In this document: piece after piece, positions 1 through 64,000 of the stretch
How positions within the stretch are numbered: position 1 is the stretch's first letter
Layout of the letters: every line of letters starts with the position of its first letter
IMG/VR virus record: IMGVR_UViG_3300028840_006907
Span: 1-64,000 of that record
DNA: 64,000 bases
From: a virus
Reading direction: 5' to 3' (one strand)
The notes under the pieces: generated by a model
What the model was told of the DNA's origin: nothing
Databases searched by the model: none
The model's input: only the letters and a program-made list of their open reading frames with translations
Made by a program: the position numbers and the translations under genes

Positions 1-356
1 ATTATATCTGGTGGAGTTCCAAACCATAGTTTTCTGGGAGTCTTATATTTCAGTTTACCAATAGCAATACCTAGGATCAATAAAATTTCCATGATACGAT
101 GATAACTAGCCCATTGATCACCGTTTTTATTTTTACACATATTTAGGAATGTGTCACCACCGTTACTTTCCAGAAATGATTCAGGAAGCTGATTTATGAG
201 TTCACCGATATTAGCTTTGTTCTCTTCAAGTCTGCCAGGGTGAAGTCCAAAAGTTTGAAGAATGCCTTCTGCTCTGACATGTTTGGTTGTATCTTCTCCA
301 TTTTGAAAGAGACAGTTGTTTAATATTTCCTCTACGTTATTTTCAGTTAATTCCAT
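1..356 (-). CDS. hypothetical protein (partial, C-terminus beyond window edge)
   Basis: ATG at 354-356 on minus strand, frame open to position 1; co-oriented with downstream genes. Confidence 0.35.
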   Translation of the reverse strand, partial: MELTENNVEEILNNCLFQNGEDTTKHVRAEGILQTFGLHPGRLEENKANIGELINQLPESFLESNGGDTFLNMCKNKNGDQWASYHRIMEILLILGIAIGKLKYKTPRKLWFGTPPDI

Positions 357-359
357 GGA

Positions 360-605
360 TTATTCTCCTACAATTTCATCATCTACACTAAGTACCGGTG
401 ATACTACGATATACCATTTTTTACATTTTAATAATGATGTGACAGATTGACTTGATCCTATTAGTCTTCCATTATCTAATTCAACCCACCAGACCCAGGT
501 TCCGGCTTTACGTTGCCAATAACCTGGGTAACATCGGTAGAAAGAGACAGCTTTTAAATTAAACTCATCTTCAAGTCTCTTAATTAGTTTTTCACTTTTT
601 TTCAT
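360..605 (-). CDS. hypothetical protein
   Basis: 81-aa ORF; stop/start abut neighbours. Confidence 0.45.
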   Translation of the reverse strand: MKKSEKLIKRLEDEFNLKAVSFYRCYPGYWQRKAGTWVWWVELDNGRLIGSSQSVTSLLKCKKWYIVVSPVLSVDDEIVGE

Positions 606-787
606 TATTCATCGTCATCATAGCTACTATCATCATCGCTATCAGAACCGAAGATAGAATCATCATCATCAAAGGAACTTGATGATTTATAGCTACCAGA
701 TCTCTTTATTACTTTACCACATCTAGGGCATTTAGAGCCATATACAGCAGTTCCGCATTTTGAACATTTAGTCATATCACCCTCCAT
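605..787 (-). CDS. small zinc-ribbon protein with acidic Asp/Ser-rich tail
   Basis: CSKCG...CPRCG motif pair then DDDD/SDSDDD tail. Confidence 0.5.
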   Translation of the reverse strand: MEGDMTKCSKCGTAVYGSKCPRCGKVIKRSGSYKSSSSFDDDDSIFGSDSDDDSSYDDDE

Positions 788-807
788 ATTTTATTTAGAT
801 CTTTTAT

Positions 808-1467
808 TTAATTGTTAGTTCTATTAAGTTTTTTTACTTTAGAACTTTCTTCTATTTTAATATTATCAATTTCTTTAAATGCATTATTAGCAATACCTTC
901 ATAAACTTTTCGAAATTGAACAACTATCCGATTTATAAGATCTTTAATAAGGTTATTTAAAAGATACCAAATAATGCTGATGGGCCAATACATAACCCAT
1001 ACAGATATTTTCTTTTTACTTTCTTTAAATACTGGCCTTTCATAGCCATAACGAATCTGGCTTTTCCATTCCTCATGTAATTTTTTAGATATTGTTTTAG
1101 TATCTTTAGGAAGTTCCTTATCTTTTAAAAAATCCTCCCATTTTTCTTCTGTCTTTTTTGCTATCTTATTAAGCAAGAGTCCCCATTTTACCCAGGACCA
1201 TATAATTCCGAAAAGGATATATCCTGGTATTATCCATAAAAGATGGATAGGATTTTCTATTATCCATTTGAAAATGTTAATTTTTGCGAAAAATTGGATA
1301 GCTAAACTGTAAAGGACTAGCAGAACTATAGCGAATTCAAAAGAATCATGCTCTTCACAAATAATAGCTATAATAATAAAAATAAGAGTAAAAATATAGA
1401 ACCAAATTGAAATGGCAAATAGCGCTGAAAATAACGCTACAATCACTAAACCCTCCTCTTTTATCAT
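808..1467 (-). CDS. multi-pass membrane protein
   Basis: 219 aa, several long hydrophobic segments in N-terminal half. Confidence 0.5.
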   Translation of the reverse strand: MIKEEGLVIVALFSALFAISIWFYIFTLIFIIIAIICEEHDSFEFAIVLLVLYSLAIQFFAKINIFKWIIENPIHLLWIIPGYILFGIIWSWVKWGLLLNKIAKKTEEKWEDFLKDKELPKDTKTISKKLHEEWKSQIRYGYERPVFKESKKKISVWVMYWPISIIWYLLNNLIKDLINRIVVQFRKVYEGIANNAFKEIDNIKIEESSKVKKLNRTNN

Positions 1468-1500
1468 TGTTATTAGAGTCTGTTAATTTATGGCCATTCT

Positions 1501-2574
1501 TTATTCTTTGTCCTGTTGAATTAATGTATTGTTATATTCAGTATTAAAAATTAGTGTGTTATCAGCATTAGAATTACCTAGTAATATCTCTTTTATTTGA
1601 TCTATTTGTATTTCAATCTCTTGATTTGTTTTTACCGGGCAGTTATGGCTCTTATTATGGTAATTAAAATTGTCTATACCATTTGTTTCTGTATAGGTAA
1701 AATGATTATTGAGTCTTTCTTTTATATACCCGTTCATGAAATCAATATTATTGGTAAGATTATTTTCAATAATTTCTTTAAAATCATTATTATATTCAAT
1801 ACCTATACTATTTCTACCAGATGCCATAGCAGCTAGTGAGGTTGTACCGGTACCGAGAAATGGATCTAATATCACATCTCCTTTCAAGGAATACATATTA
1901 ATTAATCGGTATGGTAATTCAAAAGGAAAGGCAGCACTTCGCTCAATATTTTTATGATTAAGTTTTTGCTTTGTACCTTTAAAACTCCAAGTATCAGAGA
2001 ACCATTGATTCCTTTCTTCCCAGAAGAAAGCACTTTGTTTTCTTCTAAGTTTATCCTCAGGAGTGAGAAAGGTTCTTTTACCCATTTTTCTAAATATGAG
2101 TATGTATTCATTTTCCAGGGTTACATAAGCCCCTGCGGGAAGCATACCAGAACCCATGAATTTATTCGGGGCATTTGTTGGTTTTCTCCATAGGATTAAT
2201 GGAAGGGGAATAAGTCCTATATCCATACAGAAATCCATAACTCTGGCATGATTTGGGAATAATTGAAAAGTTTTATAAAATGTTCGAACAGCATCTCCGA
2301 TATTGAGGCAAGCAAAGCCACCGGGTTTTAGTACCCGATAACATTCTGACCATACTTTATCTAGCTCTTGATGCATAGCTTCAAAAAGTGCATTTGTTTT
2401 CATTTCTTTATCTGGTTTGATATCCAGAAAATCAAAGAACAGCATATCCCACATTTCTATCATAGGGTATGGAGGAGAAGTAATTATTAAATCAACACTA
2501 TTGCTCTTTAGTGGAAAGTTATCCCTAGAATCCCCAAAACGTATAATATGGTTAGTGATCATTGGTTCAGTCAT
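1501..2574 (-). CDS. DNA methyltransferase, beta-class amino-MTase (likely N4-cytosine or N6-adenine)
   Basis: Motif IV SPPY near N-terminus (LIITSPPYPMIEMWD) and motif I DPFLGTGTT near C-terminus; order IV then I. Confidence 0.8.
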   Translation of the reverse strand: MTEPMITNHIIRFGDSRDNFPLKSNSVDLIITSPPYPMIEMWDMLFFDFLDIKPDKEMKTNALFEAMHQELDKVWSECYRVLKPGGFACLNIGDAVRTFYKTFQLFPNHARVMDFCMDIGLIPLPLILWRKPTNAPNKFMGSGMLPAGAYVTLENEYILIFRKMGKRTFLTPEDKLRRKQSAFFWEERNQWFSDTWSFKGTKQKLNHKNIERSAAFPFELPYRLINMYSLKGDVILDPFLGTGTTSLAAMASGRNSIGIEYNNDFKEIIENNLTNNIDFMNGYIKERLNNHFTYTETNGIDNFNYHNKSHNCPVKTNQEIEIQIDQIKEILLGNSNADNTLIFNTEYNNTLIQQDKE

Positions 2575-3170
2575 AAATTGTAAATTCCTTCTAGTATTTC
2601 AGCTTTTGTTAATTTTATTCTTGAAGTAGACGGTATAACTGAATCCACTTCTTCTATTACTTCACTTAAATTTAAATTTAAAATATTTGTAATATGAATA
2701 TCAAAGTGTCTCGCTAGAGCTGTCGCGTAACTTGTCCCTCCTATATCTGGGCTATAACATAATACGATTCGGCTTAATTCATGTACGGGATCTGTATGTC
2801 CAATAATCTGATTTACATTACGTTCCATTAATAATTGCACACCACGTTCCATTTCTTGATAAGGTTTTCTGGCAACAAGATCGCACATAAATTCAGCTAT
2901 TTCTTTTTCTCGTTCAGGAATAATAGCATTGCCGATAACTTCCATCCCTGGATCATTCTTATAGGGTCTAATCCCATAAGTTTTCCAAGGTAGGTAGATA
3001 TCGGCAAAACCGTTTGCACCCTTTTCACAGGCTCTATCGGCTCCTACAGCGTGCCCACTACGTAATTTCAATTTGTAGGTATCTACAATAAATCTGCTAA
3101 CATTTTCAAGAATATTTAAATATTTTTCTGGAGTATTACGGCTACCGATTCCTGTAAAAAAACCATCCAT
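2571..3170 (-). CDS. DprA/SLOG-like Rossmann-fold protein
   Basis: FTGIGSRNTP and RSGHAVGADRACEKGA resemble DprA/Smf-SLOG nucleotide-binding motifs; 4-nt overlap with MTase gene. Confidence 0.45.
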   Translation of the reverse strand: MDGFFTGIGSRNTPEKYLNILENVSRFIVDTYKLKLRSGHAVGADRACEKGANGFADIYLPWKTYGIRPYKNDPGMEVIGNAIIPEREKEIAEFMCDLVARKPYQEMERGVQLLMERNVNQIIGHTDPVHELSRIVLCYSPDIGGTSYATALARHFDIHITNILNLNLSEVIEEVDSVIPSTSRIKLTKAEILEGIYNL

Positions 3171-3181
3171 TTTTACCTCAT

Positions 3182-3403
3182 CTAAATTTTTAAAAATAAT
3201 GAACCATCATATTTTAATTTTAAATTTTCTATCCCATTAATAATTTTAGTAAAAACTGCCTTTTTCTCTTTAGTAGTCAAGGTAATATTTAAACAGCTAG
3301 CATAATGATTGATTCCCCAATTTATTATATCTTTGTAGATATATTTCATTTGAGAACAATCTGTGATTACATAGAATACAATATCGGTCATATTATCAGT
3401 CAT
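3182..3403 (-). CDS. hypothetical protein
   Basis: 73-aa ORF, coupled to neighbours. Confidence 0.4.
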   Translation of the reverse strand: MTDNMTDIVFYVITDCSQMKYIYKDIINWGINHYASCLNITLTTKEKKAVFTKIINGIENLKLKYDGSLFLKI

Positions 3404-3681
3404 AATTTGTCTGTATTTAAATCAACAATCTCTCTATCGTAAAGTAGATCAGACCAACAATTATTTGGATTGGGTTCGGTATCTTTATTCCAATCAGCTT
3501 TCAACCCATATACAGAATAATCAACTGGGCAGAATTTTTCCGCTTCCTCCTTTGTCTGCCATACAGAACCACCACGATAGTTTTCTGTCCTTCCAAGTTT
3601 CATACATTTTTCTTGTTTTGATAAATATTGTTTATAACTTTCTGTATGCCCTATCGTAAAAATCATATGTCTCCTTTTCAT
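3400..3681 (-). CDS. hypothetical protein
   Basis: 93-aa ORF; no confident family assignment. Confidence 0.4.
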   Translation of the reverse strand: MKRRHMIFTIGHTESYKQYLSKQEKCMKLGRTENYRGGSVWQTKEEAEKFCPVDYSVYGLKADWNKDTEPNPNNCWSDLLYDREIVDLNTDKL

Positions 3682-3736
3682 GATTAATCCTTATATATTT
3701 ATACGACGCTAGCAATGCAAAAATACAGAAGTTTTT

Positions 3737-4030
3737 TTAGGCTAACATATAAGTTGTTCTAAACCAATCTTTTACCATTTCATTTTCTACACAGATATAA
3801 GCGTAAGCTTTTTCTTTTTCAAAAAACCAATATGCCACAAATACATCAGCGAAACCTGCTTCTTCTATCATTTTTTTCAAATAATATTTATTTATTTTAA
3901 TAAATTTTCCTTTATCAGAATCATCATAATCTAAAGTAAGAGTAAATTGAGGTTCAGCTTGAACTTTATTTGATACGAAATAGACCCCTTTTTCTAAAAA
4001 GTTTAAATTTCTAATTAATCTTTGTTCCAT
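3737..4030 (-). CDS. hypothetical protein
   Basis: 97-aa ORF. Confidence 0.45.
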   Translation of the reverse strand: MEQRLIRNLNFLEKGVYFVSNKVQAEPQFTLTLDYDDSDKGKFIKINKYYLKKMIEEAGFADVFVAYWFFEKEKAYAYICVENEMVKDWFRTTYMLA

Positions 4031-4032
4031 AA

Positions 4033-4224
4033 TTAATTGGGCAATCTCCTATCAGGATAAAAGGTTTCTTCGAGTTTGCCTTTTATTACTTTTTGTGTTA
4101 AGATAAGTATCTCTAAACGTTCTATATGTTCTTTATTCGTTGTCATATGTTTTTTTATTTCATGGGGATCTGCCGTGATCTCATCCCCGCATACAGGACA
4201 ACATAATTTTAATTTTTTATTCAT
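4033..4224 (-). CDS. small zinc-ribbon protein
   Basis: CCPVCG motif; start moved to internal ATG abutting upstream stop at 4217. Confidence 0.4.
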   Translation of the reverse strand: MNKKLKLCCPVCGDEITADPHEIKKHMTTNKEHIERLEILILTQKVIKGKLEETFYPDRRLPN

Positions 4225-5053
4225 AATCAATTTCTTCCGATAAGAGTAATTTGAAAAATGTTTCAGCCAATTCTTGTTCAAAGAATTTTGGCTCTCGAAT
4301 TTTTATAGTATCAAGCTTTAATAGATCTGCAAATGAATCAATTTTGATATCAATCTCTGGATCTATTAAAGGTTGACACCATTCCATCTCTTTCAACATA
4401 TCTGGTGTGAGAAATGTTTTTGCAATAAAAATATCCCCTAAATCTTCCAGGGCCAAGACTCCCATTCGAATATTTAAATAGCAATAACCATCTTTCATAG
4501 CATATTCTTTATTGCTATTTAAGATTAATCCGACTAGGATATCAGCACTAGTTGGGTCAGTTTTATAAATCCTTTTTAAATCCTCTGTGAGGGGGCTGTA
4601 TGCCCTTGGATCCACTCGTTCTTCTAGTCGCTCAATGCAGTGTGAGGTGACGAAGATATTCCCACAGGAGCCCCTATTCGGGCTCCCATACAATATCCCG
4701 CTATTTTTTATTTTATATACTCTATTGAAGTTAGTTTGGTAGGAAGCATTCCCTACACCTTTGAATTTTATATTGGTTAAGTTTATCCAGCGACCATATT
4801 TAGATCTTAATTTTTGTAGGATTTTTTCTTTTATGGCTTTTTGTTTTCGTTGAGGAATTCTTTTTTTCTGGTAATTTTTTCCACATATTTCATCGAATGT
4901 GCGGGACCAGATGATACTTATCATTGCATCTGGATGTTCTTCGAACGTTGATACGTTATCTTTACCGAAATGTTTTTTTAAAAGTTTTAGGTAATAATTT
5001 TCTTCTTCTTTGCCGTATTTGCTTACTATCCATTGAGAGGGATTCTTTTTCAC
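4217..5053 (-). CDS. hypothetical protein
   Basis: 278-aa ORF overlapping SpoVG-like gene stop by 4 nt. Confidence 0.5.
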   Translation of the reverse strand: MKKNPSQWIVSKYGKEEENYYLKLLKKHFGKDNVSTFEEHPDAMISIIWSRTFDEICGKNYQKKRIPQRKQKAIKEKILQKLRSKYGRWINLTNIKFKGVGNASYQTNFNRVYKIKNSGILYGSPNRGSCGNIFVTSHCIERLEERVDPRAYSPLTEDLKRIYKTDPTSADILVGLILNSNKEYAMKDGYCYLNIRMGVLALEDLGDIFIAKTFLTPDMLKEMEWCQPLIDPEIDIKIDSFADLLKLDTIKIREPKFFEQELAETFFKLLLSEEIDYE

Positions 5054-5307
5054 TTGTTTAGCTCCGCTTCGTATTCATCTAATACGGCATTTTCAATAAG
5101 TATTCTGGTTTCATTTTGTATTGGATGTACCATATCTACAATTTTACCAGTTTTTGTTTTTCTGCTTGGCATTGCTACAAAGTGCCCTTGCGCTCCTTCA
5201 ATAATTTTCAATCCTCGGACAATAAAGCAATCATCAAGAACAATATCAACAAAAGCTCTTACATTTCTGCTTCTATGCATTGTTACTTTTATTTCAGTAA
5301 TTTCCAA
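5050..5307 (-). CDS. spoVG: SpoVG-family nucleic-acid-binding protein
   Basis: MEITEIKV...FVAMPSRKT...HPIQNETR matches the conserved SpoVG core along its length. Confidence 0.85.
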   Translation of the reverse strand: MEITEIKVTMHRSRNVRAFVDIVLDDCFIVRGLKIIEGAQGHFVAMPSRKTKTGKIVDMVHPIQNETRILIENAVLDEYEAELNK

Positions 5308-5352
5308 TTTTTGCCTCCTTAAATACAGAGCAAATATTACTACGAAATGAGA

Positions 5353-6360
5353 TTAATCTACCCATTGAATTTTTCTACGGTACTGACCTGTTACTTCATC
5401 TATATCAGAGACATTTCCTGCTTCCTTTACTATTAAATTTAATTTACGTTTTAATTCTAGCTGAAGATCATCACTTTTTATTATTTCGGGAGAAGTATGT
5501 TTCTCCAAAAAATTATTTTTTAAATCAAGCAATTGTTTTTCAATGCTCACATCTCCAACAAAATTGAGTTCTGAAAAATCATCAATAAATTTTTTAAGTG
5601 AATTAATAGTAGGGCCTTTAACAATTTTCCCTGATTTCATATTGGTGGCGATTTTATCACAAAGAGTTACTACTTGTTCACGAAGATTTGTAACAACCTC
5701 ATTGATAAAAGAACCAATCTTTTCTTGGGCCTCTTTCTGATAAACATCGTAGGCAATATTCTCTTTTGCAATTTTATCTTCAGAAACTTTTCTCATTTTC
5801 GGTAGAGCAATTTCAAATATATTCCAGGTTAAAGAGAACCTATTTCTTAATGAAGTTGTGCTTGGATAGTATGATTTTATTCGGTCAAGAAAATTTGTGA
5901 CGAATTCTTCCTCTTCGTTTTCTTTACCTTCAATACTGAATTCATGAACACCTATTTTTGTTTGTCGGTTATAGGCAGCTTTGGCTGCTTCCTCATAAAT
6001 AGGTAGCATCTCTTTTCGTAATTTGTCGTAATCAACAATCAGGTTATCGATTAATTTATTATATGCCTCCTGATATTCCTGAAGAGTTTGCAGTATTTTT
6101 AAAAATTTCTTTTTGGGTACAAACCGTGCTGAACTTATAGGGAATTTAAAACTGTTCGTCTCAACTAGAAACCGAGCTTTACTTTCAATAGATCTGAATT
6201 TATGTATGGTTTCTTTTGGAACGAGCATCTTCTTACCAAGAAGATAAACATTAGATATAGTGTCTTTTTCTAATCCCAAGTCTTGAGCAGTCAGGATTTT
6301 TGCTCCAGTCCAGAACCGCACTTTAATTTCAACTAAAACACCATCTTTAAATATATCCAT
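5353..6360 (-). CDS. DUF3150-like protein (plasmid/phage-associated)
   Basis: N-terminal VLVEIKVRFWTGAKILTAQDLGL pattern recalled as typical of DUF3150; 335 aa. Confidence 0.4.
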   Translation of the reverse strand: MDIFKDGVLVEIKVRFWTGAKILTAQDLGLEKDTISNVYLLGKKMLVPKETIHKFRSIESKARFLVETNSFKFPISSARFVPKKKFLKILQTLQEYQEAYNKLIDNLIVDYDKLRKEMLPIYEEAAKAAYNRQTKIGVHEFSIEGKENEEEEFVTNFLDRIKSYYPSTTSLRNRFSLTWNIFEIALPKMRKVSEDKIAKENIAYDVYQKEAQEKIGSFINEVVTNLREQVVTLCDKIATNMKSGKIVKGPTINSLKKFIDDFSELNFVGDVSIEKQLLDLKNNFLEKHTSPEIIKSDDLQLELKRKLNLIVKEAGNVSDIDEVTGQYRRKIQWVD

Positions 6361-6386
6361 AATTATTTTCCTATCATTAATAAGTG

Positions 6387-6420
6387 CTGTCCCTTTAATG
6401 AAAAAGGGACAGTGTTTTTT
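6387..6420 (+). terminator. hairpin plus T-run oriented for plus-strand transcription
   Basis: ctgtcccttt...aagggacag stem followed by tgtttttt, overlapping stop of 6419-7981 gene. Confidence 0.35.
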
Positions 6421-7981
6421 ATAAGTTTAATTTCCTTTTACCTATTACCTGTTCAGCCTTCATCTCTATTGAAGCTTTTTTCACTCTACGTTTTTCAGAC
6501 CATTCACGGCCTTTCTTAATATCCTCGGCATAAAGCTGTGCTGTAAGTGATACTTCTTTAGCACTTGTAACAAGATCTTCAGTGGAGATTTCCTGATTTT
6601 TGCTGAATGAAAATTTCAGAGTATCATTAATCCAAACTTCAATTTCAGATCCACTAAAATCTTTAGTGGATTTAACTAATTGCTTTATGTCGAAGTTGCT
6701 GGGGTCACGATTTATTTTTCCCAAATGTATTGAGATAATTTTCTCTCGTTCACTATCATAAGGGAAATCAACCCAGAAGATTGCATCCATACGACCACCA
6801 CGAATTAGTTCAGGAGGTAGTTTCGTTGCATCGTTTGAAGTAGCTGCAATGAATACATCAGTTGTTCTTTCAGCCATCCAGGTTAAAAGTGTTGCTAGCA
6901 TTTTTTGAGAAGTCTCATGAACATGCCCACTTTTATTATTAGGAAAAGCTTTTTCGATTTCATCTATTCGTAAGACACAGGGAGCATTTGCATCAACGAT
7001 ACTGAGACATCTTCTTATTTTCTCTTCTGATTCTCCTACAAGACTGCCTAAGAGTGCACCTACATCAAGACTGAATAATGGTCGTTCCCAAACATTGGCG
7101 ATAACTTTTGCAACAAGAGATTTCCCGGTTCCAGGAGGGCCTACGAATAGGGCACCTTTGGGAGGAAGTATTCCATATTCTCTGGCTTTCTCAGTGAAAC
7201 AATTCTTTCTAACCAGGAGCCATTCTTTAAGGTTATCAAGTCCACCAATGTCATCAAGAGTTTCTGTTACACTAATAACATTTAAGAGCCCTGTGTTTTT
7301 AACAACTGTGGCTTTTTCTCTATTAATAACATTAATGTCAAGACATTTTCTTTCAACAATGGAAAGAGAATAAGCATTCTCAGCTTCATCAGATGTCATT
7401 CCTAAGGCTGCTTCAATAAGGGAAGTATCGTTTTTGGGGTACTCTATGGAATCTTCAACTGATCTAGCGTTTTCATAAGCTCGTTGACATACTTTTCTTA
7501 AAGTATTTGTATTTGGAAGTTTAAAATCAATTACAGTTATTTCTTTCTTTAATTCATCTGGTATTGATGAACAGCAAGAAACAACAGCCAAAACTCTACC
7601 GGTAGATCTGCAGATTGGAATTATATTTCGTATTTTTCGTTGAATAAAATCTTTTTTAATATAATGGTGGAAATCTAATAGAAAAAAGATAGAATTCTCT
7701 TCCACCTCTTCTGAACTTATCCAATTAAGAGCCAACATTGGATCATCTGTTTTAGTTTTTATATCTAATTTATTTTCTAAAAGGATATTATTATCATTTA
7801 TTTCTCGGAGTTTGATTCCATCAACTCTGTCCCAAGAATAAAATTTATAATTTCCTTTGTCAAGTTTGTTCATTTCATTTGCTAGGGTTCTTATCGCCCT
7901 ATGTTCTTCATGGGTCTGTATCCACAAAATTGTATAACCGGCACGTATATAATTTGAAAAGATGTGTTCTTTATTTTCCAT
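6419..7981 (-). CDS. AAA+ ATPase with N-terminal domain of unknown function
   Basis: Walker A GPPGTGKS, Walker B VLRIDEIEKA, sensor region TSNDATKLPPELIRGGRMD. Confidence 0.85.
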   Translation of the reverse strand: MENKEHIFSNYIRAGYTILWIQTHEEHRAIRTLANEMNKLDKGNYKFYSWDRVDGIKLREINDNNILLENKLDIKTKTDDPMLALNWISSEEVEENSIFFLLDFHHYIKKDFIQRKIRNIIPICRSTGRVLAVVSCCSSIPDELKKEITVIDFKLPNTNTLRKVCQRAYENARSVEDSIEYPKNDTSLIEAALGMTSDEAENAYSLSIVERKCLDINVINREKATVVKNTGLLNVISVTETLDDIGGLDNLKEWLLVRKNCFTEKAREYGILPPKGALFVGPPGTGKSLVAKVIANVWERPLFSLDVGALLGSLVGESEEKIRRCLSIVDANAPCVLRIDEIEKAFPNNKSGHVHETSQKMLATLLTWMAERTTDVFIAATSNDATKLPPELIRGGRMDAIFWVDFPYDSEREKIISIHLGKINRDPSNFDIKQLVKSTKDFSGSEIEVWINDTLKFSFSKNQEISTEDLVTSAKEVSLTAQLYAEDIKKGREWSEKRRVKKASIEMKAEQVIGKRKLNL

Positions 7982-7998
7982 TTTTCAATTCCTTGAAT

Positions 7999-8202
7999 TT
8001 AAAATTGATTGACTATCTGCTTTATTACTAAAATTCTATTAAGGATTTTATTGTAGGATAGATTTAATTCGTTTTGAATATCTTTAAATGAATAGTTATT
8101 CAGAAAATAAAAAGATGCTATAGTATAAGTTATCCTATCTACTTTTGACTTTAAATAATTCATAATGTCTTTGGAATAATTATTTGCATGTGGCATATTC
8201 AT
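7999..8202 (-). CDS. sigma-70 region-4-like HTH protein
   Basis: ITYTIASFYFLNNYSFKDIQNELNLSYNKILNRI is paralogous to C-terminus of 8180-8800 product. Confidence 0.35.
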   Translation of the reverse strand: MNMPHANNYSKDIMNYLKSKVDRITYTIASFYFLNNYSFKDIQNELNLSYNKILNRILVIKQIVNQF

Positions 8203-8800
8203 TATCCTTTGACTTTGAAAACTTATATACTATTTGTTTAATTTTTGTAATTTTTCTGAGGATTGTATTGTAGGATACTTTTGCAGTATCTTGAATTTCT
8301 TTCATTGAATAACAATCCAGAAGATAAAGACATGCAATGAAATAAGTTATATCATTGAGTTGATTTCTTAGATATTTCATGGTTTCATCAGAGATCAAAG
8401 TATCATCTATTGTTTCGTTAAAGTTAGGCCGGGTAGTATAATCAATATGATTTTTAAGGGTTTTATTATTATTCCTTTCTTCACCATCACTATTATTTTC
8501 ACGCATTGTGATATACATATCAATAGGGAAAAATTTAGGTCTTCGTGATATTGTTCTTATGTAATGAAGGGCATAGCCTTGAACTTTATGTACAAAATAT
8601 GTTTTTAAATAACATCCTTTTGAAAGATCATATTGTTCAAGTAACTCGGATTCAGCTAGTTTTAAAATGAGGTGTTGAAACATCTCACATGGTTCAACAA
8701 TTTTCACAAATTTCATAATGTGAAAATTTAAAATATAATCAATTTCTTCTCTGTTTAGGGTATAGAATTCCCAGAAGTCAGGGTGATATTTTAAATCCAT
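8180..8800 (-). CDS. putative sigma-factor-like transcription protein
   Basis: C-terminal ITYFIACLYLLDCYSMKEIQDTAKVSYNTILRKI resembles sigma-70 region 4.2 HTH. Confidence 0.4.
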   Translation of the reverse strand: MDLKYHPDFWEFYTLNREEIDYILNFHIMKFVKIVEPCEMFQHLILKLAESELLEQYDLSKGCYLKTYFVHKVQGYALHYIRTISRRPKFFPIDMYITMRENNSDGEERNNNKTLKNHIDYTTRPNFNETIDDTLISDETMKYLRNQLNDITYFIACLYLLDCYSMKEIQDTAKVSYNTILRKITKIKQIVYKFSKSKDNEYATCK

Positions 8801-8809
8801 AATAAAACC

Positions 8810-9064
8810 TCATTTTGTGAGACCATCAATTTCTTTCTGGACATTGGTCCAATATTCATGGTCGGTTCCGTTTCCTTTAATTGTGTTAATTTTTTCTCGA
8901 ATCCTTTTTGTTTCTTTCGAGATTTGTCTTTGTGTATTTATGTTTGAAACAGCTCTGTCAGATAGATCATGTGACAGAGCATCAAATGATTTTCCTATAG
9001 CATTCATGATCTTTCTAAGAAAGATCAGTATAGCGATAAGTCCGATAAATGCTAAAAGGGCCAT
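8810..9064 (-). CDS. small membrane protein
   Basis: N-terminal hydrophobic helix ALLAFIGLIAILIFL. Confidence 0.4.
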   Translation of the reverse strand: MALLAFIGLIAILIFLRKIMNAIGKSFDALSHDLSDRAVSNINTQRQISKETKRIREKINTIKGNGTDHEYWTNVQKEIDGLTK

Positions 9065-9220
9065 GTAAGCCTCCTTTATTTTTAACCACAGTATGGATTA
9101 ATGTTAAAACATTTTTCCTTTTTATTTTTATTGCATTTCTCTTTGCATAGAGTACATAAAACCGGAGCAATTTTCGGGTGAAACCATGGACTGAATACCC
9201 GCTCACCGTCGAATACTAAT

Positions 9221-9499
9221 TCAATAGGTGTTAAAATCTCTGTTTTCTTCTTCATTATCTACCTCTGTATCTTGATAATACTCTGATTTCATTTCTCTAT
9301 TTTCTGTTTTATTACCAAAGGCTTTTTCAATAAATTCAGTTTTTTCAATACATTCATTACCTACAAAGCCCTCAGTTTCTTTATGGACAGTTTTACCATC
9401 CCATTCAAATGTTAATTTTATTTCAGGCATTGTTTTCATTCCTTTTTTGATTTGCTTCTTCAAATAGTTTGATAATAGTGCTATCATGAATAAATTCAT
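9221..9499 (-). CDS. hypothetical protein (start uncertain)
   Basis: ORF overlaps upstream gene; internal Met likely true start. Confidence 0.3.
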   Translation of the reverse strand: MNLFMIALLSNYLKKQIKKGMKTMPEIKLTFEWDGKTVHKETEGFVGNECIEKTEFIEKAFGNKTENREMKSEYYQDTEVDNEEENRDFNTY

Positions 9500-9743
9500 G
9501 TTCTTTTATAAAACCATGCTCTTCAAAAGTACTTCTTATTCCATGCATGATTAAATTGTAACGATTCATTAAGTCAGGAATTTTATCATCGGATTTAAGA
9601 ATGTTTATCATTTTCTTTCTATGTTTAATATTTATAATGATTGAGGTAATCATAATAGCAATAATAAAAGCCACAATAGAAAAAACTATTGTCATTACTA
9701 TACTTACATCTTGTAGAAAAAATTTTTGAATATTATTATACAT
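9423..9743 (-). CDS. membrane protein
   Basis: Hydrophobic helix VMTIVFSIVAFIIAIMITSIII. Confidence 0.4.
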   Translation of the reverse strand: MYNNIQKFFLQDVSIVMTIVFSIVAFIIAIMITSIIINIKHRKKMINILKSDDKIPDLMNRYNLIMHGIRSTFEEHGFIKEHEFIHDSTIIKLFEEANQKRNENNA

Positions 9744-10134
9744 AAGCTCTTAATACTATACGATCCTCTTCATCAACAGTTTCTTCATAACTTAAACACA
9801 TTGAATCATATTCTGATTTGGCCCTTTCAACATTATAATAAGTGAAAAGTTTCTTCTGCCACTCTTCACCATATCCATTTGCTTCATCAATATGAGCTAT
9901 ATAATTTCCTTCAACAGTTTGTTCAAAACCGAAGTCATTATGGTAATTACCAATATGTTCTTTACGGATAATAATATGACCTAGTTTTTCTGTTGGATTT
10001 CCTTGCCAATCATTTAACTTATTTGCTATATCAAATATCTCAATCTGCTCCTCGGTAAAACCCATTCGAATCAAGGCTTTAACCAAAGAATCTTTATCGT
10101 TGATTATTGTCACTATGTCAACGTAATGACTCAT
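9736..10134 (-). CDS. hypothetical protein
   Basis: 132-aa ORF. Confidence 0.5.
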   Translation of the reverse strand: MSHYVDIVTIINDKDSLVKALIRMGFTEEQIEIFDIANKLNDWQGNPTEKLGHIIIRKEHIGNYHNDFGFEQTVEGNYIAHIDEANGYGEEWQKKLFTYYNVERAKSEYDSMCLSYEETVDEEDRIVLRAYV

Positions 10135-10281
10135 ACATTTTCCTCGCTCTGATATTGTAAGTTTAATAATTTGAGGTAGTAAGGTTTAAAATAAACAGGA
10201 ATAAAAAACCTGTCAACACTTTTTTAATTGAGATCAATTAAAAATTTTTTACCTAGAAAAATACCTCAATTTAATCGATTT

Positions 10282-10761
10282 TTATTGATGATGCTCGATG
10301 GAATTTCCTCGAAAAAAAGGATTCGAAAATGTTCCATCTTCATCACCGGTGAAATATACCCAACCACTGTCAACGAAATTAAATTTATTACTTAAATATT
10401 TATATTTTCGTTCAAAAGCTTCTCTATCGGTATAAATAATACAAGTTAAAGCGCTGACTGTGTGGGGGTGTTCTTCTATAAATTCAGAATCCAGATCTTT
10501 TTTTTCTGATTCATAGGATAAAAGATCTGCAATTAATATAAAAGCATTGTATTTAGCGGTTAATTGTTTGAATTGTTTTCTGAATTTCGTTATATCTTCA
10601 GCAGTAATTAAATCAATATCATAAAAGATAAGCTCATATTTATCTGTTACTCCAAAAAGCATAGGAGGTAGGTTCTCAGTTGCTACCAATTGCGCCTTAG
10701 AATCCTTAATACATTCTTGAGCTTTCTCTTTTAACATCTTTAAATCCATCATTATACGCAA
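10282..10761 (-). CDS. hypothetical protein
   Basis: 159-aa ORF overlapping upstream gene end. Confidence 0.5.
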   Translation of the reverse strand: MRIMMDLKMLKEKAQECIKDSKAQLVATENLPPMLFGVTDKYELIFYDIDLITAEDITKFRKQFKQLTAKYNAFILIADLLSYESEKKDLDSEFIEEHPHTVSALTCIIYTDREAFERKYKYLSNKFNFVDSGWVYFTGDEDGTFSNPFFRGNSIEHHQ

Positions 10762-11786
10762 ACCTTTTCATTTAATTTTTTAACAATCTTTTTGTTTGTT
10801 AATCTTTCAAGTTCGCCATCCAATATATCATCATAAGCAGTCTTATCTTTACCTGGAATGATGTCCCAGGCATATGTTCCGTAATTTTCCTGTACATGTT
10901 GCATCAGATTTTTGATTTCAACTACTTCATCATCATTGAGGTAACCCAAAACATATGCAACACCAACTTTTGTAGGTAACCCATATTTACAGATTAATTC
11001 AATGGGAGCAAAGGCATCATCGGAAAATTTATTTTCCAAGACACAGATACTGGCTTCTGCAGTATGTCCTGCTTCGATATATCCTTTTAATTGTTTAGCC
11101 TCTTTTCGTAATGTACTGGCATTTATATCCTTCTTAACCAGATAATCGACAATTTCTTCTGGCAATCCGTATTTCTGGATTTCCTTTCTTAATTCATTCT
11201 CAATCTCGATCTCAGTATTTTCTTCTTCATAATTAGATAAATCATTTGCTAGCCCTCTCATATTAGGAGAGAGTTCTGGATAATACTTATAGATAGTATT
11301 CAGGAAAAGCATCCGTTTAACAATACTGGCTTTTTTATGGAGTTGATATTGAATCTTCATATACTGAATAAAATTGGAACGTAAAGTGTTATCAGTATCC
11401 AGAGCTTCGGGAGCCCATCTTAAATCAGAGTCAATGATGTTACCACTCTGCCATTCCTGAAACCAGGCAAAATATATCTGATTATTTTCTTTGTCTCTTT
11501 TATATTTGAGATCTTTATCAATGAATCGAACTTTGAATTGATTCATAGGATCATTGGGATCATCAATTGTTCTGACTCTTCGTGCCATCCTTTTTTCATG
11601 TATGATACGTTCAAATCTCTCTTCAACTTCATCCTGGGATAACATTCTAAGAGGTCTGAATATAAATTCAAATATTTGATAAATAACATAGAGTATGAAA
11701 CTACCAACAATGAGGTAAATCATATCATACTGTAATTTATCTGTCTTATTCTGTTTAGGTGCTGTTGGAGGTAAATTACTTTTCAT
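10752..11786 (-). CDS. membrane-anchored protein
   Basis: 344 aa; hydrophobic helix IYLIVGSFILYVIYQIF near N-terminus; overlaps upstream gene. Confidence 0.5.
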   Translation of the reverse strand: MKSNLPPTAPKQNKTDKLQYDMIYLIVGSFILYVIYQIFEFIFRPLRMLSQDEVEERFERIIHEKRMARRVRTIDDPNDPMNQFKVRFIDKDLKYKRDKENNQIYFAWFQEWQSGNIIDSDLRWAPEALDTDNTLRSNFIQYMKIQYQLHKKASIVKRMLFLNTIYKYYPELSPNMRGLANDLSNYEEENTEIEIENELRKEIQKYGLPEEIVDYLVKKDINASTLRKEAKQLKGYIEAGHTAEASICVLENKFSDDAFAPIELICKYGLPTKVGVAYVLGYLNDDEVVEIKNLMQHVQENYGTYAWDIIPGKDKTAYDDILDGELERLTNKKIVKKLNEKVCV

Positions 11787-12096
11787 CGGTTCTGTATTCC
11801 TTTATATATTTTTGTTTTGAATTTCGGTATACTTCTTGAACTCTTTTCTTTAATTCTTTACTATCGATATATCCAGTGGATTTTAAATCTCTGATAACTC
11901 GTAATTTTGATCTATTATATTTTTCGATTTCATAAGTACTGACTGAGTTATGTGATTTATTGACCGCCCAGTCACAGGCGAATTTTCCACAACAGAGTAA
12001 TAGTAATAATAAACCTATTCTTATGCCCATTCCAATAATCATAAAGATCGGATTAACATTCTTTTTCATATTTTCGAAACGTTCATCGGCATACAT
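11776..12096 (-). CDS. small membrane protein
   Basis: Helix IFMIIGMGIRIGLLLLLLCCG. Confidence 0.45.
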   Translation of the reverse strand: MYADERFENMKKNVNPIFMIIGMGIRIGLLLLLLCCGKFACDWAVNKSHNSVSTYEIEKYNRSKLRVIRDLKSTGYIDSKELKKRVQEVYRNSKQKYIKEYRTDEK

Positions 12097-12099
12097 AAT

Positions 12100-12354
12100 T
12101 TATTCCTCTTGAAATTCTTTATAATCTTTAACAACTTCACTCCAAGGTTTGTGCTCAGTTCCTCGACAGAAAGCAACAAAGCCTTCCAGGAAGTAACGAC
12201 CACCTAAGAAAAGGACATATAAAGTTACAAGAAAGAAAGCCAACCGCATAATTTTTTGTGGCACTCTTTTATATCCTTTTTTCTTCTGCTTCTTAGGTCT
12301 TTTTAATTGGACCTTTTTATTAAATTGTATCTCATTAAGAAATTCGTTGCTCAT
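12100..12354 (-). CDS. small membrane protein
   Basis: Helix LAFFLVTLYVLFLGG; 2-nt gap to FtsK-like gene. Confidence 0.45.
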   Translation of the reverse strand: MSNEFLNEIQFNKKVQLKRPKKQKKKGYKRVPQKIMRLAFFLVTLYVLFLGGRYFLEGFVAFCRGTEHKPWSEVVKDYKEFQEE

Positions 12355-12355
12355 A

Positions 12356-13540
12356 TTATCCTCTTACATAATCAGTTACACAGTTAATTTCATCATCACT
12401 TATCCAGGCACCGTGATATCGTTCAGGTTCAGAAGCACCAGGATAAATCATTAACATATCTCCCTTACCGGCCAGAGCTTCAGCTCCATTGCAATCAAGA
12501 ATAACTCTGGAATCATTTTTGGATGATACTTGGAATGAGATCCTTGAAGGCATATTGGATTTAATAAGACCAGTGATAACTTTAACGATAGGCTTTTGAG
12601 TTGCAAGTACCAGATGGATACCTACTGCTCTGGCTAATTGAGCCAACCGTACGATCATTTTCTCAAGTTCTTTACCTGAAGTCATCATAAGATCAGCCAT
12701 CTCATCAACCACAGTTACTATATAAGGAAGTTTTGTATCGGAATTTTTATTAAAACTTTCGATATTTCTTACTCGATAATCAGCTAAGAGTTTATATCTA
12801 CGATCCATTTCTTCAATTAAATCTGAGAACACATGCACCGCTTCTGAGGGCTCGGTAACCACAGGGCATCTCAGGTGGGATAAATTATTATATGACGCCA
12901 TTTCCACTCTCTTGGGATCGACAAGGACAAGCTGGCATTCATCTGGTGTTCGAGTAAATAATATTGAAAGAAGAATACTATTTATACATACAGATTTACC
13001 TGATCCAGTTTGACCTGCGATTAAAAGATGAGGCATAGTAGTCAAATCGATTATTTTTGGATTACCAATAGTATCGGTTCCAAGTACGATGGGAATCTTG
13101 GTATTGGAATCAGTGGTAAAGATATCACGGAAACCGATAATGGATCTTGTTTCATTCATCATTTCTATTCCAACACAAGCTGTACCTGGAATGGGTGCTT
13201 GGATTCTGATATTGGATGACATTAAAGCCATTGCGATATCTTCAGTGATCTTTTTAATCTGAGCAATCCTTACACCTTTTGATAATTTCAGTTCATATCG
13301 GGTAACCACTGGGCCATGTTTAATATCCTGGACAGCAGTATCGAATCCAAGTTCAGCGATCCTGTTTTCAAGATCATGAGAGCTTAAACTGTTGGGTATT
13401 CTATTGGATGAATACTCGTTTAAGAGTCCTAAATGAGGTTTTCTATATCTTTTGTTTTTCTTCTTTTTACATGCATCTTCCTCGGAATTAAGGAGTTGCA
13501 TTACATTTAAGAGCTTTCTGAATTTTGTTGATTTGTTCAT
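12356..13540 (-). CDS. FtsK/SpoIIIE-family DNA translocase motor (alpha/beta domains only)
   Basis: GPVVTRYEL, APIPGT..VGIE, Walker A GQTGSGKS, Walker B VVDEMADLMM; no N-terminal TM or gamma domain. Confidence 0.8.
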   Translation of the reverse strand: MNKSTKFRKLLNVMQLLNSEEDACKKKKNKRYRKPHLGLLNEYSSNRIPNSLSSHDLENRIAELGFDTAVQDIKHGPVVTRYELKLSKGVRIAQIKKITEDIAMALMSSNIRIQAPIPGTACVGIEMMNETRSIIGFRDIFTTDSNTKIPIVLGTDTIGNPKIIDLTTMPHLLIAGQTGSGKSVCINSILLSILFTRTPDECQLVLVDPKRVEMASYNNLSHLRCPVVTEPSEAVHVFSDLIEEMDRRYKLLADYRVRNIESFNKNSDTKLPYIVTVVDEMADLMMTSGKELEKMIVRLAQLARAVGIHLVLATQKPIVKVITGLIKSNMPSRISFQVSSKNDSRVILDCNGAEALAGKGDMLMIYPGASEPERYHGAWISDDEINCVTDYVRG

Positions 13541-13556
13541 AATTCCTCCACAATAT

Positions 13557-13571
13557 ATTATACGAGATCTC
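13557..13571 (-). promoter_or_regulatory. GAGATCTC palindrome fused to TATAAT box upstream of FtsK-like gene
   Basis: Minus strand reads GAGATCTCGTATAAT, then GGAGG and ATG at 13540. Confidence 0.4.
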
Positions 13572-13698
13572 TTAAAGAGATTCCAGGTTTTTCTTGGGGC
13601 AGAAGTCTATTTTCTTTTATATCAAACCTTTACAAGAGAAAAAATTAAATTAATAATCTTTTGATATTATTGCCTTTGTTTACAAAGAAAGGGTTATA

Positions 13699-14712
13699 AT
13701 GAAATATTTAATTTCTCATCAGATAAAAGTGTTGGCGAATTGTTTAGAGAACTATAAAGAGGTATGGGATATAGTTCCTATAATGATGCGGATCTCTTTT
13801 GAGAATCCCAAATTAAGTATGAAAGAGATTCAGGTTAAAAGTAAGATGGAAAATTATGGGAATCTTTTTTCAAGAATAATGGCAGATTTAAAAACTGCTC
13901 AGGAAAAGAATATTGTTTTCAAAAGACCTCATAAAGTTTTTAAGCAAGCGGATGATTTGCTTGTGTTATTTAATAAGTTGACAGGTAAAAAAGAAACCAC
14001 AAGTGAGAGTTCTGAAAATGAGTTATTAGATATTGTTAATATCCTTTCTGAAAATGTCAAACCTTTATCAAAAAGACCAAAGTGGGAAATTGAAAATCTT
14101 AAGGTCATGGATGATATCGATGCCTTAATGAAGAAGTTTCCTTTTACCATTCAAACGGTATTGCAACGCTCCATAAAAAGGAAAGAAGAAATAGAGCAGG
14201 AATTGGGAAAAGGTGTCACAGCAAAAAGAGAAATAAAAGTGTATCTCGATATGGATAGTTGTATCACCGACTGTGACAAGGCTATCAGGAAGCTAGGACC
14301 GAAAGTTGCCAAAGGTTTAGCAGATGATGCTTCCGAGGAAGAGAAGCAATACATGTATGATAAGATTGAAGAGAAGGGGGCTGAGTTCTGGTCTGAAATG
14401 GAATGGATGCCCAAAGGTGAAGAGCTTTGGAAAGTGGTAAAGAAATATGATCCTGTTTTGCTGTCCTCACCAGGATTATTTAAATGGGCTCCTGGTGGAA
14501 AGAAAAATTGGGTAGATAAAAATATTCCAGGAACAACTTTGTATCTTGATATTGACAAATATCAATGGGCTGAACCCGACTCAGTTCTCATCGATGATCG
14601 GGTTTCAAATATAGAGAGTTGGAAAGAGGCCGGTGGTGAAGCCATCCTTTATGAAAATGATCCAGAACTCGTTAAATTAAAACTAAAAGAGATCATCAGT
14701 CAACCGGGGTAA
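13699..14712 (+). CDS. protein with C-terminal HAD-like 5'(3')-deoxyribonucleotidase-type domain
   Basis: YLDMDSCI (DxD-type) and C-terminal VLIDDRVSNIESWKEAGGEAILYEND; only long plus-strand gene in the left arm. Confidence 0.45.
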   Translation: MKYLISHQIKVLANCLENYKEVWDIVPIMMRISFENPKLSMKEIQVKSKMENYGNLFSRIMADLKTAQEKNIVFKRPHKVFKQADDLLVLFNKLTGKKETTSESSENELLDIVNILSENVKPLSKRPKWEIENLKVMDDIDALMKKFPFTIQTVLQRSIKRKEEIEQELGKGVTAKREIKVYLDMDSCITDCDKAIRKLGPKVAKGLADDASEEEKQYMYDKIEEKGAEFWSEMEWMPKGEELWKVVKKYDPVLLSSPGLFKWAPGGKKNWVDKNIPGTTLYLDIDKYQWAEPDSVLIDDRVSNIESWKEAGGEAILYENDPELVKLKLKEIISQPG

Positions 14713-14935
14713 CTTTTTTATCTGCAAAACCTTCTACTTTGTAATGAACTAGAACTCGTGCAAGTTGTGTCGCGCTAACGATTTCAAATGTTAGATTTGC
14801 ATCTTTAATTTTATTCCACACTCTTTGCATTGCAGCACATTCTTCTTCATTTGGTTCTTCAGGAATAAAAAAGTATCCTTTTTGTTTTTTTCTTTTCCAC
14901 CAGAAAAATAAATCTAATAACCACATAATAACCAT
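14696..14935 (-). CDS. hypothetical protein
   Basis: 79-aa ORF, convergent overlap with 13699-14712. Confidence 0.35.
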   Translation of the reverse strand: MVIMWLLDLFFWWKRKKQKGYFFIPEEPNEEECAAMQRVWNKIKDANLTFEIVSATQLARVLVHYKVEGFADKKVTPVD

Positions 14936-14952
14936 CCTATATCAAAAAAAGA

Positions 14953-15168
14953 TCATTTAATGGTTATTATATCATTCGTGCTTTTTTGGTTCAAGAAATA
15001 AAGATTAATTTCTAACATTAAAAGTTCTGTACCATCACAGTAACCTTTCCACCATTCTTCGTATTCTTTTGTTCCTATATCATATAAGCATTCTTTAAAT
15101 GGTTCGTTTAATTTTTTGGTGGATGTGATAAGTCCTTTACGATACGGAGTAAGTGTAGATAAATCCAT
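14953..15168 (-). CDS. hypothetical protein
   Basis: 71-aa ORF. Confidence 0.4.
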   Translation of the reverse strand: MDLSTLTPYRKGLITSTKKLNEPFKECLYDIGTKEYEEWWKGYCDGTELLMLEINLYFLNQKSTNDIITIK

Positions 15169-15269
15169 ATGAAATCTCCTTGGAATGATTTGTGTGTAAA
15201 ATAAAAAAGGGACACTCTGAGAAAGCGCCCCTTTTTAACTTGAAGGAATTTGTGAATATATCAGATCAT

Positions 15270-17330
15270 TTATTCCACAGTGCGAACAAGTAAATATTTA
15301 GCTCCATTATATGTTGGAAAGTATGAATAATAATTTCCTCTATTGAAGAAACTTTCGGTCATAGTAAATTTTACCATTGGATCAATTACTGATGGACCAG
15401 TATAATCAGTTTGTGATTCACCTGGAATCGCATTTTCATATTTATCATTCAATCTGATCTCTCCCAGGACCACTACACCATTATTAAATGCGTAATGGAA
15501 TTCAGCTTCAGTAGAAATTCGGAATCCATTCTTGGTCAGATCCATTTGAATATCCAAACTATCAGTATAAGTATAAGCTGTATCCAATCCAGCACCTTTT
15601 GATTTCTCGTTACAGTATTTTATTGCTTCAAAGTAATTACCTAAACTGTAGGTAGTAGTATCAAACCAGAAATCATAACTGAAACTGACATCGATAGGAG
15701 GTAAAGGAAACCAATGATATTGGTATACATTATTCTGTAATTTACCGAACATGGTAGATTGATTTTTCGATTTTATCTTATACTCACCATTAAATAGGAA
15801 AAGAACTTTAAGTGTAACAGTATCCAAAGCAGTATTACCATCATCATCGGTAACCCGAAGGACACATTCAATAACAGAATCTGAGTTCATTGGAATAACA
15901 TATTCATATTTACTGGTATCTGTAGCAGATTCATCTGTAACAAATGTTCCGGTATTCCCAATGTCCCATTCCCATTTTACAATGTGACCATAGCCATCTG
16001 TGGCAGTACCATGAAGAATAACTGTATCTCCTACAACAATCATAGAGTCACTGTTATTAACGAGGAAAGAAGGTCTGCACTGTCCTTCAACAAAGGTACT
16101 CGCTATAGGCTCATCTTTGACCACTGTAACAGTTATTTGATCTGAAGATGTGTTACCATCATTATCAGTAACTCGAACCACATAGACCATATCACCATTT
16201 CTTTGTCCGGTGACATCGGGAACAATCACTGAGGTGTCACCTGTGCTTGTTTCTTTAAATCCTTCACCATTAATATCCAGTTCCCATTTTGAGATTCCTC
16301 TGCTACCGATAGGGTCAGTGGCAATACAGGTAATATGGATTGTATCATAGATACTAACAGTAGTATCATTTCCTATAATCTGTACTTCTGGTTTTGCATT
16401 TTCTGCACTAAAGGGAGGAATTTCAATATCACCAGCTATACTATTGAAAAGAATATTTGGACTTTGACCGATAAGTTTATCTTGGTTATTAAATACATCC
16501 ACATACACATTATATTTATTTGTACCTACAGAATAAATGAAGTAAACGAAACCACTATAGGTATTACTGGAAGTATTATGCCAGAGTTCAGCGGTCTTGG
16601 TACCATTGATATCATCACCAGTAATATTGGCTTGGATAAGGCTGATTGTATCAGGGAAAAACATAGGTAAGTATAAGTTTCCATAGATATCTCTCTGTAT
16701 GACAAACAGATCCGGTAGGGTATCAATCCATTCACTGATATTGGTAGTAGAGAGTACTTGGTTATCTTTAATCAGATTTAGAGTATCATTAATATCATCT
16801 TGTGATAATCTAGCAAAGACACCACCACTGATTGTGGCATTGTCCCCGATCCGGGTTAAACTTGGTTTACCTCTATCATAGAGACTTGGTGATTTAAAGT
16901 TATGTACTTTATTGCCAATCTTTAATTGAACGATATACATTTGTGCTGATAAACCAGTGGCAGGATTAATTGAATAGTTACCAGGATCAAGTTTTCGGTT
17001 TAAAGCAGTGAAGACATTTTGACCACTCAGATTATATACCTTAATAGAAACCTGAGTTTTCTTAAGAACCGGGAACCAGAGTCGAGAGTTATCATATTTA
17101 ATTGTATTAAGGGATACTGAAGATTGGTTTTTAATATCATTGGAAAGTTTTGATAAGATATAGATACCATCAGCACCGGTAGTATCAGAAATACCTTGTC
17201 CTTTTAATGTCGCAATAACGCCAAACATCGGACTGTTATTGTTGTCCAGAACCTTACCTGTAATATATAAGTCCTGGGCATTAACTGTAATTAATAAAAA
17301 TAAAACGATAAGAATAAAAGATTTGTACAT
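15270..17330 (-). CDS. secreted multi-domain protein with CarboxypepD_reg-like and PKD-like repeats
   Basis: Signal peptide MYKSFILIVLFLLITVNA; GKVLDNNNSPMFGVIATLKGQGISDTTGADGIYIL; two VRVTD(N/D)DGNT PKD-like units. Confidence 0.7.
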   Translation of the reverse strand: MYKSFILIVLFLLITVNAQDLYITGKVLDNNNSPMFGVIATLKGQGISDTTGADGIYILSKLSNDIKNQSSVSLNTIKYDNSRLWFPVLKKTQVSIKVYNLSGQNVFTALNRKLDPGNYSINPATGLSAQMYIVQLKIGNKVHNFKSPSLYDRGKPSLTRIGDNATISGGVFARLSQDDINDTLNLIKDNQVLSTTNISEWIDTLPDLFVIQRDIYGNLYLPMFFPDTISLIQANITGDDINGTKTAELWHNTSSNTYSGFVYFIYSVGTNKYNVYVDVFNNQDKLIGQSPNILFNSIAGDIEIPPFSAENAKPEVQIIGNDTTVSIYDTIHITCIATDPIGSRGISKWELDINGEGFKETSTGDTSVIVPDVTGQRNGDMVYVVRVTDNDGNTSSDQITVTVVKDEPIASTFVEGQCRPSFLVNNSDSMIVVGDTVILHGTATDGYGHIVKWEWDIGNTGTFVTDESATDTSKYEYVIPMNSDSVIECVLRVTDDDGNTALDTVTLKVLFLFNGEYKIKSKNQSTMFGKLQNNVYQYHWFPLPPIDVSFSYDFWFDTTTYSLGNYFEAIKYCNEKSKGAGLDTAYTYTDSLDIQMDLTKNGFRISTEAEFHYAFNNGVVVLGEIRLNDKYENAIPGESQTDYTGPSVIDPMVKFTMTESFFNRGNYYSYFPTYNGAKYLLVRTVE

Positions 17331-17497
17331 AAAAGTAACTCCTTTAATTTTAATGTGTATGATCCATATTACTTAACCTCAATATTTCGAGGACATTACA
17401 AAATCTTAATAAATTATACCCAGAAAATTTCAAATAAACAAGATTAAAGTTTTAGCATTTACTTGTGAGAAAGTTATTGGTAGGTACTCCTAAATGT

Positions 17498-17528
17498 CAA
17501 GGGCACCAGGAAGTAGCCAGTGCCCTTG
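17498..17528. promoter_or_regulatory. perfect 9-bp inverted repeat with 13-nt spacer
   Basis: caagggcac...gtgcccttg in the 310-bp gap upstream of the PKD gene start. Confidence 0.3.
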
Positions 17529-17639
17529 AAGTCATCATTAATCATCAGTGGAGTAAAGTATTGTTTATATTTCATTATATTTTTATGGGAAGGAATTTAC
17601 AAGAAAAATTTTGAATATAAAGTAACATGGAATGGATAA

Positions 17640-18146
17640 TTATTTTTTATTGTTTTTGATTTTTAATAGATTCATTTTTGTTTTAAGTGTTTTTTCATTA
17701 ATCGATAATGCAGTCGCAACTTTTCCAGCAGTTTTAAATTGATGAAATAAAGCTTCAATGATAACTTTTTCTTGTTCATCTGTGACATTTACATGTATCC
17801 CTAATTTCTTGATTCGAGCACGGACTGAAGACACACTGGTCTTTAATGCTTTTGCAGTATTTTGAATGTTATATTTATTCTTTTTCAGAATATTCTCAAA
17901 CCATTCTTTTCTTTTCTCAGGATCTTTTGGTTCTCCTTCCAGGTAACCATAATCGTTATCAATTCCTAAACGTTTCATTTGTTCATAAATAGTTTGGGGG
18001 GATTTACCCAGTGCTTCTGCAACTTTCTTACCGTTACCATATTGATTTAAAAGGGCTAAAAGAATAACTTTTTTCTTTTTATCTTCTTTTTGAATACGTT
18101 CTTTAAAACGTTTTTTCTTTACTTTTGAATCTAATTTGGTTGTCAT
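17640..18146 (-). CDS. DNA-binding protein with three tandem Fis-type-like HTH motifs
   Basis: KVAEALGKSPQTIYEQMKRLGI, NTAKALKTSVSSVRARIKKLGI, KVATALSINEKTLKTKMNLLKI. Confidence 0.55.
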   Translation of the reverse strand: MTTKLDSKVKKKRFKERIQKEDKKKKVILLALLNQYGNGKKVAEALGKSPQTIYEQMKRLGIDNDYGYLEGEPKDPEKRKEWFENILKKNKYNIQNTAKALKTSVSSVRARIKKLGIHVNVTDEQEKVIIEALFHQFKTAGKVATALSINEKTLKTKMNLLKIKNNKK

Positions 18147-18195
18147 TATAATTCCTTTGAAAATTGTGAATAAATATTTAATTTACAAATTTAAA

Positions 18196-18519
18196 TTATT
18201 GAATTAATTTTGTAGCCATCTCATAATAGATTTTGTCCATTTTAGGACATTGTCTTTCCATTTTCTTTAACCAGTCAATAACTGAATCGCTCTCTTCAAT
18301 TGGTGGTACAGTTTCAATAATTTTAAAAAACTTTTTGAAAATTCCAGTACCACATGTCTCATAGTAACCACTATTACCATAATCAGGATAAACTTGGTAA
18401 TATGGTCTACCATTTTTATCTTTCTCTTTATATTCACAGAAATAATGTTCTCCTAAAGAATAACCTTCCAATCCATTCCTGGCCATAGGAGCTTCGATAC
18501 ATAGACATAATTGAAACAT
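18196..18519 (-). CDS. hypothetical protein
   Basis: 107-aa ORF downstream of NAD-binding gene. Confidence 0.45.
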   Translation of the reverse strand: MFQLCLCIEAPMARNGLEGYSLGEHYFCEYKEKDKNGRPYYQVYPDYGNSGYYETCGTGIFKKFFKIIETVPPIEESDSVIDWLKKMERQCPKMDKIYYEMATKLIQ

Positions 18520-18539
18520 CTATTACCATCCTTTCATTT

Positions 18540-19607
18540 TTATGGTTTAAATTCTTTATCTATGGCATATTTAATCAATCCAGAGAAATGTTCCAAAACA
18601 TCTGGATATTGAATTGAATTAAATATTTCATGGGATAAATTAGAATTATATTTTTGATTATCTACAGTAATATAAGGAGCGAAAGTTTTACCTACAGTTC
18701 TGTAATATAATTTTTCAAATTTATTTAAATTATTTGGAAATTTATCAACAAATTCAAATTCCTTTACATTTAGCATATTTAAAATAACGGAAAAGTATTC
18801 TTTATGTAATGGAGGATTTGGGTTTATTATATTAAGTTCTGTAAAATCTTCATTGATAGATTTACATATGATTTTAGCAACATAATCTACAGGAACAATA
18901 TTAAGAGTTTCATTTAAATTAATGTGGATTCTAATTGGCATATCCATTTTATATCTATAAAAAAAGTATGCCCAACCATAGAATACATCAAATTTTAAAG
19001 TAATATATAAAGGGAAATCAATTAAACGACCACAGATAACTGAAGGTCGTAATATCTGATAATGAATATTATATTTTTTACAATAACTTGATATATATGT
19101 TTCCATAGTTGATTTAGTTTCTTCATAGGGATTTCTATAAATATTTTTAATTCTATTTACAAATGCTGTACTTATATAAATAAATTTATAAAGTTTTTTA
19201 CTATCGATATTATTTATCAAATTTATAGTTCCCAAATTATTATTTAATAAAAGTTCTTGTTCTGTAGCTTTATCTGTCATTAAATTTGTTGAAGCGGCAC
19301 AATGTATTACTGTCAATTTCTTAGTATCAATATTAGAAATTATATGAAATAATTCTTTACAATTTAAATGACATGGGATAATTTGAAACCTTTCTTTAAG
19401 TATATTTATTGAATATTTCTTTATGAATTCTGGAATATTTTCTGGAGCAAAAATATTTATGCCTCTTTCTATAGGAGTCATATTATTAAAAGGTCTAATT
19501 AATAAAAAAAGTTTAGATGATGAATTATATCTAATAATTTTTTCAAGCAATTCAAAAAAGATATGACTACCTAATAGACCTGTAACGCCTGTAATTAAAT
19601 AATCCAT
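18540..19607 (-). CDS. NAD(P)-binding epimerase/thioester-reductase-like protein
   Basis: N-terminal ITGVTGLLGSH Rossmann motif, YISTAFV, YEETK (YxxxK). Confidence 0.55.
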   Translation of the reverse strand: MDYLITGVTGLLGSHIFFELLEKIIRYNSSSKLFLLIRPFNNMTPIERGINIFAPENIPEFIKKYSINILKERFQIIPCHLNCKELFHIISNIDTKKLTVIHCAASTNLMTDKATEQELLLNNNLGTINLINNIDSKKLYKFIYISTAFVNRIKNIYRNPYEETKSTMETYISSYCKKYNIHYQILRPSVICGRLIDFPLYITLKFDVFYGWAYFFYRYKMDMPIRIHINLNETLNIVPVDYVAKIICKSINEDFTELNIINPNPPLHKEYFSVILNMLNVKEFEFVDKFPNNLNKFEKLYYRTVGKTFAPYITVDNQKYNSNLSHEIFNSIQYPDVLEHFSGLIKYAIDKEFKP

Positions 19608-19651
19608 ATTGAATCCTTTTTAATGGTTATGTGCGATATTGATTTTTTTAT

Positions 19652-19999
19652 TTACGATTTTTCCATTTCTTTTTTCCAAGTATATGTGATATATGAATAA
19701 TCAATATCTTTAAGTAATTTGATTTTCTCTACAGCATTTTCAATATCTGGAATTGATCCTGTTATAAAAAATCTTTTTATTGAAATATTTTCCTCATCAC
19801 AATATCCTGGATTAGAAAAGATAAGGGATAATTTCTCGGTTTTAATTTCTGGTTCTTCTGAAGAATCTTTATTTATTGTATTAAAAATTTCTTCCTCAGA
19901 TAATGAGTTATTTTCGGATAATTCTGATTTTATAAATTGAATAAAACTCTCTGTATTTACATCAAATAATTTGAACATACATTCAGGTAAATTAGGCAA
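19652..19999 (-). CDS. hypothetical protein
   Basis: 115-aa ORF. Confidence 0.45.
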   Translation of the reverse strand: MPNLPECMFKLFDVNTESFIQFIKSELSENNSLSEEEIFNTINKDSSEEPEIKTEKLSLIFSNPGYCDEENISIKRFFITGSIPDIENAVEKIKLLKDIDYSYITYTWKKEMEKS

Positions 20000-20018
20000 A
20001 ATTTTTATCCTTTATTGA

Positions 20019-20222
20019 TTAATCTTCTACAGTGACAGTGGCTTCAGCTCCGCAGGTACAGCATGTCCAAGTGTTATCTGGATTAGGGAATGCAACGGTC
20101 TCAACTGATTCATCGACAACTTCAAGAAAATTACCTGTTTCATCTACTTTCCAGTCCTGGGAGACATGGGCAACAGTTTCAAATGTTTTATGATCCGGGT
20201 TATTGGGACATATAGCTTTCAT
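20019..20222 (-). CDS. hypothetical protein
   Basis: Start moved to internal ATG abutting upstream stop. Confidence 0.4.
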   Translation of the reverse strand: MKAICPNNPDHKTFETVAHVSQDWKVDETGNFLEVVDESVETVAFPNPDNTWTCCTCGAEATVTVED

Positions 20223-20223
20223 A

Positions 20224-20526
20224 TTAAAAATCCTCTCCGAAAATGTATTTGTGATCCCAAGTACTAAGAACGATACCTTTATAATGTGTTTCTTTTTTCT
20301 TGTAATCAACAAAATATTTTTCAATTAAATGTTTATCTGTAAAGTAAAATACTTGTTTAAAATTTTCAGATGCAATGGCAATCAATTGACCAATCTTATT
20401 GAAAACAAGAAGATCATTCTCGTTAAGTGGAAAGAGAATGATCTCATCGTAATCATTTAAACATTGCATATTCCGTACACCTGCTTTGCGTTCAGGAAAT
20501 ATTATTTCAGTTATTTTCTTTGTCAT
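20224..20526 (-). CDS. hypothetical protein
   Basis: 100-aa ORF. Confidence 0.45.
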   Translation of the reverse strand: MTKKITEIIFPERKAGVRNMQCLNDYDEIILFPLNENDLLVFNKIGQLIAIASENFKQVFYFTDKHLIEKYFVDYKKKETHYKGIVLSTWDHKYIFGEDF

Positions 20527-20529
20527 AAA

Positions 20530-20772
20530 TTACTCCCTTTTAAAAATATCAGCGACAAGCGTTCCACCGTGTTTAAGTATTTGAATTGCACTAACAATAA
20601 TAATTGTTAAGATGAGAGGTGCTCCGACCATTACAATCAGTGGACCTAGAATCTTAAAAGTTTTTAACATATACTCCGCATCTTCTGCGGGAGTCGTTGA
20701 CCAGGTTCTTGAAGCATATATCTGTGCTACAAAAGCGAGACATAAGATAAGTAAAAAGACTTTTTGTTTCAT
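20530..20772 (-). CDS. small secreted/membrane protein
   Basis: Signal-like N-terminus MKQKVFLLILCLAFVAQIYA plus second hydrophobic helix. Confidence 0.45.
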   Translation of the reverse strand: MKQKVFLLILCLAFVAQIYASRTWSTTPAEDAEYMLKTFKILGPLIVMVGAPLILTIIIVSAIQILKHGGTLVADIFKRE

Positions 20773-20851
20773 GATTTTTTCTCCTATCTACTTGGAAATA
20801 TTGTACTTGACTTTAATTATACCATAAATTTATATTATTTTTCTCAATTTA

Positions 20852-20897
20852 AATGGGGTGGCTCCCATCATCTCATTTCTCCCCGGCTTTTCCGGGG
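20852..20897. other. GC-rich structured element: ATGGGGTGG box plus CCCCGG-N5-CCGGGG hairpin (copy 1)
   Basis: atggggtgg...ccccggcttttccgggg in intergenic gap; second copy at 45640-45669. Confidence 0.4.
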
Positions 20898-20973
20898 TTG
20901 TCCCACCACAATTATATATTTATTTCTTCAATTTTCCTTGGCAACACCGGGGTTCCCATCATAATCATACACA

Positions 20974-21882
20974 TCAATACTTCGACTGATTACATCCATG
21001 ATTAAATTTGTATTCATTTAATTCATCATTGGACATATGTCCATGTTTCTTGATCGTTTCTTCTAAAATCTGAGGTAATAACTTTTCACCCCAAACTCCC
21101 ATGTTCGGGACAATCTCTCCTCTTGAATTTTTGGATTTGGTAGGGTCTCCTTCAAGAGCATTGGCTCTGATTTTATTTCGTTCCAGTAGCTCCCATTCCT
21201 CATAGTCCTCACGATAAAATCTGTACAACCATAAAAGTTCGATCTCACTCATGAAAGGACATAATAAACAGTTCGATGGATAAGGCACATGCAAGCCCGT
21301 AGAGGCCATGTAATCCTGGCAATCCTTTCTATCCATTCCCATCTCTATGAGTGGATAGATAACCTCTATGGCTTTCTCCTGCCATTTTGGGCGCTCACCC
21401 TTGTTAACACGTTTTTCTTCTCCTTTGGCAATACCGATAAGCATATTGATTTTATCATATGTTTCAGCAAATTGTTTCAATCCTTTCTTTCTTCCTGATT
21501 TAAATCCATATTCTTTTTGAATCCAGTATTCGAGATATTTATATATAGGTCTCAATTTAAGTCTTTCGGTACAAGTTTTGGGAAAACATTTGCTTCCAAT
21601 TCTATTTTTTGTTTTATAGAAAAATCTTAATGTTTGCCAGTCGGGAGAGTGGAATCCCATGTCGTTTGTAAGATGAACAAATTCTACTACATTTTGAGAA
21701 CAGAATTCCTTTATAAATTGTATATGTTTATAGGTATGGGGATGCTCATCACCAGTATCGGCCATGATCACCAAAAGCCGTCCTGGTGCATATTTTTTTC
21801 TGAAATTGTTATCGAGGGCGTACTTGTAAAGTAAAGTGGTGCTGTCTTGTCCGCCCCCGTAACTTAAGACCGTAAGTTCCAT
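20974..21882 (-). CDS. PAPS-reductase/ATP-sulfurylase-like (adenine-nucleotide alpha-hydrolase) protein
   Basis: N-terminal LSYGGGQDSTTLL PP-loop variant of SGGxDS. Confidence 0.65.
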   Translation of the reverse strand: MELTVLSYGGGQDSTTLLYKYALDNNFRKKYAPGRLLVIMADTGDEHPHTYKHIQFIKEFCSQNVVEFVHLTNDMGFHSPDWQTLRFFYKTKNRIGSKCFPKTCTERLKLRPIYKYLEYWIQKEYGFKSGRKKGLKQFAETYDKINMLIGIAKGEEKRVNKGERPKWQEKAIEVIYPLIEMGMDRKDCQDYMASTGLHVPYPSNCLLCPFMSEIELLWLYRFYREDYEEWELLERNKIRANALEGDPTKSKNSRGEIVPNMGVWGEKLLPQILEETIKKHGHMSNDELNEYKFNHGCNQSKY

Positions 21883-22707
21883 CTATTTATTTTTCTCCTG
21901 GTTTGAAGTATCTTTTTTATAAAGGATAAGATCCTTTATTTCATGAGGATTATAATAGAATTGTGTACTCGGATTTTCTTGAGCCATTGAAGTAATTGTT
22001 TTCAGTAATTCTTTTATTAATTGATTTTCTATAGTTTTATATTTTTGAGATGGTAATGGCTCTCCTTTCTTTATAAATAAATTTCTTCCTTTGCATAGTA
22101 AAAGTACTCTACCTCTATTAATCAAATAAGAAGCTTTTTGTTTTGTTATCCCAACGGATTTAGCCCATTCATCAATAGACTGATAACCTGATGGTGGTTT
22201 AATATCTTTCAGTTTTGGTTGAAGAAGAGAAAGGTTTGAAAAGAATTGTTTATCTTTATGTCTATTTATTCGATTACCTTTACAATGTCTACAAGGTTTT
22301 TTACATAAACCTATAAAATGTATTCGTAGATTTCCACAATTTTTACAAAATCCAAGTCTAGGTTTATTTAAAAATAATGTTTTTAGACGCTCGGGATTAT
22401 GATAAATCTGTCTATATTCTTTTCTCTCATTAATTGTTTTGTCTTTGTCATAAGGTCTTGTAGGGATACCTGTATAATATAAATCTATAGCCTCTTTATT
22501 ATATTCTAAAAAAGATACCCAGGCTTTTTCAACTAATAATTCTGGGTCTTTTTTAGCAAGACTTACATGTATATCTTCAAAAAATATGTTATAATTTGAG
22601 AGTGTTTTAAATCCTTCATAAAGCTGTTCCATATCCCATACATGAAAGATATACCTATTAGCATGAAAGCAATTGAAGGCATCTAAAATTTCATCATAAT
22701 CCATCAT
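21883..22707 (-). CDS. zinc-finger protein with HTH-like segment
   Basis: CKNCGN...CKKPCRHCKG cluster; abuts PAPS-reductase-like gene. Confidence 0.5.
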   Translation of the reverse strand: MMDYDEILDAFNCFHANRYIFHVWDMEQLYEGFKTLSNYNIFFEDIHVSLAKKDPELLVEKAWVSFLEYNKEAIDLYYTGIPTRPYDKDKTINERKEYRQIYHNPERLKTLFLNKPRLGFCKNCGNLRIHFIGLCKKPCRHCKGNRINRHKDKQFFSNLSLLQPKLKDIKPPSGYQSIDEWAKSVGITKQKASYLINRGRVLLLCKGRNLFIKKGEPLPSQKYKTIENQLIKELLKTITSMAQENPSTQFYYNPHEIKDLILYKKDTSNQEKNK

Positions 22708-23279
22708 TTCTCCAATTGTACCAAAATTCTCACCAAGTCACTTTTAGTGAAAGTGACATTACCTACTATAAGTTTTCCCCTTTTTATTTGATAAGGGAGA
22801 GAAATATCTGCTGATTCTTTTTGTGAAGTTTCAATAGCTTTGGTAGTTTTAAGGGATTCAATATAAGCTCTTTGTTCTGATCGATTACGAATATGGTCAG
22901 AAGCAAAAACTTGTTTTACTTGATCTGGTTGAAGATTATGTATACTTACTTTCAACACATCATTATTTGGTAATAAAACATCTAGAGGTTCTTCTACATA
23001 TTTAGATTGTTCTGCAAAAGAACATTTTCCAAGTTTCTTTGCCCCTGTTGTAAGATTAGTGAGGAGTTTTACATGAAGAGAACCTCTTCCTACAGATTCA
23101 AACCTGCGCCATGCAGTAGAGGAAATATCAGGATAGGCTTCTTGAAAATCGTATATTGCATCTGGATTGTCATCTATTGTTTTAACATATAGCTTACATG
23201 CTTTTAAAAGATATCCAATACCTTTTGTAAATAACTCTCCAAATTTATTAATTGCTGTTTCTTGAATATTATTTTTCAT
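22704..23279 (-). CDS. hypothetical protein
   Basis: 191-aa ORF, 4-nt overlap with downstream gene. Confidence 0.5.
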   Translation of the reverse strand: MKNNIQETAINKFGELFTKGIGYLLKACKLYVKTIDDNPDAIYDFQEAYPDISSTAWRRFESVGRGSLHVKLLTNLTTGAKKLGKCSFAEQSKYVEEPLDVLLPNNDVLKVSIHNLQPDQVKQVFASDHIRNRSEQRAYIESLKTTKAIETSQKESADISLPYQIKRGKLIVGNVTFTKSDLVRILVQLEK

Positions 23280-23499
23280 TTATTGTACCTTCTAAAGAAA
23301 TATGTGAATTGAATCCTTTAGAGAAATATTGTGCTGGGTTAAATTTAAAAATTGCTATTCCTCCTATTGCCACAAGAAAAATAAAGAGAATGATTCTCCC
23401 GATCTTTCTTGGCAATTCTTTTCTTCGACGTTTAGCCATAAAATCTTTTTCATTTATTTTCATTATTATCCTCATTATTATCCTCATTATTATCCTCAT
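23269..23499 (-). CDS. small membrane protein with N-terminal (MRII)n repeat
   Basis: 12-nt tandem repeat encodes MRIIMRIIMRIIM; then basic stretch and TM helix; start set to first ATG. Confidence 0.35.
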   Translation of the reverse strand: MRIIMRIIMRIIMKINEKDFMAKRRRKELPRKIGRIILFIFLVAIGGIAIFKFNPAQYFSKGFNSHISLEGTINEK

Positions 23500-23508
23500 T
23501 ATTATTAA
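23461..23508. repeat. 12-bp tandem repeat, about 4 copies
   Basis: cattattatcct x3 plus one degenerate copy. Confidence 0.9.
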
Positions 23509-23708
23509 TCGCACTTTACATGGTAATTTAAGAATGATGCTTCATCCCATTTTTTTCCATTGTCTAATACAACTATATCACCTTCCCGTTCAATGACGGG
23601 AGGTTCAATAGCAACGACAACAACAATATCATTGTCTAATGTGCTTCGATATTTTATTCCAATTTCAATCATATCCTTCCTCCTGGTTAAATGGCATACT
23701 CCATCCAT
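23505..23708 (-). CDS. hypothetical protein
   Basis: 67-aa ORF. Confidence 0.35.
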   Translation of the reverse strand: MDGVCHLTRRKDMIEIGIKYRSTLDNDIVVVVAIEPPVIEREGDIVVLDNGKKWDEASFLNYHVKCD

Positions 23709-23887
23709 TTTAATTGTGCCCTTTCCATAAAGGAAAATTTATTATCGATCATCCAGGTTTCTAATTCATTTTTATTCTTGAAGTATCCGGCTTTTACTTT
23801 CCTGGTTAATAAGAGCATCAATTTAAATTTATTCATAGCTTCTGTTTCCATTATATCTTGGTTCTTTAATCTCAGGTATTGAGGCAT
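23687..23887 (-). CDS. hypothetical protein
   Basis: Start set to ATG at 23885-23887, preceded by AGGAGGA. Confidence 0.4.
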   Translation of the reverse strand: MPQYLRLKNQDIMETEAMNKFKLMLLLTRKVKAGYFKNKNELETWMIDNKFSFMERAQLKWMEYAI

Positions 23888-23903
23888 TATATCCTCCTTA
23901 ATT

Positions 23904-23918
23904 ATTATAAGAGATCTC
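23904..23918 (-). promoter_or_regulatory. GAGATCTC palindrome fused to TATAAT box
   Basis: Minus strand reads GAGATCTCTTATAAT, then AGGAGGA and ATG. Confidence 0.4.
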
Positions 23919-24247
23919 AGATAAAGATTCAATATGAATCTTTTAGAATACATTTAATTATATGATTTTTACATACATACGAAAGGCGTAATGGCAAATG
24001 CTATAAGAAAAATAGCAAGAAGAATGAGGCAGATATCGGGTGATTTCATAACATTTTACTCCTTTAAAAGATAGAACTTTGAATTTTTTGGGGTTTCATT
24101 ATCAAAGAAAGCTATTGCTATAATATCTCCTTTGACAAAGAATTGAGTTGCATTCCTAATATTATTAATATTGAATGTCTTATCTTTCATAAATTCTTGA
24201 AATTCAATCTCGGTCACAAGGGAAAGCTCATTCATATCTAATACCTT

Positions 24248-24628
24248 TTATTGGTGAAATTCATCAAATAATTCTTTGGCTTCTCCTCCTATTACAACTT
24301 CATTCTCAAGATTAGCGATCCTGGCAGTCCCTTCGAAGTCACCAGTAGATTTAGTATTGAATTTCTGGATCTCTTCGTCATCGGCACTATCGACATCTTT
24401 ATCGATGATCAATACTTCAGAATCATCTTCAGTAAAAATTTGTTCAACCAAACCACCATCAAGAATGATGACAATTTGTCTCTTTCTTTTTAATTCAGAT
24501 AGGATATTTTCAATTGCTCGAAGATGATACATGTGATGATCATTGAGCATGCATTCATCACAATCAGCCATTTCATCTAAAATATTTTGAATTTGTTTTA
24601 ATAAAGGATTCATTTTATTCCTCATCAA
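24248..24628 (-). CDS. hypothetical protein
   Basis: 126-aa ORF. Confidence 0.5.
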   Translation of the reverse strand: MMRNKMNPLLKQIQNILDEMADCDECMLNDHHMYHLRAIENILSELKRKRQIVIILDGGLVEQIFTEDDSEVLIIDKDVDSADDEEIQKFNTKSTGDFEGTARIANLENEVVIGGEAKELFDEFHQ

Positions 24629-24827
24629 TTGTTAAGGTTTTAGGATCTTCTTTATCATTCCATACATGGACTAAAACTTTTCCTTGAATATGCTCAATAA
24701 AGATCTGTCCATTACCGTCAGCATCGGTAGGGTTTCCTTTACATCCGGGGATGTTAATCTCAAGACCACCATTGCCCTTATCATTATTCAGATTATTTTT
24801 ATGTATTGTCAGTTTCATTTCACTCAT
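24615..24827 (-). CDS. hypothetical protein
   Basis: 70-aa ORF. Confidence 0.4.
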   Translation of the reverse strand: MSEMKLTIHKNNLNNDKGNGGLEINIPGCKGNPTDADGNGQIFIEHIQGKVLVHVWNDKEDPKTLTIDEE

Positions 24828-24999
24828 AACTATTCCTTATCCGTTAAGGTTTTCTTTTCTTTCTCCGAACGTTTCTTCTCAATCATTTCTTTTATCTTTG
24901 ATTTGGGAACCTGTGATAACAATCTCCTTGCTTCTGAAAAAGAGACACATACTCCTTCATCAACTAAAGTTTTTGCATCCATTTATTGCTCCTTGGTAT

Positions 25000-25269
25000 T
25001 TATATTCCCACTTTATTAAGAACAGCTTTTTCCTCTTCAGTGATCTCTATCCAATTGATCTTTTTGATACCAACTTCACCAGCACAATAGAGATAACTGG
25101 AAGCTTTTTCCATATCATCCTCATCCACGTCATCATAAAAAGTGATGAAATTATCATGAACAATATCTTCATCAGCATCATTTTGATTTCCAGTAAGGAT
25201 AGTGGTTCCATTAAATTCATACTCACCACATCGGACAGTATAACGCACTGCTAAATTTTTATTACTCAT
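25000..25269 (-). CDS. hypothetical protein
   Basis: 89-aa ORF. Confidence 0.45.
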   Translation of the reverse strand: MSNKNLAVRYTVRCGEYEFNGTTILTGNQNDADEDIVHDNFITFYDDVDEDDMEKASSYLYCAGEVGIKKINWIEITEEEKAVLNKVGI

Positions 25270-25283
25270 AGTTATATTTCCTT

Positions 25284-25595
25284 TTAATTAAGTTTTACCC
25301 AACCATCATTATCGCAATAATAAGTACCGCTTTCATTAGCAACGATGTCACCTACACTCATTGAAGTATGGTGTAAATCTTTATTCTCTTTAACAAGTGC
25401 ACCTATTTCATTATTATCCTGATATTTTATAAAGATTTTTTCCAGGTCATTCTCAGGTTCTTCGGTTAAGAGAACATGTGTCTCAGAGAAGTCCAAGGTT
25501 TCAAGTTTTAACATCAATTCAGGTAAATTTTTCTCTATGAACCTCCAGCCCATACCTAGATCTCTTAAATTTTTTGCATAATATATCTTTGCCAT
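25284..25595 (-). CDS. hypothetical protein
   Basis: 103-aa ORF. Confidence 0.5.
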   Translation of the reverse strand: MAKIYYAKNLRDLGMGWRFIEKNLPELMLKLETLDFSETHVLLTEEPENDLEKIFIKYQDNNEIGALVKENKDLHHTSMSVGDIVANESGTYYCDNDGWVKLN

Positions 25596-25604
25596 AACTA
25601 TATC

Positions 25605-25943
25605 TTATTTTTTTTTCTTTTCTTTTTTAAAAACTTTTTTTATAGCATCTTCCCATTGTTCCCAAGTTTCACATTTAAAATCTTCAAGATAGAGAATTAC
25701 TCTTTCACCACAATGAGGGCAGAAAAGTAAATCCAATGCTTCTCTTGGAGAACTATCTACATGAATTTTAATAGGCCAATCTCCTCCATGATCTTCTATA
25801 TTTGTTCCAACATAATGGAGAAAATATTTGGCAAAAATATGGAAAGCCATATCGGGACAACAGCATTCAAAAGATTTTATATAAAAAGCATCTACATAAT
25901 TTAATAATTTTTCTTTTGGATATTTATTATATCTGAAAATCAT
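25605..25943 (-). CDS. hypothetical Cys-containing protein
   Basis: 112 aa with CCCP and CPHCG motifs, K-rich tail. Confidence 0.5.
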   Translation of the reverse strand: MIFRYNKYPKEKLLNYVDAFYIKSFECCCPDMAFHIFAKYFLHYVGTNIEDHGGDWPIKIHVDSSPREALDLLFCPHCGERVILYLEDFKCETWEQWEDAIKKVFKKEKKKK

Positions 25944-25955
25944 CAGAACCTCCTC

Positions 25956-26261
25956 CTACCAATCAAATTTTTCAAGTTCATTATAGATTTGACCATCACG
26001 ATCCAATTTTAAATATTGGCATCCCTGATCCTTGGCCAATTGGATTAGATTCCAAACAGCATCGGAATAGAATTCATTTTTAATGGGATTATTAGAGACA
26101 CAGATATAATATCCGTAATTGAATTTATCGACAATTAATTTAGCTTTATCTGGAAAGATAGCATCATATTCCAAATGCTTATTATCTTTCAAAGTTATAT
26201 GTGCTGTAGAAATTACAAGTATTTTTTGAATTTCGAATTTTGTCAGTGTATTTATAGACAT
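25956..26261 (-). CDS. hypothetical protein
   Basis: 101-aa ORF. Confidence 0.5.
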   Translation of the reverse strand: MSINTLTKFEIQKILVISTAHITLKDNKHLEYDAIFPDKAKLIVDKFNYGYYICVSNNPIKNEFYSDAVWNLIQLAKDQGCQYLKLDRDGQIYNELEKFDW

Positions 26262-26262
26262 T

Positions 26263-26520
26263 TTATACCTCCGTTAATTGTTCAGCTTCAAACCAAAACT
26301 GTTTGGGCATGCTAGTATCCAGTTCCCGATTACTATGAGCAGAAAGATCAACACAGTATTCAGTAGTTTCACCAACTTTAACTGGATTCCAATTTGATTC
26401 ATAAGTTCTTTTTGTAATAATTTTTTTTCGTGTCTTAACGACAAAACCACTGAGACCATGTAGATATTCACAAATCGTTCCCAGTGGTTTTATCTTCACA
26501 CATGATTTTTTCTGTATCAT
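26263..26520 (-). CDS. hypothetical protein
   Basis: 85-aa ORF, 2-nt gap to next gene. Confidence 0.45.
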   Translation of the reverse strand: MIQKKSCVKIKPLGTICEYLHGLSGFVVKTRKKIITKRTYESNWNPVKVGETTEYCVDLSAHSNRELDTSMPKQFWFEAEQLTEV

Positions 26521-26576
26521 ATAATATACTCAATTTTCTCCTATAAGTTTAATATAAATACTTTGAATCATTGAAC

Positions 26577-26768
26577 TTAGTCTTCTATGATACCCGCTAA
26601 TTTGTATAGATCTTTCCATATTTCACGACAACTATTACAGGTTATTTCAACGATAATCTCAGCGCCATCAGCTTGTGGCTCTCCAGCATCCAATTCATCG
26701 GAGTTACAATGCGGACATCGTACTCCTTGGTTCTCGACATATTGTTTTTCTTGTTTAGAATTAATCAT
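26577..26768 (-). CDS. small zinc-ribbon protein
   Basis: CPHCNS...CNSC motif pair. Confidence 0.5.
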   Translation of the reverse strand: MINSKQEKQYVENQGVRCPHCNSDELDAGEPQADGAEIIVEITCNSCREIWKDLYKLAGIIED

Positions 26769-26771
26769 AAA

Positions 26772-27197
26772 TTATTTCTCCTGTGATTTTTCTTTTACCC
26801 ATGTCTCATAGCCAAATAGAGTACCGCCTTTGACTACTTCATTTACCCAAGCCTCCTCAGTATATTTTGCCTTTAATGCTATCATTTCATAATCAGGAGG
26901 CTTAATCTTTTCAAGATTGATAATGAAATCTTCTTGACCTAAATAATTATATCCTTTGGGGATATCAACATAAGCACCTTTCTTATCATACTCAACAGGT
27001 AAATATTTAGTCTCATGATATTCTTCACTGATATAATAAGGCACCATTAAATCAGTATCATGGATTTGAAAAGTATTACCTGTAATATAAGTAGCAGTTT
27101 CCCGAAGAGTCTCTTCACTGGTCTGTACTTCATCTCCGGCTTGCAGGTAGAGTCGGGTAATTCTTTTACCTTTATGTTTGATGACTTTTTTAATCAT
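26772..27197 (-). CDS. hypothetical protein
   Basis: 141-aa ORF. Confidence 0.5.
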   Translation of the reverse strand: MIKKVIKHKGKRITRLYLQAGDEVQTSEETLRETATYITGNTFQIHDTDLMVPYYISEEYHETKYLPVEYDKKGAYVDIPKGYNYLGQEDFIINLEKIKPPDYEMIALKAKYTEEAWVNEVVKGGTLFGYETWVKEKSQEK

Positions 27198-27481
27198 TAT
27201 TCAGTTTCCTCTAAGGTTTTAACAGCATTATGATAAATTGAGGCTAGTTCAGGGTAATTCAAAAGATTCTCATCAATTTCATCCCCATTACCAGTTCCGA
27301 AATCTTTTTTGATTGTTTCTATAAGCGATACCAAGACAGAATTTATCTTATCAAATTTAGTTGAAAGAAGTTTTAATAGTTGGGTTTGTGTTTCATCTTC
27401 ATTAGATAAATCTGATAAAGCATCGATCAATCCACTTATGTTATTCGTATAACCATTTTCATTTAATATATTTTTAATCAT
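27197..27481 (-). CDS. hypothetical protein
   Basis: 94-aa ORF, 1-nt overlap coupling. Confidence 0.45.
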   Translation of the reverse strand: MIKNILNENGYTNNISGLIDALSDLSNEDETQTQLLKLLSTKFDKINSVLVSLIETIKKDFGTGNGDEIDENLLNYPELASIYHNAVKTLEETE

Positions 27482-27491
27482 TTCAGTCTCC

Positions 27492-27752
27492 TTAAGAACT
27501 AAAAATTACTTCACCAATCTGTTCACCATTTTCTTTAACTTCTTTATCAAGTTCTTTTTCAATCCCAACAAGAAATTTATATAAACTTATATCATCTTTA
27601 TTTTCTTCTTCATTGAGCCATTCGGTAAGGGTATCGATATTAACAACAGCTTGACCATCACCCTCAGCAATACAATTAAGGGATGAAGTTATTTCATCCA
27701 GTATTCCGGAAGGACATGTAACATAAGCGATTTTCGAATAAGTAATTTTCAT
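27492..27752 (-). CDS. hypothetical protein
   Basis: 86-aa ORF. Confidence 0.45.
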   Translation of the reverse strand: MKITYSKIAYVTCPSGILDEITSSLNCIAEGDGQAVVNIDTLTEWLNEEENKDDISLYKFLVGIEKELDKEVKENGEQIGEVIFSS

Positions 27753-27763
27753 AATTGTTCTCC

Positions 27764-28150
27764 TTATTCCAGTTCAAAATTATTATTTAAATATTCAGTG
27801 ATTTTCCAAGATTCACTTTTCTTTTTCCAATCAACCATTTCATTATCAGTAAGTACATTTCCATTATCCAATTGGAATTTAAGATTTAAAATGTCATCAG
27901 CAACAGACTTTCTTCTATCTAACCAGATAGTTTGACATTCTTCACACCAAATAAGAATAGGTTCGGTTATCCAGGTATCATCACCTGATAAATCGAATTC
28001 AATATACTCACCTCTAATTTCAAGGCTATTACTATCACATATCTGTATACCTCTAGCCATAAGATTATCATGATTCTTACAAGTTATACATCCATATTTA
28101 ACGATATGATTTATAATTTTCCATTCATTTCCTGTAATTTCCATAATCAT
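27764..28150 (-). CDS. Cys-rich zinc-binding-like protein
   Basis: CITCKNH...CEECQ motifs. Confidence 0.5.
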   Translation of the reverse strand: MIMEITGNEWKIINHIVKYGCITCKNHDNLMARGIQICDSNSLEIRGEYIEFDLSGDDTWITEPILIWCEECQTIWLDRRKSVADDILNLKFQLDNGNVLTDNEMVDWKKKSESWKITEYLNNNFELE

Positions 28151-28248
28151 ATTCTCCTTATACGTTACAGCATATATTTGATTTGTATACCCTTCAGGGT
28201 ATAAATAAACCGATAATGGATATGTTTATACCTGATCGGGACTAATTT

Positions 28249-28854
28249 TTATATCTCTCTGATTTTAGATGTATCAAATTCACCTTTGATAAAATATTCA
28301 GGCGGTAAAATGTATGCAGTCAAATTTCCATCACTATCCAGATCAGCTTGCCCAGGATAGCATGGTGAACAAAAACCAACATTATCTATTATGTATTTTG
28401 ATTGCAATATCTGAAGAGTACAACCGTTCCCCATATTAACGATAACCGATAAGTCCTGATCAGGATCAGGAATATATTTATCATCAGCATCCTTAATGAA
28501 TCCATAAAGGTAAGTAGTATCAGAACATTCCCAACAATCACCTAGTTCTTCAATCTCATCTTGAGTCTTACCTTCAATAGCTTCTTCCCATGCTATATCA
28601 ATAGCATTATTGATCAATTGCTCATCCAACATATCCGGTTTAATACTTGCTGTATCTAAAACACCAGTTCTAATATTCAAAATTTCAATAAACTCTCTAT
28701 CATCAGATTGTACTTTTATTACAGCATATTCATTGAGAGAATCTTTACCAATTTTCATAGCATCTTTTCTTCTAGTTAATCCTTCATCAACAACCACATA
28801 ATCACGATTATCAAAATCCTCTTGTGTCTTATATCCATATACATCATAAGTCAT
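28249..28854 (-). CDS. hypothetical protein
   Basis: 201-aa ORF. Confidence 0.5.
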   Translation of the reverse strand: MTYDVYGYKTQEDFDNRDYVVVDEGLTRRKDAMKIGKDSLNEYAVIKVQSDDREFIEILNIRTGVLDTASIKPDMLDEQLINNAIDIAWEEAIEGKTQDEIEELGDCWECSDTTYLYGFIKDADDKYIPDPDQDLSVIVNMGNGCTLQILQSKYIIDNVGFCSPCYPGQADLDSDGNLTAYILPPEYFIKGEFDTSKIREI

Positions 28855-28857
28855 ATA

Positions 28858-29013
28858 TTACTCCTCTACTTTAAGCATTTTCCCATTACACATGGGACAT
28901 GGATCATCAGCATAGGTTTTATCACCCTCTACAACAATACCATTGATACCATTTTCACCTTCATTATCTTCAATGAAGTACCCACACTCAGTACATTTCC
29001 ATGATTCATTCAT
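28858..29013 (-). CDS. small zinc-ribbon protein (below ORF-track cutoff)
   Basis: 51 aa, CTECG...CPMCNG; ATG overlaps TAA of upstream gene. Confidence 0.45.
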   Translation of the reverse strand: MNESWKCTECGYFIEDNEGENGINGIVVEGDKTYADDPCPMCNGKMLKVEE

Positions 29014-29396
29014 TAGTTACTAAGCTCCTCAGCAATAGCAGAACTAATAACTTCCCAATTGATCCCAATGGTAGCATCAAAATGTTGCTTCAGGTATCTG
29101 AGAATATTGATTGCTTGCTCATCAGTAATTTCATGACCATCATCTTCCGCTTGACTTTTAATGTCAGCAATAGACCAACCTTCCAGGATGACTTCTTCAG
29201 CACCACCCAAATCAACCTTGGTCTCTTGTGCTTCCTGAATTAAACTGTCCATAGAAGCCTTTATATTTGATTGTGCATCCTTCCAATTATCAGCTTGTTC
29301 GATAGCTTCATTCACTAGGGCTTCAATGGTAGCACTCCCACGTCTTAAATCTTCGACTCTTTCTTTTAATTCTTCAGGTATATTTTCAAATTCCAT
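29013..29396 (-). CDS. hypothetical acidic protein
   Basis: 127-aa ORF. Confidence 0.5.
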   Translation of the reverse strand: MEFENIPEELKERVEDLRRGSATIEALVNEAIEQADNWKDAQSNIKASMDSLIQEAQETKVDLGGAEEVILEGWSIADIKSQAEDDGHEITDEQAINILRYLKQHFDATIGINWEVISSAIAEELSN

Positions 29397-29522
29397 ATCT
29401 TACTCCTTAATTAAATGACCGTAATAATTATTTCAATGACCTATAATGAAACTCAGAATTATTGTAGTAAATCCCACTATAAGAATTGAATGACTGTATA
29501 ATTTGTGCCATTCTTTTTCCTC

Positions 29523-30077
29523 TCAATTTTTAATATTATTAAATAGCCAATGTTTAACAGTAGCTTTGTTAGTATTTTTATATCCTTGTAGAACAATAGG
29601 ATCAATATCCCCACTCTCGGCTTCCGGGAAACTATTAGCAATCGATGCCCAAAAAACATCCTCCGCTTTTATAAGGGCATCATCCAATTTTTCCATGTAT
29701 TTAAAAACATTAGCGGTAAATTTGATATAAGTATCAATTGCTTCATCATAGGTGATCGGATAATTATCAAGAGTATAAATCAATGAATTGTTTTCCCATA
29801 TCTCTATGGAAAACCAACCCCATTTATTCATATCACCATTAGAATTAATTTCTTTTATTTTATCATCAGTTAATTCATCAATAACTTTATGAAAATTTTC
29901 GTTATTATAATTTTTCATTTTATAAGTAAATTCATATTCCCCTGCAACAGTAAGAATATAGGTAAGTCCTTTAAGTTCAATAGTAGCAAGATCACTATCA
30001 TAAAAGATGACATCGGTTTTATTATCAGCAATTTTTTCAAGATGATGTTCCATTGAACCAATAATATTAAAGTCCAT
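29523..30077 (-). CDS. hypothetical protein
   Basis: 184-aa ORF. Confidence 0.5.
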   Translation of the reverse strand: MDFNIIGSMEHHLEKIADNKTDVIFYDSDLATIELKGLTYILTVAGEYEFTYKMKNYNNENFHKVIDELTDDKIKEINSNGDMNKWGWFSIEIWENNSLIYTLDNYPITYDEAIDTYIKFTANVFKYMEKLDDALIKAEDVFWASIANSFPEAESGDIDPIVLQGYKNTNKATVKHWLFNNIKN

Positions 30078-30082
30078 AATTA

Positions 30083-30274
30083 TTACATCCCTTCTTCAAT
30101 TTCCTGAATTGATACATCACGTCCAGCCATAGCTTCCAATTTACTCCACTTACGCATGATATCATTATAGCGTTTTTTAGTTTCTGAAGAACTAATCTCA
30201 CCATCACAACTCAAGTTCTCCGGTGATAAATCAATCACTAAATCTTCGAACATTTTACGTATGCTTTTAATCAT
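30083..30274 (-). CDS. hypothetical protein
   Basis: 63-aa ORF. Confidence 0.4.
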   Translation of the reverse strand: MIKSIRKMFEDLVIDLSPENLSCDGEISSSETKKRYNDIMRKWSKLEAMAGRDVSIQEIEEGM

Positions 30275-30275
30275 G

Positions 30276-30524
30276 TTATTTTCCTTGTGTGTATTTTTTA
30301 AGTACTTTTTTTACTTCTCGTGCAGTCTCCCCACGCCATGTCTTCATATTATTCAATGCATATAATATCTGAAGTTTAAATGAATCAACAGCCATACCAT
30401 TTAAACCACCAAGTTCTATCGATTCAGAAATATTTTTTAGATATGATTGGGCATAAGGATTTTTACACTGTTCTTTAGCAATTCTTATAGCTTCATCAAC
30501 TGTCATATTTATTTTTCTATCCAT
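30276..30524 (-). CDS. hypothetical protein
   Basis: 82-aa ORF. Confidence 0.45.
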   Translation of the reverse strand: MDRKINMTVDEAIRIAKEQCKNPYAQSYLKNISESIELGGLNGMAVDSFKLQILYALNNMKTWRGETAREVKKVLKKYTQGK

Positions 30525-31458
30525 TAAATTCTACAAAAGTAGTATTGAGCATTGAATCATCCGGTAACGGGAAAGGCATAATTAAAGAAGTCGAATCATT
30601 ATTTGAAATAGTTACTGCGTGTTTCTTTGATTTGGGAAAATTTATATATCCCTGTGCAAGCTTTAAGACCTTCTTTAAATTATTAGCATCAAGCATAATA
30701 ACCTTATCAGGAAACAATTCAACACCAATATTGATTTTAAAAGAAAGCCCTGCACCACTCACAACTTTAATATCAGTACCATCAAATACCACAAACATAT
30801 TCAAGATATAGTGAGGCTTTAATAATTTAAGAGCTTTAAGAATATCCTTCTTAATCTTATCGGTGATTTCGATATGGGTATTCCCTTTAGGAACACAGTG
30901 AAACCAGGAAGGATAGACTTCTCTAGTAATAAGCTCACAGATAATTGTAACACCATCACCTTTTGCAATAGAATACTTATCATTAAAGAATATCTGAGTT
31001 AGTTTAAAATGGTGTAACAGTTTCCAGAACTCAGGTCTTATTAAAATCGATTCCGGTATATCTTTTAATTCATGAGTGTATAAGATCCGGCCATCAGTCG
31101 CAACAATACATTCATGTTCTTTATCGAAATAAATCCCTGATAAAGAATTATCTTTATCGTTACTTACGAAATTCACAATCTCGTATGGGATATCTGTGAC
31201 ATCAACCATAGGCATCTCAGCATTTAAATCAACACCGAGATTCATTTCTGGAATATCAGAGTAACCCATATTTAATAGTTCACCCTTACTGAATGTGTAA
31301 TGTCCTTCTTCCATTTCTGAATCTATGGTAACCCATATCCAACCATGTTCTTTATGATTCGTGAAATGAGCTTTCCCATTAGAGAAGAATATCCTATTGG
31401 TTTTTGATAACATTTTTATCTTTTTCAAAGTTTTGATACTCATAATTATTAACTCCAA
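30517..31458 (-). CDS. hypothetical protein
   Basis: 313-aa ORF overlapping both neighbours. Confidence 0.55.
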   Translation of the reverse strand: MELIIMSIKTLKKIKMLSKTNRIFFSNGKAHFTNHKEHGWIWVTIDSEMEEGHYTFSKGELLNMGYSDIPEMNLGVDLNAEMPMVDVTDIPYEIVNFVSNDKDNSLSGIYFDKEHECIVATDGRILYTHELKDIPESILIRPEFWKLLHHFKLTQIFFNDKYSIAKGDGVTIICELITREVYPSWFHCVPKGNTHIEITDKIKKDILKALKLLKPHYILNMFVVFDGTDIKVVSGAGLSFKINIGVELFPDKVIMLDANNLKKVLKLAQGYINFPKSKKHAVTISNNDSTSLIMPFPLPDDSMLNTTFVEFNG

Positions 31459-31838
31459 TCTTCCATGTGATGGATAATAGGTTCATCTTCACAAATTTCC
31501 CAAGCATCATTTAAATATTCTGTGACGTTCTTGGCACAGGTCTTATAATCCCAATCCAGGATTTCACCACCAAGGAATTTAGCAAAAGCAAAACGTTGAT
31601 ACTTTTGTGTCTTTGGATTCCAACGAGCAATTTCACAATAGATTCCTTCACTACCAGAGTTTTCTACCCGAGCGATACATTCATCTTTGATTTTGATTAA
31701 CTCTGATACTTTTATATGATTACACTCTTCTCCATATTGAGAAAAAGATAATTGTTCGATTAATTGTTTTGTTTCAGTATTCATACTTTTGTTGCTCCGC
31801 ATTTCTTTATTTGTATTCTCTATAAATTCTCTACTCAT
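31449..31838 (-). CDS. hypothetical protein
   Basis: Start set to second ATG, preceded by GGAGG. Confidence 0.45.
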   Translation of the reverse strand: MSREFIENTNKEMRSNKSMNTETKQLIEQLSFSQYGEECNHIKVSELIKIKDECIARVENSGSEGIYCEIARWNPKTQKYQRFAFAKFLGGEILDWDYKTCAKNVTEYLNDAWEICEDEPIIHHMEDWS

Positions 31839-31868
31839 AAAAACCTCCATTATTAATCATTATAAGAG

Positions 31869-31883
31869 ATCTCAGAAAAGGAT
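31869..31883 (-). promoter_or_regulatory. GAGATCTC palindrome fused to TATAAT box
   Basis: Minus strand reads GAGATCTCTTATAAT, then GGAGG and ATG. Confidence 0.4.
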
Positions 31884-31963
31884 TCAAGGAAATTCTTCTA
31901 AGATCTTTTAAATATAAATTATATGTATCTGGAAATATTATAGTTATAGGTAGGAAGAAATAT

Positions 31964-32206
31964 TTATTTCCATATTTCGTAGGTAATGATACTATCCTTT
32001 TCATGGAAAGAAGGACAGGAAACTAAACAAGTACCTTCATCATTTGCGTAATAGTATCCGGTAAGAGAGGTGTCTTGTTTCTTAATATTAAAACCCTTCT
32101 TTTTCGCCATAGCATCAAATTGAACTATGGGTATATTAGAAGCAATCACCTTAGCTTTATTTGTAACCAATGTATCATGATCAACTAAGACAACAGAGAT
32201 ATTCAT
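31964..32206 (-). CDS. hypothetical protein
   Basis: 80-aa ORF. Confidence 0.45.
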   Translation of the reverse strand: MNISVVLVDHDTLVTNKAKVIASNIPIVQFDAMAKKKGFNIKKQDTSLTGYYYANDEGTCLVSCPSFHEKDSIITYEIWK

Positions 32207-32240
32207 AATTAATAACCTTTCGATAAAAAACCTTTATAAT

Positions 32241-32570
32241 CTATCGAATTAAATATAAAGATAGATTTCGTTCATCTATTTGTTTAAAACCTTGAGAGAT
32301 ATACCATTTTTGAAGTTGTTCAAAGGATAAATCACTATCTAAAGGAGATGCATTTAATACTATTCCTGTATCGGGAAGGAGTGATTCAATAAATTGATTC
32401 AATAATTTTCTCCCATTTTTTTGATACTTAATAGTAACTTGTATATTTTCAATCATTATCCAGGTATGGGTTTTATTCCAGAAGGGGCTGTCTTCTTCAT
32501 CAAATTCATATCGGATGTCTTTAGTAACAAAATGATAAATTATATATCCTTCAAGTGTTTCAAATTGCAT
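32241..32570 (-). CDS. hypothetical protein, weakly GNAT-acetyltransferase-like
   Basis: QKNGRKLL and C-terminal WYISQGF loosely resemble GNAT motifs; start moved to internal ATG. Confidence 0.3.
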   Translation of the reverse strand: MQFETLEGYIIYHFVTKDIRYEFDEEDSPFWNKTHTWIMIENIQVTIKYQKNGRKLLNQFIESLLPDTGIVLNASPLDSDLSFEQLQKWYISQGFKQIDERNLSLYLIR

Positions 32571-32595
32571 AATTGATATACCCTCTCTTTTTTGA

Positions 32596-32898
32596 TCAGA
32601 CTTTTCTTCTGTCAATACAAGCTTCACATTGGCAATTCTTAGCAGCAATCTTATCCAGTTCACTACCAACAACATAAGAATCGATATTATAAATAAACCC
32701 GTGACTTCTCACAGTTCTATCTTTCTTATTCCAAAATCCCTGTGCTTTCATTCCACTTACACTACCACTTGAATCGATATTAGCATGAGCACTATGCCCT
32801 AAACCCGTAGTCCCATCTTTTATCCAGGCAATCCCGGTCTTTGGGCAACGATGTAACTCTACATAATCTCTGATATTTTTAATAAATGTATTATCCAT
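32596..32898 (-). CDS. hypothetical protein
   Basis: Start set to internal Met (MDNTFIKN). Confidence 0.4.
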   Translation of the reverse strand: MDNTFIKNIRDYVELHRCPKTGIAWIKDGTTGLGHSAHANIDSSGSVSGMKAQGFWNKKDRTVRSHGFIYNIDSYVVGSELDKIAAKNCQCEACIDRRKV

Positions 32899-33003
32899 GA
32901 TCTTAATCTCCTTTATAATTAAATACAAAGCCATAGAGAGCACATCTATGGTTCAGAGGTATCTTACTATCCCTGAACCATAGACAGGCTTAAACGGCCT
33001 TTA

Positions 33004-33318
33004 TTAACACCCCATCTGTTCCATAATACTTTTAACTTTACGCACAAACCATATAGGCAATCTTAATATTCCCCCTATACTATTGCCCTTGATATCTTCA
33101 TCTTCCTGTTTAATAGTTTTTAAATATGCTTCTGGTCGTATAAGTGTTCTACTATCCAAAGTAATTGAAGGATTGTTATTTGTATAAATAGAACTACCCG
33201 TAGTCGCTATAATAAACATGTCATCTTTAATCGGAATACCTAATTCCTCTGTAGGAATTATTGTAGTGATAATAGTCTTATCACCAACACATCGTAAGAA
33301 TACTGGATGCTGTATCAT
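33004..33318 (-). CDS. hypothetical protein
   Basis: 104-aa ORF. Confidence 0.45.
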   Translation of the reverse strand: MIQHPVFLRCVGDKTIITTIIPTEELGIPIKDDMFIIATTGSSIYTNNNPSITLDSRTLIRPEAYLKTIKQEDEDIKGNSIGGILRLPIWFVRKVKSIMEQMGC

Positions 33319-33324
33319 AATTAT

Positions 33325-33561
33325 TTACTCCCATGATAAAATTGACATACCTAAACAAGTCTCAAGCTCCTCTTGAGAACTAGGTACATGATCAGGTCGA
33401 AACTTAATCCAAGTAGAAGTTTTAACTCCCCGTACATAGGGAGGATTACATTCGATGGTCACCGCAGGAACAAAAGAAACTATGCAGTTAATCAAACCAT
33501 TACTTTCAAATTCATTGTATCGGGTAAACTTAAATGTATCCATAAATATAACTTCTTCCAT
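33325..33561 (-). CDS. hypothetical protein
   Basis: 78-aa ORF. Confidence 0.45.
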   Translation of the reverse strand: MEEVIFMDTFKFTRYNEFESNGLINCIVSFVPAVTIECNPPYVRGVKTSTWIKFRPDHVPSSQEELETCLGMSILSWE

Positions 33562-33689
33562 AAGTATTTCTGGTTTAATGGGTTACCATTGTCTACCGAC
33601 AAAATCCTCTTCATCTTCATCAGGATTGATCACATTATCCCATATGATCTTTTTAATTTTTACAAATAGCTGTATGATAAATTTCATAA

Positions 33690-33872
33690 TCAGTCCTCTG
33701 GCTGAAATGTTAAGATTAAATTCTCAATCTTTATTCCAAAGCTCCGTACCTTGTCCAATAAGGTCGGGAAATTATCCACTATAATAATTCTCGGTTTATC
33801 CTTAATAATCCCAAAAGCACTTATTGCCTTATCTGAATAATGAAGATTAATCTGTAATTCAATTTTATTCAT
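33690..33872 (-). CDS. small conserved protein, paralog of 35047-35238
   Basis: Shared DKPRIIIV(D/R)(N/D)FP...VR..GIK(I/L)E(N/D)L core. Confidence 0.55.
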   Translation of the reverse strand: MNKIELQINLHYSDKAISAFGIIKDKPRIIIVDNFPTLLDKVRSFGIKIENLILTFQPED

Positions 33873-33873
33873 A

Positions 33874-34542
33874 TCAACATGCCCTCTCTGAATAAATATT
33901 ATAATTCTCAGGTAAGTTTATCGGAACCTCCTGAAACAACTCATCAATAGCCTTCTCCGCTGTAATAGTATCATAAAAGTAGATGTCCTCTACTTCCTGC
34001 TCTAAATCCTCAGCATCCATATCACTCTCCGATAAATCCTCCCTACGAGATACCCTAACTTTAAATAACTTCACTTCATATTTCGATACCAACAAATCCG
34101 GGAAATCATCAGGGTCACCCAATACAATAACAAAAACATTCTTTAAATCATATGCCTCATAATCTATCCAGATACACTCCTGATGAAGGTATCCCCGAAA
34201 CCGAATACCTTTTACAATTGCACCACACTCTATGTAAGGTGCCATCTTAACATCACTAACCTTCTCAAGACTCTCATCCATACGGGCACAACTATTTATA
34301 ATATTACCCTTGTAACCATCATTGTATCTTAATACAACCTCCATAGTACGATCAGGACTAATATCAGCATCAAAGTCAAAATGAAAATCCACCAACAAAC
34401 TTAAACGCTCATACTCAGTTCCCGATCTAAATTTAACCAACCTAATTTTATCAATCTCGGAACCAACAGGCAATGAATTTAATAAATCCTTATCACCTAT
34501 CTTATAGCCACGACTACCATCTGCACTTATATTAACTCTCAT
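33874..34542 (-). CDS. hypothetical protein
   Basis: 222-aa ORF. Confidence 0.5.
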   Translation of the reverse strand: MRVNISADGSRGYKIGDKDLLNSLPVGSEIDKIRLVKFRSGTEYERLSLLVDFHFDFDADISPDRTMEVVLRYNDGYKGNIINSCARMDESLEKVSDVKMAPYIECGAIVKGIRFRGYLHQECIWIDYEAYDLKNVFVIVLGDPDDFPDLLVSKYEVKLFKVRVSRREDLSESDMDAEDLEQEVEDIYFYDTITAEKAIDELFQEVPINLPENYNIYSERAC

Positions 34543-34544
34543 AA

Positions 34545-34901
34545 TTACATTTCCTCCTCTATATATCTCCTTGCTTCATCTTCACTCTTAAAATAAAAAG
34601 TCGTTATATCCTTCAATTTTTTAATACGCCACTTCTTATCCTTATGATGAAATATCCTACCCTCTGAATCAACGATATAATAATAAGTCGAAGCAGCTCT
34701 ACCAAATCCATCAGGTAAATATTGATTACTAACTATCCAATAATCACCTACTCTCGGATACTTATCCAAATAGCCCAACCTCTCATAACAACTTTCACAT
34801 AATAACTCTTCAGAAGTAGCATCCTCCGGGACATCCGGGATACTAATCCCACAAACAATACATTTTATCTGATTTTCATATGCCATAATTATTTCTTCCA
34901 A
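34545..34901 (-). CDS. hypothetical Cys-containing protein
   Basis: CIVCG...CESC motifs; 118 aa. Confidence 0.5.
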   Translation of the reverse strand: MEEIIMAYENQIKCIVCGISIPDVPEDATSEELLCESCYERLGYLDKYPRVGDYWIVSNQYLPDGFGRAASTYYYIVDSEGRIFHHKDKKWRIKKLKDITTFYFKSEDEARRYIEEEM

Positions 34902-35046
34902 TCTTTTTCATAAAATTCACAGACTACATAATCAGCTTTTTTTTCTTTAAAATAAGAACAATAAATACAACCTTTTCCAACTTCAACTTCTTTGTCTTTA
35001 TAGAAAGGACATATTTTTACATTTTTATAATATATCTTCAACATGA

Positions 35047-35238
35047 TTATTTACTCCTTGTTAAATCCTCAAGCTTTATCCCCAATCCACGTACCTGTTT
35101 AAATAACTCCGGGAAATCTCTCACTATTATAATCCTCGGCTTATCCTCAATCAGCCCATAAGCACTTAGCTTATCTGAACTATATCCTAAATTAACCTGT
35201 AACGATACTTTATCCATATTCTTACCTCCATATAACAT
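35047..35238 (-). CDS. small conserved protein, paralog of 33690-33872
   Basis: About half the residues identical to 33690-33872 product. Confidence 0.55.
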   Translation of the reverse strand: MLYGGKNMDKVSLQVNLGYSSDKLSAYGLIEDKPRIIIVRDFPELFKQVRGLGIKLEDLTRSK

Positions 35239-35740
35239 TATATATACCCAATTACCTTTTTTATCCAGTAATATAACATTTTAATACTATCAAATACCAA
35301 CGTCCTATATGGTGCGTCCGTATTAATCTCTATTAAATCAGTCGTCCTATATCTTTAAACTATGGTCTATATAGTAATAAACACGATCTATAAATCAAAT
35401 AACAATTTTAAGGTAATCCTCTTACTCATCAATATCCATATCTTTATAATAAAAAACCCACACATAGCACCTATAAAAATGTGGAACCCTTTAAGGCATT
35501 TCTTAAGTAACTATGTATGGGCACTGAAAGGGATTTATACAAATCCCATTATTATCTTAATATATTAACTTACTATATGTCTATACCTATAAACATATCC
35601 CCCTATATATTACTAATTAGTAATATGAATGTAATTATCCCTATCCCCTATATCTAATAACCTATAAACTATCCATTAAGTATATCTGTATCCTATCCAT
35701 ATAATAACTCTGTAAGAGAAAATTAATATGTATCAGTATG

Positions 35741-35890
35741 CCCATTACCTTGAATAGAATAATGAGTAAGTCAGTACCAGGAACTATACCATCATGAACT
35801 ATGAACTCGGAACTATGTCAGGGAAAACTTGAGTACTTACCCATTACCTTGAATAGAATAATGGGTAAGTCAATACCAGGAACTATGTCG
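35741..35890. repeat. about 48-bp direct repeat x2 (period 99 bp), each with internal inverted repeat
   Basis: cccattaccttgaatagaataatg(a/g)gtaagtca(g/a)taccaggaactat at 35741 and 35840. Confidence 0.85.
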
Positions 35891-36057
35891 GGAATTTCCA
35901 ACGAGTATTTTGAAAAAATTTATTCTCCCTGCAAAACCCGGAACCGATTTCCTAGTTCCTACAATCATATATTAATAATCTTTTGTTATCTGTATAAGTA
36001 AATTTACACAGGGTAATTGACTGATCAAAGTAAGTTAATGTCTTCCCAAACCGAGTC

Positions 36058-36141
36058 TTTGACTTGGGGAAATTGGTTGTTGACTGTAGAGAAGAATAAT
36101 TTCACTTGCTCATTTGGGTATTTGACTTGGGGAAACTGGTT
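36058..36141. repeat. 21-bp direct repeat x2 (period 63 bp)
   Basis: tttgacttggggaaa(t/c)tggtt at 36058 and 36121. Confidence 0.85.
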
Positions 36142-36511
36142 CCCGACTATCAAAAGTGGGGTTAAAAACGAGGGGGGTTACCCCTAAATTTGATATTTCC
36201 AGACTGGGAACTCAGACAGGGGCGATTCCAGACTGTTTCTGGCCAGACTGGGGGAAAGACCTAAGACGGTCTTAGTCCACTCATCCAAGACCATTGCCAT
36301 TTATCTGATCCGTAGCTCCAGACCTGGAATGACTTGGATAGAATTTTATATGTTACTGCCAGACAGAAAATGATCTTTGAGTCTCCACGTCCCAGGATTT
36401 CCTGGACACCGTGTAATCCACGGAACTCTAGGCTATCGGCTGATTTAATTTCGTTCTGAACTTCTATGGGAAGTTCATTCATGTTTATTTGATCTATACT
36501 TGTGATATGCA

Positions 36512-36703
36512 TTAGTCTCTCAATGCCTCACAGGTAAGGGTAGCGGGAACTACTTCAAACTGAGTTCCAGGTTCAGTACCTTGTGTGAGTTCTACTGTAC
36601 GTATGCTGGCTATATTAAAGTCAGTATAGAACTCTGTGTTATCATCCCATGCGAATTTTTTATCTTTATTTATTATGATCCATCCTTGTAATTTCATAAT
36701 CAC
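36512..36703 (-). CDS. hypothetical protein
   Basis: 63-aa ORF. Confidence 0.35.
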   Translation of the reverse strand: MIMKLQGWIIINKDKKFAWDDNTEFYTDFNIASIRTVELTQGTEPGTQFEVVPATLTCEALRD

Positions 36704-36929
36704 CTCTCATTGTACGTTTAAATAGGTTTTCAGGCCATATCCAGACTGAAGAGGTATTCAGCTACCTCTCAGTTCCAGACAGGCTTAAAACAGGTTTATT
36801 CTTCTTCATCTTCGTGGTGTATGATTTCACCAGAAGTATATCCTTCTTTAATAAGTTCTGCTATGTGTTCTCTATCAAGATCGTTGAGTTCATCAACTCC
36901 AGAGAAGGTTAAATTCCACCATCCAGTCA

Positions 36930-37190
36930 TTAGTTTAACTCCTTGATACGTTTGTTAACGGTTATTACTGCTTGTTTATATGAACAGTTTGATTTATTCA
37001 TTTCCTGAGCATACCAGATAAGTCTGATAAAAGATACACAGGCGACTGCTCTGGCATGTTCACGTTCTTTCTTGGTTAATTCACCGGGATTGAAATGAAC
37101 TCCGGCAATAGTCGGGGTTGATAAGCTTCCAGGTGCACCAAATTGCTCAATCCCATACAATTGGTTATTGATTCTTTTGATTTCTGGCAT
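36930..37190 (-). CDS. hypothetical protein
   Basis: 86-aa ORF. Confidence 0.45.
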   Translation of the reverse strand: MPEIKRINNQLYGIEQFGAPGSLSTPTIAGVHFNPGELTKKEREHARAVACVSFIRLIWYAQEMNKSNCSYKQAVITVNKRIKELN

Positions 37191-37314
37191 AATTCTCTCC
37201 TTGATTGGGGGACACTGATTTAAGTTTTACCAGACAAGTCGATTCTGACTATTTTAGACTGAAATCCAGGCTGAATTTCCAGACTGATTTGGGGAACGGG
37301 ATTTCCAGACTGAA

Positions 37315-37512
37315 CTAGTCCGAATCTTCTAGGTTTGCAGATACTTCTCCATCGATTTCTTCAACATCGAAAGGATATTCAACAGAGATTTCGTCCTCAA
37401 GAGTTTCAATAGTACAGTTATCGGGTAAAGGATCTTGTACTTTAATTCTTCTATGAATAGTAATATTATAATAACGAGCCATTGCTACCTCCAGGTTTAG
37501 GTTTGTTTCCAA
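37315..37512 (-). CDS. hypothetical acidic protein
   Basis: 65-aa ORF. Confidence 0.4.
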   Translation of the reverse strand: METNLNLEVAMARYYNITIHRRIKVQDPLPDNCTIETLEDEISVEYPFDVEEIDGEVSANLEDSD

Positions 37513-37691
37513 CCAAAGTTATATTTGCTACTCCAATTTTTATAAAGCAGTTTAATATTTAAGTGAGTATTTCGTTTGATAAATGTTTTTGCCTGTTTCA
37601 ATGCAGAGTTAAATGGTCGGTCTACAAAGAAAACTTTGGTTAATTTATTCTTGGAATCAGTATACTCAATTTTGTATTTCTGTTTATTCAT
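37497..37691 (-). CDS. hypothetical basic protein
   Basis: 64-aa ORF. Confidence 0.4.
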   Translation of the reverse strand: MNKQKYKIEYTDSKNKLTKVFFVDRPFNSALKQAKTFIKRNTHLNIKLLYKNWSSKYNFGWKQT

Positions 37692-38011
37692 TTTCTGATA
37701 TTATGTTGTTCTTTTTGATGAGTCACCCAGCTATCATAACCCAGACGGGTCTCCTCATTAGAGACAGCGAGTCTCCATTCTTTCATAGGAAAGTCGGGAT
37801 CTTCAGTTTCGAGTTTAGGATTTTGTTTGATGTAATCTGCTATGGATAATTCTTTTTCCAGTACACCTTCACACCCATCATTGGTAAGATTGACTTCGAC
37901 TATTTTATAACCATCTTCGTTTAATTGTTTATGTTTTATCATGATCTCTTTTAAGGATGAAGATGTGAAAGTAACTCTTTTAATGATTAAATCTTGGTTT
38001 TGGATCTTCAT
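37688..38011 (-). CDS. hypothetical protein
   Basis: 107-aa ORF. Confidence 0.45.
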   Translation of the reverse strand: MKIQNQDLIIKRVTFTSSSLKEIMIKHKQLNEDGYKIVEVNLTNDGCEGVLEKELSIADYIKQNPKLETEDPDFPMKEWRLAVSNEETRLGYDSWVTHQKEQHNIRK

Positions 38012-38017
38012 AAATTT

Positions 38018-38239
38018 TTACTCCTGGTTATTCTGTACGAGGAATGGGTGAAAACATCCATCTATGTATTGAAGTTTATACTCATCAGTTCCTTCTCTGA
38101 ATACAGTAGGTAAAGTTTCACCTTTATTATTCACATAAGCATTCCCTGTATAGTAATGATGCTTCTTATCAAATGTGAGACCGTATTTCTTACCTATGGC
38201 GGTCAGAGTCCTACGGGCTTTAACAATTTTATTATTCAT
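38018..38239 (-). CDS. hypothetical protein
   Basis: 73-aa ORF. Confidence 0.45.
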   Translation of the reverse strand: MNNKIVKARRTLTAIGKKYGLTFDKKHHYYTGNAYVNNKGETLPTVFREGTDEYKLQYIDGCFHPFLVQNNQE

Positions 38240-38525
38240 TTTCCTTTTTCTCCTTTAAGCTCTTTAATAATAATTCAGCTCTTACACTTTCTTTTAGGAT
38301 CTCTCCATAGTGTTCATGGCCTTCCGGGAATATGAAGTATTGGATAGCTTCTTTCTTGATTGGGCAATCGGCTTCGCCATCTTTTGTGGCTGAATAGAAG
38401 TGGGGATATTGACTATATCCGTTATCCCATTGCAGGGCATAGTATCGGTTAGTCTTTTTTGATTTATATATGTTCTTAAGGAATCCGGTATGACTATATA
38501 CAAATCTTAATTCTTGATAATCCAT
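38232..38525 (-). CDS. hypothetical protein
   Basis: 97-aa ORF preceded by conserved 23-nt leader. Confidence 0.5.
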   Translation of the reverse strand: MDYQELRFVYSHTGFLKNIYKSKKTNRYYALQWDNGYSQYPHFYSATKDGEADCPIKKEAIQYFIFPEGHEHYGEILKESVRAELLLKSLKEKKENE

Positions 38526-38534
38526 ATTGGTTAA

Positions 38535-38557
38535 TCCTTTTTAAGAGATGTCAGATT
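38535..38557 (-). promoter_or_regulatory. conserved 23-nt leader/translation-initiation element (copy 1)
   Basis: Minus strand AATCTGACATCTCTTAAAAAGGA, 10 nt before ATG. Confidence 0.5.
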
Positions 38558-38579
38558 ATAACTTTTAGTTTCTTTTGAT

Positions 38580-38837
38580 TTATATGTTCTTAAGGATATC
38601 AATTAAGTCAGTTAATTCACATTCACAATAAATTGAATAATGTAGACCTTCTGCATCCAAAAAAGTTAATTTGGAATTAATTATTACTAGTTCCTCATAA
38701 TCAAATACATTTACTTTGATAGCGTTACTATCGATATGTTTTGATTTGGTCTTACTTTTATTGATCTCAGTTTTTAATGCTTCTTTAATTTCTTTTTCTA
38801 AATTATTGTATCGATTAAGTAAGTTTTGATATTTCAT
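38580..38837 (-). CDS. hypothetical protein
   Basis: 85-aa ORF preceded by conserved leader. Confidence 0.5.
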   Translation of the reverse strand: MKYQNLLNRYNNLEKEIKEALKTEINKSKTKSKHIDSNAIKVNVFDYEELVIINSKLTFLDAEGLHYSIYCECELTDLIDILKNI

Positions 38838-38843
38838 AATATT

Positions 38844-38866
38844 TCCTTTTTAAGAGATGTCAGATT
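38844..38866 (-). promoter_or_regulatory. conserved 23-nt leader/translation-initiation element (copy 2)
   Basis: Identical 23-mer, 7 nt before ATG. Confidence 0.5.
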
Positions 38867-38871
38867 GTCAT

Positions 38872-39243
38872 TTAATACTGGTTAGTTGTGATAGAGAAAG
38901 AATTATAACAACTACCAAAGACATTTTCGAATCCAGAATGACTAACTAGGTCACTGATTTTAACAGGGAGAGGTAACTTGTTAAATTCATTCTCTGTTAA
39001 TCCCAGGAAACTAAGTAGGTCATTTTTAGAGACCCAATCATATTCTTCCCAAAAATCTATATCAGCATTTACAGTGGCCCAATCAAATACACAATCGTTT
39101 GCTTTTTCTGCAACATTAACTTTATAGTAGAATCGATATTCATTTTCTTTCTTTATAAACTTCCATGCCAGACCGTATTCATAGAGAGATGTACCAAGAT
39201 CTGTATCTGTTCCTTCATATCCTTTGAGTTCTGATAAGTACAT
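38872..39243 (-). CDS. hypothetical protein
   Basis: 123-aa ORF preceded by conserved leader. Confidence 0.5.
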   Translation of the reverse strand: MYLSELKGYEGTDTDLGTSLYEYGLAWKFIKKENEYRFYYKVNVAEKANDCVFDWATVNADIDFWEEYDWVSKNDLLSFLGLTENEFNKLPLPVKISDLVSHSGFENVFGSCYNSFSITTNQY

Positions 39244-39246
39244 AGT

Positions 39247-39498
39247 TTAATCCTTTTTAAGAGATGTCAGATTACAACTTTTAGTTTGTTTAAATTTAAT
39301 GATGAATTGATCAGGGTTATCGAGTCTTACTAGGACAGTACTGGATTCATATTCATATATGATAGCTCCAGACTGTCGTAGGTCGTTCAGTATTTCTGTC
39401 TCTGGGATATTAGTATCTTTAAAGTGATAGATACTATCATTCATACCGGTAGCTCTGGGGAATTTATTATTAGGGTTTTTTGTATATTTTACTGACAT
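39247..39498 (-). CDS. hypothetical protein
   Basis: 83-aa ORF. Confidence 0.45.
   Translation of the reverse strand: MSVKYTKNPNNKFPRATGMNDSIYHFKDTNIPETEILNDLRQSGAIIYEYESSTVLVRLDNPDQFIIKFKQTKSCNLTSLKKD
39251..39273 (-). promoter_or_regulatory. conserved 23-nt leader/translation-initiation element (copy 3)
   Basis: Identical 23-mer, 8 nt before ATG; overlaps last codons of upstream gene. Confidence 0.5.
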
Positions 39499-39718
39499 TT
39501 TTTGTTAATCCTTTCTATTGGTTGTTATTTCATGTATACATAGAATTATGGCGGTAATAAAGCATATTCCCATAATTGGACCGATTGTCCATGACCATGA
39601 GAATGTTCCTATAGAACCTGCCATAATAGCCAGGATCATAATTATGCCTAGTGCGGTAGATATTTTTTCTTTCATGATGGGTATATCCTTTTTTATGAGT
39701 TACAAGATCTACTACAGT

Positions 39719-40375
39719 TTATTCCTCTTCTTTTTGTTTGAGTGAACAGAATTCACTTGCAGAAATAAGTTCTGTTACTGCATTGTATATTTCTAGGTCG
39801 TCATCACTTGGAACAAGTTCCTTTTCATACTCCAGAATAAATTCTAGGATACTTCCCATTTTATGTTCAATGTTTTCTATGTCTGGTAATCTTTTGATAT
39901 CTTCTAACCAGACATCTACATCATTACTATAGGATGAGATGAAACCGTCACAGCTAGTATAGATAGCTTTTAAGAAAGTAGAATAAGATTTAAGGACTTC
40001 TTTATTCTCAAAGAATTTTTTGATAGCTTCAAGATCAATTTCTACTTCAATATTTATCGAGTCGTTTTCATAGTTATACTGTTTAGGGGATGATACATTT
40101 TGTAGATTTATTTTAACAACATATGGTTTTAATTTCTTTTCTACAAATTCAACAAAGATTTTAGCGAGGGCTTTTTCATATCCTTCGTTATCGATTTCAA
40201 GATCATCATATTCGATTTCTTCATCCAGACTGTATCCTTTTTCTTTTCTTTCTTCATGATGCCAATCGTCATTTTCATTATAACCTTCTAATACTTTATC
40301 TGTATCCAGATCATACAGGGTATTATAGAACCCTGGAAAGAGAGGACACCAAGTTTCGATTTTAGTTGTTCTCAT
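39719..40375 (-). CDS. hypothetical acidic protein
   Basis: 218-aa ORF, D/E-rich. Confidence 0.5.
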   Translation of the reverse strand: MRTTKIETWCPLFPGFYNTLYDLDTDKVLEGYNENDDWHHEERKEKGYSLDEEIEYDDLEIDNEGYEKALAKIFVEFVEKKLKPYVVKINLQNVSSPKQYNYENDSINIEVEIDLEAIKKFFENKEVLKSYSTFLKAIYTSCDGFISSYSNDVDVWLEDIKRLPDIENIEHKMGSILEFILEYEKELVPSDDDLEIYNAVTELISASEFCSLKQKEEE

Positions 40376-40677
40376 GATAATCCTCCAGACACTATAATTT
40401 CTCTTCTCTTTTCGAGATGGTGATATCTATGTCTTTTTATAATGGTTAGATCATAACCAATGCTTTCTAGTTCTTCTTTAAGATCTTTATATTCTTCGGG
40501 AGTAGCTAATCTACTTTCCTGAATGATCCCGTAAGGGTTACAGGCTCCGTGTTGGCCTATATGTTCATAAGACGAACAGGTCATAGGATTAGTATTTCCG
40601 GGTTCTTCGGGGAAGATAGCTATTACTTCGTTTGATATTTTCCAGAAACGGAAGATCACTTTAGTTTTGTTATTCAT
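40372..40677 (-). CDS. hypothetical protein
   Basis: 101-aa ORF, 4-nt overlap. Confidence 0.45.
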   Translation of the reverse strand: MNNKTKVIFRFWKISNEVIAIFPEEPGNTNPMTCSSYEHIGQHGACNPYGIIQESRLATPEEYKDLKEELESIGYDLTIIKRHRYHHLEKRREIIVSGGLS

Positions 40678-40679
40678 AG

Positions 40680-40967
40680 TTAAGTCTCCTGTAGAGCGAT
40701 TTGAAATCTATTGGTATACTTCTGTATCTCTTTAGCGTATCTCTCATCACTCATAGTTTGGTTGTCGATTATTCTAATTTCTAGTACTTCTGAATCTTTA
40801 GTAAAAGTATTTATCATGGTAGTCTTGGTAATAGGGTAATATCCTTTCCAGTGTTTCACTATAAAGACTAAAGCCTCTTCTTTTATTACCCACTGTCTAC
40901 CGTACAATAAATCATGCTTTTTCATATCTTGGAGTATGTTTTCGAGTTTTATCCATGTTAATTTCAT
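40680..40967 (-). CDS. hypothetical protein
   Basis: 95-aa ORF. Confidence 0.45.
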   Translation of the reverse strand: MKLTWIKLENILQDMKKHDLLYGRQWVIKEEALVFIVKHWKGYYPITKTTMINTFTKDSEVLEIRIIDNQTMSDERYAKEIQKYTNRFQIALQET

Positions 40968-40968
40968 A

Positions 40969-41331
40969 TTATTTCACACACTTGTAACAGTGATTCATAA
41001 TAGTTGTGATGTTTGTATTAAAGAGTTTAACAAAGAAGTCTTTCTTATCATTATTAATAAGATATTCATAGACCGTATTAACTACATTGGCACTAAAGAG
41101 ATCCAGTAATACACCATCTACTAAAAGGCATTGTTTCTTTTTCAGTACCCATTTAATAGCGAGGATCTTTTTGATTTTACTACCATTAGTTTTACAGGTA
41201 TAATCTTTTACTGTATCGAGTATTTCTAATTTATCCTCACATGTACCATCATACCACCAATCCTTTATGATTTCAATTTCGTATTCTTTTAATTCGTTTT
41301 CGTTCATTGGATTTACTAATGTTGATGCCAT
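40969..41331 (-). CDS. hypothetical protein
   Basis: 120-aa ORF. Confidence 0.45.
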   Translation of the reverse strand: MASTLVNPMNENELKEYEIEIIKDWWYDGTCEDKLEILDTVKDYTCKTNGSKIKKILAIKWVLKKKQCLLVDGVLLDLFSANVVNTVYEYLINNDKKDFFVKLFNTNITTIMNHCYKCVK

Positions 41332-41465
41332 TATATGTTCTCCTTGTTATAATTACCTGGAACAGGTAGAGTTAAAAATATATATTACGTATTAGAAGTG
41401 CTTGAGTCGCGCTTTAAGGCATGGAGTAAGCCCGACCTTTACGGACAGTCGGGCTTCTCTATGCA

Positions 41466-42086
41466 TTACCAGTCCCAGCACCGGGCACATTCCAAACATC
41501 CCGATACTTCATGCCAGACTGCAAGACAGTCCAGAGGATGTTTAGGAACGTTTTTAACTACTGAACCATGACAGTGGTAGGGAAATACTATAATGATTCG
41601 GGGATCATCTGGAACAGTATCTACGTCTCTCCTAGGGCCAAAACACATCTTACCTGGAAATTTACTCCAGACTTTCTTTGGAGTTGTAGCATCGATACTT
41701 AATAATAATCTGAGATTAGGTAATTGATCATTAATGACCTTTGCTATTTCAGGTTTCCTTGTCATGCCATAGAACATAGTTTTAGGGCATTCATTAGCGA
41801 GGTTAATAATATTATTCACGTGATCAGGTAATAGATCACCACATCCATTTAAACGTACTGCATGACAGTTTTTACATTCGACTATGACTTTGAGTAGATC
41901 ATTACCGGTGAAGTAATCAGAAACATAGTTCTGTTTTTTCACGGTATTGGGTAAAGCCATATGTCCGGATCGGGCATAGCAAAGTTTCTGACATAACTTA
42001 CTAGGTCTACAATGCCCTTTCATGGGAAAGTTTATTGAGACACCAGTTTTCTTGTTTTCAGAAATGATAGTTAATGGAGTATACAT
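41466..42086 (-). CDS. Cys-cluster protein, possibly phage Gp37/Gp68-like
   Basis: N-terminal GHCRPSKLCQKLCYA cluster; weak resemblance only. Confidence 0.3.
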   Translation of the reverse strand: MYTPLTIISENKKTGVSINFPMKGHCRPSKLCQKLCYARSGHMALPNTVKKQNYVSDYFTGNDLLKVIVECKNCHAVRLNGCGDLLPDHVNNIINLANECPKTMFYGMTRKPEIAKVINDQLPNLRLLLSIDATTPKKVWSKFPGKMCFGPRRDVDTVPDDPRIIIVFPYHCHGSVVKNVPKHPLDCLAVWHEVSGCLECARCWDW

Positions 42087-42627
42087 ACTTATACCTCCTG
42101 TTAATATGTAACATTGTTCTTAATTTTATTCATATATTAAAGACTCTCTCGTATACTATCTTGAGAGAGGATTTTTCGAATTGATATTTATTTACTGAGC
42201 GAGTAATTGTTGTTGAATTTAATGAAATTTTAAGTACCCCAATGTGCGTGTAAGTAAATTTGAATTTTTCTGTGATAACAGACTGAAAACACTTAGGGAT
42301 GAAAACTGTAAGTACCGTCCCCCAAATAGGGCTAGGGAGGTTATTTTGTATCTGAGAAATCAGATTTGGAAAGTAAAAATAATAATATTTTTCTACTCTT
42401 TTTTGATCTTTTATAATAAATTATAAACGAGTCTCCAGGACATTCAGACCGTCTTGTGAGAAAATGATGAGTTAAATAGTTTGCGCCCCCTGGAAGCTGA
42501 AAACCGAGGGGGCGCATTAACACAAATAAAGGAACGCCCTCAAAAGAGGGTGTCACCCTTTATCTACTTAATATATCCTGAATCAACCAAAAAGTCAACT
42601 TTAATATTTCCAACACTTTATAATAAA

Positions 42628-43926
42628 TTACACGTTATAGTTCTCATTAACTGTTTCAGTTTTCTCAAATTCCTTTTTTAATAATGAGATACCATACATG
42701 CCTACGTCTGGTTGAAAGATTAATAGACGTTCATATTTAGTTCTGCCTTTTGAGAATTTCACTTTATCTCTGACAGAATCGGGGATTTCAGAAATACCAA
42801 AGAGGAGCTTATTAAGAAATTCATATTCTGCATAGAATTGATTCTTTTCATTTTCTTTATAAGATCTTTCTTTCATAAGATTAAGGATAGATCTTTCATT
42901 ACCATCAAATTTCTTTAAGAAGTTAGCATTAACAGTAAACTTCTTAGGTGATTTATATTCTTTCCATTCAACACCTTTCATCCAGTGCGGGAAAGGTTTA
43001 TCAGGATTGGCATATCTAAAGTTGGCGTATTCTTCACCACGAATATAGAACTGTAATTGAGATTTGATCTTATATGTTAGCCATTTCTTTCTTTTAACGA
43101 CTTCTACTAGAGTATCTTGGTTAAGGGGCATCATAGCATATTCCCCGACCAAGGGAGGAATATCTACTTCATAGGTGACTGATTTAATTTTAATTTTTTT
43201 CTCGTTACCAAGTTTAGTAGTTTCAGGCCATTCCTTTTTCTCTTCGGGAGGTAAGACAATACCTTTATCGTTCATAAGTTTAATAAGTCCACCAAGATAT
43301 TGTATTTCATCTTCCAGACGGGCTAGGGCTATTTTAATTACAAAGTAATTAGAGGAGAAGATATTAAATCTTCTTTGAGGAGCTATAAAATTATTAAAGG
43401 TTATCTTTCCATTGGAAGCTAGTTTAATAAAGAACTCGTTCTCTTTTGCAGTGGGCATGAACTCTATACGTTCCCAACCTTCATACCATTCACCGTCTAC
43501 ACCTACAACATTAAAGACTCGGAAGTCTCCGGTATCATCGAACTTCATGATATTAACATCAACTATTCTCATACCAAAAGACCAAAGATCTTTAGCACAA
43601 GAAAGGCCAACGACTTTACCGTGTCTATTTTCTTTTGAGACAAGGTGCTGTCCATCTTTTAAGACTGTGCCTCTCATGGCATGGTACTTAGATATATTGA
43701 TCACGGCATTACGTGACATAAAGTTATACATTGCAGACTGAAGATCGAGAGTAGTTCCGGTATAATTACCTTCAGCATCACAGACTGTTGTAGGATTTTT
43801 ACTGAATATATCGGGAATAAGACTTTTAACTAAGGTCTCATAATCTACATCCTGAGACCTGTTAATAAGAGTTTTTACGAATGGTTCTTTTAATATGTTT
43901 TTTAGTTTTTCAGGTACTTTCTTCAT
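42628..43926 (-). CDS. hypothetical protein (432 aa)
   Basis: Long ORF with TATAAT-type motif about 35 nt upstream. Confidence 0.55.
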   Translation of the reverse strand: MKKVPEKLKNILKEPFVKTLINRSQDVDYETLVKSLIPDIFSKNPTTVCDAEGNYTGTTLDLQSAMYNFMSRNAVINISKYHAMRGTVLKDGQHLVSKENRHGKVVGLSCAKDLWSFGMRIVDVNIMKFDDTGDFRVFNVVGVDGEWYEGWERIEFMPTAKENEFFIKLASNGKITFNNFIAPQRRFNIFSSNYFVIKIALARLEDEIQYLGGLIKLMNDKGIVLPPEEKKEWPETTKLGNEKKIKIKSVTYEVDIPPLVGEYAMMPLNQDTLVEVVKRKKWLTYKIKSQLQFYIRGEEYANFRYANPDKPFPHWMKGVEWKEYKSPKKFTVNANFLKKFDGNERSILNLMKERSYKENEKNQFYAEYEFLNKLLFGISEIPDSVRDKVKFSKGRTKYERLLIFQPDVGMYGISLLKKEFEKTETVNENYNV

Positions 43927-43966
43927 AATGAATATCCTTTTAAAGATTACGGTTCGGTATCATATA

Positions 43967-43978
43967 TTATACGAGATT
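43967..43978 (-). promoter_or_regulatory. CGTATAAT-type box upstream of 42628-43926
   Basis: Minus strand reads ATCTCGTATAAT; half-palindrome variant of the GAGATCTC motif. Confidence 0.35.
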
Positions 43979-44023
43979 TAGGAAAGAAAGTGATAAGAAA
44001 AAAATTTAATTATTTATTTAAGT

Positions 44024-44542
44024 CTAACCTTTCGAGGTATTTAAAGATTTAATATAATCCTTTCGTTTTGTATGATATTCTGTATAAACAAAAGGAATCT
44101 CAATAAATTGTTTCCCATACCAAGACTGGCCTTTAACATTACTTAATTGAACCTTAATATTCTGAGGAAACTCATAGTTATCCATCAACCACTTCCAGAC
44201 TTCTTCAGAGAAAAGGATATGTAGGTCAGAACAATAATTATTCATGTTCTCCTCTGGAATATTAAACATTTCTTGTAATAATTTTTTCCAGGTCATATCT
44301 AATTGATCCAAGATATCTTTCTTATCCTTTTTAGTAAGGATATAATCACACCCGTCCCCAAGGGGGACAAAGCCAGACTTAAGAGCGTGTATGGCTTTGC
44401 CTCCGGCATCGGTGGTTCCGTATAATTCAGAGGAGCATTGAAAATTAATTGATCCATCTTTATAAACTGTTATGGGAGTCTTTCTTTTAATAGTCATAAT
44501 AATCTCCAGGTTAATTGGTGAATAACCAGACTGTCGGTTCAT
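44024..44542 (-). CDS. hypothetical protein
   Basis: 172-aa ORF. Confidence 0.5.
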   Translation of the reverse strand: MNRQSGYSPINLEIIMTIKRKTPITVYKDGSINFQCSSELYGTTDAGGKAIHALKSGFVPLGDGCDYILTKKDKKDILDQLDMTWKKLLQEMFNIPEENMNNYCSDLHILFSEEVWKWLMDNYEFPQNIKVQLSNVKGQSWYGKQFIEIPFVYTEYHTKRKDYIKSLNTSKG

Positions 44543-44720
44543 AAGGTTTATTGTGGAGGTCTAACTTACCACGTAGATTCTTATGAAGGACTTTTACTGT
44601 TCGATAAGTTTTCTTATTAAGTTTAGCTTCTTTCAAAGCCTCTTCATAAGATTTACCAATTACTTTTCTTAATATCTTACCATTTACTTCTATTGATTCG
44701 GGTAGATTACATTGAATCAT
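44511..44720 (-). CDS. hypothetical protein
   Basis: 69-aa ORF. Confidence 0.4.
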   Translation of the reverse strand: MIQCNLPESIEVNGKILRKVIGKSYEEALKEAKLNKKTYRTVKVLHKNLRGKLDLHNKPYEPTVWLFTN

Positions 44721-44983
44721 AATCCCTCCTGTTCTTTATCTATCCATTCAGTTTCTATCTCAGTAAGAGCATTAATTAATTCTCTCATATGAGATATAGG
44801 AACTTCGATGAAACATTTTCCAGGTTGACCTTTACTTGTTATAGGTCTAATTTCTATGAAAGGTCTTTCACCTTCGAATGGACTTTCAAATTGCCCCAGA
44901 CTGAGACCGGAACATTTAAAAGAACCGTTACGTCCTAAGAACTTAGAATGATATCCGTCAAATTTAAAAGTTTTCTTTATCAT
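44717..44983 (-). CDS. hypothetical protein
   Basis: 88-aa ORF. Confidence 0.45.
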   Translation of the reverse strand: MIKKTFKFDGYHSKFLGRNGSFKCSGLSLGQFESPFEGERPFIEIRPITSKGQPGKCFIEVPISHMRELINALTEIETEWIDKEQEGL

Positions 44984-44997
44984 GATTTAATCTCCTG

Positions 44998-45567
44998 TTA
45001 GAGTTTTAATTCTTGTTGAATACCTTCAGTTTTTTCAATATGGTCTATATCGTGATCAATAATGCTTCGAGTATCGGGTAGTAACCCACTCTTTTCATGA
45101 TCATATCCAAAGAAGCCCCAGCAAGAGTGGATCTCTTCACCATCTTTATTTTTAACAATGTATCCGTAGACAGCATCTGTTAATAGACAGTCATAGGTCT
45201 CAACTTCAGACCGAAGAATATCTTTAATCTTTTCGATACGTTCTTCATTAAGTTCTGTCCAATTAAATTCAGACAGGGCTTTGCTTTTCTCTACGTAGAT
45301 CCAACCGACTTGACCACTGTCCCAAGGACAGTCAAAGCCAGTCGTATTCATGGTTAAACCACTGTGATCATATAGATACAGGGGTAGATAGATAACGTCC
45401 TCAAAGGGTATCGAATCGACGTCATATGGTGCGCCTTTATCATTGAAGTCGTAGCGTCTATGTTTAGATACCATTGATCCAAAATTATCCCATTCTGTTC
45501 TAGGGTTCAAGGGATCTTCATCAACATGAATTTCAATTGTGTAGTTTTTATATTTTATAGTTTCCAT
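44998..45567 (-). CDS. hypothetical protein
   Basis: 189-aa ORF. Confidence 0.5.
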   Translation of the reverse strand: METIKYKNYTIEIHVDEDPLNPRTEWDNFGSMVSKHRRYDFNDKGAPYDVDSIPFEDVIYLPLYLYDHSGLTMNTTGFDCPWDSGQVGWIYVEKSKALSEFNWTELNEERIEKIKDILRSEVETYDCLLTDAVYGYIVKNKDGEEIHSCWGFFGYDHEKSGLLPDTRSIIDHDIDHIEKTEGIQQELKL

Positions 45568-45639
45568 AATACCTCAATACCTCTCTTTTATTAAATATAA
45601 TTAACTGGAATGATTTGACTTAGATATATTTTATATATA

Positions 45640-45669
45640 ATGGGGTGGTCATCCCCGGATTTACCGGGG
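45640..45669. other. GC-rich structured element: ATGGGGTGG box plus CCCCGG-N5-CCGGGG hairpin (copy 2)
   Basis: atggggtggtcatccccggatttaccgggg; same bipartite element as 20852-20897. Confidence 0.4.
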
Positions 45670-45722
45670 CTGTCTCTGGGAGAATCGATACAAATGGCGG
45701 TGATTTAGACCACTCCATTTTA

Positions 45723-45980
45723 TTAGACATAGATATATTCTATAGCGGAATGTACAAGATAATAGCATCTTTGACCGTCATAAGTACTTTTATAGTACGC
45801 TACATGCCAGTCTTTTTTAATACTAGGGATGCACGTTCCTGTATATCCAAACTGTTCATTGACTTCTTGGAGGGAGACGTGTTTAAAGAAAGTATTGGCT
45901 GTTATCTTTCTTCCGTTATCAGTCATATCGTTAATAAGTTCTGCTGTGCTTGCAACACAGCATGTTAAATATTCATACAT
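45723..45980 (-). CDS. hypothetical protein
   Basis: 85-aa ORF. Confidence 0.45.
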   Translation of the reverse strand: MYEYLTCCVASTAELINDMTDNGRKITANTFFKHVSLQEVNEQFGYTGTCIPSIKKDWHVAYYKSTYDGQRCYYLVHSAIEYIYV

Positions 45981-46198
45981 GATTTACCTCCAGACTGGGT
46001 ATAACAATTATCTTCACAAGTTCCACCACGTCCAAGTCTATCACAAGCAATGCCATAATCTACTGGGCATATTTCAAGGTTAGATTTAATCTTTCGGTAA
46101 TCGTGGTGTTCACAACTGCGACAAATTGAACCATTTTGAGTGGTATCATTTCCAAGTTTATTACATATACTACCATTAACCGGACATTCTCTAGGCAT
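45965..46198 (-). CDS. cysteine-rich small protein
   Basis: 11 Cys in 77 aa. Confidence 0.45.
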   Translation of the reverse strand: MPRECPVNGSICNKLGNDTTQNGSICRSCEHHDYRKIKSNLEICPVDYGIACDRLGRGGTCEDNCYTQSGGKSCMNI

Positions 46199-46745
46199 TG
46201 TTACTTCTCCTTATCGTTATGATATTAGTTTTCTTCTTTTTCTTGACTCCAGACTTCTTTTGTCTCTGAAATTCATAGTAACTTTCCATATCACGAAGTT
46301 CAATCTCACCTTTCTTCACATACTTATGAAGCAGTGAAATAAATCCGGTAACCTGGAAGATTGCAGTCTTACTAGATAACTTATCTTTAATTTCCAGACA
46401 GGCATCTTCGTGTATCTCTCCATTAAGAGCGATAAACTCCTGTCTCATTAAATCTTTCTCCCAATCTTCCAGACTGCGTTTCTTTTCAATCTTGTGCCCG
46501 TTCTTAGATCCTTTAGGGATACGGGGGTCGAGTTCTTTATCTGTTTTCTCAGATACAGATTTAGTTGGAAGTTCCAAAGTGGTTTGTACTGGTGTTTTAA
46601 GTTCTTTCTGTTCAGGTTTAGAAGTATTCATCTTCTCTTGAACCATTGCAGGAATGATAACTTTTTTAACGAAGGTTAAAACGATAGTTCTATTTTCATC
46701 ATTGATTAAATCAAGTGTAGAATTTAAAAGATCATTAGTATTCAT
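46191..46745 (-). CDS. hypothetical protein
   Basis: 184-aa ORF, K-rich C-terminus. Confidence 0.5.
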   Translation of the reverse strand: MNTNDLLNSTLDLINDENRTIVLTFVKKVIIPAMVQEKMNTSKPEQKELKTPVQTTLELPTKSVSEKTDKELDPRIPKGSKNGHKIEKKRSLEDWEKDLMRQEFIALNGEIHEDACLEIKDKLSSKTAIFQVTGFISLLHKYVKKGEIELRDMESYYEFQRQKKSGVKKKKKTNIITIRRSNNA

Positions 46746-46877
46746 TGGATACCTCCATATTTATTATTTATGATATGTTATTTATTATCGATACTTTTTC
46801 GGGACTCTCAACTCTTATGGTATCGATAAGTCCCCCCAGTAGAGAGTTCCTATCTCTCTACCGGCCAGAGTTATATA

Positions 46878-48008
46878 TTAACCAACAAGATCTAAGATCT
46901 TATCAAGGGTTTCATTCTTTTCTTTCATTTGAACTGTAGGATTAGGATTATGTGAAGTCTCTTCAGGAGATTCAATTAATTCCAATACAGTTTCGAGAGC
47001 ATTGGATTTTAATTGAGCACCACTACCTACCCACGCACTATCGGCACGGGCTTGTTCTTGAGTAGTATATCCAGACGTAGATGTTACTCTACTAGGTCTT
47101 TTATGATCCACGTAATTAGTAACAGCATTCACCAAAGCCATACCCGTTCCAGCTTGTTCCGGGATAGCATTATCATCATTATCATTAAATAGTTTAGCTA
47201 TCTCAAGGGCTTTATCAGATTTCTTATCTGATTGTTCCCATTTCTCACCAAAGATACGAGTCATAGTCTGTGCAAAAAGTTCTTTGGTAACTTTATGAGT
47301 AATAATCTTTTCAAACTTTTCTTTAAGAGAATTTATATCCTGTTTTAATCCGGTTTGAATCTCAGTGGTTATTTTATTAAGTTTCTCTTTAGCACCTTTG
47401 GTATGTCTTACTTTAATCATTGCATCCTTAGTGCCTTTAGATAAGGCAAAATTCAAAGTGTTCTGACATACTACCCGTACATCGGTGAGCATAATTGTAT
47501 TACTCATAGTTCCATCATGAGCACTCATAAACATGATAAATGTTTCGTGTTTATCATTTCCGATGGAAGCGTTAAAGGGGACACGGGCCAAAGCCCAGAC
47601 ACGTTCTCCACGTCCTAAAACTCCGGCAGCTTCATAATGTGCACCATCAATCTGTTCTAAGACATTATCAATCCATCCACCGATTTCAATATTTTGCGTA
47701 GGTTCATAGGTATTACCTACGATACCAAGGGCGCTTTCCTTACCAGTTAAATCGGAACGAAAGATACCAAATTGATTCGGGAAAACATATCCTTTAGGTA
47801 CAGTGCTTCCAGGTTTCCATAAAGGATTCTTAAAGAATAACGGCCTTTTTTCGACCGTCCAATCTAATTGAGCCAGTTCATAAGCTTCTTTCCAGGTCAT
47901 TGCATGATTGACCATTTGTCCTAGTTCATGCCACGGTAAACCATGTTCATCTATGGCATATGCAGCCGATACTAAACCGTTTTTTGCTGTAAATAAATTA
48001 TGAGCCAT
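46878..48008 (-). CDS. DUF932-like phage/plasmid protein
   Basis: N-terminal AYAIDEHGLPWHELG...MTWKEAYELAQLDWTVEKRPL pattern recalled as typical of DUF932. Confidence 0.5.
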   Translation of the reverse strand: MAHNLFTAKNGLVSAAYAIDEHGLPWHELGQMVNHAMTWKEAYELAQLDWTVEKRPLFFKNPLWKPGSTVPKGYVFPNQFGIFRSDLTGKESALGIVGNTYEPTQNIEIGGWIDNVLEQIDGAHYEAAGVLGRGERVWALARVPFNASIGNDKHETFIMFMSAHDGTMSNTIMLTDVRVVCQNTLNFALSKGTKDAMIKVRHTKGAKEKLNKITTEIQTGLKQDINSLKEKFEKIITHKVTKELFAQTMTRIFGEKWEQSDKKSDKALEIAKLFNDNDDNAIPEQAGTGMALVNAVTNYVDHKRPSRVTSTSGYTTQEQARADSAWVGSGAQLKSNALETVLELIESPEETSHNPNPTVQMKEKNETLDKILDLVG

Positions 48009-48274
48009 TGAAAGACTCCTTTCATGATAAGGGTTCCACTAACTTATTAAAGTCAGCTATTATAGTTATTTGGGTTTTTTATTTACTATGAGGGATTGAC
48101 CAGACTATAAAGAGCATTGCCTTTATTATCAGTCTGGCCTGTTTTCTTCCAGAGACCGAAAGAACTATTTATATATTCAGGTTCAGTCTCTACACCATGT
48201 AATCTGATATATTCAGACCATGAATATTCAGACCATGAAGTAGTGCAGACAGGGGGAGAAGGGAAAGCAATCAT

Positions 48275-48763
48275 TTATACAATGCTCCAGATTTCTTTAG
48301 TCTCACCGTCTTTAACTTCGTAAAAGGTCACGTTACCGTGATCATTCACTAAGAACAATTCACCGGTATAGTTATCAGGGACTTCAGACAAGTCTGAAAC
48401 TTTAATACCGTCGAAATCAATATCATCTAAGTCACACGGCCAGTAACCGTAATCGGAACCATCACCGGGATGGGCACCGAAGTAACAATATGGCGGAGCA
48501 AAAGAATCAAGTGCATTCCAAAGATCTTCATTGAGATATTCTGAAACGTTCTCACTGTCCCAGTCTAAATCTTTGTCCTCTGGAATATTAAGATCTTCTT
48601 TTTCTTCGTTATATTTAATGATCTTTTCACCTTCAGCAATAACTGAAGTATACTCGTTATTTTCATCCAGTTCTTTCAGAAGATCTAAGAAACACGGGAT
48701 AAGATCTTCTGGTTTCATTGTTGCATGACTAACTGTACCTAATGTTATTTTCATGTTATTCAC
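48275..48763 (-). CDS. hypothetical acidic protein
   Basis: 162-aa ORF. Confidence 0.5.
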   Translation of the reverse strand: MNNMKITLGTVSHATMKPEDLIPCFLDLLKELDENNEYTSVIAEGEKIIKYNEEKEDLNIPEDKDLDWDSENVSEYLNEDLWNALDSFAPPYCYFGAHPGDGSDYGYWPCDLDDIDFDGIKVSDLSEVPDNYTGELFLVNDHGNVTFYEVKDGETKEIWSIV

Positions 48764-48770
48764 TCCTTCG

Positions 48771-49079
48771 TTATATTATATCTTCGATTGATTCATTATC
48801 AATGTGCCATTGTTCGCATTCATCAATTTCTTTTTCAATGGCTTCAGTAATTTCCTCATCCAGGTCGAGAACATTATTTAAATAATCTCTCCAGTTCTGG
48901 ATAGTATCATTATGAGTCACTCCCCACATACCGTTTTCGTTGTGTTCTTCCATAGTATCTACATCGGTATCGTATTGATTAGGATTAATGCAATGATCTT
49001 GTATACTGTGTACAGTTTCACTTGCATAAATCTGATATTCTTCAGAGTTAATTAAATCTTTCAATGTCTTTATAGTCAT
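48771..49079 (-). CDS. hypothetical acidic protein
   Basis: 102-aa ORF. Confidence 0.45.
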   Translation of the reverse strand: MTIKTLKDLINSEEYQIYASETVHSIQDHCINPNQYDTDVDTMEEHNENGMWGVTHNDTIQNWRDYLNNVLDLDEEITEAIEKEIDECEQWHIDNESIEDII

Positions 49080-49100
49080 AGTTAATTCCCCCGATAAGGT

Positions 49101-49613
49101 TTATATTTTATTTAATAGATCTTCAAAGCTTTCAGCAGTGTTCAAAGTAATGAGGAAATCCTTAATATCACTTTCTTTAATGATCTTCTCATGACTATTA
49201 TTGTTTCGAGTTATCTCTTCAGCTAAAAGAGAAACTTTGTTGCCATTTAAATAAATCTCAAATGTTTCGAAATAACCATCTTTATCAATTCTGTCTCTGA
49301 TATTGGCTATATCTTCGAGATATAAATTTATCTTACTTTCGACATTAATAATTACATGACGTTCCTTAGTATCAAAATTGACCTTACAGTTTATATCAAG
49401 ATGTTTAAACATGTTTTCGATTGCATCCAATGTACTTTCTTTTGGTGCTATCTGGTAAGTTATTTCTGTGTTCTCAGAAACGATTGCTTTAATCTTATCT
49501 TTGATAGAGTTATCTATCTCCTGTGAGCACGTGAGGATAATTTTATTATTGCCGTTTTTTGTGAGTTCAATGTTATTATCCTCACATACTCTTAATAGTT
49601 CATTGTTACTCAT
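49101..49613 (-). CDS. hypothetical protein
   Basis: 170-aa ORF. Confidence 0.5.
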   Translation of the reverse strand: MSNNELLRVCEDNNIELTKNGNNKIILTCSQEIDNSIKDKIKAIVSENTEITYQIAPKESTLDAIENMFKHLDINCKVNFDTKERHVIINVESKINLYLEDIANIRDRIDKDGYFETFEIYLNGNKVSLLAEEITRNNNSHEKIIKESDIKDFLITLNTAESFEDLLNKI

Positions 49614-49618
49614 AATAT

Positions 49619-50077
49619 CTATATCCTTTTGTGATGTTTAATCATTCTTGCAGAATTATCCCGACCTGTACTAACATGAATCAGGAAGTTATATTTAACT
49701 TTATCCTTCCTGATTATTTCAATGTACAAATGATCAGAAACAAAACCGTTTTCTTTAAGATCTTCAGTATCACCGGCACCTTGGTACCATACTAACTGTA
49801 TAGTATCATTCTCCCGTAATAAACTGATAACAGTCTTTAACGGGCAAAATTCGAAGTCATACATACTGTGATGACTGAAACAGTATGTCTTATTTTTGTA
49901 GCTATAATTTATATATCTTTGTTTCGATTCTACGTTAAATACATGATCACTATCGAACGGGTTATCGTCAGATTTCTTTTTATAGCACTCCACTGTACTA
50001 ATAGAGTTTTCAGTTCTAAAACATATTGTATCGGCTTGTTTCATTGCCTGTATATCGATCTTCTTAATGGTTTTCAT
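49619..50077 (-). CDS. hypothetical protein
   Basis: 152-aa ORF. Confidence 0.5.
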   Translation of the reverse strand: MKTIKKIDIQAMKQADTICFRTENSISTVECYKKKSDDNPFDSDHVFNVESKQRYINYSYKNKTYCFSHHSMYDFEFCPLKTVISLLRENDTIQLVWYQGAGDTEDLKENGFVSDHLYIEIIRKDKVKYNFLIHVSTGRDNSARMIKHHKRI

Positions 50078-50090
50078 AGTCTGTATCTCC

Positions 50091-50300
50091 TTATTTATTA
50101 TGTGCTGTTCTAATCATTGGATCATATGTCCCATTGTTCCAAGCTTGAATTTTATTAATAGCAGTCTCGAAAGACTGCAATTCTTCTGGTGATCTTTCTC
50201 TAATTTCTCTTTTTGCTTCAATCTTCATAGTAAGACTGAAAGCACCAAATAATATTATTACACCTATACATATACTTAAAAATAACATAATATATTCCAA
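50091..50300 (-). CDS. small membrane protein
   Basis: Helix FLSICIGVIILFGAFSL. Confidence 0.4.
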   Translation of the reverse strand: MEYIMLFLSICIGVIILFGAFSLTMKIEAKREIRERSPEELQSFETAINKIQAWNNGTYDPMIRTAHNK

Positions 50301-50344
50301 TCATTAAAGTTATGGGGGAAGTTATTCCCCCGTTAATTATTTAA

Positions 50345-50650
50345 TTATTTAATAGGCATTCCCAAAGTTTTTGCTACATTGTTCCAAGTTTCTTTCTCTT
50401 TCCATCCAGTCTCAAGAGCATTGAGAGCGGTTACAGCATGATTATATTGCTCTGTTGTGCCCTTATTAACTATTCGACTGAGAAAAGGCTTTGCCTGATT
50501 AAAGAACATAAAATGATGACCGTCCTTAACGATTCGTTTATGTGCGAGTTCTCTGAGAGCGGTATAATTATCTTTCCGGTATTTCTTAGCTCTCATTACG
50601 ATTTTTTTGCCATTGGTTGAATTTTGCAGTGCGTCTTGAATAGAGTTCAT
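50345..50650 (-). CDS. hypothetical basic protein
   Basis: 101-aa ORF. Confidence 0.45.
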   Translation of the reverse strand: MNSIQDALQNSTNGKKIVMRAKKYRKDNYTALRELAHKRIVKDGHHFMFFNQAKPFLSRIVNKGTTEQYNHAVTALNALETGWKEKETWNNVAKTLGMPIK

Positions 50651-50908
50651 GGTTCCTCCATGTTAAGGTTTATGTTAGTTATTTAATTATTATCTTTGTT
50701 ACGTATTAGTCTACGTAGAGTATTAATAGTCCGGTGACTTGTTCTTTGGTCATTCCGCTTAAGGCTTTGATAAATTCTATCGTTGTCCTTTCACCTTGTG
50801 TTTTGAGAAGAGTATTTATACATGCTTTCATTTCGGGTATCATCTCTATTGTGTTCATTGGTGTTATAGTTACAGTCTCCATGTTTTTTCTCCTGTCTGG
50901 TTTAAGTT

Positions 50909-51517
50909 TTAGTTATAGCGAGTTATTCCGTCACTGGATTCAAAATCCATTGCGAGTATGGTATATAATTCCGTTTCCTGTGTATTAATTGTGTCTGGAT
51001 TGACTTGTCTGGAATATCCATCACTGCTTTCAAAATCCATTGCGAGTGAAGCAAATTCATTTGATATGGTTACAAGCGAGTTAACTGGTTGAATTTCAAC
51101 GATTTCAGTCTGGGTTTGGACTTCTTTAATACATTCATCCATTAAACTATTTAGAGTATCTAAGTCGGTAGTTTTTACGAAGGTTTCCCAGTCCTCTTTG
51201 GACATATTAAAATATTCTCGTACGACTTCGAGTTTATCTATATCTGTTATAGTTTTTACTTTGTTCCCGTTTTGCCAAATACTTTTAGCTTTATTAGTAT
51301 ATATAATCTCGCCTGTAAAGTTATGGTTGAAATTTAACCAGCGAGTCTCGTTATTTACTGACGGGTCAATGACTTCAGCGAGTTTATTACCAAAACGGTT
51401 TATACGATAACGGCCAGTACATTGAACGTTTATCCATTCACGAATTGTTTTTCTTGCGGTTTGGTTTGTGCCATTAATAACAGCACCAATTAATTTATCG
51501 TTCATTAGTATAGACAT
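50909..51517 (-). CDS. hypothetical protein with duplicated C-terminal LAMDFESSDG motif
   Basis: First gene of the leftward array next to the control hub; about 35-nt DNA direct repeat inside its 3' end. Confidence 0.5.
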   Translation of the reverse strand: MSILMNDKLIGAVINGTNQTARKTIREWINVQCTGRYRINRFGNKLAEVIDPSVNNETRWLNFNHNFTGEIIYTNKAKSIWQNGNKVKTITDIDKLEVVREYFNMSKEDWETFVKTTDLDTLNSLMDECIKEVQTQTEIVEIQPVNSLVTISNEFASLAMDFESSDGYSRQVNPDTINTQETELYTILAMDFESSDGITRYN

Positions 51518-51572
51518 AATATTTCCCCTTGTCTAATGTATATATTAACAGTCAATTATTTTTTTCTGTTGT

Positions 51573-51940
51573 CATGAATAATGAAAAAAGTTTAGTAACT
51601 TTCCGAAGTTTTAAGAAACTTTTTCTTTGACGTTTGTTTTTTGTGGCTTTCATGAGTAATGAAAAAAGTTTAGTAACTTTCCGAAGTTTTAAAAATTTTT
51701 TCTTTCATGTAAACTTTTCCTTGTCTACATGAGTAATGAAAAAAGTTTAGTAACTTTCCGAAGTTTTAAAAATTTTTTCTTTCATGTAAACTTTTCCTTG
51801 TCTACATGAGTAATGAAATTAGTTTGGTAACTTTCCGAAGTTTTAAAAATTTTTTCTTTCATGTAAACTTTTCCTTGTCTACATGAGTAATGAAATTAGT
51901 TTGGTAACTTTCCGGAAAAAATTGTAAAAACGCTATTTTC
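51573..51940. repeat. 77-bp tandem direct repeats, about 4.4 copies
   Basis: Units begin at 51573 (degenerate), 51651, 51728, 51805, 51882 (partial). Confidence 0.95.
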
Positions 51941-52312
51941 CTTTATATAGGGGAGAGCCAGAAATCGCCCGTTTGATGTGCGTGATATATACGCCCGAAA
52001 ATGTTCCCGGTTCTAACCCCCCAGTGAAATACCCTTTCCACAAAAGTGAAATACCCCAATACAACTATACCATACCCGACCATACCCCACCCCCGGGACC
52101 TGTCTTCGGGATCATCATCATGCGCTTGCTTTTCGTGCGCTCAATGCCATACCCACCCCCTTTTTGTAAAGATTTTTGGAAGTTGGAAATGGATGGAGTT
52201 AGATTGGATTTTTTGGATGGTAGAAAATTTTGGCTGGTGGGAGAGACCCCACAGTAAAGTACCCGGTTGGTTCAGGGAAGTACCAATATGGTTCAGTGGA
52301 GTGTCTTTTTTG

Positions 52313-52370
52313 TGGCGCATATCCTGTTATAGTGGCGCATATTCTATTATAATGGCGCATATTTCAGTTC
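52313..52370. repeat. three direct GTGGCGCATAT boxes at about 20-bp spacing
   Basis: gtggcgcatatcctgttata / gtggcgcatattctattata / atggcgcatatttcagttca. Confidence 0.9.
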
Positions 52371-52397
52371 AAAGCTCTCAGAACCCAGTTCAAAGAA

Positions 52398-52628
52398 CAG
52401 GGAACAGGGAACTGAGCACAGGGAACTGAGCACAGGGAACCGAGCACAGGGAACCGAGCACAGGGAACTGAGCACAGGGAACTGAGCACAGGGAACTGAG
52501 CACAGGGAACCGAGCACAGGGAACCGAGCACAGGGAACTGAGCACAGGGAACCGAGCACAGGGAACTGAGAACAGGGAACCGAGCACAGGGAACTGAGAA
52601 CAGGGAACTGAGAACAGGGAACCGAGCA
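52398..52628. repeat. 14-bp tandem repeat array, 16 copies, GC-rich
   Basis: CAGGGAAC(T/C)GAGCA with T/C and C/A variants; partial copy then units from 52405. Confidence 0.95.
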
Positions 52629-52872
52629 CCTGTATCTGTGATCTCGGAAAAGTTTCGGGAAAAAAATCGGGAACGGCTCAGGGCTGAGAAATAGGTATGA
52701 ATTTTTTTGGGGTATAATTTTTGGAGTTAAACAGTTGGGGAAATTGGAGTTATCTTATGTGAGGTGATGGGATAGTTTATGGAGGGTGAAAATTTTTTGG
52801 TATAGTTTGATGGAGAAACAGGTATAATACTTATAGGACGGAAAAATTTAAGTCTAATGGTTCGAGGATCTT

Positions 52873-53064
52873 GTGAAGAAGAACACAAAGCGTAAATTAA
52901 ATAAATTGATAGCATTTTGCAAGGATGAGGGGATGGACATAAGTGCGGATGGTGGTTTAATTTATGTCACGGTAGGAAATGGTCGGATGAATGAGGAGGT
53001 TTGGTGTGAGAAGGCTATCAGTGGTTTTTCGGAGGTTGGTGATTTTGGTTTTAACGAGGATTAA
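52873..53064 (+). CDS. hypothetical protein, first gene of rightward array
   Basis: 63-aa ORF; GGTATAAT box about 40 nt upstream. Confidence 0.45.
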   Translation: MKKNTKRKLNKLIAFCKDEGMDISADGGLIYVTVGNGRMNEEVWCEKAISGFSEVGDFGFNED

Positions 53065-53095
53065 AACCTATTAACATTAAACAATTGAGGTAGTT

Positions 53096-53815
53096 ATGAA
53101 CAATAAGATGTATTTAAACAGTTTTATAGATGCATTGAAGGTTTTATCAGTAGGGACTCTTGATAATTATAAGGAGGAGTTTACTGTGGGATTACCTTTG
53201 GACCCGGAGATATTTAAGGAGGTCATACGGAATGGAGTTATGGCTATTCGTGATGGGTCTCATTTTTTTCTTCGTGACATTAAGAAGGTTCGGATTAGGG
53301 ATATGCCGAATGAGTTGCATGAGATTCCAGATCTTTTCACGATATCTTATAAGGCTGATGTTTTTAATGATGAGTTAGTGAAGGAGGATGTTGAGGCTCA
53401 TACTTTGGTGGTTCGTAGATTATCAGATTTGGCATATTCTGTTGTATTGTGGGCATCTCAGGATTTGGAGGTATGGCAACCTATACCTATTTATAATGTT
53501 GTAAATTTTGATGCTGACTTTAATGTTGAAGATGGGGCGTTGCCTTATAGTTATTGGGCGCATGAGTGTTTTTTAAATGGTCAGGGTGATATGATGATTC
53601 GCCAATTACCGTTTGAGAAATTGAATGAAGATCAGGTTGAATATTTAAATCAAACTTATTTATTCCCGATTTTATTTGAGTTATTTCTTGGATTTTGGAA
53701 CAAGTATCCCAGGCTTAGCTTTAAGGATCAGGTTTTACGAAATCGGACGTTGGTACATGATGAGGAGGGTGATGTTTTTTCATTGGATTGGATAAAATAC
53801 AAGGAGATAGTATGA
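53096..53815 (+). CDS. hypothetical protein
   Basis: 239-aa ORF. Confidence 0.55.
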   Translation: MNNKMYLNSFIDALKVLSVGTLDNYKEEFTVGLPLDPEIFKEVIRNGVMAIRDGSHFFLRDIKKVRIRDMPNELHEIPDLFTISYKADVFNDELVKEDVEAHTLVVRRLSDLAYSVVLWASQDLEVWQPIPIYNVVNFDADFNVEDGALPYSYWAHECFLNGQGDMMIRQLPFEKLNEDQVEYLNQTYLFPILFELFLGFWNKYPRLSFKDQVLRNRTLVHDEEGDVFSLDWIKYKEIV

Positions 53816-54702
53816 AAAATTTACGTGAGATGAAAGATATCCCGGAGGTCATGTATCGGAAGTCGCGTGAAGCGATTTGGTATGACATGAGTCAAGGGGG
53901 GGAATTATTTAATCGGTGTTATGTTTGTGGTCATCATAAGGATGATATGGAGACGTGTACTCATTTTATAAGGGGTATTGAGAATGAGATAGATATTAAG
54001 GAAGTGGCGTCTTGGTTTAATCAACCACCTGAGGTCATAGAGGACCGCGTGATTAATAACACGTTTATTTTACCGTATAATGCAACAAAGGGAGTTGAAT
54101 ATTTACCGGTGAAATATCATGGTGAAAATATAGCGGTATTTCCGATTTGTGGTGGGTGTCAGGCACTTATGCGTATACCTTTTGCAACTGAAGCAGATGT
54201 AATCAAAATGAAGGAGATGAACATGGATAGAGCGATAATAATGACAGGTAAGGCGGTAGAAACTGGTGATATAAACGAGAAGAAGTGTTGTTATTTATGT
54301 GGAAGGCCGGAGGGATCTGACAGTCTTTCGGTTCCTTATAATAAGAGGACTGAGGAGACGTTATTAGCGAAAATTACCTTACGGATGGTGACCTTTAATA
54401 CATCTGAAGAGATGAATATAAAATTTAAGTATTTGGTATGCCCGGAGTGTGAGATTTTATTGGGGGTATCTCCTCGGATCTTTATGAGTCATGATGGTGG
54501 TCATTTAAATGAAGATCATGATCCGTTTGATCTTACTGAATTAAACAATGGGATTCAGGCGATTTTAAATGGCAATATTTCTCCGACATTACAGGCAAAG
54601 GTTTTGGAATACATAAAGGCAGCGGGTCCTGAGTTTTTCATTAATGAGATTTTAACTATTACCAGTAAGAAGAGGAAGAGGAAGAAGAAAAATGGCAAAT
54701 AA
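53788..54702 (+). CDS. Cys-rich protein with several CxxC pairs
   Basis: CYVCGHH, CGGCQ, CCYLCG, CPECE; true start possibly an internal Met near 53812. Confidence 0.5.
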   Translation: MDKIQGDSMKNLREMKDIPEVMYRKSREAIWYDMSQGGELFNRCYVCGHHKDDMETCTHFIRGIENEIDIKEVASWFNQPPEVIEDRVINNTFILPYNATKGVEYLPVKYHGENIAVFPICGGCQALMRIPFATEADVIKMKEMNMDRAIIMTGKAVETGDINEKKCCYLCGRPEGSDSLSVPYNKRTEETLLAKITLRMVTFNTSEEMNIKFKYLVCPECEILLGVSPRIFMSHDGGHLNEDHDPFDLTELNNGIQAILNGNISPTLQAKVLEYIKAAGPEFFINEILTITSKKRKRKKKNGK

Positions 54703-54919
54703 ATTACAATCGGAAGAGAACACGGTATCTTTTACAGATTGTATCAGGGTTGAAGTTCGTGGAGAGTTAGCGGGATCATTTATGGAGTATTGTTTAAAGA
54801 ATAAGATTTATTCGATGAGAGCTGGGATGTCTGGTCCTGGCATTCATATTGGATTTTATTTGTTGGAGCACCGGGCCAAGATAGAGTCATTTTTTGATGG
54901 AGTCATAGATGAAGAATGA
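54692..54919 (+). CDS. hypothetical protein
   Basis: 75-aa ORF. Confidence 0.45.
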   Translation: MANKLQSEENTVSFTDCIRVEVRGELAGSFMEYCLKNKIYSMRAGMSGPGIHIGFYLLEHRAKIESFFDGVIDEE

Positions 54920-55160
54920 GCGGACTCGTATACTTCTATTATATAAGCCTGAGCAGAAGCTTCTTAAGACGGTTTTGCGGACGATACATGAGATTCGGGA
55001 GGTTTACGGGTATTATTATGTGGGCTGGTTTGTTTATGATCGTTTTGATCATTTTTGTTTTCGTTCAAAGAATGCGACTACGTGGATTGAGCTTTATGGC
55101 TGGAGTCCTTTGATCGTGGCTTGGAAGCGATACAACTTTAACAAGCGGAGGTACTTATGA
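54909..55160 (+). CDS. hypothetical protein
   Basis: 83-aa ORF. Confidence 0.45.
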   Translation: MKNERTRILLLYKPEQKLLKTVLRTIHEIREVYGYYYVGWFVYDRFDHFCFRSKNATTWIELYGWSPLIVAWKRYNFNKRRYL

Positions 55161-55354
55161 ACGCATCAACATCTATTAAATTGGATAAATTTTTAGAATA
55201 TTGTCGTGAGAATGGGATTCGGTTGAGTGCAGTTGGTCAGATTTTTCTCAATGTTGATGGTGATATCATTTTTACTCCCTATGGCAAGATCACCGAAGAG
55301 ACAGTGGTGGATGATTTTCAGAATGAGAAGTTTATTGGTAATTATACAATATAG
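55157..55354 (+). CDS. hypothetical protein
   Basis: 65-aa ORF, 4-nt overlap. Confidence 0.45.
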   Translation: MNASTSIKLDKFLEYCRENGIRLSAVGQIFLNVDGDIIFTPYGKITEETVVDDFQNEKFIGNYTI

Positions 55355-55363
55355 GAGATTTTT

Positions 55364-55780
55364 ATGGTACCCAATACATTCACAGACGAAGAAGTTGATA
55401 TAGCCCGAAAATATGTTTTATCTCAGATTAGGAGATATAGTCGGTTTAAGAACGGGAAGAAGTTAGGGAACCCGTTTGTCTTTTATAAGGACGTTTTGGC
55501 TCAGATAGGGTATTATATAGAATCTGAGCATGACGGGGATCGTGCTGGTATACTTGCTGCGCGTATTTCAGAGGCAGAATTTTCTGAGCATGGAGTGCTT
55601 ATAGGTGCGGTTATAGTGAGTCAGGAGTATCGTCGTCCTGGTCCTGGTTTTTATGTATTTGCCGAGGAGAATGGGTTATTTAATTGTCATGGTAATGCCG
55701 ATCCGGACGGGGCTCGGGAGTTGAATTTTTGGGATCAGCATGTTACTGAAATTGTAAGACATTATGGGAGGCAGAGATAA
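55364..55780 (+). CDS. hypothetical protein
   Basis: 138-aa ORF. Confidence 0.5.
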   Translation: MVPNTFTDEEVDIARKYVLSQIRRYSRFKNGKKLGNPFVFYKDVLAQIGYYIESEHDGDRAGILAARISEAEFSEHGVLIGAVIVSQEYRRPGPGFYVFAEENGLFNCHGNADPDGARELNFWDQHVTEIVRHYGRQR

Positions 55781-55933
55781 TGATACATTCTTATCAGGTT
55801 GGGGAGATATGTAATGATCCTTTATATGTGGACTATGCAATGAGAGGTGATATTGTTGAAGTCAGTCTTGATGAGGTAGAACTTGTACAAGCCTCTGATT
55901 CAGATGCTTTTTTATCAGAAGAGGATTTAATAA

Positions 55934-56359
55934 ATGAAAAGAGTTAAATGTCGTTCAGATAAAGTGACTGTTTTTCCTGTTACTGGAGGTCATTATCAAC
56001 AAAGGATTGAGGAAGTAACAATTGGAAATGTTTATGAAGTGATTAGGGTTGTTCGTGATGATTATTATGAAATCCTTCCTGATGAGGGATTCCAAACCAA
56101 AGTGCTTCCTGATTACATGTTTGAGTCAACCAATGAACCGGTTACCATTAACCCGGATCGGGAGAAGAATGAAAAGAAGAGACAGGAACGATTAGAGAAG
56201 GAGCGAAAGGAACGGGAAGCTCAGAGAATTCGCGAGGAGATTCAAGATAGAGCATTAGCATATTATAATCCGGTTGCATGGTATAAAAAACAGAAAGCGA
56301 AAAAGCGCTTATCAGATGCTCTTTCTCAGATTTTTACCTCTGGTTTACCTTATGGATAA
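55934..56359 (+). CDS. hypothetical protein with charged coiled-coil-like segment
   Basis: EKNEKKRQERLEKERKEREAQRIREE. Confidence 0.5.
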   Translation: MKRVKCRSDKVTVFPVTGGHYQQRIEEVTIGNVYEVIRVVRDDYYEILPDEGFQTKVLPDYMFESTNEPVTINPDREKNEKKRQERLEKERKEREAQRIREEIQDRALAYYNPVAWYKKQKAKKRLSDALSQIFTSGLPYG

Positions 56360-56370
56360 AGGAGATAAGC

Positions 56371-56694
56371 ATGGTTGAAAAATCATGGGAAGAAATAGAA
56401 GGAAGAGACTGGACTGCTATACAGATAAAAGATGCTCAAAAAAAGCATAATGATGGCATAATAGAAAACATAGTTATGAAATTTGATAAGCCAGAGACAG
56501 CGAATGGTTTCAATAGATGGTTACAATTTTGCGGGGAATTTAAAATAACTGTAGAAGACATTACTCCTGCAGATGTCCGTCTTGTATGGTATGGCCCGAA
56601 TTTGAATAACATCACATTTATGACTGAGAAGAATTCTCAAAAGTACATTAATGAAAAGACGAGATTGATTTTAATAAAGGATATTGAAAGATGA
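56371..56694 (+). CDS. hypothetical protein
   Basis: 107-aa ORF. Confidence 0.5.
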   Translation: MVEKSWEEIEGRDWTAIQIKDAQKKHNDGIIENIVMKFDKPETANGFNRWLQFCGEFKITVEDITPADVRLVWYGPNLNNITFMTEKNSQKYINEKTRLILIKDIER

Positions 56695-56939
56695 TCACAC
56701 GCATTGGATTGGATGCTGCGATCAGCATGATCGATAAGGATATCCCCGAGGCCCTGGAGCCTTACTGGGCTACTGTGAAGCAATTTATAGATGAGTTGCC
56801 AGAAGATACCTTAATCCAGTTGCTTCAATCTATTGCTAATCAGATAAATACTAGGGGTAATTGTCTGATAATTCAGCAGGAAGAAGATTTACGAGTAGTA
56901 AAAGATATTGATTTAGTATTATTTAAAGATTTAAAATAG
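56691..56939 (+). CDS. small protein, tandem paralog A
   Basis: Shares I.E.LE.YW.TV...DDLPE.TL..L..SIA core with next gene. Confidence 0.5.
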   Translation: MITRIGLDAAISMIDKDIPEALEPYWATVKQFIDELPEDTLIQLLQSIANQINTRGNCLIIQQEEDLRVVKDIDLVLFKDLK

Positions 56940-56949
56940 GAGCGGTAGT

Positions 56950-57195
56950 ATGAAAGTTAAACGTTCTGATTTAACAAAAGCTATACGTGAACTTGATGAA
57001 AAAATACCTAGTGAATTAGAATCTTATTGGAAAACAGTCAGATTAGCCCTAGATGATTTACCAGAAGAAACTTTATGTAATTTGTTTGGATCTATTGCCA
57101 GAGAACTGGGTTTAAAAAATCAATGTCTTCTGATTCGTAAAGGGGATGATATTGGTATAGTTACAAAATTTAAAGCGATAAGGATACCTGATTAA
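56950..57195 (+). CDS. small protein, tandem paralog B
   Basis: Same length and motif spacing as 56691-56939 product. Confidence 0.5.
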   Translation: MKVKRSDLTKAIRELDEKIPSELESYWKTVRLALDDLPEETLCNLFGSIARELGLKNQCLLIRKGDDIGIVTKFKAIRIPD

Positions 57196-57197
57196 TT

Positions 57198-57545
57198 ATG
57201 AGACAGATAAAATTGGCTTCAAATGATAATGATATTACAGCTAAATTAAAAATGACTATAAATTCTAAAATACACCAATTACATGTATTATTGAGTAAAA
57301 ATATAGAACTTGGTAATCTCTTGGAATTAAAAGATGAAGCCTCCGATAATGATTATATCGAATTCGGTGATATAATGTTGAGACAAAGGTTACTCTTGGC
57401 AGAAATAGATTCTTTAATGATTTCTTTAAAACAGATGATTATGATGATTTCAAAAAATAAAAGAGTACAAATAGAGTGGGATGAAATTTCAGAGGAAGAT
57501 TTAAAAGCTGTACGAGATAGTTATTTCCATAAAATAATGGAGTAA
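57198..57545 (+). CDS. hypothetical protein
   Basis: 115-aa ORF. Confidence 0.45.
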   Translation: MRQIKLASNDNDITAKLKMTINSKIHQLHVLLSKNIELGNLLELKDEASDNDYIEFGDIMLRQRLLLAEIDSLMISLKQMIMMISKNKRVQIEWDEISEEDLKAVRDSYFHKIME

Positions 57546-57547
57546 TA

Positions 57548-57829
57548 ATGAATCAAGAGTTTTCAGAGACACCAGTTTCCATTGAGATAGAATTTGATTT
57601 GGATAGATTCAAAATTGATCCGGAAAAAAGTGTGAGGTATACTTTTCATTTTAAAGGCAGTGATGAGTTAAATTCGATAGAAGAAGCTGATATAAAAAGT
57701 TTACATAGTCTATACGCATGTTCTAGTGCTGTTACTATTATGCTTAAAAAATGTATAGATTCTTATTATCATTATATGAATAAAGCTGGAGAAGAAATTA
57801 ACACAATAGTAGAAGAGGGAAAAAAGTGA
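57548..57829 (+). CDS. hypothetical protein
   Basis: 93-aa ORF. Confidence 0.45.
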   Translation: MNQEFSETPVSIEIEFDLDRFKIDPEKSVRYTFHFKGSDELNSIEEADIKSLHSLYACSSAVTIMLKKCIDSYYHYMNKAGEEINTIVEEGKK

Positions 57830-58215
57830 AACAATTAATCCTAAATGAAGGAGATGGTGTAACAACGGTAATTCTAAAAGCAATGATAAATTCATCAATG
57901 GCTGAACTGGATTATTATGAAAACACTGCTTCGAAGATGAATATAGAGAATTGGGATGTTACCGTAGATGTTGAGAGAATCCAAGTTAAAATTGATTCTT
58001 TGGTTAGAATGTTACAAGTACATTTAAAGAAGATCTATTTGACATGGGAAGAAATTGATACTAAAGATCTGGTTATAAAAGATTGGAAAGTATGGAGTTC
58101 AAAGAATAATAAAAATACTTGTTTTGGATCAAAACCAGGTTCCCAGGCTCAGGCAGAGAATGGTTGTGAAAATTGTTGGGATCAGAATGAATGCTTTTCT
58201 AATATAGAAAAATAA
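57826..58215 (+). CDS. hypothetical protein
   Basis: 129-aa ORF, 4-nt overlap. Confidence 0.5.
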   Translation: MKQLILNEGDGVTTVILKAMINSSMAELDYYENTASKMNIENWDVTVDVERIQVKIDSLVRMLQVHLKKIYLTWEEIDTKDLVIKDWKVWSSKNNKNTCFGSKPGSQAQAENGCENCWDQNECFSNIEK

Positions 58216-58389
58216 TATGATTTCAAGATGGAATGTGTTTTTTAACGTGATACTCATCCAGATAATTATGTTATTTGTTACTGAGGCAAAGGAAGGTTTA
58301 CATTTAGTTCGATATTTATCATTTGCCGTTATAGATGTGTTACTTCTCATCTACGCATTAATAGGTTATAGGAAATCAAAAGAAAAATA

Positions 58390-58833
58390 GTGAGGGAAAG
58401 AATGTCATTTTTAGAACCTGAAGATGTTGTTGATCAATTAAAGATTTATAAAAGAGATAGTAGTGATATAGTTCTTTTAAAAGCCATGATAAATAAAGAA
58501 GTGGCTAAATTATTTGTTTTAAATCAAACAAGTGAAGTTATTTTGGAAGATATTCTGAAAATGGATTCAGGATCTGTTCCTGTTTTTTCAATTGAAAAAG
58601 TCACTGAGATGGGACTTGATTATTGTATCTCGGTTGCAAAGATAATTTCTTTAATAAATTCTTTGATACAATCTGGTCATGATGTTCTGGAGTGGGAAGA
58701 AGTGAGTCTATATAAGATAGGTAAAATAGACGGTTTAAAAATATTGGAAAAATTAAGCAATAATATGGACAAATTAAATGAAGCAATGAAAAGTTTTAAG
58801 ATGGATGAGGATTCTTCCGAGGATATAAATTGA
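58390..58833 (+). CDS. hypothetical protein
   Basis: 147-aa ORF. Confidence 0.5.
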   Translation: MRERMSFLEPEDVVDQLKIYKRDSSDIVLLKAMINKEVAKLFVLNQTSEVILEDILKMDSGSVPVFSIEKVTEMGLDYCISVAKIISLINSLIQSGHDVLEWEEVSLYKIGKIDGLKILEKLSNNMDKLNEAMKSFKMDEDSSEDIN

Positions 58834-59198
58834 TGGATTTTTTATTCGAAAAATCAAGGAAAGTCCCTAAGCATAGATGCACGAAATGTTTTAAAGAGAT
58901 GGATCATCTGACAGGAGATGGTATACCTACTGTTGGAAGTCTTATTGCCTGTATAAATTGTGGCCATATTATGATGATTGGAGAATCTTTTAAAATGCTT
59001 GAGGTAGATATACCTCAATTAGCAAGAGAATCAGATATCAAAGATTATTGTAAAATATGTCTTGCTAGTAAAGTTCTTGCTAATGTATTTCACAAAAGAA
59101 ATGGATATTATGCTTCTACCATTTTTGAGGATATTGAAAAACATTGTCCAGGAGGTTGCCATTGGATTGAAGGTACTGGCCAAGGTTTGTATAATTGA
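58830..59198 (+). CDS. zinc-ribbon-like protein
   Basis: CTKCF...CINCGH and CKIC...CPGGCH. Confidence 0.5.
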   Translation: MMDFLFEKSRKVPKHRCTKCFKEMDHLTGDGIPTVGSLIACINCGHIMMIGESFKMLEVDIPQLARESDIKDYCKICLASKVLANVFHKRNGYYASTIFEDIEKHCPGGCHWIEGTGQGLYN

Positions 59199-59250
59199 TT
59201 TTTAGAAATAACTATTGAAGAAATAAAAGATATTTTAGAAAAATTATAAT

Positions 59251-59757
59251 ATGGATCAAATAATAACAGAAATAGCAGAAGTAGCCAAGCAGAATTTAAT
59301 TAAACATGGAAGTTTGGCTCCGGTAGTATTACCTCATAAAAATGGTGTGATTGTACCACAATTAGTAATGAATCTGAGATTTGAAAATGATGAACAGAAA
59401 TACAAAGCATTTGTAATGATTGGAATAACTGCTCAGAAATTTTTTAAAAATGGCTTTATTGACAGAATAGTTCTTGTAATAGAAGGTGCTATGAAAGCTT
59501 ATGATGAGCATACAAGCGAATTGGTAAAAAGAAATCCTGAGCTTTATGCCCCTTTAACATATCCAGAGAGTCAGCGCCAAGAAATCATAATTATTAATGA
59601 CTTTGATTTGATAAAAAAGACGGATTGTTTTTATAGTATAGAATTCAAGAAAAACGGGACTAGCTTTACATTTAAACAATTAGAAAAATATGGATCGATG
59701 CCAGGAGGCATGCGGGATAAATTTTACCTTGGATTAAATTATGAAAAAAATCTATAA
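59251..59757 (+). CDS. hypothetical protein
   Basis: 168-aa ORF. Confidence 0.5.
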   Translation: MDQIITEIAEVAKQNLIKHGSLAPVVLPHKNGVIVPQLVMNLRFENDEQKYKAFVMIGITAQKFFKNGFIDRIVLVIEGAMKAYDEHTSELVKRNPELYAPLTYPESQRQEIIIINDFDLIKKTDCFYSIEFKKNGTSFTFKQLEKYGSMPGGMRDKFYLGLNYEKNL

Positions 59758-60082
59758 ATATTTTATATCTTTTTTTGTTGTGTTATCAACAATATCTATC
59801 GTAATATTGTATATCATTGTTTTTAATTGCTTGAAACATGAAAGATATTATCCTTATAGTTATTTCCATTCCCTAAAACATTATCGTTATAAACCTTTTG
59901 ATTATAATAAATATTATGCCATAACATTTACAGGTTCTCTGGAAAATCAAGATAGTTGCTATGTTTTAAAGAATAACAATCTTATAAAAGCTCGTTTTTA
60001 TAATTCGCCACAATTAGATCTATTAAATATAAAAGACAGTTCAAAAGTAGAAGTAATTATACAAGGAGTAATGGAAGAATGA
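59741..60082 (+). CDS. membrane protein
   Basis: Helix FISFFVVLSTISIVILYIIVF. Confidence 0.45.
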   Translation: MKKIYKYFISFFVVLSTISIVILYIIVFNCLKHERYYPYSYFHSLKHYRYKPFDYNKYYAITFTGSLENQDSCYVLKNNNLIKARFYNSPQLDLLNIKDSSKVEVIIQGVMEE

Positions 60083-60351
60083 AAGACAAAGAATATAATT
60101 TAAATCTTAAAGCTGGGTTCAAAATAGGTAATAATAAAATATGTGGCAAAAGAACTAAATATAGATCTGAAGAAACAGCTCGTAAGGCACTTTTCATGAG
60201 ATTAGAGAGGAAAAAAAGTCAAAATTTTTTAGGATATTACCCATGTGTATTCTGTGGAGGATGGCATATCGGTTTGAAAATGTTTATGAAATCATTAATA
60301 AAATATGAGAAGATAGAACTTCCAAAAGAAAAAGTAGATATGTTGAGATAA
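60079..60351 (+). CDS. hypothetical basic protein
   Basis: 90-aa ORF, 4-nt overlap. Confidence 0.45.
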   Translation: MKDKEYNLNLKAGFKIGNNKICGKRTKYRSEETARKALFMRLERKKSQNFLGYYPCVFCGGWHIGLKMFMKSLIKYEKIELPKEKVDMLR

Positions 60352-60747
60352 AGTTTTTTAGAGGTATTTAATATGGCATTAGAAGTATTATCTATACCGG
60401 AAGAACAATTACTTGAAGTAGTTATGGTCATTCGTGCAGGCTTGCAAGTCGTTGATGTTTCACGTGAAACATCAGATTACTTAATAAATTGGTGTAAAGA
60501 AGAAGAGGAGTATCTAAATGGGTGATTTGAAAGGAAAAGTAGAATGCCCCGTTTGCGGAGAAGAAGTGGATTTAGATGATTCGGAAAAAGCAGTAGCCCA
60601 TATGTCAAAAAGATGAAGCTCATAAAAATCATTTGGATAGGGCTCGAATTAATCATCTGATGGAGATGTTTACTGGATCTGGAATTATAAGGAAGGTCTG
60701 AATAGTTATAAAAATTATTAATTTAGTTAAAAAGAAGGAGTAAAAAA

Positions 60748-61041
60748 GTGCAGACAGATAATTTATTCTGTGATTTAAGAGAAGATGATGAATACTTTCC
60801 TATTGGATGTAATACAAGTCCGATAGCTCTAATATGGATAGAGAAAGGGGAAATTCAAACAAAGTATATGCAAGGTTGGTGTAAAAGTCGTTCCCGAATG
60901 GTAGCTGAAAATATAAGAGAATTACGAGATAAAAAGATCCCTTTTAAAATTATAGGTACATGGAGTGGTGAGTATAGCTCGAATATGTTTAATCTTAATC
61001 CTGAGAGAATTGAAAAGCTTTTGGAACTTCATGGTAATTAA
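60748..61041 (+). CDS. hypothetical protein
   Basis: 97-aa ORF. Confidence 0.45.
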   Translation: MQTDNLFCDLREDDEYFPIGCNTSPIALIWIEKGEIQTKYMQGWCKSRSRMVAENIRELRDKKIPFKIIGTWSGEYSSNMFNLNPERIEKLLELHGN

Positions 61042-61045
61042 TACA

Positions 61046-61498
61046 ATGCTTGTTGAAGAAAAAATCATAGAGGTTTTGGATTTAGATGAATGTCATGTTC
61101 TTTTGGAGAATTTCAAGAGTGAGATTTTTTGCCATTATAATGTGCCAGAAGATTTCAGTACCAGAATTTTAGTAAATGTCCTTAAGAAGATCGGGTTTGA
61201 AAATCAAGTTAACCGTCTCGATGCTACTCTTGATATGTGTCATTTAGAATATTCTGAGGATGGGGATTTCTATAAGAAAATTGTAAAGCATGCAGTTTAT
61301 TTATTTCAATTGTTTATAATTTGGGATAGGCAAGAAGAATTATGTGAAATAGAAATACCTACCCAAAGCCTGATCGATGATCTGCCCGAATTACCGCTGG
61401 TGAAATTTAAAGAAGATGGAAATGCAGAATGTCAGATTGAGTTAATGGTTCAAGTTAGGGAATTTATGAGATCGATGGTAATTAAGGATTGGGTATAA
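61046..61498 (+). CDS. hypothetical protein
   Basis: Start moved to ATG just after upstream stop (MLVEEKIIEV). Confidence 0.45.
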   Translation: MLVEEKIIEVLDLDECHVLLENFKSEIFCHYNVPEDFSTRILVNVLKKIGFENQVNRLDATLDMCHLEYSEDGDFYKKIVKHAVYLFQLFIIWDRQEELCEIEIPTQSLIDDLPELPLVKFKEDGNAECQIELMVQVREFMRSMVIKDWV

Positions 61499-61510
61499 GG
61501 TTCCGTTTTT

Positions 61511-61732
61511 ATGGGTAGTTGTAGGTATAAATATGTTTTAGATCCAGATATTACCCAAATGAATATTTGGGATGATATAAAAAGGCGCATTGAGAGAGAA
61601 AAATTGGTACAGGCTTTAAAAAATGGTGATGATAAAACTATACAAAGATTGATGCCTGATAAAGACCTACAGGAAATGCTGAAACAATTTCATGATGCTT
61701 GGATAAGCAGATTCCCGGAAGATGACATCTGA
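61511..61732 (+). CDS. hypothetical protein
   Basis: 73-aa ORF. Confidence 0.45.
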   Translation: MGSCRYKYVLDPDITQMNIWDDIKRRIEREKLVQALKNGDDKTIQRLMPDKDLQEMLKQFHDAWISRFPEDDI

Positions 61733-62109
61733 TGGCGAGTAGATACGAAATATTATTAAGACAAGAGGATCCCTTTTATGGGAAATGCCCTAAGGGTGGG
61801 AACCATGAATGGGGAACTGATGGACAGCATTCAAATCAATATTGTAAGAAATGTTTTTTAAATAGACCAGAACCACCGAAACTTGAGGATAAATACATAA
61901 CTGAAAATAATAAGACTATAAGTTTATTTAGTGAAAAAAAGTGCTTTGATGGCCAGGATCATGTGTGGGGTATTGATGGTGCTCATTCAAATGTTTATTG
62001 TAAAAAATGCTTTATGAGTAAACCTGAAGATACCCCTGCAGATCCGTATGAAGATGAAGTTGATTTAAAGAAGAAAAAGGAGTTTGATATAACAGATTTG
62101 AATGGCTAA
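61732..62109 (+). CDS. protein with two tandem zinc-ribbon-like repeats
   Basis: CPKGGNHEWGTDGQHSNQYCKKCF and CFDGQDHVWGIDGAHSNVYCKKCF. Confidence 0.5.
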   Translation: MASRYEILLRQEDPFYGKCPKGGNHEWGTDGQHSNQYCKKCFLNRPEPPKLEDKYITENNKTISLFSEKKCFDGQDHVWGIDGAHSNVYCKKCFMSKPEDTPADPYEDEVDLKKKKEFDITDLNG

Positions 62110-62812
62110 TGGAGGGAAAGTGACTAAAGATAAAAATGTTTCAAAATATAAAATAACCGATCCAGAATTTTGGATTAATGAAAAAGGGGATCATCCGACT
62201 CCTAGAACGATGATAACTGTTAATCATGTACAAAGAGGTATTTGGAAACCTGCTGATAGTATTATCAGTGTAGAAAGTGTTTTAAAATATCTGAAAAGTT
62301 TAGCAGAAGTGAAAGATGAAATCCCTATGGAGGATGACGGATCTGATAGAATTTCTGTAGCATTGACATGTTCAAGAATGTTAAATTTTGAGAATAATTC
62401 CAAAGAAGAAGTTGAACCTTTTCTTAGATTAGATCTCCCAATAGTTTCAGTTAAAGCACCCTTGGCTCTTTTTGGAAACATTGAATATGAAGAACATAAA
62501 CTTTCTAAAATGATTATAGAAATGGCTCAGAAAGTTCATATCGATGTTGAAAAAAAATATGTGGAGATTGGGGGTTTAAAAGGGCTTTATGGTAACATGA
62601 ATTTGGTAGAATATACTCAAAATAATGAAAATGAATTATCAGAAGTTTTTTTTGGAAGATGGCTTGAATGTCAATCTATAATTTTTGAATTCAGTATTCT
62701 TAATTTTAATGATGATAATTTATTTACTATTCGAGGTCTTTGGTTAGTAGACCATTGGGATTTTATAGACGTTTTTACTTCTCCAATATTTAATATCATG
62801 ATAAAAGAGTAA
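62102..62812 (+). CDS. hypothetical protein
   Basis: 236-aa ORF. Confidence 0.5.
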   Translation: MANGGKVTKDKNVSKYKITDPEFWINEKGDHPTPRTMITVNHVQRGIWKPADSIISVESVLKYLKSLAEVKDEIPMEDDGSDRISVALTCSRMLNFENNSKEEVEPFLRLDLPIVSVKAPLALFGNIEYEEHKLSKMIIEMAQKVHIDVEKKYVEIGGLKGLYGNMNLVEYTQNNENELSEVFFGRWLECQSIIFEFSILNFNDDNLFTIRGLWLVDHWDFIDVFTSPIFNIMIKE

Positions 62813-62816
62813 TAGA

Positions 62817-63362
62817 ATGGTGAAAAAAGAAGAAGTAGTTAAGTTACTTGAAGAACGGGGCTATGGAAGATTTAATGAAGAGTCCTGGATATTGGGATTT
62901 GCAGAACTTCGATCAATATGTGAGATCCAAGCGCATCTAACTGAAACCAAATATGCTGGTACCGATGAATCCGATTCTTGGAGAATACAAATAATGTATG
63001 AATTTGAGAAGGGGATCTTCGTTATGAGCCAGCGCAATATAGTTGAAAACGGAGTCCTTTTACGTGATGAATTTATAGAATGGGATACCAATTTAAGGCT
63101 TTTTATCGAGAGGTTCAGAATACTATCTCCCAATCAATTAATATTTGTGGGACCTGAGAAGGAACCTATGATCCTAAATCCAGGAGAACATGTTAATGAT
63201 ATTCATCCAATAACCGGTTTATGCACTAAGTTAACTCCTCTTTATGGTAGTTGGTTGAAATTGTTAAGGAGTGATTTGGATGAACTGGAAGAATTAGTCA
63301 AATTGTTAAAAAAAGCTAAGATAGAATTAAAACCATTAGTAGAAGATCTTACCAATGAATAA
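62817..63362 (+). CDS. hypothetical protein
   Basis: 181-aa ORF. Confidence 0.5.
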   Translation: MVKKEEVVKLLEERGYGRFNEESWILGFAELRSICEIQAHLTETKYAGTDESDSWRIQIMYEFEKGIFVMSQRNIVENGVLLRDEFIEWDTNLRLFIERFRILSPNQLIFVGPEKEPMILNPGEHVNDIHPITGLCTKLTPLYGSWLKLLRSDLDELEELVKLLKKAKIELKPLVEDLTNE

Positions 63363-63372
63363 GGAGTATGTA

Positions 63373-63552
63373 TGGATGAAATGATTAGTTGCCCACGCTG
63401 TGATGGGGATCCTGGAGCAATTTTGGATGGTGGTCATCCATGTTTTATGTGTAATGGTACTGGAAAAGTCAGAGGTAAGGATTTTACTTTTCATCCTGAT
63501 TACAGAGAACCTGAAAGAGACAAAGAAGAATGATATTCAGATTTATACGTAA
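63373..63552 (+). CDS. small zinc-finger protein (below ORF-track cutoff)
   Basis: CPRCDG...CFMCNGTGKV (CxxCxGxG-like); AAGGAG upstream of ATG. Confidence 0.35.
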
Positions 63553-63838
63553 ATCGTTTTGGACGTTTATTATGATTATAGCCTTTCCAATTGATTACGT
63601 TGGATGGAATTTAATATATGGTGGCACATTTGGCTATAGACCATTAAAACAATGTGTCAAAGATGGATTAAAACAATTAGAAGAATATAAAAGAAAGATA
63701 GATAAATTTTGAAAGAATTTTGGTTAAAAGTACTAGCTGCTTTCATAGGTAATGCTATTGGTGCCCCTTTAGCAATTTTATTTATTTGGCTAATTATAAA
63801 ATTCACAAATTTATAATCATAGAGAAGGAACCCTTATA

Positions 63839-64000
63839 ATGGAACAAGAGATGTTACATGGAATTAATATCATGGAATTCGGGAATACTATTCAGATAGC
63901 TGGTATTATCATGAATAGCGATAGTATGTCTTATTTGATCCCGTTGCCCGATGATGATATCTTGGAAGCAAAGAATTTCCCACTTGATACTGATCAGTGG
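63839..64000 (+). CDS. hypothetical protein (partial, runs off window end)
   Basis: ATG at 63839 preceded by AGAAGGAA; open to window end. Confidence 0.35.
   Translation, partial: MEQEMLHGINIMEFGNTIQIAGIIMNSDSMSYLIPLPDDDILEAKNFPLDTDQW

What the first reader, a model, noticed from the sequence alone, without database searches (positions are those of the whole stretch)
35239..36260. One-kb gene-free, locally GC-rich region with nested repeats and hairpins
No strand-consistent ORF spans 35239-36260 in an otherwise gene-dense array. It contains a 48-bp direct repeat x2 with internal inverted repeats (35741, 35840), a 21-bp direct repeat x2 (36058, 36121), a perfect palindrome ctaagac-g-gtcttag near 36259-36273, and recurring CCAGACTG words that continue in gaps to 37320. 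It may encode structured non-coding RNA, or be a packaging site or a second origin.
Basis: seen in the sequence. Interest (0 to 1): 0.65.

Follow-up and report, generated by a model that had tools for sequence, protein, structure and literature searches.

The report
Conserved iteron hub, candidate phage origin
The 1-kb gene-free stretch is a conserved block of DNA protein-binding repeats at the end of an early-gene operon in an uncultivated ~469-kb phage-like genome; it is most likely a replication origin and/or transcription control hub, and not a structured RNA gene.

Summary

Its core is CAAGTCAAnTACCC and the spacing is exactly 21 bp. Five relatives from other metagenomes share the gene order, and all keep the array and its phasing.

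Reading leftward, the hub contains:
- CAGTCTGG clusters in the 3' end of the upstream operon
- a conserved terminator-like hairpin
- the iteron array, headed by a dyad element
- a conserved T-run block
- a strand-asymmetric, ATAG-rich AT tract holding one of the least stable duplex segments in the window
- a TATAGGACG block

GC and AT skew flip here with origin polarity, but the effect fades within about 10 kb.

A second hub at 51.5-53.1 kb carries the same boxes in inverted orientation. Nothing supports a structured RNA: no Rfam match, no covariation and weak fold z-scores.

Best reading: an iteron-type origin that doubles as an operon boundary (0.4). Close rival: a purely transcriptional control hub (0.3). 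A T5 injection-stop-like site is the closest architectural analogue.

The parts
35218..36260 (.). Whole gene-free hub between the last gene of the leftward operon (36261-36512) and the next leftward gene (probable start 35217)
   Evidence: Equivalent gene-free hubs of about 990 bp in L031 and about 1150 bp in L032.
36188..36260 (-). 3' untranslated end of the upstream operon with three exact CAGTCTGG words (+ strand 36199, 36228, 36243) and one variant (CTGTCTGA)
   Evidence: The same clusters sit at the same place in L027, L031 and L032.
36161..36185 (-). Terminator-like hairpin AGGGG-TAAC-CCCCT followed by CGTTTTT
   Evidence: Sequence-conserved in all five relatives, always directly after a TCTGGAWT word. 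The T-run is weak in L030 and L031.
36115..36157 (-). Dyad element TTTTGATAGTCGGGAAC-CAG-TTTCCCCAAGTCAAA: an inverted partner facing iteron 1
   Evidence: This is the most conserved block of the hub (GAACCAGTTT invariant in 5 sequences).
36010..36130 (-). Iteron array: six copies at an exact 21-bp period. Copies start at 36130, 36109, 36088, 36067, 36046 (degenerate) and 36025. Core CAAGTCAAnTACCC.
   Evidence: The 21/42-bp phasing is kept in L027, L029, L030, L031 and L032.
35897..35919 (-). Conserved block ATTTTTTCAAAATACTCGTTGGA (T-run plus a -10-like word). Possible promoter or protein site.
   Evidence: Identical over 22 nt in L030 and closely similar in L031 and L032.
35741..35886 (+). 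Two 47-nt direct repeats (35741-35787, 35840-35886), each followed by GGAACTAT words. Lineage-specific; the hairpin is intact only in copy 2.
   Evidence: Absent from L030, L031 and L032, which carry other short periodic repeats here (about 10.6-bp period in L030).
35290..35700 (-). AT-rich (27% GC), purine-skewed tract packed with ATAG words in one orientation. It contains the least stable duplex of the hub (about 35535-35685).
   Evidence: (24 ATAG per kb against about 4.5 elsewhere; the complement is not enriched), (sense-strand GC skew +0.3 to +0.67; rank 2 of the window for 150-bp windows).
35302..35351 (-). Two exact TATAGGACG words, 70-115 nt upstream of the next gene
   Evidence: 4 exact copies in the window; 3 lie in the two hubs and point at the downstream genes. 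Also present in L031 and L032.
36704..36795 (-). Intergenic gap with two CWGTCTGG words flanking a hairpin that is kept through compensatory changes
37191..37314 (-). Intergenic gap upstream of the conserved 86-aa gene, with two exact CAGTCTGG words, one one-mismatch copy (CAGCCTGG) and further degenerate copies
   Evidence: The same arrangement is found in L027, L029, L030, L031 and L032.
36261..36275 (.). Palindrome CTAAGAC-N-GTCTTAG overlapping the stop codon of gene 36261-36512. Not conserved.
51518..53095 (+). Twin hub at the point where gene orientation flips. It has iteron-like boxes at 52020, 52042, 52250 and 52271 (+ strand, in pairs 21-22 bp apart), TATAGGAC at 52832, and tandem arrays of 77 bp x4.4 and 14 bp x16.

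Best explanation
The region works as DNA, not as RNA or protein. It is a conserved cis-acting hub at the end of a leftward operon of small early-type genes (51.5 -> 36.2 kb) in a ~469-kb phage-like genome.

Shown:
- The upstream transcript most likely ends at a conserved hairpin (36185-36161).
- Next come a dyad element and six phased 21-bp iterons. This is the geometry of an array bound cooperatively by one sequence-specific protein on one face of the helix.
- Then come a conserved T-run block and a strand-asymmetric AT-rich tract that includes one of the easiest-to-melt segments of the window.
- Last is a TATAGGACG block just before the next gene.

Inferred: an unidentified phage protein binds the iterons, opens the adjacent AT tract and starts bidirectional replication. 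The same hub also separates two transcription units and supplies the promoter of the left-hand one. The related hub at 51.5-53.1 kb, with the boxes inverted, would be bound by the same protein.
For: Six iterons at an exact 21-bp period, with conserved cores and free spacers. The phasing is kept in five relatives whose proteins are only 59-77% identical.

An inverted half-site forms a dyad with iteron 1, and this is the best-conserved block of the hub.

A PWM built from the 36-kb hub and its relatives scores highly only in the two hubs. The 52-kb boxes were not used to build it.

The AT tract contains the second least stable 150-bp duplex of the 64-kb window.

Plus-strand GC skew jumps from -0.45/-0.55 to about 0 between 35.4 and 35.9 kb, and AT skew shifts the complementary way, although genes are on the minus strand on both sides.

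Coding-strand GC3 skew is +0.39 just left of the hub and -0.24 just right of it. The negative trend next to the hub recurs in relatives.

Inside every hub the sense-strand skew flips from negative to strongly positive.

The hub is kept while neighbouring genes are lost, decayed or swapped.

A distant relative has a different iteron family at the same spot, as expected if the site co-evolves with its binding protein.

Ordinary operon boundaries in this window need 330 bp or less.
Against: No initiator, helicase, primase or polymerase gene was recognised next to the hub or among the window ORFs scanned. The conserved 86-aa neighbour has no significant fold match.

DnaA boxes are not enriched.

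The skew effect fades with distance. Genes at 1-24 kb have GC3 skew of about -0.05. A simple two-replichore model from this site does not predict that; divergent strong transcription would.

The iterons lie 700-800 bp from the next gene in both hubs. That is compatible with, but not specific to, an origin.

Only 64 kb of a 469-kb genome could be inspected.
Confidence: 0.4

Rival explanations
1. Purely transcriptional control hub. It would comprise the terminator of the early operon, an operator/enhancer array (the iterons) for a phage regulator, and strong outward promoters. The skew pattern would reflect transcription-associated mutation rather than replication.
For: A terminator-like hairpin is conserved directly after the operon. 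A conserved T-run/-10-like block and TATAGGACG words sit near the 5' end of the outward units in both hubs.

Both outward units (35->25 kb and 53->64 kb) have high coding-strand GC3 skew that decays with distance from the hub, as transcription polarity would give. A sigma-like gene lies in the window. Relative L033 shows clean TTGACA-N17-TATTAT promoters at this position.
Against: The promoter scan finds fewer sigma-70-like sites than in shuffles, and none that is conserved. Six phased iterons 700-800 bp upstream of the first gene is unusual for bacterial-type operators.

The negative GC3 skew of sense-transcribed genes just right of the hub needs an extra assumption, namely antisense transcription. 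Other operon boundaries in the window are three or more times shorter.
Confidence: 0.3
2. DNA-entry or genome-end control site, like the phage T5 injection stop signal, or a pac/cos-proximal region. The 36-52 kb module would be the first DNA to enter or be expressed. The two hubs would hold the DNA at a checkpoint or mark a physical end.
For: [quoted passage not shown] Their order is conserved while adjacent ORFs are not. The same protein-box module occurs again, inverted, in a second untranslated region of the pre-early module (bioRxiv 10.1101/866236).

The same pattern is seen here: two hubs with inverted boxes flanking a module of small ORFan genes. A polar 8-mer confined to that module could be an end-protection or entry-related signal.
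Against: There are no paired DnaA boxes. Nothing shows that a genome end or terminal repeat is nearby. The one assembly break seen (51874) lies in a tandem repeat and is most simply an assembler artefact. No terminase was found among the window ORFs scanned. The T5 mechanism itself is not settled.
Confidence: 0.12
3. Partition or nucleoid-organising site: centromere-like repeat arrays bound by a small adaptor protein.
For: Phased direct repeats occur in two separate clusters. The CAGTCTGG words are spread over three neighbouring gaps upstream of small conserved genes. The 86-aa protein is strongly conserved.
Against: No ParA, ParM or TubZ-type gene was recognised nearby. The 86-aa protein has no significant fold match.
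Confidence: 0.06
4. One or more structured non-coding RNAs transcribed from the gap.
For: The region has local hairpins (35835-35870, z -3.85). ATAG words and CAGTCTGG words show single-strand orientation bias. In copy 1 of the 47-nt repeat the substitution is wobble-compatible only on the minus strand (read directly from the sequences).
Against: No Rfam match even at E<=5. No tRNA or tmRNA. Global fold z-scores are -1.55 and -2.0. The conserved block has 0 compensatory pairs. The only strong hairpin is lineage-specific and degenerate in its second copy.
Confidence: 0.05

Closest known systems
Iteron-type replication origins (phage lambda ori; plasmid origins of P1, F, R6K, RK2, pPS10)
   Same: It has an array of 4-7 direct repeats with conserved cores spaced two helical turns apart. 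An inverted copy of the repeat forms a dyad beside the array. An easily melted AT-rich tract lies next to it. Local strand asymmetry has origin polarity. The comparison with these families rests on established knowledge; the anatomy is.
   Different: No initiator gene overlaps or adjoins the array. There are no DnaA boxes. A second hub 16 kb away carries the same boxes inverted. The AT tract is long (about 400 bp) and filled with one-orientation ATAG words rather than a few 13-mers.
Phage T5 untranslated repeat regions / injection stop signal (iss)
   Same: [quoted passage not shown] Both are conserved in order among relatives while flanking ORFs turn over. In both, the same box module is repeated in inverted orientation in a second untranslated region (one search compared).
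   Different: The boxes here are not DnaA boxes. No terminal repeat or genome end is documented here. There is no sequence similarity.
Promoter-linked phage origins at early/late boundaries (T7 primary origin, T4 oriF/oriG, lactococcal phage c2 ori)
   Same: These are non-coding AT-rich regions at the junction of temporal transcription units, where promoters and an unwinding element coincide (from established knowledge).
   Different: Those origins rely on a transcript as primer and lack phased iteron arrays. No promoter could be assigned with confidence here.

Membership tests
Iteron-type replication origin | Three or more direct repeats (17-22 bp) phased at about two helical turns | tested here: met
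   Six copies at an exact 21-bp period, 36130-36010. Phasing is conserved in five relatives.
Iteron-type replication origin | Adjacent AT-rich DNA-unwinding element | tested here: met
   35239-35730 is 27% GC. 35535-35685 is the second least stable 150-bp duplex of the 64-kb window. No discrete 13-mer repeats were seen.
Iteron-type replication origin | Initiator (Rep) gene overlapping or adjacent to the iterons | tested here: not met
   Pfam and PHROGs scans of flanking ORFs found no Rep, helicase or primase. The 86-aa neighbour has no fold match.
Iteron-type replication origin | Strand-compositional polarity switch at the site | tested here: inconclusive
   There is a sharp local switch with origin polarity. 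It fades within about 10 kb on the left. The whole genome was not available.
Iteron-type replication origin | Host initiator (DnaA) boxes | tested here: not met
   29 matches against 26 expected in the window, with no cluster inside the gene-free interval; the nearest matches (35076, 35141, 35210) lie in the gene to its left.
Iteron-type replication origin | Replication initiation mapped to the site | not testable with these tools
   This needs read-depth profiles or 2D gels.
Operon boundary (intrinsic terminator plus promoter) | GC-rich hairpin followed by a T-run directly after the last gene | tested here: met
   36185-36161 on the minus strand. It is sequence-conserved in relatives, but the T-run is weak in L030 and L031.
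Operon boundary (intrinsic terminator plus promoter) | Recognisable, conserved promoter for the downstream unit | tested here: inconclusive
   No conserved sigma-70 match. Candidate elements only: 35897-35919, TGTTATATT at 35278-35270, and the TATAGGACG words.
Structured non-coding RNA | Match to a curated RNA family | tested here: not met
   Rfam at gathering thresholds and at E<=5: 0 matches. No tRNA or tmRNA.
Structured non-coding RNA | Conserved secondary structure with compensatory changes | tested here: not met
   0 of 20 predicted pairs are compensatory in the conserved block. Fold z-scores are -1.55 and -2.0.
T5-type injection stop region | Large untranslated region of nested repeats, conserved in order while flanking ORFs vary | tested here: met
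   T5 description from bioRxiv 10.1101/866236.
T5-type injection stop region | Same box module present inverted in a second untranslated region of the early module | tested here: met
   Iteron-like boxes on the opposite strand at 52020-52286.
T5-type injection stop region | Paired DnaA boxes | tested here: not met
T5-type injection stop region | Location in a terminal repeat at the first-injected genome end | not testable with these tools
   Physical termini are unknown. The only assembly break seen lies in a tandem repeat.
pac/cos packaging site | Next to terminase genes; termini map there | not testable with these tools
   No terminase among the window ORFs scanned. Termini cannot be mapped from an assembly.
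CRISPR-like array (for the 47-nt repeats) | Several evenly spaced repeats with unique spacers, and cas genes nearby | tested here: not met
   Only two copies, 99 bp apart, none elsewhere in the window. Absent from relatives.

The most novel reading that the evidence does not exclude
The two hubs and the operon between them form one self-contained 'early cassette' of a 469-kb phage. The inverted iteron arrays at both ends would act as paired checkpoints, either for stepwise DNA entry in the T5 manner or for a local, bidirectional, origin-proximal replication or R-loop process. The polar word CAGTCTGG is about 100-fold enriched on the sense strand of this cassette only, in coding and non-coding DNA and in every reading frame. 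It would be a previously undescribed polar signal, for example a Chi-like end-protection site or a mark for programmed decay or processing of early mRNA.
Probability: 0.12. Interest if true: 0.75.

Novelty: new member of a known kind. Interest (0 to 1): 0.45.

Why it matters
To my knowledge, replication origins and early-gene control sites of huge uncultivated phages have not been mapped. This work gives a concrete element defined to the base pair: six phased iterons, a dyad, a melting-prone tract, and a twin hub 16 kb away. It is conserved across metagenomes. It can be tested directly with existing read sets (coverage peaks, read-start pile-ups, transcript ends) and with simple binding assays using the handful of small conserved proteins encoded next to it. 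It also exposes a module-restricted polar 8-mer, which is unusual in its own right.

Tried and rejected
Hidden gene with recoded stops: all six frames carry many TAA, TAG and TGA codons.

Conserved small ORF: tblastn hits to relatives fall in several frames on both strands, so the conservation is at DNA level. L031 has no ORF of 30 aa or more over the conserved part.

Rfam, tRNA and tmRNA searches found nothing.

CRISPR-like or MITE reading of the 47-nt repeat: only two copies, lineage-specific.

Transposon-end reading of the inverted iteron sets: no transposase was recognised in the module ORFs scanned, and the AT-rich half outside the iterons is conserved together with them.

DnaA boxes are not enriched.

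Close DNA relatives: none in GenBank phages or PLSDB plasmids.

Motif and protein scans of IMG/VR, JGI metagenomes and GTDB genomes gave only chance hits or nothing.

Fold of the conserved 86-aa neighbour: confident model, but no significant PDB match.

The 432-aa operon protein has no PDB relative, by sequence or by profile.

TRF does not detect the iteron array because the spacers are free.

A post-hoc promoter pattern shared by the two hubs is not independent evidence.

Full report
CONTEXT

The window is 33% GC and densely packed with small genes. They lie on the minus strand from 1 to 51.5 kb and on the plus strand from 53.1 kb. A protein from the window occurs with 100% identity on contigs of 469,021-469,617 bp, and an ENA contig matches window 51874-36878 exactly.

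Recognisable genes are of phage or mobile-element type:
- an AAA+ ATPase (phrog_8638, E 1.7e-120)
- FtsK/SpoIIIE-like
- an N6/N4 methylase
- DprA-like
- DUF932
- GP88-like
- a weak sigma-like hit

No structural, terminase or replication gene was recognised in the ORFs I scanned. I therefore treat the source as an uncultivated ~469-kb phage-like genome. That identity is inferred, not shown.

THE OBSERVATION

- Window 35239-36260 has no ORF in any frame, and reading through TAG or TGA does not create one.
- The gene on the left probably starts at 35217, so the gap is 35218-36260.
- The 47-nt direct repeat (35741, 35840), the 31-nt repeat (36055, 36118), the palindrome at 36261-36275 and the CCAGACTG words (15 against 0.7 expected) are all real.
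- 'Locally GC-rich' applies only to the right-hand third (40% GC). The left half is 27% GC.
- Apart from 51.5-53.1 kb, no other gap in the window exceeds 330 bp.

RELATIVES

No close DNA relative exists in GenBank phages, PLSDB, IMG/VR, JGI metagenomes or GTDB genomes.

Relatives were reached through the conserved 86-aa protein encoded at 36930-37190. Contigs L027, L029, L030, L031 and L032 share the gene order of the operon, and all run into a gene-free region at the same place. Two of them (L031, about 990 bp; L032, about 1150 bp) span it completely. The 86-aa proteins are 59-77% identical to the window's, so synonymous and neutral sites should be well diverged.

ANATOMY

The description reads along the minus strand, which is the sense strand of the flanking genes.

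1. 36260-36188: the 3' end of the operon, with three exact CAGTCTGG words and one variant.
2. 36185-36161: hairpin AGGGG-TAAC-CCCCT followed by CGTTTTT. It is sequence-conserved in every relative and always preceded by TCTGGAWT.
3. 36157-36115: a dyad, TTTTGATAGTCGGGAAC-CAG-TTTCCCCAAGTCAAA. This is the best-conserved block.
4. 36130-36010: six copies of CAAGTCAAnTACCC at exactly 21-bp intervals, one of them degenerate. Relatives show the same 21/42-bp spacing while the spacers differ.
5. A conserved AAAAGATTATTAATA word, and the block ATTTTTTCAAAATACTCGTTGGA (35919-35897). The block is identical over 22 nt in L030.
6. 35886-35741: the two 47-nt repeats. These are specific to this genome. Relatives have other short repeats here, with a period of about 10.6 bp in L030. 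Only one of the two copies folds well.
7. 35700-35290: a 27%-GC tract with 24 ATAG words per kb in one orientation, against about 4.5 per kb elsewhere. The complement is not enriched. The tract contains the second least stable 150-bp duplex of the 64-kb window.
8. Two TATAGGACG words (35351, 35309). The word is also present near the downstream end of the L031 and L032 hubs.

NOT AN RNA AND NOT A GENE

- Rfam gives nothing at gathering thresholds or at E<=5. ARAGORN gives nothing.
- Fold z-scores for 501 nt are -1.55 (minus strand) and -2.0 (plus strand).
- RNAalifold on the conserved 250 nt finds no compensatory pair.
- Translated matches to relatives occur in several frames on both strands, which is the signature of DNA-level conservation.

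A TWIN HUB

A position weight matrix built from the iterons of the 36-kb hub and its relatives gives high scores in only two places. One is that hub, on the minus strand. The other is 52020, 52042, 52250 and 52271 on the plus strand, in pairs 21-22 bp apart. These sites lie in the second gene-free region (51518-53095), where gene orientation flips.

That region also carries TTGGGGAAATTGG and TATAGGACGG in the outward direction, plus tandem arrays of 77 bp x4.4 and 14 bp x16. The operon at 36.2-51.5 kb is therefore flanked by two related hubs with inverted boxes.

STRAND COMPOSITION

Plus-strand GC skew changes from -0.45/-0.55 to about 0 between 35.4 and 35.9 kb. AT skew shifts in the complementary sense. 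Genes are on the minus strand on both sides.

Coding-strand GC3 skew along the window:

| Interval | GC3 skew |
|---|---|
| 1-24 kb | -0.05 |
| 30-35.3 kb | +0.39 (the three genes nearest the hub: +0.59, +0.76, +0.91) |
| 36.2-40.4 kb | -0.24 |
| 40.4-46 kb | -0.125 |
| 46-51.6 kb | -0.03 |
| 53-58 kb | +0.54 |

Relatives show the same drift to negative values towards the hub. Inside every hub the sense-strand skew flips from negative to strongly positive.

The polarity is that of an origin: G and T are enriched on the strands leading away from the site. But the effect decays with distance. A simple replichore model does not predict this decay; strong divergent transcription, including antisense transcription over 36-40 kb, would.

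THE POLAR WORD

With one mismatch allowed, CAGTCTGG occurs 31 times on the sense strand between 36 and 49 kb and only twice elsewhere in the window on that strand. Nine copies lie in the three gaps next to the hub. The other 22 lie inside genes in all three frames. Relatives show the same sense-only excess. This is selection on the nucleotide word within one transcription unit, and I cannot explain it. The density is highest beside the hub, and the last copy always abuts the terminator-like hairpin.

INTERPRETATION

Shown:
- The hub is a DNA-level, conserved, multi-part element.
- It contains a phased binding array.
- It sits at the end of an operon.
- It coincides with a local inversion of strand asymmetry and with a melting-prone tract.
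- It has a partner 16 kb away.

Inferred: it is an iteron-type origin that also serves as the operon boundary (0.4).

Points against are the missing initiator gene, the absence of DnaA boxes and the short reach of the skew signal.

The close rival is a purely transcriptional control hub (0.3). The closest architectural analogue in the literature is the untranslated repeat region or injection stop signal of T5-like phages. There, nested repeats are conserved while neighbouring ORFs turn over, and the same box module recurs inverted in a second untranslated region of the pre-early module (bioRxiv 10.1101/866236). That reading gets 0.12, because nothing here documents a genome end and the boxes are not DnaA boxes. 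Centromere-like (0.06) and non-coding RNA (0.05) readings are minor.

SUPPORT FROM TURNOVER

Genes next to the hub change between relatives:
- The 83-aa gene is absent from L030 and L031 and is a remnant in L032.
- Genes found left of the hub in the window sit inside the operon in L027, L029 and L030.

The hub persists through all of this. In the more distant L033, the same position holds a 440-bp gene-free stretch with a different repeat family. This is what one expects of a binding site that co-evolves with its protein.

VERDICT

The element is a new member of a known kind, an iteron-bearing cis-acting hub. It has two less ordinary features worth following up: the inverted twin hub and the module-restricted polar 8-mer. 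Interest is 0.45.

Noticed in passing
window 36199-48107 (+ strand word CCAGACTG; sense-strand CAGTCTGG): A polar 8-mer is confined to the leftward operon. With one mismatch allowed there are 31 copies between 36 and 49 kb on one strand and 2 elsewhere. It occurs inside genes in all three reading frames as well as in gaps. Relatives L027, L030, L031 and L032 show the same sense-only excess. Function unknown.
   Followed up: partly
window 51518-53095: This is a second, larger gene-free hub at the point of divergent transcription. It has tandem arrays of 77 bp x4.4 (51573-51914), 20 bp x2.5 (52313-52363) and 14 bp x16 (ACAGGGAACTGAGC, 52404-52629). It also has iteron-like boxes inverted relative to the 36-kb hub. 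One public assembly of the genome breaks inside the 77-bp array.
   Followed up: partly
window 33874-35238 and 36261-40375: Coding-strand GC3 skew is extreme in the three genes just left of the hub (+0.59, +0.76, +0.91). It is negative (-0.24 pooled) in the twelve genes just right of it. The effect fades with distance on both sides.
   Followed up: partly
window 35047-35238 and 33690-33872: These two small genes are paralogues (58% identity over 52 aa). The alignment indicates that the true start of the first is ATG 35217, behind a GGAGG site, and not 35238.
   Followed up: yes
window 33328-33582, 27767-28225; L027 8745-8960; L029 2765-3082; L030 5101-5412; L032 1790-1860: Genes move across the hub between relatives: two window genes left of the hub have their homologues inside the operon of relatives. 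The 83-aa gene next to the hub is missing in L030 and L031 and is a decayed remnant in L032.
   Followed up: partly
L033 949-1387: A more distant relative has a 440-bp gene-free stretch at the same position after the 86-aa-family gene, with a different repeat family: TGGCATG-N-TATTTGCA x3 at 16-bp spacing and about four GGTATG-type repeats (e.g. GGTATGAAATTTG) at 26-41-bp spacing. Clean TTGACA-N17-TATTAT promoters precede the next genes.
   Followed up: partly
window 36704-36795: The hairpin between two small genes is flanked by CWGTCTGG words. Six relatives keep it with different sequences (4 of 20 pairs compensatory). It is probably an RNA-level attenuator or processing hairpin.
   Followed up: partly
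window 36930-37190: The 86-aa protein is the most conserved small protein near the hub (14 database relatives, 54-77% identity). The model is confident (pLDDT 82; two strands plus a three-helix bundle), but it has no significant match in the PDB.
   Followed up: partly
window 23460-23505: A perfect 12-bp tandem repeat, TCATTATTATCC x3.8.
   Followed up: no
window 18000-20000: This is the lowest-GC stretch of the window (23-26%) and holds the least stable duplex segment (about 19.07-19.2 kb). It overlaps an NAD-dependent epimerase-like gene (18540-19607), and its composition differs from the neighbours.
   Followed up: no

Follow-up and report, generated by a model that had tools for sequence, protein, structure and literature searches.

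The 23-nt sequence AATCTGACATCTCTTAAAAAGGA precedes three consecutive small genes on the minus strand of a 64,000-nt stretch of viral DNA (positions 1 to 64,000 of IMG/VR record IMGVR_UViG_3300028840_006907; this whole 64-kb stretch is referred to here as the window). The reading that we favor, with a probability of roughly 0.58, is that this sequence belongs to a gene junction duplicated from the 5' end of the gene g97, where it acts as an ordinary ribosome-binding site (RBS) and coupling site and, at the DNA level, as a set of recombination repeats.

A scan of the 64-kb window found the 23-mer exactly three times, always on the minus strand. The initial annotation had described an identical 23-nt leader in front of three genes, 7 to 10 positions before their ATG codons, and this description is confirmed by three exact copies:

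39251..39273, minus strand: copy 1 of the 23-mer core; codes for NLTSLKK(D) in g83 and includes the Shine-Dalgarno (SD) sequence AAAGGA that serves g123
38844..38866, minus strand: copy 2 of the 23-mer core; noncoding, between the g123 stop and the g85 start
38535..38557, minus strand: copy 3 of the core; in the g85-g97 spacer

The last base of the core lies 8 positions before the A of the g123 ATG (39243) in copy 1, 7 positions before that of the g85 ATG (38837) in copy 2, and 10 positions before that of the g97 ATG (38525) in copy 3. The expected number of chance matches to the 23-mer is 0 and 100 shuffles yielded 0 matches, which rules out a chance origin of the triple repeat. No fourth site was detected in the 64-kb window, even when up to 3 mismatches were allowed, and a profile search of the window with the three copies returned no significant further site. 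The copies are direct repeats at intervals of 407 and 309 bp, contained in a stretch of 740 bp, and they make up one of the four families of dispersed exact repeats of at least 18 nt in the window (tandem arrays near 52 kb excluded). The core is asymmetric, is found in a single orientation, and stands immediately 5' of start codons. The SD context takes up eight of its nucleotides; the 15 that precede it are invariant and cannot all pair with 16S rRNA.

Four genes border the copies:

39247..39498, minus strand: g83, 83 aa; orphan whose tail is copy 1
38872..39243, minus strand: g123, 123 aa; orphan between copies 1 and 2, in the same frame as g83 and separated from it by TAA ACT
38580..38837, minus strand: g85, 85 aa; orphan and chimera, with first six codons (MKYQNL) that are g97-family-like and last codons copied from g97 codons 16-20
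38232..38525, minus strand: g97, 97 aa; member of a small conserved phage protein family (P0022-P0030, P0001)

The orphans g83, g123, and g85 are singletons among ~15 billion proteins, and when the four genes were searched in concatenated form against 5.8 billion protein clusters, g97 alone had homologues outside the window. For the flanking genes, PHROGs, Pfam, and PADLOC gave nothing useful, and a concatenated query of neighbouring genes recovered long unrelated proteins only. Pairwise Smith-Waterman scores among g56, g83, g123, g85, g97, g73, and g107 were at shuffle level. Whole-gene tandem paralogues are ruled out by these scores, and since g83, g123, g85, and g97 are not paralogues, whole-gene tandem duplication is not the explanation for the repeat.

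The window is AT-rich (G+C, ~32%). Between ~22 and ~52 kb, small minus-strand genes follow one another closely in a long series, and nearly all of them have a strong SD of the AGGAG/GGAGG type. Its larger genes have phage homologues that are distant only; these genes encode an AAA ATPase (<30% identity to known phages), an FtsK-like protein, and a DNA methyltransferase. Comparison of the window with phage and plasmid collections revealed no DNA similarity, and no protein relatives were found in viral contigs. Three contigs, the longest of 469,617 nt, are recorded as carrying proteins of the locus, so the window probably comes from a huge phage-like genome of ~470 kb. Because the interval from 38.2 to 39.5 kb holds no terminator-like site, the four genes probably lie inside one long transcription unit or operon; the nearest downstream terminator-like site on the minus strand is at 36171-36185.

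The 23-mer proved to be the invariant core of a larger junction repeat that decays with distance. Between copies 1 and 3, 28 nt match exactly (39247-39274 versus 38531-38558) and 89% identity is retained across ~57 nt; the alignment of these two copies (score, 33; shuffle 95th percentile, 13.5) runs through the ATG into the TTATCA of the next gene. Copy 2 has 23 nt in common with the others and then weaker similarity through the ATG and the next five codons (score, 24.5; shuffle 95th percentile, 13.5). The copies can be arranged as a nested series of 23, 28, and ~57 nt. Every copy has the same order of parts, namely, the end of an upstream frame encoding …NLTSLKK[D/E] with its stop, the SD AAAGGA, and the next start. 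The frame NLTSLKK(D/E) stops short of the ATG by 3 nt in copy 1 and by 5 nt in copy 3; in copy 2 it reads NLTSLKKEIL and closes with a TGA that shares bases with the start codon of g85 (ATGA). The initial annotation had also held that one copy encodes the end of the upstream gene; this is copy 1, which supplies the last residues of g83, …KFKQTKSCNLTSLKKD, and whose TAA stop lies 3 nt before the next ATG.

Around copies 1 and 3, the junction can be divided into a 34-nt unit, unit Y (consensus, AAGTTrTAATCTGACATCTCTTAAAAAGGATTAA), and a second segment, segment X:

39247..39280, minus strand: unit Y at copy 1, 34 nt, AAGTTGTAATCTGACATCTCTTAAAAAGGATTAA; 33/34 identical to the copy-3 unit
38531..38564, minus strand: unit Y at copy 3, 34 nt, AAGTTATAATCTGACATCTCTTAAAAAGGATTAA; missing from the otherwise matching g97 internal sequence, with the joint ACTAA/CC
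39281..39298, minus strand: X remnant before copy 1, 18 nt; g83 codons …IKFKQT, matching dupA at 15/18 and dupB at 14/18 positions (hand count)
38565..38596, minus strand: segment X copy (dupA); copy of g97 codons 16-27, forming the last g85 codons and the spacer
38449..38482, minus strand: segment X original (dupB); g97 codons 16-27, FLKNIYKSKKTN, conserved in the g97 family

In both copy 1 and copy 3 the step from the X remnant to the 34-nt unit occurs at the same X/Y joint (ACTAA/AAGTT). Since this joint is common to both, copies 1 and 3 descend from one rearrangement. The second duplicated segment, which had been said to link the end of g85 to the start of g97, is real and slightly larger than first claimed (38565-38596 versus 38449-38482). 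The two copies of segment X agree at 30/32 positions, with one 2-nt TA indel (score, 22.5; shuffle 95th percentile, 13.5). The loss of TA in dupA creates the g85 stop. When TA is restored, g85 ends in …ILKNIYKSKETKSYNLTSLKKD, the same tail as that of g83, and copy 3 is noncoding only through this 2-nt loss. Because copy 1 is the tail of g83 and the copy 3 frame is broken just by the TA loss, two of the three copies are, now or recently, C-terminal coding sequence directly coupled to the next start.

Several lines of evidence identify the 5' end of g97 as the donor of these pieces. A profile search showed that the g97 family consists of proteins of 78 to 89 residues with 57 to 74% identity, across which the segment FLKNIYKSK-TNRYY is conserved. 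Since the segment is conserved in the family, the copy of segment X within g97 is the original and the one before copy 3 is its derivative. With TA restored, the frame at copy 3 reads TYKSKETKSYN and aligns to positions 19-29 of the g97-family profile, so homology to the family reaches the first 9 nt of unit Y, up to the start of the 23-mer. The structure model of g97 is confident (pLDDT, 92) and had no significant match in the PDB.

The start of g85 was scored with an N-terminal matrix of the g97 family that had been built without the window's own sequence. Its N terminus, MKYQNL, scored 11.1 bits, the top value among 149 other window genes, the next of which reached 5.7. In addition, the leader and start of the closest g97 homologue (L005), TTAAAAAGGAA…ATGAAATATCA and TTAAAAAGGAA…ATGAAATATCAG, match copy 2 and the start of g85. 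With a g97-family-like start and a g97-derived end, g85 is a chimera of a g97-family initiation region and six codons, ~70 unrelated codons, and g97 codons 16-20 and beyond. The junction before g97 and the gene g85 are built from 5' pieces of a g97-family gene, namely, the RBS context with the first six codons, and codons 16-29. The duplicated pieces thus come from g97. The locus as a whole presents what is expected of a segmental duplication junction: a unique common joint, pieces of a neighbouring gene, and identity that decays outward. The proposal of modular duplication is thus supported, in the form of a copied junction module whose pieces were traced to the 5' end of g97.

Further protein-level resemblances were seen, none of which was significant against all window open reading frames or in a profile search. 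They comprise the tail of g123, VSHSGFE…TTNQY, against the g97 sequence YSHTGFL…KTNRYY, as well as the N terminus of g83, an internal segment of g85, and the g56/g83 junction AAAGGATTAAC.

We propose the following model for the array. The copied junction would consist of the tail of the upstream gene, the stop codon, the SD, the start codon, and the first codons of the next gene, and it would now be present as three copies. Partial tandem duplication or unequal recombination of the g97 5' end would have produced the array, and the interiors of the copied units would then have been replaced or have diverged, giving rise to the orphan genes. In mRNA, each copy would serve as the RBS (AAAGGA) for its downstream cistron, and copy 1 would additionally couple termination to reinitiation. 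At the DNA level, the three direct repeats would be open to homologous recombination, through which the cassettes of g123 and g85 could be deleted, duplicated, or swapped, as with the promoter-early stem-loop (PeSL) cassettes of T4-type phages. Spread by partial duplication would appear to be a fairly ordinary route by which phage gene arrays grow and are reshuffled. Under the model, unrelated gene bodies must lie between the same two g97 pieces more than once, which is awkward for a simple tandem duplication.

If the duplicated-junction reading is right, the locus clearly documents, on a small scale, the way in which orphan-gene arrays are assembled in very large phage genomes. An RBS region and first codons would be copied, the copies would capture or evolve new coding sequence, and the direct repeats left behind would ease the loss, duplication, or exchange of the new cassettes.

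The RNA-level properties of the copies are those of common initiation regions. Each copy supplies the SD AAAGGA, with spacers to the ATG of 7, 6, and 9 nt for copies 1, 2, and 3, respectively, and an AAAGGA with a spacer of 6 to 9 nt is an ordinary ribosome-binding site. The three copies have no conserved RNA structure, as the RNAalifold consensus was without pairs, and single-sequence folds of the copies were not more stable than those of shuffles (z-scores, +1.4, +0.85, and -0.4). A search of the whole window against Rfam at gathering thresholds gave 0 matches. A riboswitch-like or other structured RNA element was rejected on these three results. Unusually open initiation regions were likewise not supported, since the regions ranked 43, 12, and 109 of 150 genes by minimum free energy (MFE), which is average for the window. 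The initial annotation had suggested a shared translation-initiation or RNA-binding element. The first term holds in the ordinary sense of an SD AAAGGA at a normal distance from the ATG and in nothing beyond that. For a specific RNA-binding element we found no positive evidence, given the absence of structure, the unremarkable accessibility, the empty Rfam search, and the lack of any other copy in 64 kb.

The perfect identity of the core is a point in favor of that earlier reading. The core is identical at 23/23 positions in all copies, whereas the homologous flanks are ~80% identical between copies 1 and 3 and ~67% identical between copies 2 and 3 (3' side). By our own arithmetic on the flank alignments, a perfect core under uniform divergence has a p of ~6e-3 and ~1e-4, respectively. 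Either selection or a set of conversion tracts that end at the same points keeps the core identical. The simplest account is that the core was copied recently or underwent gene conversion; a second possible cause is selection acting on the 15 nt 5' of the SD.

It is accordingly conceivable, if unlikely, that the repeat is a start-associated regulatory site, a 23-mer that is read sequence specifically as RNA or DNA and that coregulates g123, g85, and g97. Candidate factors would be a translational repressor or activator, a small RNA (sRNA), or a stoperator-like DNA binder, of phage or host origin, and selection would maintain the identity of the copies. This reading accommodates the contrast between the perfect core and flanks of 67 to 80%, as well as the retention of that identity in both coding (copy 1) and noncoding (copies 2 and 3) contexts, and the anatomy of an asymmetric, singly oriented SD plus 15 conserved nucleotides matches that of the Start-Associated Sequences (SAS) of Cluster K mycobacteriophages (PMC3203893). 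However, the three copies fall within 740 bp with none in the other 63 kb, they are explained by a traceable duplication, conserved structure is absent, and no candidate binding factor was found.

Comparisons beyond the window also weigh against such a site. The distinctive part of the motif, AATCTGACATCTC, is missing from the leaders of the g97 homologues (L001, L005, and L006-L011), all of them distant (57 to 74% amino acid identity), which have a generic AAAGGA-type SD only; put in terms of the core, g97 homologues elsewhere are without its 15-nt part, AATCTGACATCTCTT. A scan for 20-mers returned nothing from the viral collection, 2 loci from the metagenome collection, and 1 locus from the genome collection. 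Two of these three loci are one bacterial ytrA-like gene (L003 and L004) and the remaining one is an unrelated contig end, so that none of the three public collections yielded a phage-like locus with the 20-mer. By our own estimate, the two distinct 20-mer sequences found are about what chance would supply in collections of this size. The initial annotation had itself stated what would speak against its reading, namely, a motif confined to the three sites and relatives that keep the genes without it. This is the pattern seen, with no further 23-mer in the 64-kb window and g97 homologues, distant ones, that keep the gene without AATCTGACATCTC. Across these distant relatives and the 64-kb window, sequence comparison thus does not support a conserved regulatory element.

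An extended form of the regulatory reading is more doubtful again. It would make the 23-mer the start-associated operator of the ~470-kb phage, with a dedicated factor that switches a set of orphan genes and with more copies outside the window; the site, as a candidate, may be single-stranded RNA or asymmetric DNA. If the 15 nt upstream of the SD are under selection, the locus would present a start-associated regulatory site in an uncultured huge phage. The mechanism of start-associated elements is not known even in the mycobacteriophages in which they were described (PMC3203893).

A further reading, which we consider improbable, starts from two cassettes elsewhere in the window:

23898-23958, same strand as the repeat: strong sigma-70-type promoter plus stem-loop cassette, TTGAAT-17-TATAAT
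31853-31913, same strand as the repeat: strong sigma-70-type promoter plus stem-loop cassette, TTGAAT-17-TATAAT

The repeat would be a decayed or alternative promoter cassette of the same descent as these two and may act on the level of DNA as a weak or factor-dependent promoter or operator. The pattern TCTGA[G/C]ATCTCTTA[T/A]AA is common exactly to the three copies and to the spacer and -10 region of both promoters, and all five sites lie on one strand, each just 5' of the beginning of a gene. Chance would supply 0.01 occurrences of the pattern per window, although the pattern was chosen post hoc. The two promoters are also the second- and third-best nonself matches to the three-copy profile, but with E values of 0.8 and 3.2, which are not significant. 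The 23-mer itself has TAAAAA as its -10, without the final T, and no -35 at the right distance (17 nt). Copy 2 does give a CTGACA-16-TATTAT match, yet this alternative holds for copy 2 only and would place the transcription start at or inside the ATG, with a -10 that overlaps the ATG. Moreover, promoter-like matches in the region number 49, versus 53.9 in shuffles, and the stem-loop is absent.

Finally, it is most improbable that unit Y is a miniature inserted element that landed at TAA sites and, by bringing a stop and an SD, split or created genes: compared with g97 codons 16-31, the copy before g97 does look like the same sequence plus 34 nt at ACTAA/CC, and TAA flanks unit Y at either end in copies 1 and 3, but terminal inverted repeats are absent, 34 nt is far below the size of any known autonomous or miniature element, copy 2 has 23 nt only and is without TAA bounds, there are no other copies in 64 kb, and the first 9 nt of unit Y still align with g97-family coding sequence (KSY versus KRY), so that the apparent insertion boundary is more likely a recombination joint.

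The duplicated junction can be compared with several classes of short repeats at phage gene boundaries. In studies of lambdoid phage mosaicism, short conserved "linker" sequences, located at gene boundaries and common to different phages, were proposed to mark the boundaries of modules. The 23-mer likewise stands at gene boundaries that join unrelated modules, although it was seen to repeat within one genome only. In Cluster A mycobacteriophages, the stoperators are DNA sites of 13 bp, numerous genome-wide, to which a repressor binds (PMC9283540, PMC6550527). Like the 23-mer, they are asymmetric, recur in short spaces between genes, and point in the direction of transcription. In the case of the 23-mer, however, no repressor was found, the copy number in the window does not fit, there is no dispersal in the window, and there is no sequence similarity to stoperators.

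PeSL cassettes of T4-type phages consist of a strong sigma-70 promoter and a stable stem-loop and number ~50 copies per genome (Arbiol et al. 2010, PMC2839356; Comeau et al. 2014, PMC4122927). In these phages, recombination between short repeated junction cassettes that flank ORFans has been documented (PMC2839356, PMC4122927). The 23-mer repeat is similar in that it forms a short repeated junction running from the upstream stop codon to the downstream SD and start, flanks small ORFans in a plastic or variable region, and consists of direct repeats that, by analogy, could mediate deletion, duplication, and exchange of the enclosed genes. Unlike PeSL, it has no credible promoter, no stem-loop, and three adjacent copies.

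The SAS and ESAS of Cluster K mycobacteriophages are 13 bp long (GGGATAGGAGCCC) and occur in 11 to 19 copies over half the genome (Pope et al. 2011, PMC3203893). Their conservation extends across subclusters, in front of different gene families, and their function is unproven (PMC3203893). Like SAS, the 23-mer is asymmetric, is present in one orientation a few nucleotides 5' of the ATG, and can contain the stop codon of the upstream gene. SAS are recognized by a position 3 to 8 nt 5' of starts and by an SD core with extra conserved positions, and we count the 23-mer as sharing both traits. The genes that follow SAS are nonstructural, and the repeat likewise combines an SD core with positions unable to pair with rRNA. 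The 23-mer differs from SAS in that its three copies lie within 740 bp, its sequence is different, its duplication history is visible, and it is not conserved in relatives (the distant g97 homologues). Because it has neither the promoter and stem-loop of PeSL nor the copy number, dispersal, and conservation of SAS, the repeat is a phage junction repeat that belongs to neither class. It most closely resembles PeSL in its genomic role and SAS in its position and composition.

The four small minus-strand genes around the copies of the 23-mer are paired by reading frame. Genes g83 (39247-39498) and g123 (38872-39243) share one frame across 38872-39498 on the minus strand, with TAA ACT alone between them, and g85 (38580-38837) and g97 (38232-38525) are likewise in a common frame. 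Copy 2 of the 23-mer (38844-38866) is preceded, at a distance of 36 nt, by a promoter-like site that lies in the 3'-terminal part of g123:

38902-38930, minus strand, promoter-like, extended -10 (TCGAAA, 17 nt, TGTTATAAT)

If this site is active, copy 2 would lie within a 5' UTR. Promoter-like sites in this region were no more frequent than in shuffled sequences.

The g97 product belongs to a small, conserved family whose proteins have 78 to 97 residues, come from uncultured phage-like contigs (proteins P0022-P0030; contigs L001, L005, and L006-L011), and show almost no variation in the motifs LQWDNGY and FIFPEGHEHY. No Pfam domain is on record for the family. The AlphaFold model of g97 is confident (pLDDT 92) and consists of six strands and a long C-terminal helix; comparison of this model with the PDB gave no significant match. 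The neighbors of g97-family genes differ in each contig. At positions 50-610 of L001, which carries a g97 relative, five successive starts have one extended Shine-Dalgarno context, (T)AAA(A)GGGGATA, and two adjoining genes for 33-residue membrane peptides are tandem duplicates, leaders included. This locus is a simpler form of leader duplication.

A sequence resembling the g97 start was also found at a distant gene:

19598-19625, minus strand, leader of gene 18540-19607 (TTAAAAAGGATT-CAATATGGATTAT)

This leader is nearly identical to the 3' half of copy 3 (38535-38557) together with the g97 start (TTAAAAAGGATTAACCAATATGGATTAT; nhmmer E value of 0.2), and the products of g97 and gene 18540-19607 both begin with MDY. 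The g97 initiation region may have a further copy here, or the resemblance may be due to chance.

In 20-mer scans, the sole genome match was inside a chromosomal ytrA-type GntR regulator gene of an Erysipelothrix metagenome-assembled genome (L004, 5184-5558), which reads …ALTSLKKDYLSELKAL… at the match. The phage g83/g123 junction translates as NLTSLKKD*TM-YLSELKG; the 23 nt are identical between the two, and the YLSELK codons carry synonymous differences. One 20-mer match is what chance would predict, but the six-residue match alongside it is odd. The same ytrA-type match is also present in L003, and its counterpart in the window is 39225-39273.

Other apparently noncoding DNA and repeated DNA were observed in the window. 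About 1 kb on the minus strand (35220-36250) is apparently noncoding and is preceded by a terminator-like hairpin at 36171-36185. This stretch, for which Rfam gave no match, contains a pair of 47-nt repeats (35741-35787 and 35840-35886; 96% identical), each with a 12-bp inverted repeat as judged by eye (ACTTACCCATTA…TAATGGGTAAGT). Near 52 kb, where gene orientation and GC skew both switch, there are three tandem arrays:

51573-51914, tandem array, 77 nt × 4.4
52313-52363, tandem array, 20 nt × 2.5
52404-52629, tandem array, 14 nt (ACAGGGAACTGAGC) × 16

A replication origin with iterons is one candidate role for these arrays, and a divergent control region is another.

Two promoter cassettes that are nearly identical, each adjoining a gene on its upstream side, share sequence with the 23-mer:

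23898-23958, minus strand, promoter cassette
31853-31913, minus strand, promoter cassette

Both consist of TTGAAT, 17 nt, and TATAAT, followed by GGAGG and ATG, and the 23-mer has 15 of 17 positions in common with the spacer and -10 of both. In each cassette, a hairpin covers the -35 or the spacer. With this combination of promoter and hairpin, the cassettes are similar in architecture to the promoter-early stem-loop (PeSL) cassettes of T4-type phages.

Follow-up and report, generated by a model that had tools for sequence, protein, structure and literature searches.

Location and flanking genes of the hub

The window analyzed here, a 64-kb stretch of DNA, derives from an uncultured, phage-like element of ~469.6 kb (rounded below to ~470 kb). 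Two outward-facing arrays of small genes, mostly without known function, diverge from a region at positions 51518-52872, termed here the hub. It is flanked by the first genes of both arrays and corresponds exactly to the gap between a leftward ORF (50909-51517, minus strand) and a rightward ORF (52873-53064, plus strand); it also remained free of genes in an independent gene call for this DNA. An earlier note had described a 1.35-kb non-coding, repeat-rich hub between divergent arrays, and this description was confirmed: the limits are exact, the region is gene-free, and the repeats are in place. The note also took the hub for the only long non-coding stretch. A second one, of ~1 kb, is located at 35239-36260 inside the leftward array; therefore, the hub is not the sole long non-coding stretch in the window. 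The following features were distinguished:

50909-51517, minus strand: first leftward gene, 202 aa; its small family adjoins the hub in six lineages
51518-51572, minus strand: leader of the 202-aa gene with its ribosome-binding site and a degenerate gene-proximal repeat copy (core TCATTATTCATGACAACAGAAAAAAATAATTGAC)
51573-51914, no strand assigned: AT-rich tandem array, 77 bp x4.4 (26% GC; 93% match, TRF score 535)
51919-51974, minus strand: single-copy conserved bipartite element of 56 bp, AAACGGGCGATTTCTGGC-N19-AATAGCKTTTTTACAATTT
51984-51992, minus strand: GTATATAT box, 10-14 nt upstream of box1 of the bipartite element; kept in the window and in lineages A and C, not in E
52010-52160, minus strand: C-rich tract, 39% C vs 17% across the window; G-rich on the leftward strand
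52161-52251, plus strand: tract rich in G/T and poor in C (5% C) that contains TTTTTGG motifs; the strand composition switches here
52252-52293, plus strand: 21-bp x2 direct repeat, CAGTAAAGTACCCGGTTGGTT / CAGGGAAGTACCAATATGGTT
52307-52366, plus strand: 20-bp x3 repeat with the core TGGCGCATAT; lineage-specific
52404-52629, plus strand: head-to-tail array of ACAGGGAACYGAGC, 14 bp x16.1 (59% GC, 4% T); lineage-specific
52690-52872, plus strand: C-depleted tract (4% C) upstream of the first rightward gene
52873-53064, plus strand: first rightward gene, 63 aa, GTG start; paralog at 55157-55354

The 202-aa protein combines an N-terminal part of ~135 aa, comprising a Sm-like/SH3-like beta-barrel and a helical bundle, with a disordered C-terminus that carries LAMDFESSDG twice. 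On the right side of the hub, the first rightward gene product and its paralog (63 and 65 aa) have no relatives outside this genome, and a 239-aa homolog was found in relatives in another context. The array adjoining the hub encodes an orphan methylase and a DUF932 protein. The only translocase-like gene in the window, of the FtsK/SpoIIIE family, is located ~39 kb from the hub, and one isolated 13-nt copy of the 14-mer adjoins it; beyond this copy, nothing pointed to a loading array for an FtsK-like translocase (KOPS or clt type).

No close DNA relatives of the window were found among GenBank phages and PLSDB plasmids, IMG/VR yielded no repeat cores, box1, or flanking proteins, and PDB sequence searches with three flanking proteins gave no match. 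Affiliation with Borgs or jumbo archaeal elements, considered from the literature, is opposed by strong Shine-Dalgarno sites and bacterial phage-type protein families.

Repeat families and base composition

Each 77-bp unit contains an inverted repeat with 10-bp arms, TCATGTAGAC-N8-GTTTACATGA, a TTCNGAA palindrome, and both A and T tracts. The core of this unit occurs in 4 copies vs 0.28 expected by chance, and that of the 14-mer in 16 copies vs 0.11 expected; the 14-bp period has no helical phase. In the 20-bp repeat, TGGCGCATAT is found at 52313, 52333, and 52353, that is, with exact 20-bp spacing. The count of this 10-mer alone is weak (4 vs 1.5 expected with one mismatch allowed); three exact copies in a 20-bp register are not random. 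In units 2 and 3, GGCGC is directly preceded by TATAGT and TATAAT, respectively; the combination resembles a -10 box with a GC-rich discriminator after it and may represent a promoter.

Several smaller families accompany these arrays: AGTGAAATACCC (two to three copies), CCATACCC (three), TTTTTGG (five), the 21-bp direct repeat (two), CAGTTCAAAG (two), and boxes of the GGTATAAT type. Thus, where the earlier note had listed three families (77-bp, TGGCGCATAT, and 14-bp) with correct positions and copy numbers, there are at least eight. The C-rich tract of that note is real and is bracketed by the two tracts of 4-5% C at 52161-52251 and 52690-52872. It contains two copies of GGGTATTTCACT at 22-bp spacing, three of GGGTATGG, and a -10-like box, TGGTATAGT, at 52063-52072. 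The tract preceding the rightward gene includes GGTATAAT at 52711 and 52821, TGGTATAGT at 52798, three TTTTTGG motifs, and the ribosome-binding site GAGGA. Elsewhere in the 64 kb, tandem repeats are rare.

Three further candidates were rejected: (i) the E. coli Chi octamer at 52233 is a single copy, compatible with chance, (ii) G-quadruplexes in the G-rich tracts are not conserved in lineage E, and (iii) a mini-ORF or leader peptide in the long units is contradicted by a reading frame that varies among the units of lineage C.

Conservation of the left half across lineages

Sequence comparison indicates that the left half of the hub (51518-52160) is a conserved, presumably cis-acting module that is always read toward the small gene family with the Sm-like fold. 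Its components follow a fixed order: (i) short G-rich tandem repeats, (ii) the bipartite element, and (iii) AT-rich tandem units of 69-78 bp with palindromes. Five other lineages, with proteins that share only 37-54% identity with those of the window, have parts of this module, and in all five the family gene is located at the edge of the equivalent region. The DUF932 gene is found 2-5 kb downstream of the family gene in four lineages (the window, A, C, and D).

The bipartite element consists of box1 (AAACGGGCGATTTCTGGC, 51957-51974), the N19 spacer (51938-51956), and box2 (AATAGCGTTTTTACAATTT, 51919-51937). It occurs once in 64 kb; lineages A, C, and E have an identical or nearly identical element in which the gap is always 19 nt, as in the window. 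A metagenome scan with a box1 19-mer recovered only the same genome and 7 chance matches in unrelated contexts, and all 5 matches of box2 in IMG/VR were likewise in unrelated contexts. The genome scan with a 17-mer, a pattern too short for that database, produced 82 matches, all by chance and none with box2 nearby.

By position and core motifs, the 77-bp array of the window is homologous to arrays with units of 78, 77, and 69 bp in its relatives. The unit lengths in the window and these relatives are, in order, 77, 78, 77, and 68-69 bp, and the copy numbers are 4.4, at least 2.7, 7.7, and 1-3. The TCATTATTCATGACAACAGAAAAAAATAATTGAC core of the first, gene-proximal repeat copy (60% identical) is common to relatives A, B, C, and D when compared by eye. 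The C-rich tract is the positional counterpart of eight GGGTATTTAGTTAG copies in relative A and of G-rich DNA in C.

Copy number is polymorphic, as the only differences among strains of lineage E, 99-100% identical, are in the number of complete units of 24 and 69 bp. The arrays of 14-mers and 20-mers are lineage-specific; the 14-mer is missing from every relative, including one with a complete hub, and is identical across independent samples of this genome. In the comparison with relatives, proposed in the earlier note as a check, the left-half module and its long-unit array thus prove conserved, and the 14-mer and 20-mer arrays lineage-specific.

A proposed divergent transcription-control region

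We tentatively interpret the hub as a control region for divergent and probably early transcription, in which arrays of binding sites work in the manner of operators or enhancers. It separates the first genes of two divergent units, as does the fully assembled hub of lineage E. The -10-like boxes GGTATAAT and TGGTATAGT face outward on both hub sides. Boxes of the GGTATAAT type, oriented with the downstream gene, also occur in the intergenic gaps at 17413 and 20816 and at 35783 in the second non-coding stretch. The GTATATAT box is a candidate -10 element for the leftward transcript, and the GGTATAAT and TGGTATAGT boxes in 52690-52872 are candidate rightward promoters. The two strands of the long-unit arrays have equal folding energies; therefore, the signal resides in DNA palindromes rather than in a strand-specific RNA.

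In the proposed scheme, both gene arrays of the ~470-kb element would be transcribed outward from the hub, where we infer transcription starts and protein binding, with early timing. The two repeat arrays could be clusters of double-stranded-DNA sites for dimeric or oligomeric proteins and act as operators or enhancers; their sequence would co-evolve with each lineage while copy number drifts via slippage. The bipartite element may act as the invariant core: a promoter/start region, or else a different site that conserved machinery recognizes. The lineage-specific right half (52161-52872) would serve the rightward array, both with -10-like boxes and with a long upstream or leader region that bears repeats.

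Several observations temper this assignment. The type of Sm-like barrel found in the adjacent 202-aa protein more often binds RNA or single-stranded DNA, which counts against a control region, and an element that is unique and extremely conserved is no less compatible with an origin or packaging site than with a promoter. The scan of the hub with the sigma-70 consensus, which may not be that of the host, found 1 site vs 4.4 expected, i.e., no enrichment. Neither the bipartite element nor the units showed canonically spaced sigma-70 -35/-10 pairs in either orientation, and a sigma-54 reading of box1-N19 fits only lineage C (TGGCAT-N5-TTGCT).

The combined replication origin, partition site, and divergent promoter region suggested by the earlier note thus holds in one part: divergent control fits the first genes, the outward boxes, and the conserved cis-module, and both origin and partition are unsupported, as detailed below.

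Alternative interpretations

A replication origin is the first alternative to be weighed, although a rather unlikely one. It could be of the iteron type, with an initiator bound to the short repeats and melting of the AT-rich array, or transcription-primed as in T4 and T7, where a promoter is followed by AT-rich DNA and a G-rich non-template strand favors an R-loop. The layout superficially resembles plasmid origins in having repeats in a 20-22-bp phase (spacings of 20, 21, and 22 bp in 3, 2, and 2 copies, respectively), an AT-rich tandem array, and a GC-rich block, and the unique conserved core adjoins lineage-specific short repeats. Moreover, the strand composition of non-coding DNA switches sharply at ~52160, with the G-rich strands outward, and the total GC skew changes its sign at the hub. 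However, this clean sign change at the divergent gene switch arose entirely from codon position 1 and is not to be read as an origin. The plus-strand GC3 skew is positive on both sides (approximately +0.1 to +0.4 in genes from 36 to 51.5 kb, +0.3 to +0.7 in the rightward genes) and, in the 64 kb covered, changes its sign at ~35-36 kb rather than at the hub; in the family-gene array of relatives it is near 0.

Other tests of the origin proposed in the earlier note were also negative. No DnaA box (TTATCCACA, at most one mismatch) is present in 51518-52872, and the 29 such matches in the window, vs 26 expected, are all outside the hub. Nearest-neighbor calculations do not identify the 77-bp array as a low-stability, unwinding element (z of +0.4 to +0.9, and 12 other places in the window exceed 2.4), while the highest stability in the window is that of 51900-52650 (z of -4 to -5). 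Searches against Pfam and PHROGs revealed no Rep/initiator, helicase-loader, or primase family among the flanking genes, and the 14-bp period of the largest array is not helically phased.

A packaging or genome-end site (pac, cos, or a terminal-repeat boundary) is unlikely. The bipartite element would then be the terminase recognition/cleavage core, the repeats would be small-terminase sites, and the early genes would lie near the first-injected end. SPP1 pacL-pacC-pacR, P1 pac, and lambda cos have a unique conserved core with repeated boxes on both sides, and the hub shares this layout. All four independent assemblies of the element (388,651, 469,021, and 469,541 bp and the ~469.6-kb record) end in or beside the 77-bp array, and contigs of lineages A-D likewise terminate in or beside the long-unit array. 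However, a tandem repeat longer than the assembler k-mer suffices as a cause of these breaks, and in lineage E, with 1-3 long units, the assembly runs straight through the hub. A terminase gene was not individually located in the window, where a single weak match to a PHROG terminase family is not assignable to a gene.

The 14-mer and 20-mer arrays of the right half might be functionless slippage minisatellites tolerated in a non-coding gap, which appears quite improbable. They are lineage-specific, and unit numbers change between near-identical strains of lineage E. Against this possibility, tandem repeats are otherwise rare in the window, the 14-mer array is identical in independent samples, and the long-unit array retains its position, ~77-bp unit length, and core motifs across lineages with ~40% identical proteins.

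It is very unlikely that the repeats act as RNA. Under this hypothesis, the 14-mer array, transcribed from the TATAAT-GGCGC box at 52348, would yield an unstructured purine-rich RNA whose 16 ACAGGGA motifs serve as a sponge for a CsrA- or Hfq-type protein or as a repeat-bearing leader, and the 77-nt units would make up a leftward leader to which the adjacent Sm-like protein might bind. The ACAGGGA in each 14-mer matches the ACARGGA core of the CsrA SELEX consensus. The -10-like boxes upstream of both arrays, the absence of any terminator found between the arrays and the downstream genes, and the Sm-like fold of the neighboring protein are consistent with this hypothesis. Opposed to it are the equal folding of the long-unit arrays on both strands, with those of lineage A folding no better than shuffled sequences, the lack of conservation of the 14-mer, the low information content of the GGA motif, and the lack of Rfam matches to the hub at E up to 1. 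The tRNA search of the hub was also negative.

A partition centromere, also proposed in the earlier note and comparable to parC/tubC for the 14-bp x16 array or to sopC for the palindromic 77-bp units, is extremely improbable: direct-repeat arrays are present (16 copies of 14 bp, and 4.4 copies of 77 bp that contain inverted repeats) and tolerate copy-number variation, but the 124 ORFs of the 64 kb yielded no ParA, ParM, TubZ, or ParB family (very divergent actin-like proteins could escape such a search), the 10 ORFs nearest to the hub have no match even at E up to 5, the 14-mer array is missing in relatives, and there is no sign that the element is maintained as a plasmid.

Significance of the hub

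Elements of ~470 kb are, to our knowledge, known almost only from metagenomes, and we know of no cis-acting sites defined in them, which is why the start of transcription, replication, and packaging in such elements is obscure. The hub is a concrete candidate: its single-copy 56-bp element is nearly invariant while neighboring proteins drop to ~40% identity, and it is flanked by arrays that vary in copy number between otherwise identical strains. The hub can also be used as a recognition marker for the family and as a natural anchor to orient and close assemblies, which break there, and it supplies defined segments that can be used in binding, replication, and reporter assays.

The triad of lineage-specific short repeats, the invariant 56-bp bipartite core, and the ~77-bp palindromic-unit array of conserved unit length might even represent a novel type of cis-acting site, belonging to phage-like elements of ~0.5 Mb whose family is undescribed. 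Such a site could be a nucleoprotein-array initiation site for replication or packaging or, together with transcribed 14-mers, a decoy or sponge for host nucleic-acid-binding proteins at the start of infection. We consider this possibility doubtful.

Comparison with known systems

The hub shares some features with each of several known systems. Like the iteron origins RK2 oriV, P1 oriR, and F oriS, it is intergenic and combines 20-22-bp direct repeats, AT-rich repeats, and a GC-rich block; it differs from them by having no adjacent rep gene, DnaA boxes, unwinding element, or GC3 flip, and its 14-bp x16 array is not iteron-like. T7 phi1.1A/B, T4 oriF/oriG, and T7 A1-A3 resemble it in promoter-like boxes followed by AT-rich DNA and an early-looking operon head, whereas the hub has only candidate promoters and an AT-rich array of unexceptional stability, and searches revealed no relationship to those phages.

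SPP1 pac, P1 pac, and lambda cosB/cosN have a similar conserved unique core with repeated motifs on both sides, whereas the hub repeats are far longer (69-78 bp) and more numerous, and the window has no individually located terminase gene. The oriT of RP4 and F, located between divergent operons and near the leading region, is also intergenic with a conserved core and accessory repeats, and the likeness extends to the DUF932 and orphan methylase genes in the array beside the hub; the 64 kb, in contrast, encode no relaxase or type IV secretion family, and the FtsK/SpoIIIE-like gene is ~39 kb away.

Plasmid centromeres are built of 43 bp x12 (F sopC), 11 bp x10 (R1 parC), or 12 bp x7 (pBtoxis tubC). 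They resemble the hub in head-to-tail short repeats or inverted-repeat units whose copy number is not critical, and differ in that the window has no gene for a partition NTPase or centromere-binding protein and the 14-mer is unconserved.

Baculovirus hrs are non-coding regions near early genes, with 2-8 strain-variable copies of ~70-bp tandem units that contain an imperfect palindrome. They belong to eukaryotic viruses, occupy several dispersed loci, and bind IE1, whereas the hub is one locus in 64 kb. As an analogy of layout only, with no sequence relationship, the hub and the hrs have in common palindrome-bearing tandem units of variable copy number.

Organization of the hub

The hub, the non-coding region separating the two gene arrays, extends exactly from the first leftward ORF to the first rightward ORF, and it contained no gene in an independent gene call made on identical DNA. 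All features attributed to the hub by the earlier note, i.e., three repeat families and a C-rich tract, were confirmed:

50909-51517, minus: first leftward ORF, 202 aa
51518-52872: hub
51573-51914: 77-bp unit, 4.4 copies
52010-52160: C-rich tract, 39% C
52313-52362: TGGCGCATAT, three copies, 20-bp spacing
52404-52629: 14-bp unit ACAGGGAACYGAGC, 16.1 copies
52711, 52799, 52821 (rightward-facing) and 52064 (leftward-facing): four GGTATAAT/GGTATAGT boxes
52873-53064, plus: first rightward ORF, 63 aa, GTG start, GAGGA ribosome-binding site

The repeat cores are confined to the hub within 64 kb, and their counts are far above shuffled expectation. Further repeat families are AGTGAAATACCC (two copies and one variant), CCATACCC (three copies), TTTTTGG (five copies), a 21-bp unit (two copies), and CAGTTCAAAG (two copies). 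Tracts of just 4-5% C bracket the C-rich tract, and the hub DNA is G-rich on both sides of ~52160 when read outward. We conclude that the hub is a real non-coding region of distinctly non-random sequence. It also holds the sole copy in 64 kb of the E. coli Chi octamer GCTGGTGG (52233-52240); at least one copy occurred in 26 of 100 shuffles, so a single octamer is compatible with chance. A 65-aa paralog of the 63-aa first rightward gene lies 2.3 kb farther downstream (55157-55354; 27% identity, common pattern KLxKxxxxCxxxG...SAxG), and the pair has no relatives outside the window's genome among 5.8 billion proteins.

Conserved module in the left half

The family of the 202-aa protein is small (10 matches among 1.8 billion representatives). 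Its closer homologs are invariably encoded by the first or second gene beside an equivalent region, and its remoter members have no adjoining hub. Hub-adjacent homologs define five lineages, A (P0007, 43% identity), B (P0006, 54%, or 47% by BLASTP), C (P0010, 39%), D (P0008, 39%), and E (P0012, 37%). Contigs of lineages A-D all terminate 0.1-1.2 kb upstream of the family gene; those of lineage E (19-27 kb) carry a complete ~1.8-kb hub between divergent arrays. In the window, A, C, and D, a DUF932 gene is located 2-5 kb downstream of the family gene. The C-terminus of the 202-aa protein is a disordered acidic tail in which LAMDFESSDG appears twice; the closest homolog has this motif once. In lineage E (L108 4046-6483 and 14496-15342), genes on either side of the hub consist of an 18-bp (hexapeptide) repeat, CTGAGCATTTCCATAGAC, present up to 33 times, and about six copies reach into the non-coding DNA that precedes the first gene.

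Three parts, in one order toward the family gene, are common to the window and lineages A, C, and E:

Part 1, short tandem repeats of lineage-specific sequence: GGGTATTTCACT x2 (window); GGGTATTTAGTTAG x8 (A); purine-rich DNA (C); 22-24-bp unit x5-7 (E)
Part 2, bipartite element (in the window, minus strand, box1 at 51957-51974, box2 at 51919-51937): AAACGGGCGATTTCTGGC and AATAGCKTTTTTACAATTT, exactly 19 nt apart
Part 3, AT-rich long-unit array: 77 bp x4.4 (window); 78 bp, at least 2.7 copies (A); 77 bp x7.7 (C); 68-69 bp, 1-3 copies (E)

The window, A, and C have the same box1 sequence, which is partially conserved in E. For box2, A, C, and E agree exactly, and the window departs from them at one base. 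The element occurs once in 64 kb. Retention of exact 18-19-nt blocks beside proteins of only ~40% identity indicates that a cis-acting site is under strong selection. The long units have in common the core motifs CATTAYNYATG and GAAAGAAAAAAT, as well as ACTTYCGGAAA in the window and E; the remainder has diverged. Four E strains, 99-100% identical over the hub, differ solely by whole-unit insertions or deletions, one of a 24-bp unit and the others of one to two 69-bp units; thus, the arrays expand and contract fast around a fixed core. By sequence comparison, the left half of the hub is a conserved cis-module.

Promoter leads and the preferred reading

The combined interpretation in the earlier note is supported in part, its divergent-promoter component being the one that fits. 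A sigma-70 consensus scan gave no enrichment in the hub, and neither the bipartite element nor the long units could be assigned canonical -35/-10 pairs, but outward-facing GGTATAAT-type boxes are present on either side of the hub. In three lineages, box1 is preceded at a distance of 10-14 nt by a conserved GTATAT box. Boxes of the GGTATAAT type, oriented with the gene, also occur in gaps at 17.4 kb and 20.8 kb and, at 35.8 kb, within the non-coding stretch, and TATAGT and TATAAT, followed by GGCGC, occur in the 20-bp units immediately upstream of the 14-mer array. These possible signals are promoter leads, not proof. The best-supported reading of the hub, which we adopt tentatively at somewhat less than even probability, is a control region for divergent transcription, whose repeat arrays would form operator- or enhancer-like clusters of putative protein-binding sites around an invariant core.

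Possible replication origin

Total GC skew switches sign at ~52 kb, as an origin might, but this change is a codon effect. Plus-strand GC3 skew ranges from ~+0.1 to +0.4 across 36-51.5 kb, where the genes are on the minus strand, and from +0.3 to +0.7 in the rightward genes, with no sign flip at the hub; in the relatives' family-gene array, codon position 1 accounts for the skew, and GC3 skew is near 0. No DnaA box was found within the hub and no initiator-type gene flanks it. Duplex stability of the 77-bp array is slightly below average (z +0.4 to +0.9), and 51900-52650 is the most stable DNA in the window (z -4 to -5). Computational support for the origin suggested earlier is therefore gone, and we regard it as unlikely, although it is the strongest of the alternatives.

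The sharp GC3 sign change is at ~35-36 kb (-0.76 at 34545-34901, +0.24 at 37688-38011), across a second apparently non-coding stretch of ~1 kb within the leftward array (35239-36260), which skew favors over the hub as an origin candidate. This stretch also contains repeats of its own: a 47-bp unit x2 with a perfect 12-bp-stem hairpin (ACTTACCCATTA...TAATGGGTAAGT), TTTGACTTGGGGAAAYTGGTT x2, and CCAGACTGGG x3. A perfect 12-bp tandem repeat, TCATTATTATCC x3.8 (23460-23505), generates three DnaA-box-like TTATCCTCA motifs at 12-bp spacing, the only such cluster in the window. Coding-strand G-over-C bias is unusually strong in the rightward array at 53096-63700 (gene GC skew +0.2 to +0.44; GC3 up to +0.69), and in the leftward array the first 15 kb have a reversed third-position bias, C over G on the coding strand.

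Possible genome ends and the remaining alternatives

Searches of GenBank phages, PLSDB plasmids, and IMG/VR returned no DNA match for the window; proteins of the flanking ORFs were found identical on contigs of 388,651, 469,021, 469,541, and 469,617 bp (JGI, ENA, Logan, NCBI). The 77-bp array contains a contig end in all three inspected assemblies of the window's genome, as a packaging or genome-end site would predict. Such ends are expected for a circular or terminally redundant ~469.6-kb map in which this array is the sole repeat exceeding the assembler's k-mer, and we consider a packaging function improbable. The window (33% GC, strong Shine-Dalgarno sites) has 124 ORFs, few with family matches: DNA methylase, FtsK/SpoIIIE-like, AAA ATPase, DUF932, DUF3150, GP88, PAPS-reductase-like, DprA-like, and deoxyribonucleotidase. 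This set is typical of a phage, but none of the 124 ORFs is a structural hallmark gene; hence, we call it a phage-like element.

The long-unit array is conserved in position, unit length, and cores (A, C, E), but the other two reported families are not: the 14-mer and TGGCGCATAT cores were found in no relative, including the complete E hub, so the window hub has a lineage-specific right half. That these right-half arrays alone are functionless minisatellites agrees with this absence and is slightly less probable than a packaging function.

A role of the hub repeats as RNA might be read from the leftward strand of the window array, which folds better than shuffles (z -4.9), with a 10-bp hairpin in each unit. 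For the window, C, and E arrays, the opposite strand folds equally well, and the lineage A array folds no better than shuffles on either strand; thus, the signal is inverted repeats in double-stranded DNA, not strand-specific RNA structure. Inverted repeats of this kind typically mark sites that dimeric DNA-binding proteins recognize. An Rfam search gave no match for the hub, and we give the RNA reading little credence.

A partition centromere, also part of the earlier proposal, is the least probable reading: no ParA, ParM, TubZ, or ParB family was found in 64 kb, and the centromere-like 14-mer array is not conserved. An isolated exact 13-nt copy of the 14-mer (GGAACTGAGCACA) occurs at 12154-12166 (minus), ~200 bp downstream of an FtsK/SpoIIIE-like gene (12356-13540), with an estimated chance probability of ~0.02; a single protein could recognize both.

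Comparison with known systems

In layout, the hub comes closest to the hr elements of baculoviruses and to pac or ori sites flanked by repeats, but on the criteria tested it could be assigned to none of these. It is carried by an undescribed family of very large elements.

Follow-up and report, generated by a model that had tools for sequence, protein, structure and literature searches.

A short direct repeat in a repeat-packed noncoding hub, the probable origin or maintenance region of a giant uncultivated element

Introduction

Iteron origins are built from short direct repeats, as in the phage lambda ori (four ∼ 19-bp O-protein sites), P1 oriR, R6K, RK2, pPS10 and pSC101 (17–22-bp iterons, ∼ 22-bp pitch). 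Partition centromeres may also be made of repeats: pSK41 parC has four of 20 bp, R1 parC ten of 11 bp, and tubC uses a 12-bp unit. Both iterons and centromere repeats co-evolve with the protein that binds them, keeping their place while their sequence changes. Near the ends of the T7 genome, series of short repeats are involved in terminase recognition or end processing.

Two published studies are also pertinent. Small repeat arrays occur at the GC-skew inflection of complete bacterial and phage genomes (Chen et al., 2020; PMC7111523). The tandem repeats of Borgs are fast-evolving, perfect and scattered genome-wide, and include a 20-nt intergenic unit (Schoelmerich et al., 2023; PMC9879509).

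Here we describe a short direct repeat, and the noncoding region around it, in a viral metagenome record (IMG/VR IMGVR_UViG_3300028840_006907, positions 1–64,000; this whole 64-kb stretch is referred to as the window). The original prediction saw three phased 11-bp boxes and took them for sites of cooperative binding by a dimeric regulator or initiator.

Results

A noncoding hub between divergent gene arms

A noncoding hub of ∼ 1.6 kb contains the boxes; it is the only large noncoding gap between arms that are transcribed away from it. Left of the hub nearly all genes are on the minus strand, over at least 51 kb, and right of it they are on the plus strand, over at least 11 kb. The hub makes up 2.5% of the window, yet holds 52% of its tandem-repeat bases; the repeats are thus a local property and not a genome-wide one. 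At least five families of direct repeats are present, namely the 77-bp unit (4.4 copies), AGTGAAATACCC (two copies), a 21-bp pair at 52252–52293, the 20-bp boxes and ACAGGGAACYGAGC (16 copies). The boxes are the smallest of these families. By TRF the hub units match at 90–93%, i.e. they are imperfect. The features are listed below, with the strand where one is assigned; L numbers denote loci compared with the window.

51518–53095: noncoding hub, from the last minus-strand gene (50909–51517) to the first long plus-strand gene (53096–53815)
51573–51914: AT-rich 77-bp tandem array, 4.4 copies, one imperfect ∼ 60-nt hairpin per unit
51918–51979: conserved unique core A, AAATTGTAAAAACGCTATT...GCCAGAAATCGCCCGTTTGATG, found in L004, L007, L009 and L011
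52023–52160: variable zone 1, C-rich on the plus strand, with AGTGAAATACCC twice at 22-bp pitch and the CCATACCC family
52100–52170: local GC-skew flip from negative to positive, in noncoding DNA ∼ 150 bp left of the boxes; L007 and L009 have it at the equivalent place
52298–52310: left anchor GGAGTGTCTTTTT, abutting box 1; identical in L007 (1518–1530), GTGGAGT at this place in L009
52312–52331, plus strand: box unit 1, GTGGCGCATAT followed by CCTGTTATA; a complete 20-bp unit
52332–52351, plus strand: box unit 2, GTGGCGCATAT followed by TCTATTATA; a complete 20-bp unit
52352–52363, plus strand: box unit 3, partial, ATGGCGCATATT, with unrelated sequence after it
52365–52395, plus strand: linker, CAGTTCAAAG twice at 21-bp pitch, a partial complement of the 14-mer unit
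52404–52629, plus strand: 14-bp array, ACAGGGAACYGAGC in 16 copies; a single L009-type unit, ACCTGTATCTGT, comes next (52628–52639)
52676–52687: right anchor GCTCAGGGCTGA, identical in L007 and L009
52823–52828, plus strand: probable right-arm promoter, TATAAT in GTATAATA, assigned by reading; conserved in the window, L007 and L009

The cumulative GC skew has its minimum within the hub. The left arm has negative skew and the right arm values of +0.27 to +0.35; the change of sign, completed within ∼ 70 bp (52100–52170), has the polarity of an origin. The two arms are unequal in magnitude (about -0.07 vs +0.4 in relatives). In L007 and L009 the flip persists across a 150-aa gene on the opposite strand, and the asymmetry is therefore not purely a coding-strand effect. 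AT-rich DNA is found near the boxes, in the 77-bp array (25% GC) 400 bp to the left and in a T-tract zone (52160–52235). No DnaA-box-like sites were found in the hub.

The window is a piece of something much larger. Contigs that carry a hub-flanking gene measure 388,651 and 469,617 bp, and the 388-kb contig (L001) starts inside a 77-bp unit, from which we estimate a genome of at least ∼ 440–470 kb. Neither the hub nor the surrounding 24 kb had a megablast match among GenBank phages. The recognisable genes encode a DNA methyltransferase, a DprA-like protein, an AAA ATPase, DUF3150 and DUF932 proteins, an FtsK-like protein and a PAPS-reductase-like protein, with homologs in phages and plasmids that are distant (best < 33% identity). 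No tRNAs were found and no structural genes were seen in the window. Since the homologs are only distant and occur in both phages and plasmids, we speak of a giant phage- or plasmid-like element. Its hub is probably a replication origin or a maintenance control region, possibly one for partition, an assignment for which skew and gene orientation were read from 64 kb of a genome of at least 470 kb.

Two other places in the window were noted for their repeats. At 35240–36260, ∼ 1 kb without convincing ORFs contains a 47-nt repeat (two copies, 99-bp spacing), a 31-nt repeat (two to three copies), CCAGACTG (three to four copies) and motifs of the GGAAC/GGGAAC type; the skew jumps there from -0.435 (34–36 kb) to ∼ 0 (36–38 kb), and its sequence is no more like the hub 14-mer than expected by chance. 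The other place, 23460–23505, is a perfect tandem repeat of the 12-bp unit TCATTATTATCC (3.8 copies), in which three DnaA-box-like 9-mers, TTATCCTCA, recur every 12 bp. Two minus-strand genes flank it, unless it belongs to the 5′ end of a small ORF, and the skew does not change there.

The box repeat

Direct reading of the sequence places GTGGCGCATAT at 52312–52322 and 52332–52342, and ATGGCGCATAT at 52352–52362. The exact core common to all three boxes is the 10-mer TGGCGCATAT, which starts at 52313, 52333 and 52353, a pitch of exactly 20 bp; TRF reports a period of 20, 2.5 copies, 90% matches and a score of 81. The three copies and their 20-bp pitch are thus as originally described. The exact common core is 10 bp rather than 11, copy 3 starting with A and not G, and the ttata tail said to follow each box is present after copies 1 and 2 only, copy 3 continuing as TTCAGTTCAAAG, which is unrelated to the other tails. 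The position just upstream of the 14-bp array was given correctly; the array (52404–52629) begins 41 bp to the right. Unit 2 differs from unit 1 by two substitutions, neither within the core, and all three substitutions among the units lie outside the 10 nt. By our own estimate, such sparing has P ∼ 0.06 under neutrality, which is a weak indication.

The box repeat is real and far beyond chance. A 10-mer occurring three times at a fixed pitch of 15–30 bp was seen in none of 200 simulated windows (second-order Markov), and in the real window only the boxes and the adjacent 14-bp array have this property. Nor are the boxes an assembly artefact, since an independently assembled JGI contig of 388,651 bp (L001) matches the window without a difference across 8,024 bases that include them.

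Further copies were expected by the original prediction, in particular near promoters, and their absence was to count against it. TGGCGCATAT has no further exact copy in the whole 64-kb window, the 8-mer GCGCATAT does not occur there outside the boxes, and no relative contains additional copies. Nor are the boxes close to a promoter: the conserved -10 element of the right arm is ∼ 470 bp away and the left-arm gene ∼ 800 bp. The core has no dyad symmetry beyond GCGC, so that a symmetric dimer on each box is not indicated, and the boxes are direct repeats; the dimeric binder of the original prediction is not supported. The argument that a spacing near two helical turns puts the boxes on one face of the DNA is weak, because duplicating a 20-bp unit in tandem gives a 20-bp pitch automatically, and because the periods of the repeats in the hub and its relatives (10, 12, 13–14, 18, 20, 21, 22, 24 and 31 bp) share no helical phase.

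Searches outside the window returned look-alikes that we reject. The single box-pair match in viral contigs (L002) is an unrelated GC-rich phage and is ascribed to chance. A permissive metagenome scan for box pairs (8–12-bp gap) gave, among the matches listed, four multi-copy loci (L018, L026, L053 and L072), none of them related: these are 20-bp satellites or repeats in which the core resembles GCGCATAT, and they have neither the hub core nor the 14-mer. In L026 (ERZ791734 NODE-92, 151,573 bp), positions 2965–3065 comprise five to six contiguous 20-bp direct repeats of the CATACTGACGCATATCATGA type with a GCGCATAT-like core. These resemble iterons, with no sign of homology to the window.

Relatives of the hub and turnover of its arrays

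The genes adjoining the hub are near-orphans. A DUF932 gene 3.5 kb away has homologs at 58–75% identity in metagenome contigs, and the relatives were reached through it; four were compared (L004, L007, L009 and L011; 67–75% identity in the DUF932 protein). In these relatives the hub likewise lies upstream of the corresponding gene block, with conserved unique blocks in the same order as in the window and differing arrays in matching zones. Read from the gene block, the order is long AT-rich repeats, core A, a variable zone, a middle block, the left anchor, variable zone 2 and the right anchor.

Core A (∼ 60 bp; search sequence GCCAGAAATCGCCCGTTT) is the best-conserved noncoding sequence of the hub, with sub-blocks 83–100% identical in the four relatives (L004 490–545, L007 2027–2087, L009 2183–2242, L011 116–176). 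For a functional core of the region, this block is a better candidate than the boxes. The long arrays by the gene block consist of 77-bp units in L011 (7.7 copies), 78-bp units in L004 (1.8) and L009 (1.9) and 111-bp units in L007 (2.1), a range of 1.8 to 7.7 copies across the relatives. Folded as single-stranded DNA, the 77-bp units of the window form an imperfect ∼ 60-nt hairpin (z -2.8 and -2.3); those of L011 (163–751), the nearest of the relatives, have a different sequence and a like fold (z -1.9 and -2.3). Such tandem hairpin units beside the first left-arm gene could be cruciform-forming, terminator-like or promoter-bearing. The arrays of zone 1 also differ in the relatives, where they are of a GTATGGG type or have units of 31 bp (3.7 copies), 13/14 bp (8.4 copies) or 24 bp (2.6 copies).

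None of the relatives contains the box sequence. In the window, the three boxes, the linker and the 14-bp array occupy the interval bounded by the two anchors; this interval holds 26 AT-rich bases and a 10-bp array of the TCTACCAGGG type in L007, and only a 6/12/18-bp array in L009. The slot of the boxes is thus filled by 26 unrelated AT-rich bases in L007 and by none in L009. The position of the boxes is not retained in related replicons; the neighbouring short-period array is retained with changed units. The window keeps an L009-type unit (ACCTGTATCTGT) at the edge of its array, which indicates rapid birth and replacement of units. The zone-2 short arrays (window 52404–52639, L007 1388–1490, L009 1552–1734) have different units and periods, and a shared quasi-palindromic core, CAG-N3/4-CTG, is suggestive. 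The T/C variants of the 14-mer in the window are themselves ordered (TTCC TTTCC ...), a higher-order pattern suggestive of duplicated blocks. Sites resembling the 14-mer outside the hub (6 found vs ∼ 4 expected by chance) are not significant.

Gene content at the hub edge is fluid. L007 (812–1267) and L009 (943–1386) have inside the hub a conserved 150-aa gene without a family match, with a perfect hairpin terminator at its end; the window is without it. Conversely, the window has ∼ 1.6 kb of extra genes at 52873–54702, with ORFs of 239 and 304 aa (the latter Cys-rich), ahead of the gene that it shares with L007 and L009 (54692–54919). At least six independent contigs end in the hub or at its edge (the JGI 388-kb contig L001, L004, L005, L011, L135 and L136), probably through assembly breakage at the long tandem arrays.

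Probing IMG/VR with the flanking proteins gave no relatives, and the patterns of core A and the right anchor had no matches in the viral and GTDB genome collections. Neither the protein of the left flank nor the DUF932 protein encoded in the window was on record as an exact sequence. The 239-aa protein of the right flank has only one distant homolog, on a 2.8-kb contig that lacks the intergenic region. This clade of giant elements is absent from the viral and genome collections searched.

Flanking proteins

The flanking proteins have no match in Pfam or PHROG; no Rep, DnaA, Par or HTH family was recognised among the flanking genes, and no ParA, ParM, TubZ or adaptor gene lies within ∼ 4 kb on either side. 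The regulator or initiator gene that might have been expected beside the boxes is accordingly not identifiable among the flanking genes. AlphaFold models of two flanking proteins were unusable (pLDDT 33 and 54). The first left-arm gene (50909–51517, minus strand) encodes a protein without a family match (homologs P0124–P0127). The relatives share an invariant C-terminal motif, A-x-DFESSD-x3-R, that occurs in duplicate in the window's protein (LAMDFESSDG twice).

Discussion

The reading we favour, tentatively, is that the boxes are iteron-like binding sites for a protein, newly arisen within an origin or maintenance hub. A local duplication would recently have created the 2.5-copy 20-bp direct repeat inside a hypervariable zone, and the boxes would act as duplex-DNA landing sites in the manner of iterons. 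A sequence-specific protein encoded by the element may bind the invariant 10-nt core head to tail, roughly on one helix face and perhaps cooperatively, and the bound boxes together with the adjacent 14-bp array of 16 units might then help to build a higher-order nucleoprotein complex. This reading draws on the origin polarity, position and repeat density of the hub, and on the analogy with repeats that co-evolve with their binder, since the arrays hold their place and change their sequence. The boxes show no single-strand structure whichever strand is folded (z +0.6 to +0.8), as would suit sites that work as duplex DNA. With a unit of 20 bp and about three copies, the boxes fall within the classical iteron length range of 17–22 bp. 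The initiator or regulator of the original prediction thus retains a suitable setting (a noncoding, repeat-packed hub between divergent arms, with a conserved skew switch), whereas its specific claims are not supported.

The main alternative, possible if on the unlikely side, is that the boxes are a neutral young duplication, produced by replication slippage or unequal exchange and devoid of a function of their own, in a hub that may still function. There are only 2.5 copies at 90% identity, the third of them partial, and the boxes are missing in both relatives that span the slot (L007 and L009). Every array of the hub differs among the relatives, and a relic L009-type unit stands beside the 14-bp array. 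In addition, the AT-rich tail of the box resembles the single-copy sequence of L007 at the slot (minus strand, TATAATAGAAT vs TAAAATAGACT), which fits duplication of a pre-existing sequence, and Borgs have fast-evolving, lineage-specific intergenic tandem repeats that include a 20-nt unit (PMC9879509). Against a neutral origin, the repeats concentrate in the hub instead of being spread genome-wide, and the relatives keep arrays in matching zones, suggesting maintained multi-copy sites; the sparing of the 10-nt core by all three substitutions argues weakly in the same direction. Copy number and substitutions (2.5 and three) cannot separate a selected core from a young neutral duplication. As far as the sequence goes, nothing indicates selection on the boxes themselves, which are missing in every relative.

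A role in transcriptional control, with the boxes as operators or as tandem promoter elements serving the two divergent arms, we consider improbable. The hub does lie between divergently transcribed arms, and the box tails read TGTTATAGT and TATTATAAT, resembling an extended -10 element and a -10 element, with TGnTATAGT and TATAAT in the tails of units 1 and 2; similar motifs (GTATAAT, GTATAGT) occur further right. However, a consensus scan found no σ70 promoter or terminator at the boxes and gave one promoter-like site in the region vs 5.4 in shuffles. The nearest plus-strand ORF is ∼ 510 bp away and the nearest minus-strand gene ∼ 800 bp, and in L007 and L009 the terminator hairpin insulates the zone from the neighbouring gene. 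A conserved -10-like element, GTATAATA (52823), lies ∼ 470 bp downstream of the boxes; its TATAAT, which precedes the first plus-strand ORF (52873) by ∼ 45 bp, was not flagged by the consensus promoter scan. A σ54 -24/-12 reading of the box (TGGCGC-N5-CTGT) was also considered and rejected, the invariant GC of -12 being missing by our own reading.

That the hub is a concatemer junction, either a pac/cos site or the boundary of a terminal repeat whose short repeats serve terminase recognition or end processing, seems very unlikely. Two observations would agree with it, namely that six or more independent contigs end in the hub or at its edge and that genes are transcribed inward from the hub point on both sides, but the contigs end in or beside the long tandem arrays, as in repeat-induced assembly breaks, and none of them ends at the boxes. 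Moreover, the window, L007 and L009 have the hub in their interior, and no terminase or structural genes were identified near it. Transcription of the boxes and array into a functional RNA, e.g. a protein sponge, is extremely doubtful: the region 52240–52700 folds as RNA with z = -2.1 and Borg intergenic tandem repeats have been proposed as regulatory RNAs (PMC9879509), but the fold signal is linker–array pairing that leaves the boxes unstructured, no promoter or terminator was detected, the array units vary in sequence and period among relatives, and Rfam had no match at E ≤ 1 in 51000–53500 and none at the gathering score in the whole window.

Returning to iteron-like sites, a bolder and rather unlikely extension would make the hub a modular origin and incompatibility region of a previously undescribed clade of elements of at least 470 kb. 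The conserved scaffold would offer slots in which arrays arise, expand and are replaced, and the boxes would be a new iteron family caught at 2.5 copies. If this is true, replacement of an array would switch the binding specificity between lineages, and the TGGCGCATAT boxes would be a natural snapshot of the origin of an iteron. The conserved blocks that alternate with fast-replaced arrays would suit the study of how iterons and centromere repeats arise and change specificity, and core A with the anchors provides a marker for recognising relatives. If the hub is an origin or maintenance region, it also offers a handle on the replication of a very large, uncultivated and almost wholly unannotated element. 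The boxes alone add little to this, being one small lineage-specific repeat with putative binding only; the hub is the more interesting object.

Comparison with known systems

The noncoding hub array lies exactly at the cumulative-skew minimum, like the small arrays of Chen et al. (2020; PMC7111523). Those arrays are a general finding from complete genomes, whereas the present case is 64 kb of a genome of at least 470 kb, with no dnaA nearby. There is also a likeness to Borgs (PMC9879509): in both, a giant AT-rich element carries recent, lineage-specific tandem repeats that vary between relatives, the units are not multiples of three, and assemblies break at the repeats. In contrast to Borgs, the units here are imperfect (90–93%) and cluster in a single hub, the architecture of which the relatives share.

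Partition centromeres share with the hub the head-to-tail arrangement of short repeats (20 bp in 2.5 copies beside 14 bp in 16 copies). The 20-bp unit matches that of pSK41 parC, and a small DNA-binding adaptor could coat the 14-bp array. Unlike such centromeres, the repeats have no ParA, ParM, TubZ or adaptor gene within ∼ 4 kb and no recognisable overlap with a par promoter. Iteron origins resemble the boxes in having at least three direct repeats of ∼ 20 bp, about two helical turns, each with a core that is invariant and a spacer that varies; the boxes are likewise noncoding and lineage-specific and lie at a switch of skew and gene orientation, with AT-rich DNA nearby as a possible unwinding element. 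They differ in that there is no recognisable Rep- or O-type gene adjacent and no DnaA box, in their 2.5 copies, and in being one of at least five repeat families in a hub whose role in replication is putative. Because initiator and partition genes were not found and the position is not conserved in relatives, membership in either the iteron or the pSK41 parC family cannot be claimed. In kind the boxes are familiar, and they are best classed with the short direct repeats of putative origin or maintenance regions, of which they are a new, lineage-specific instance.
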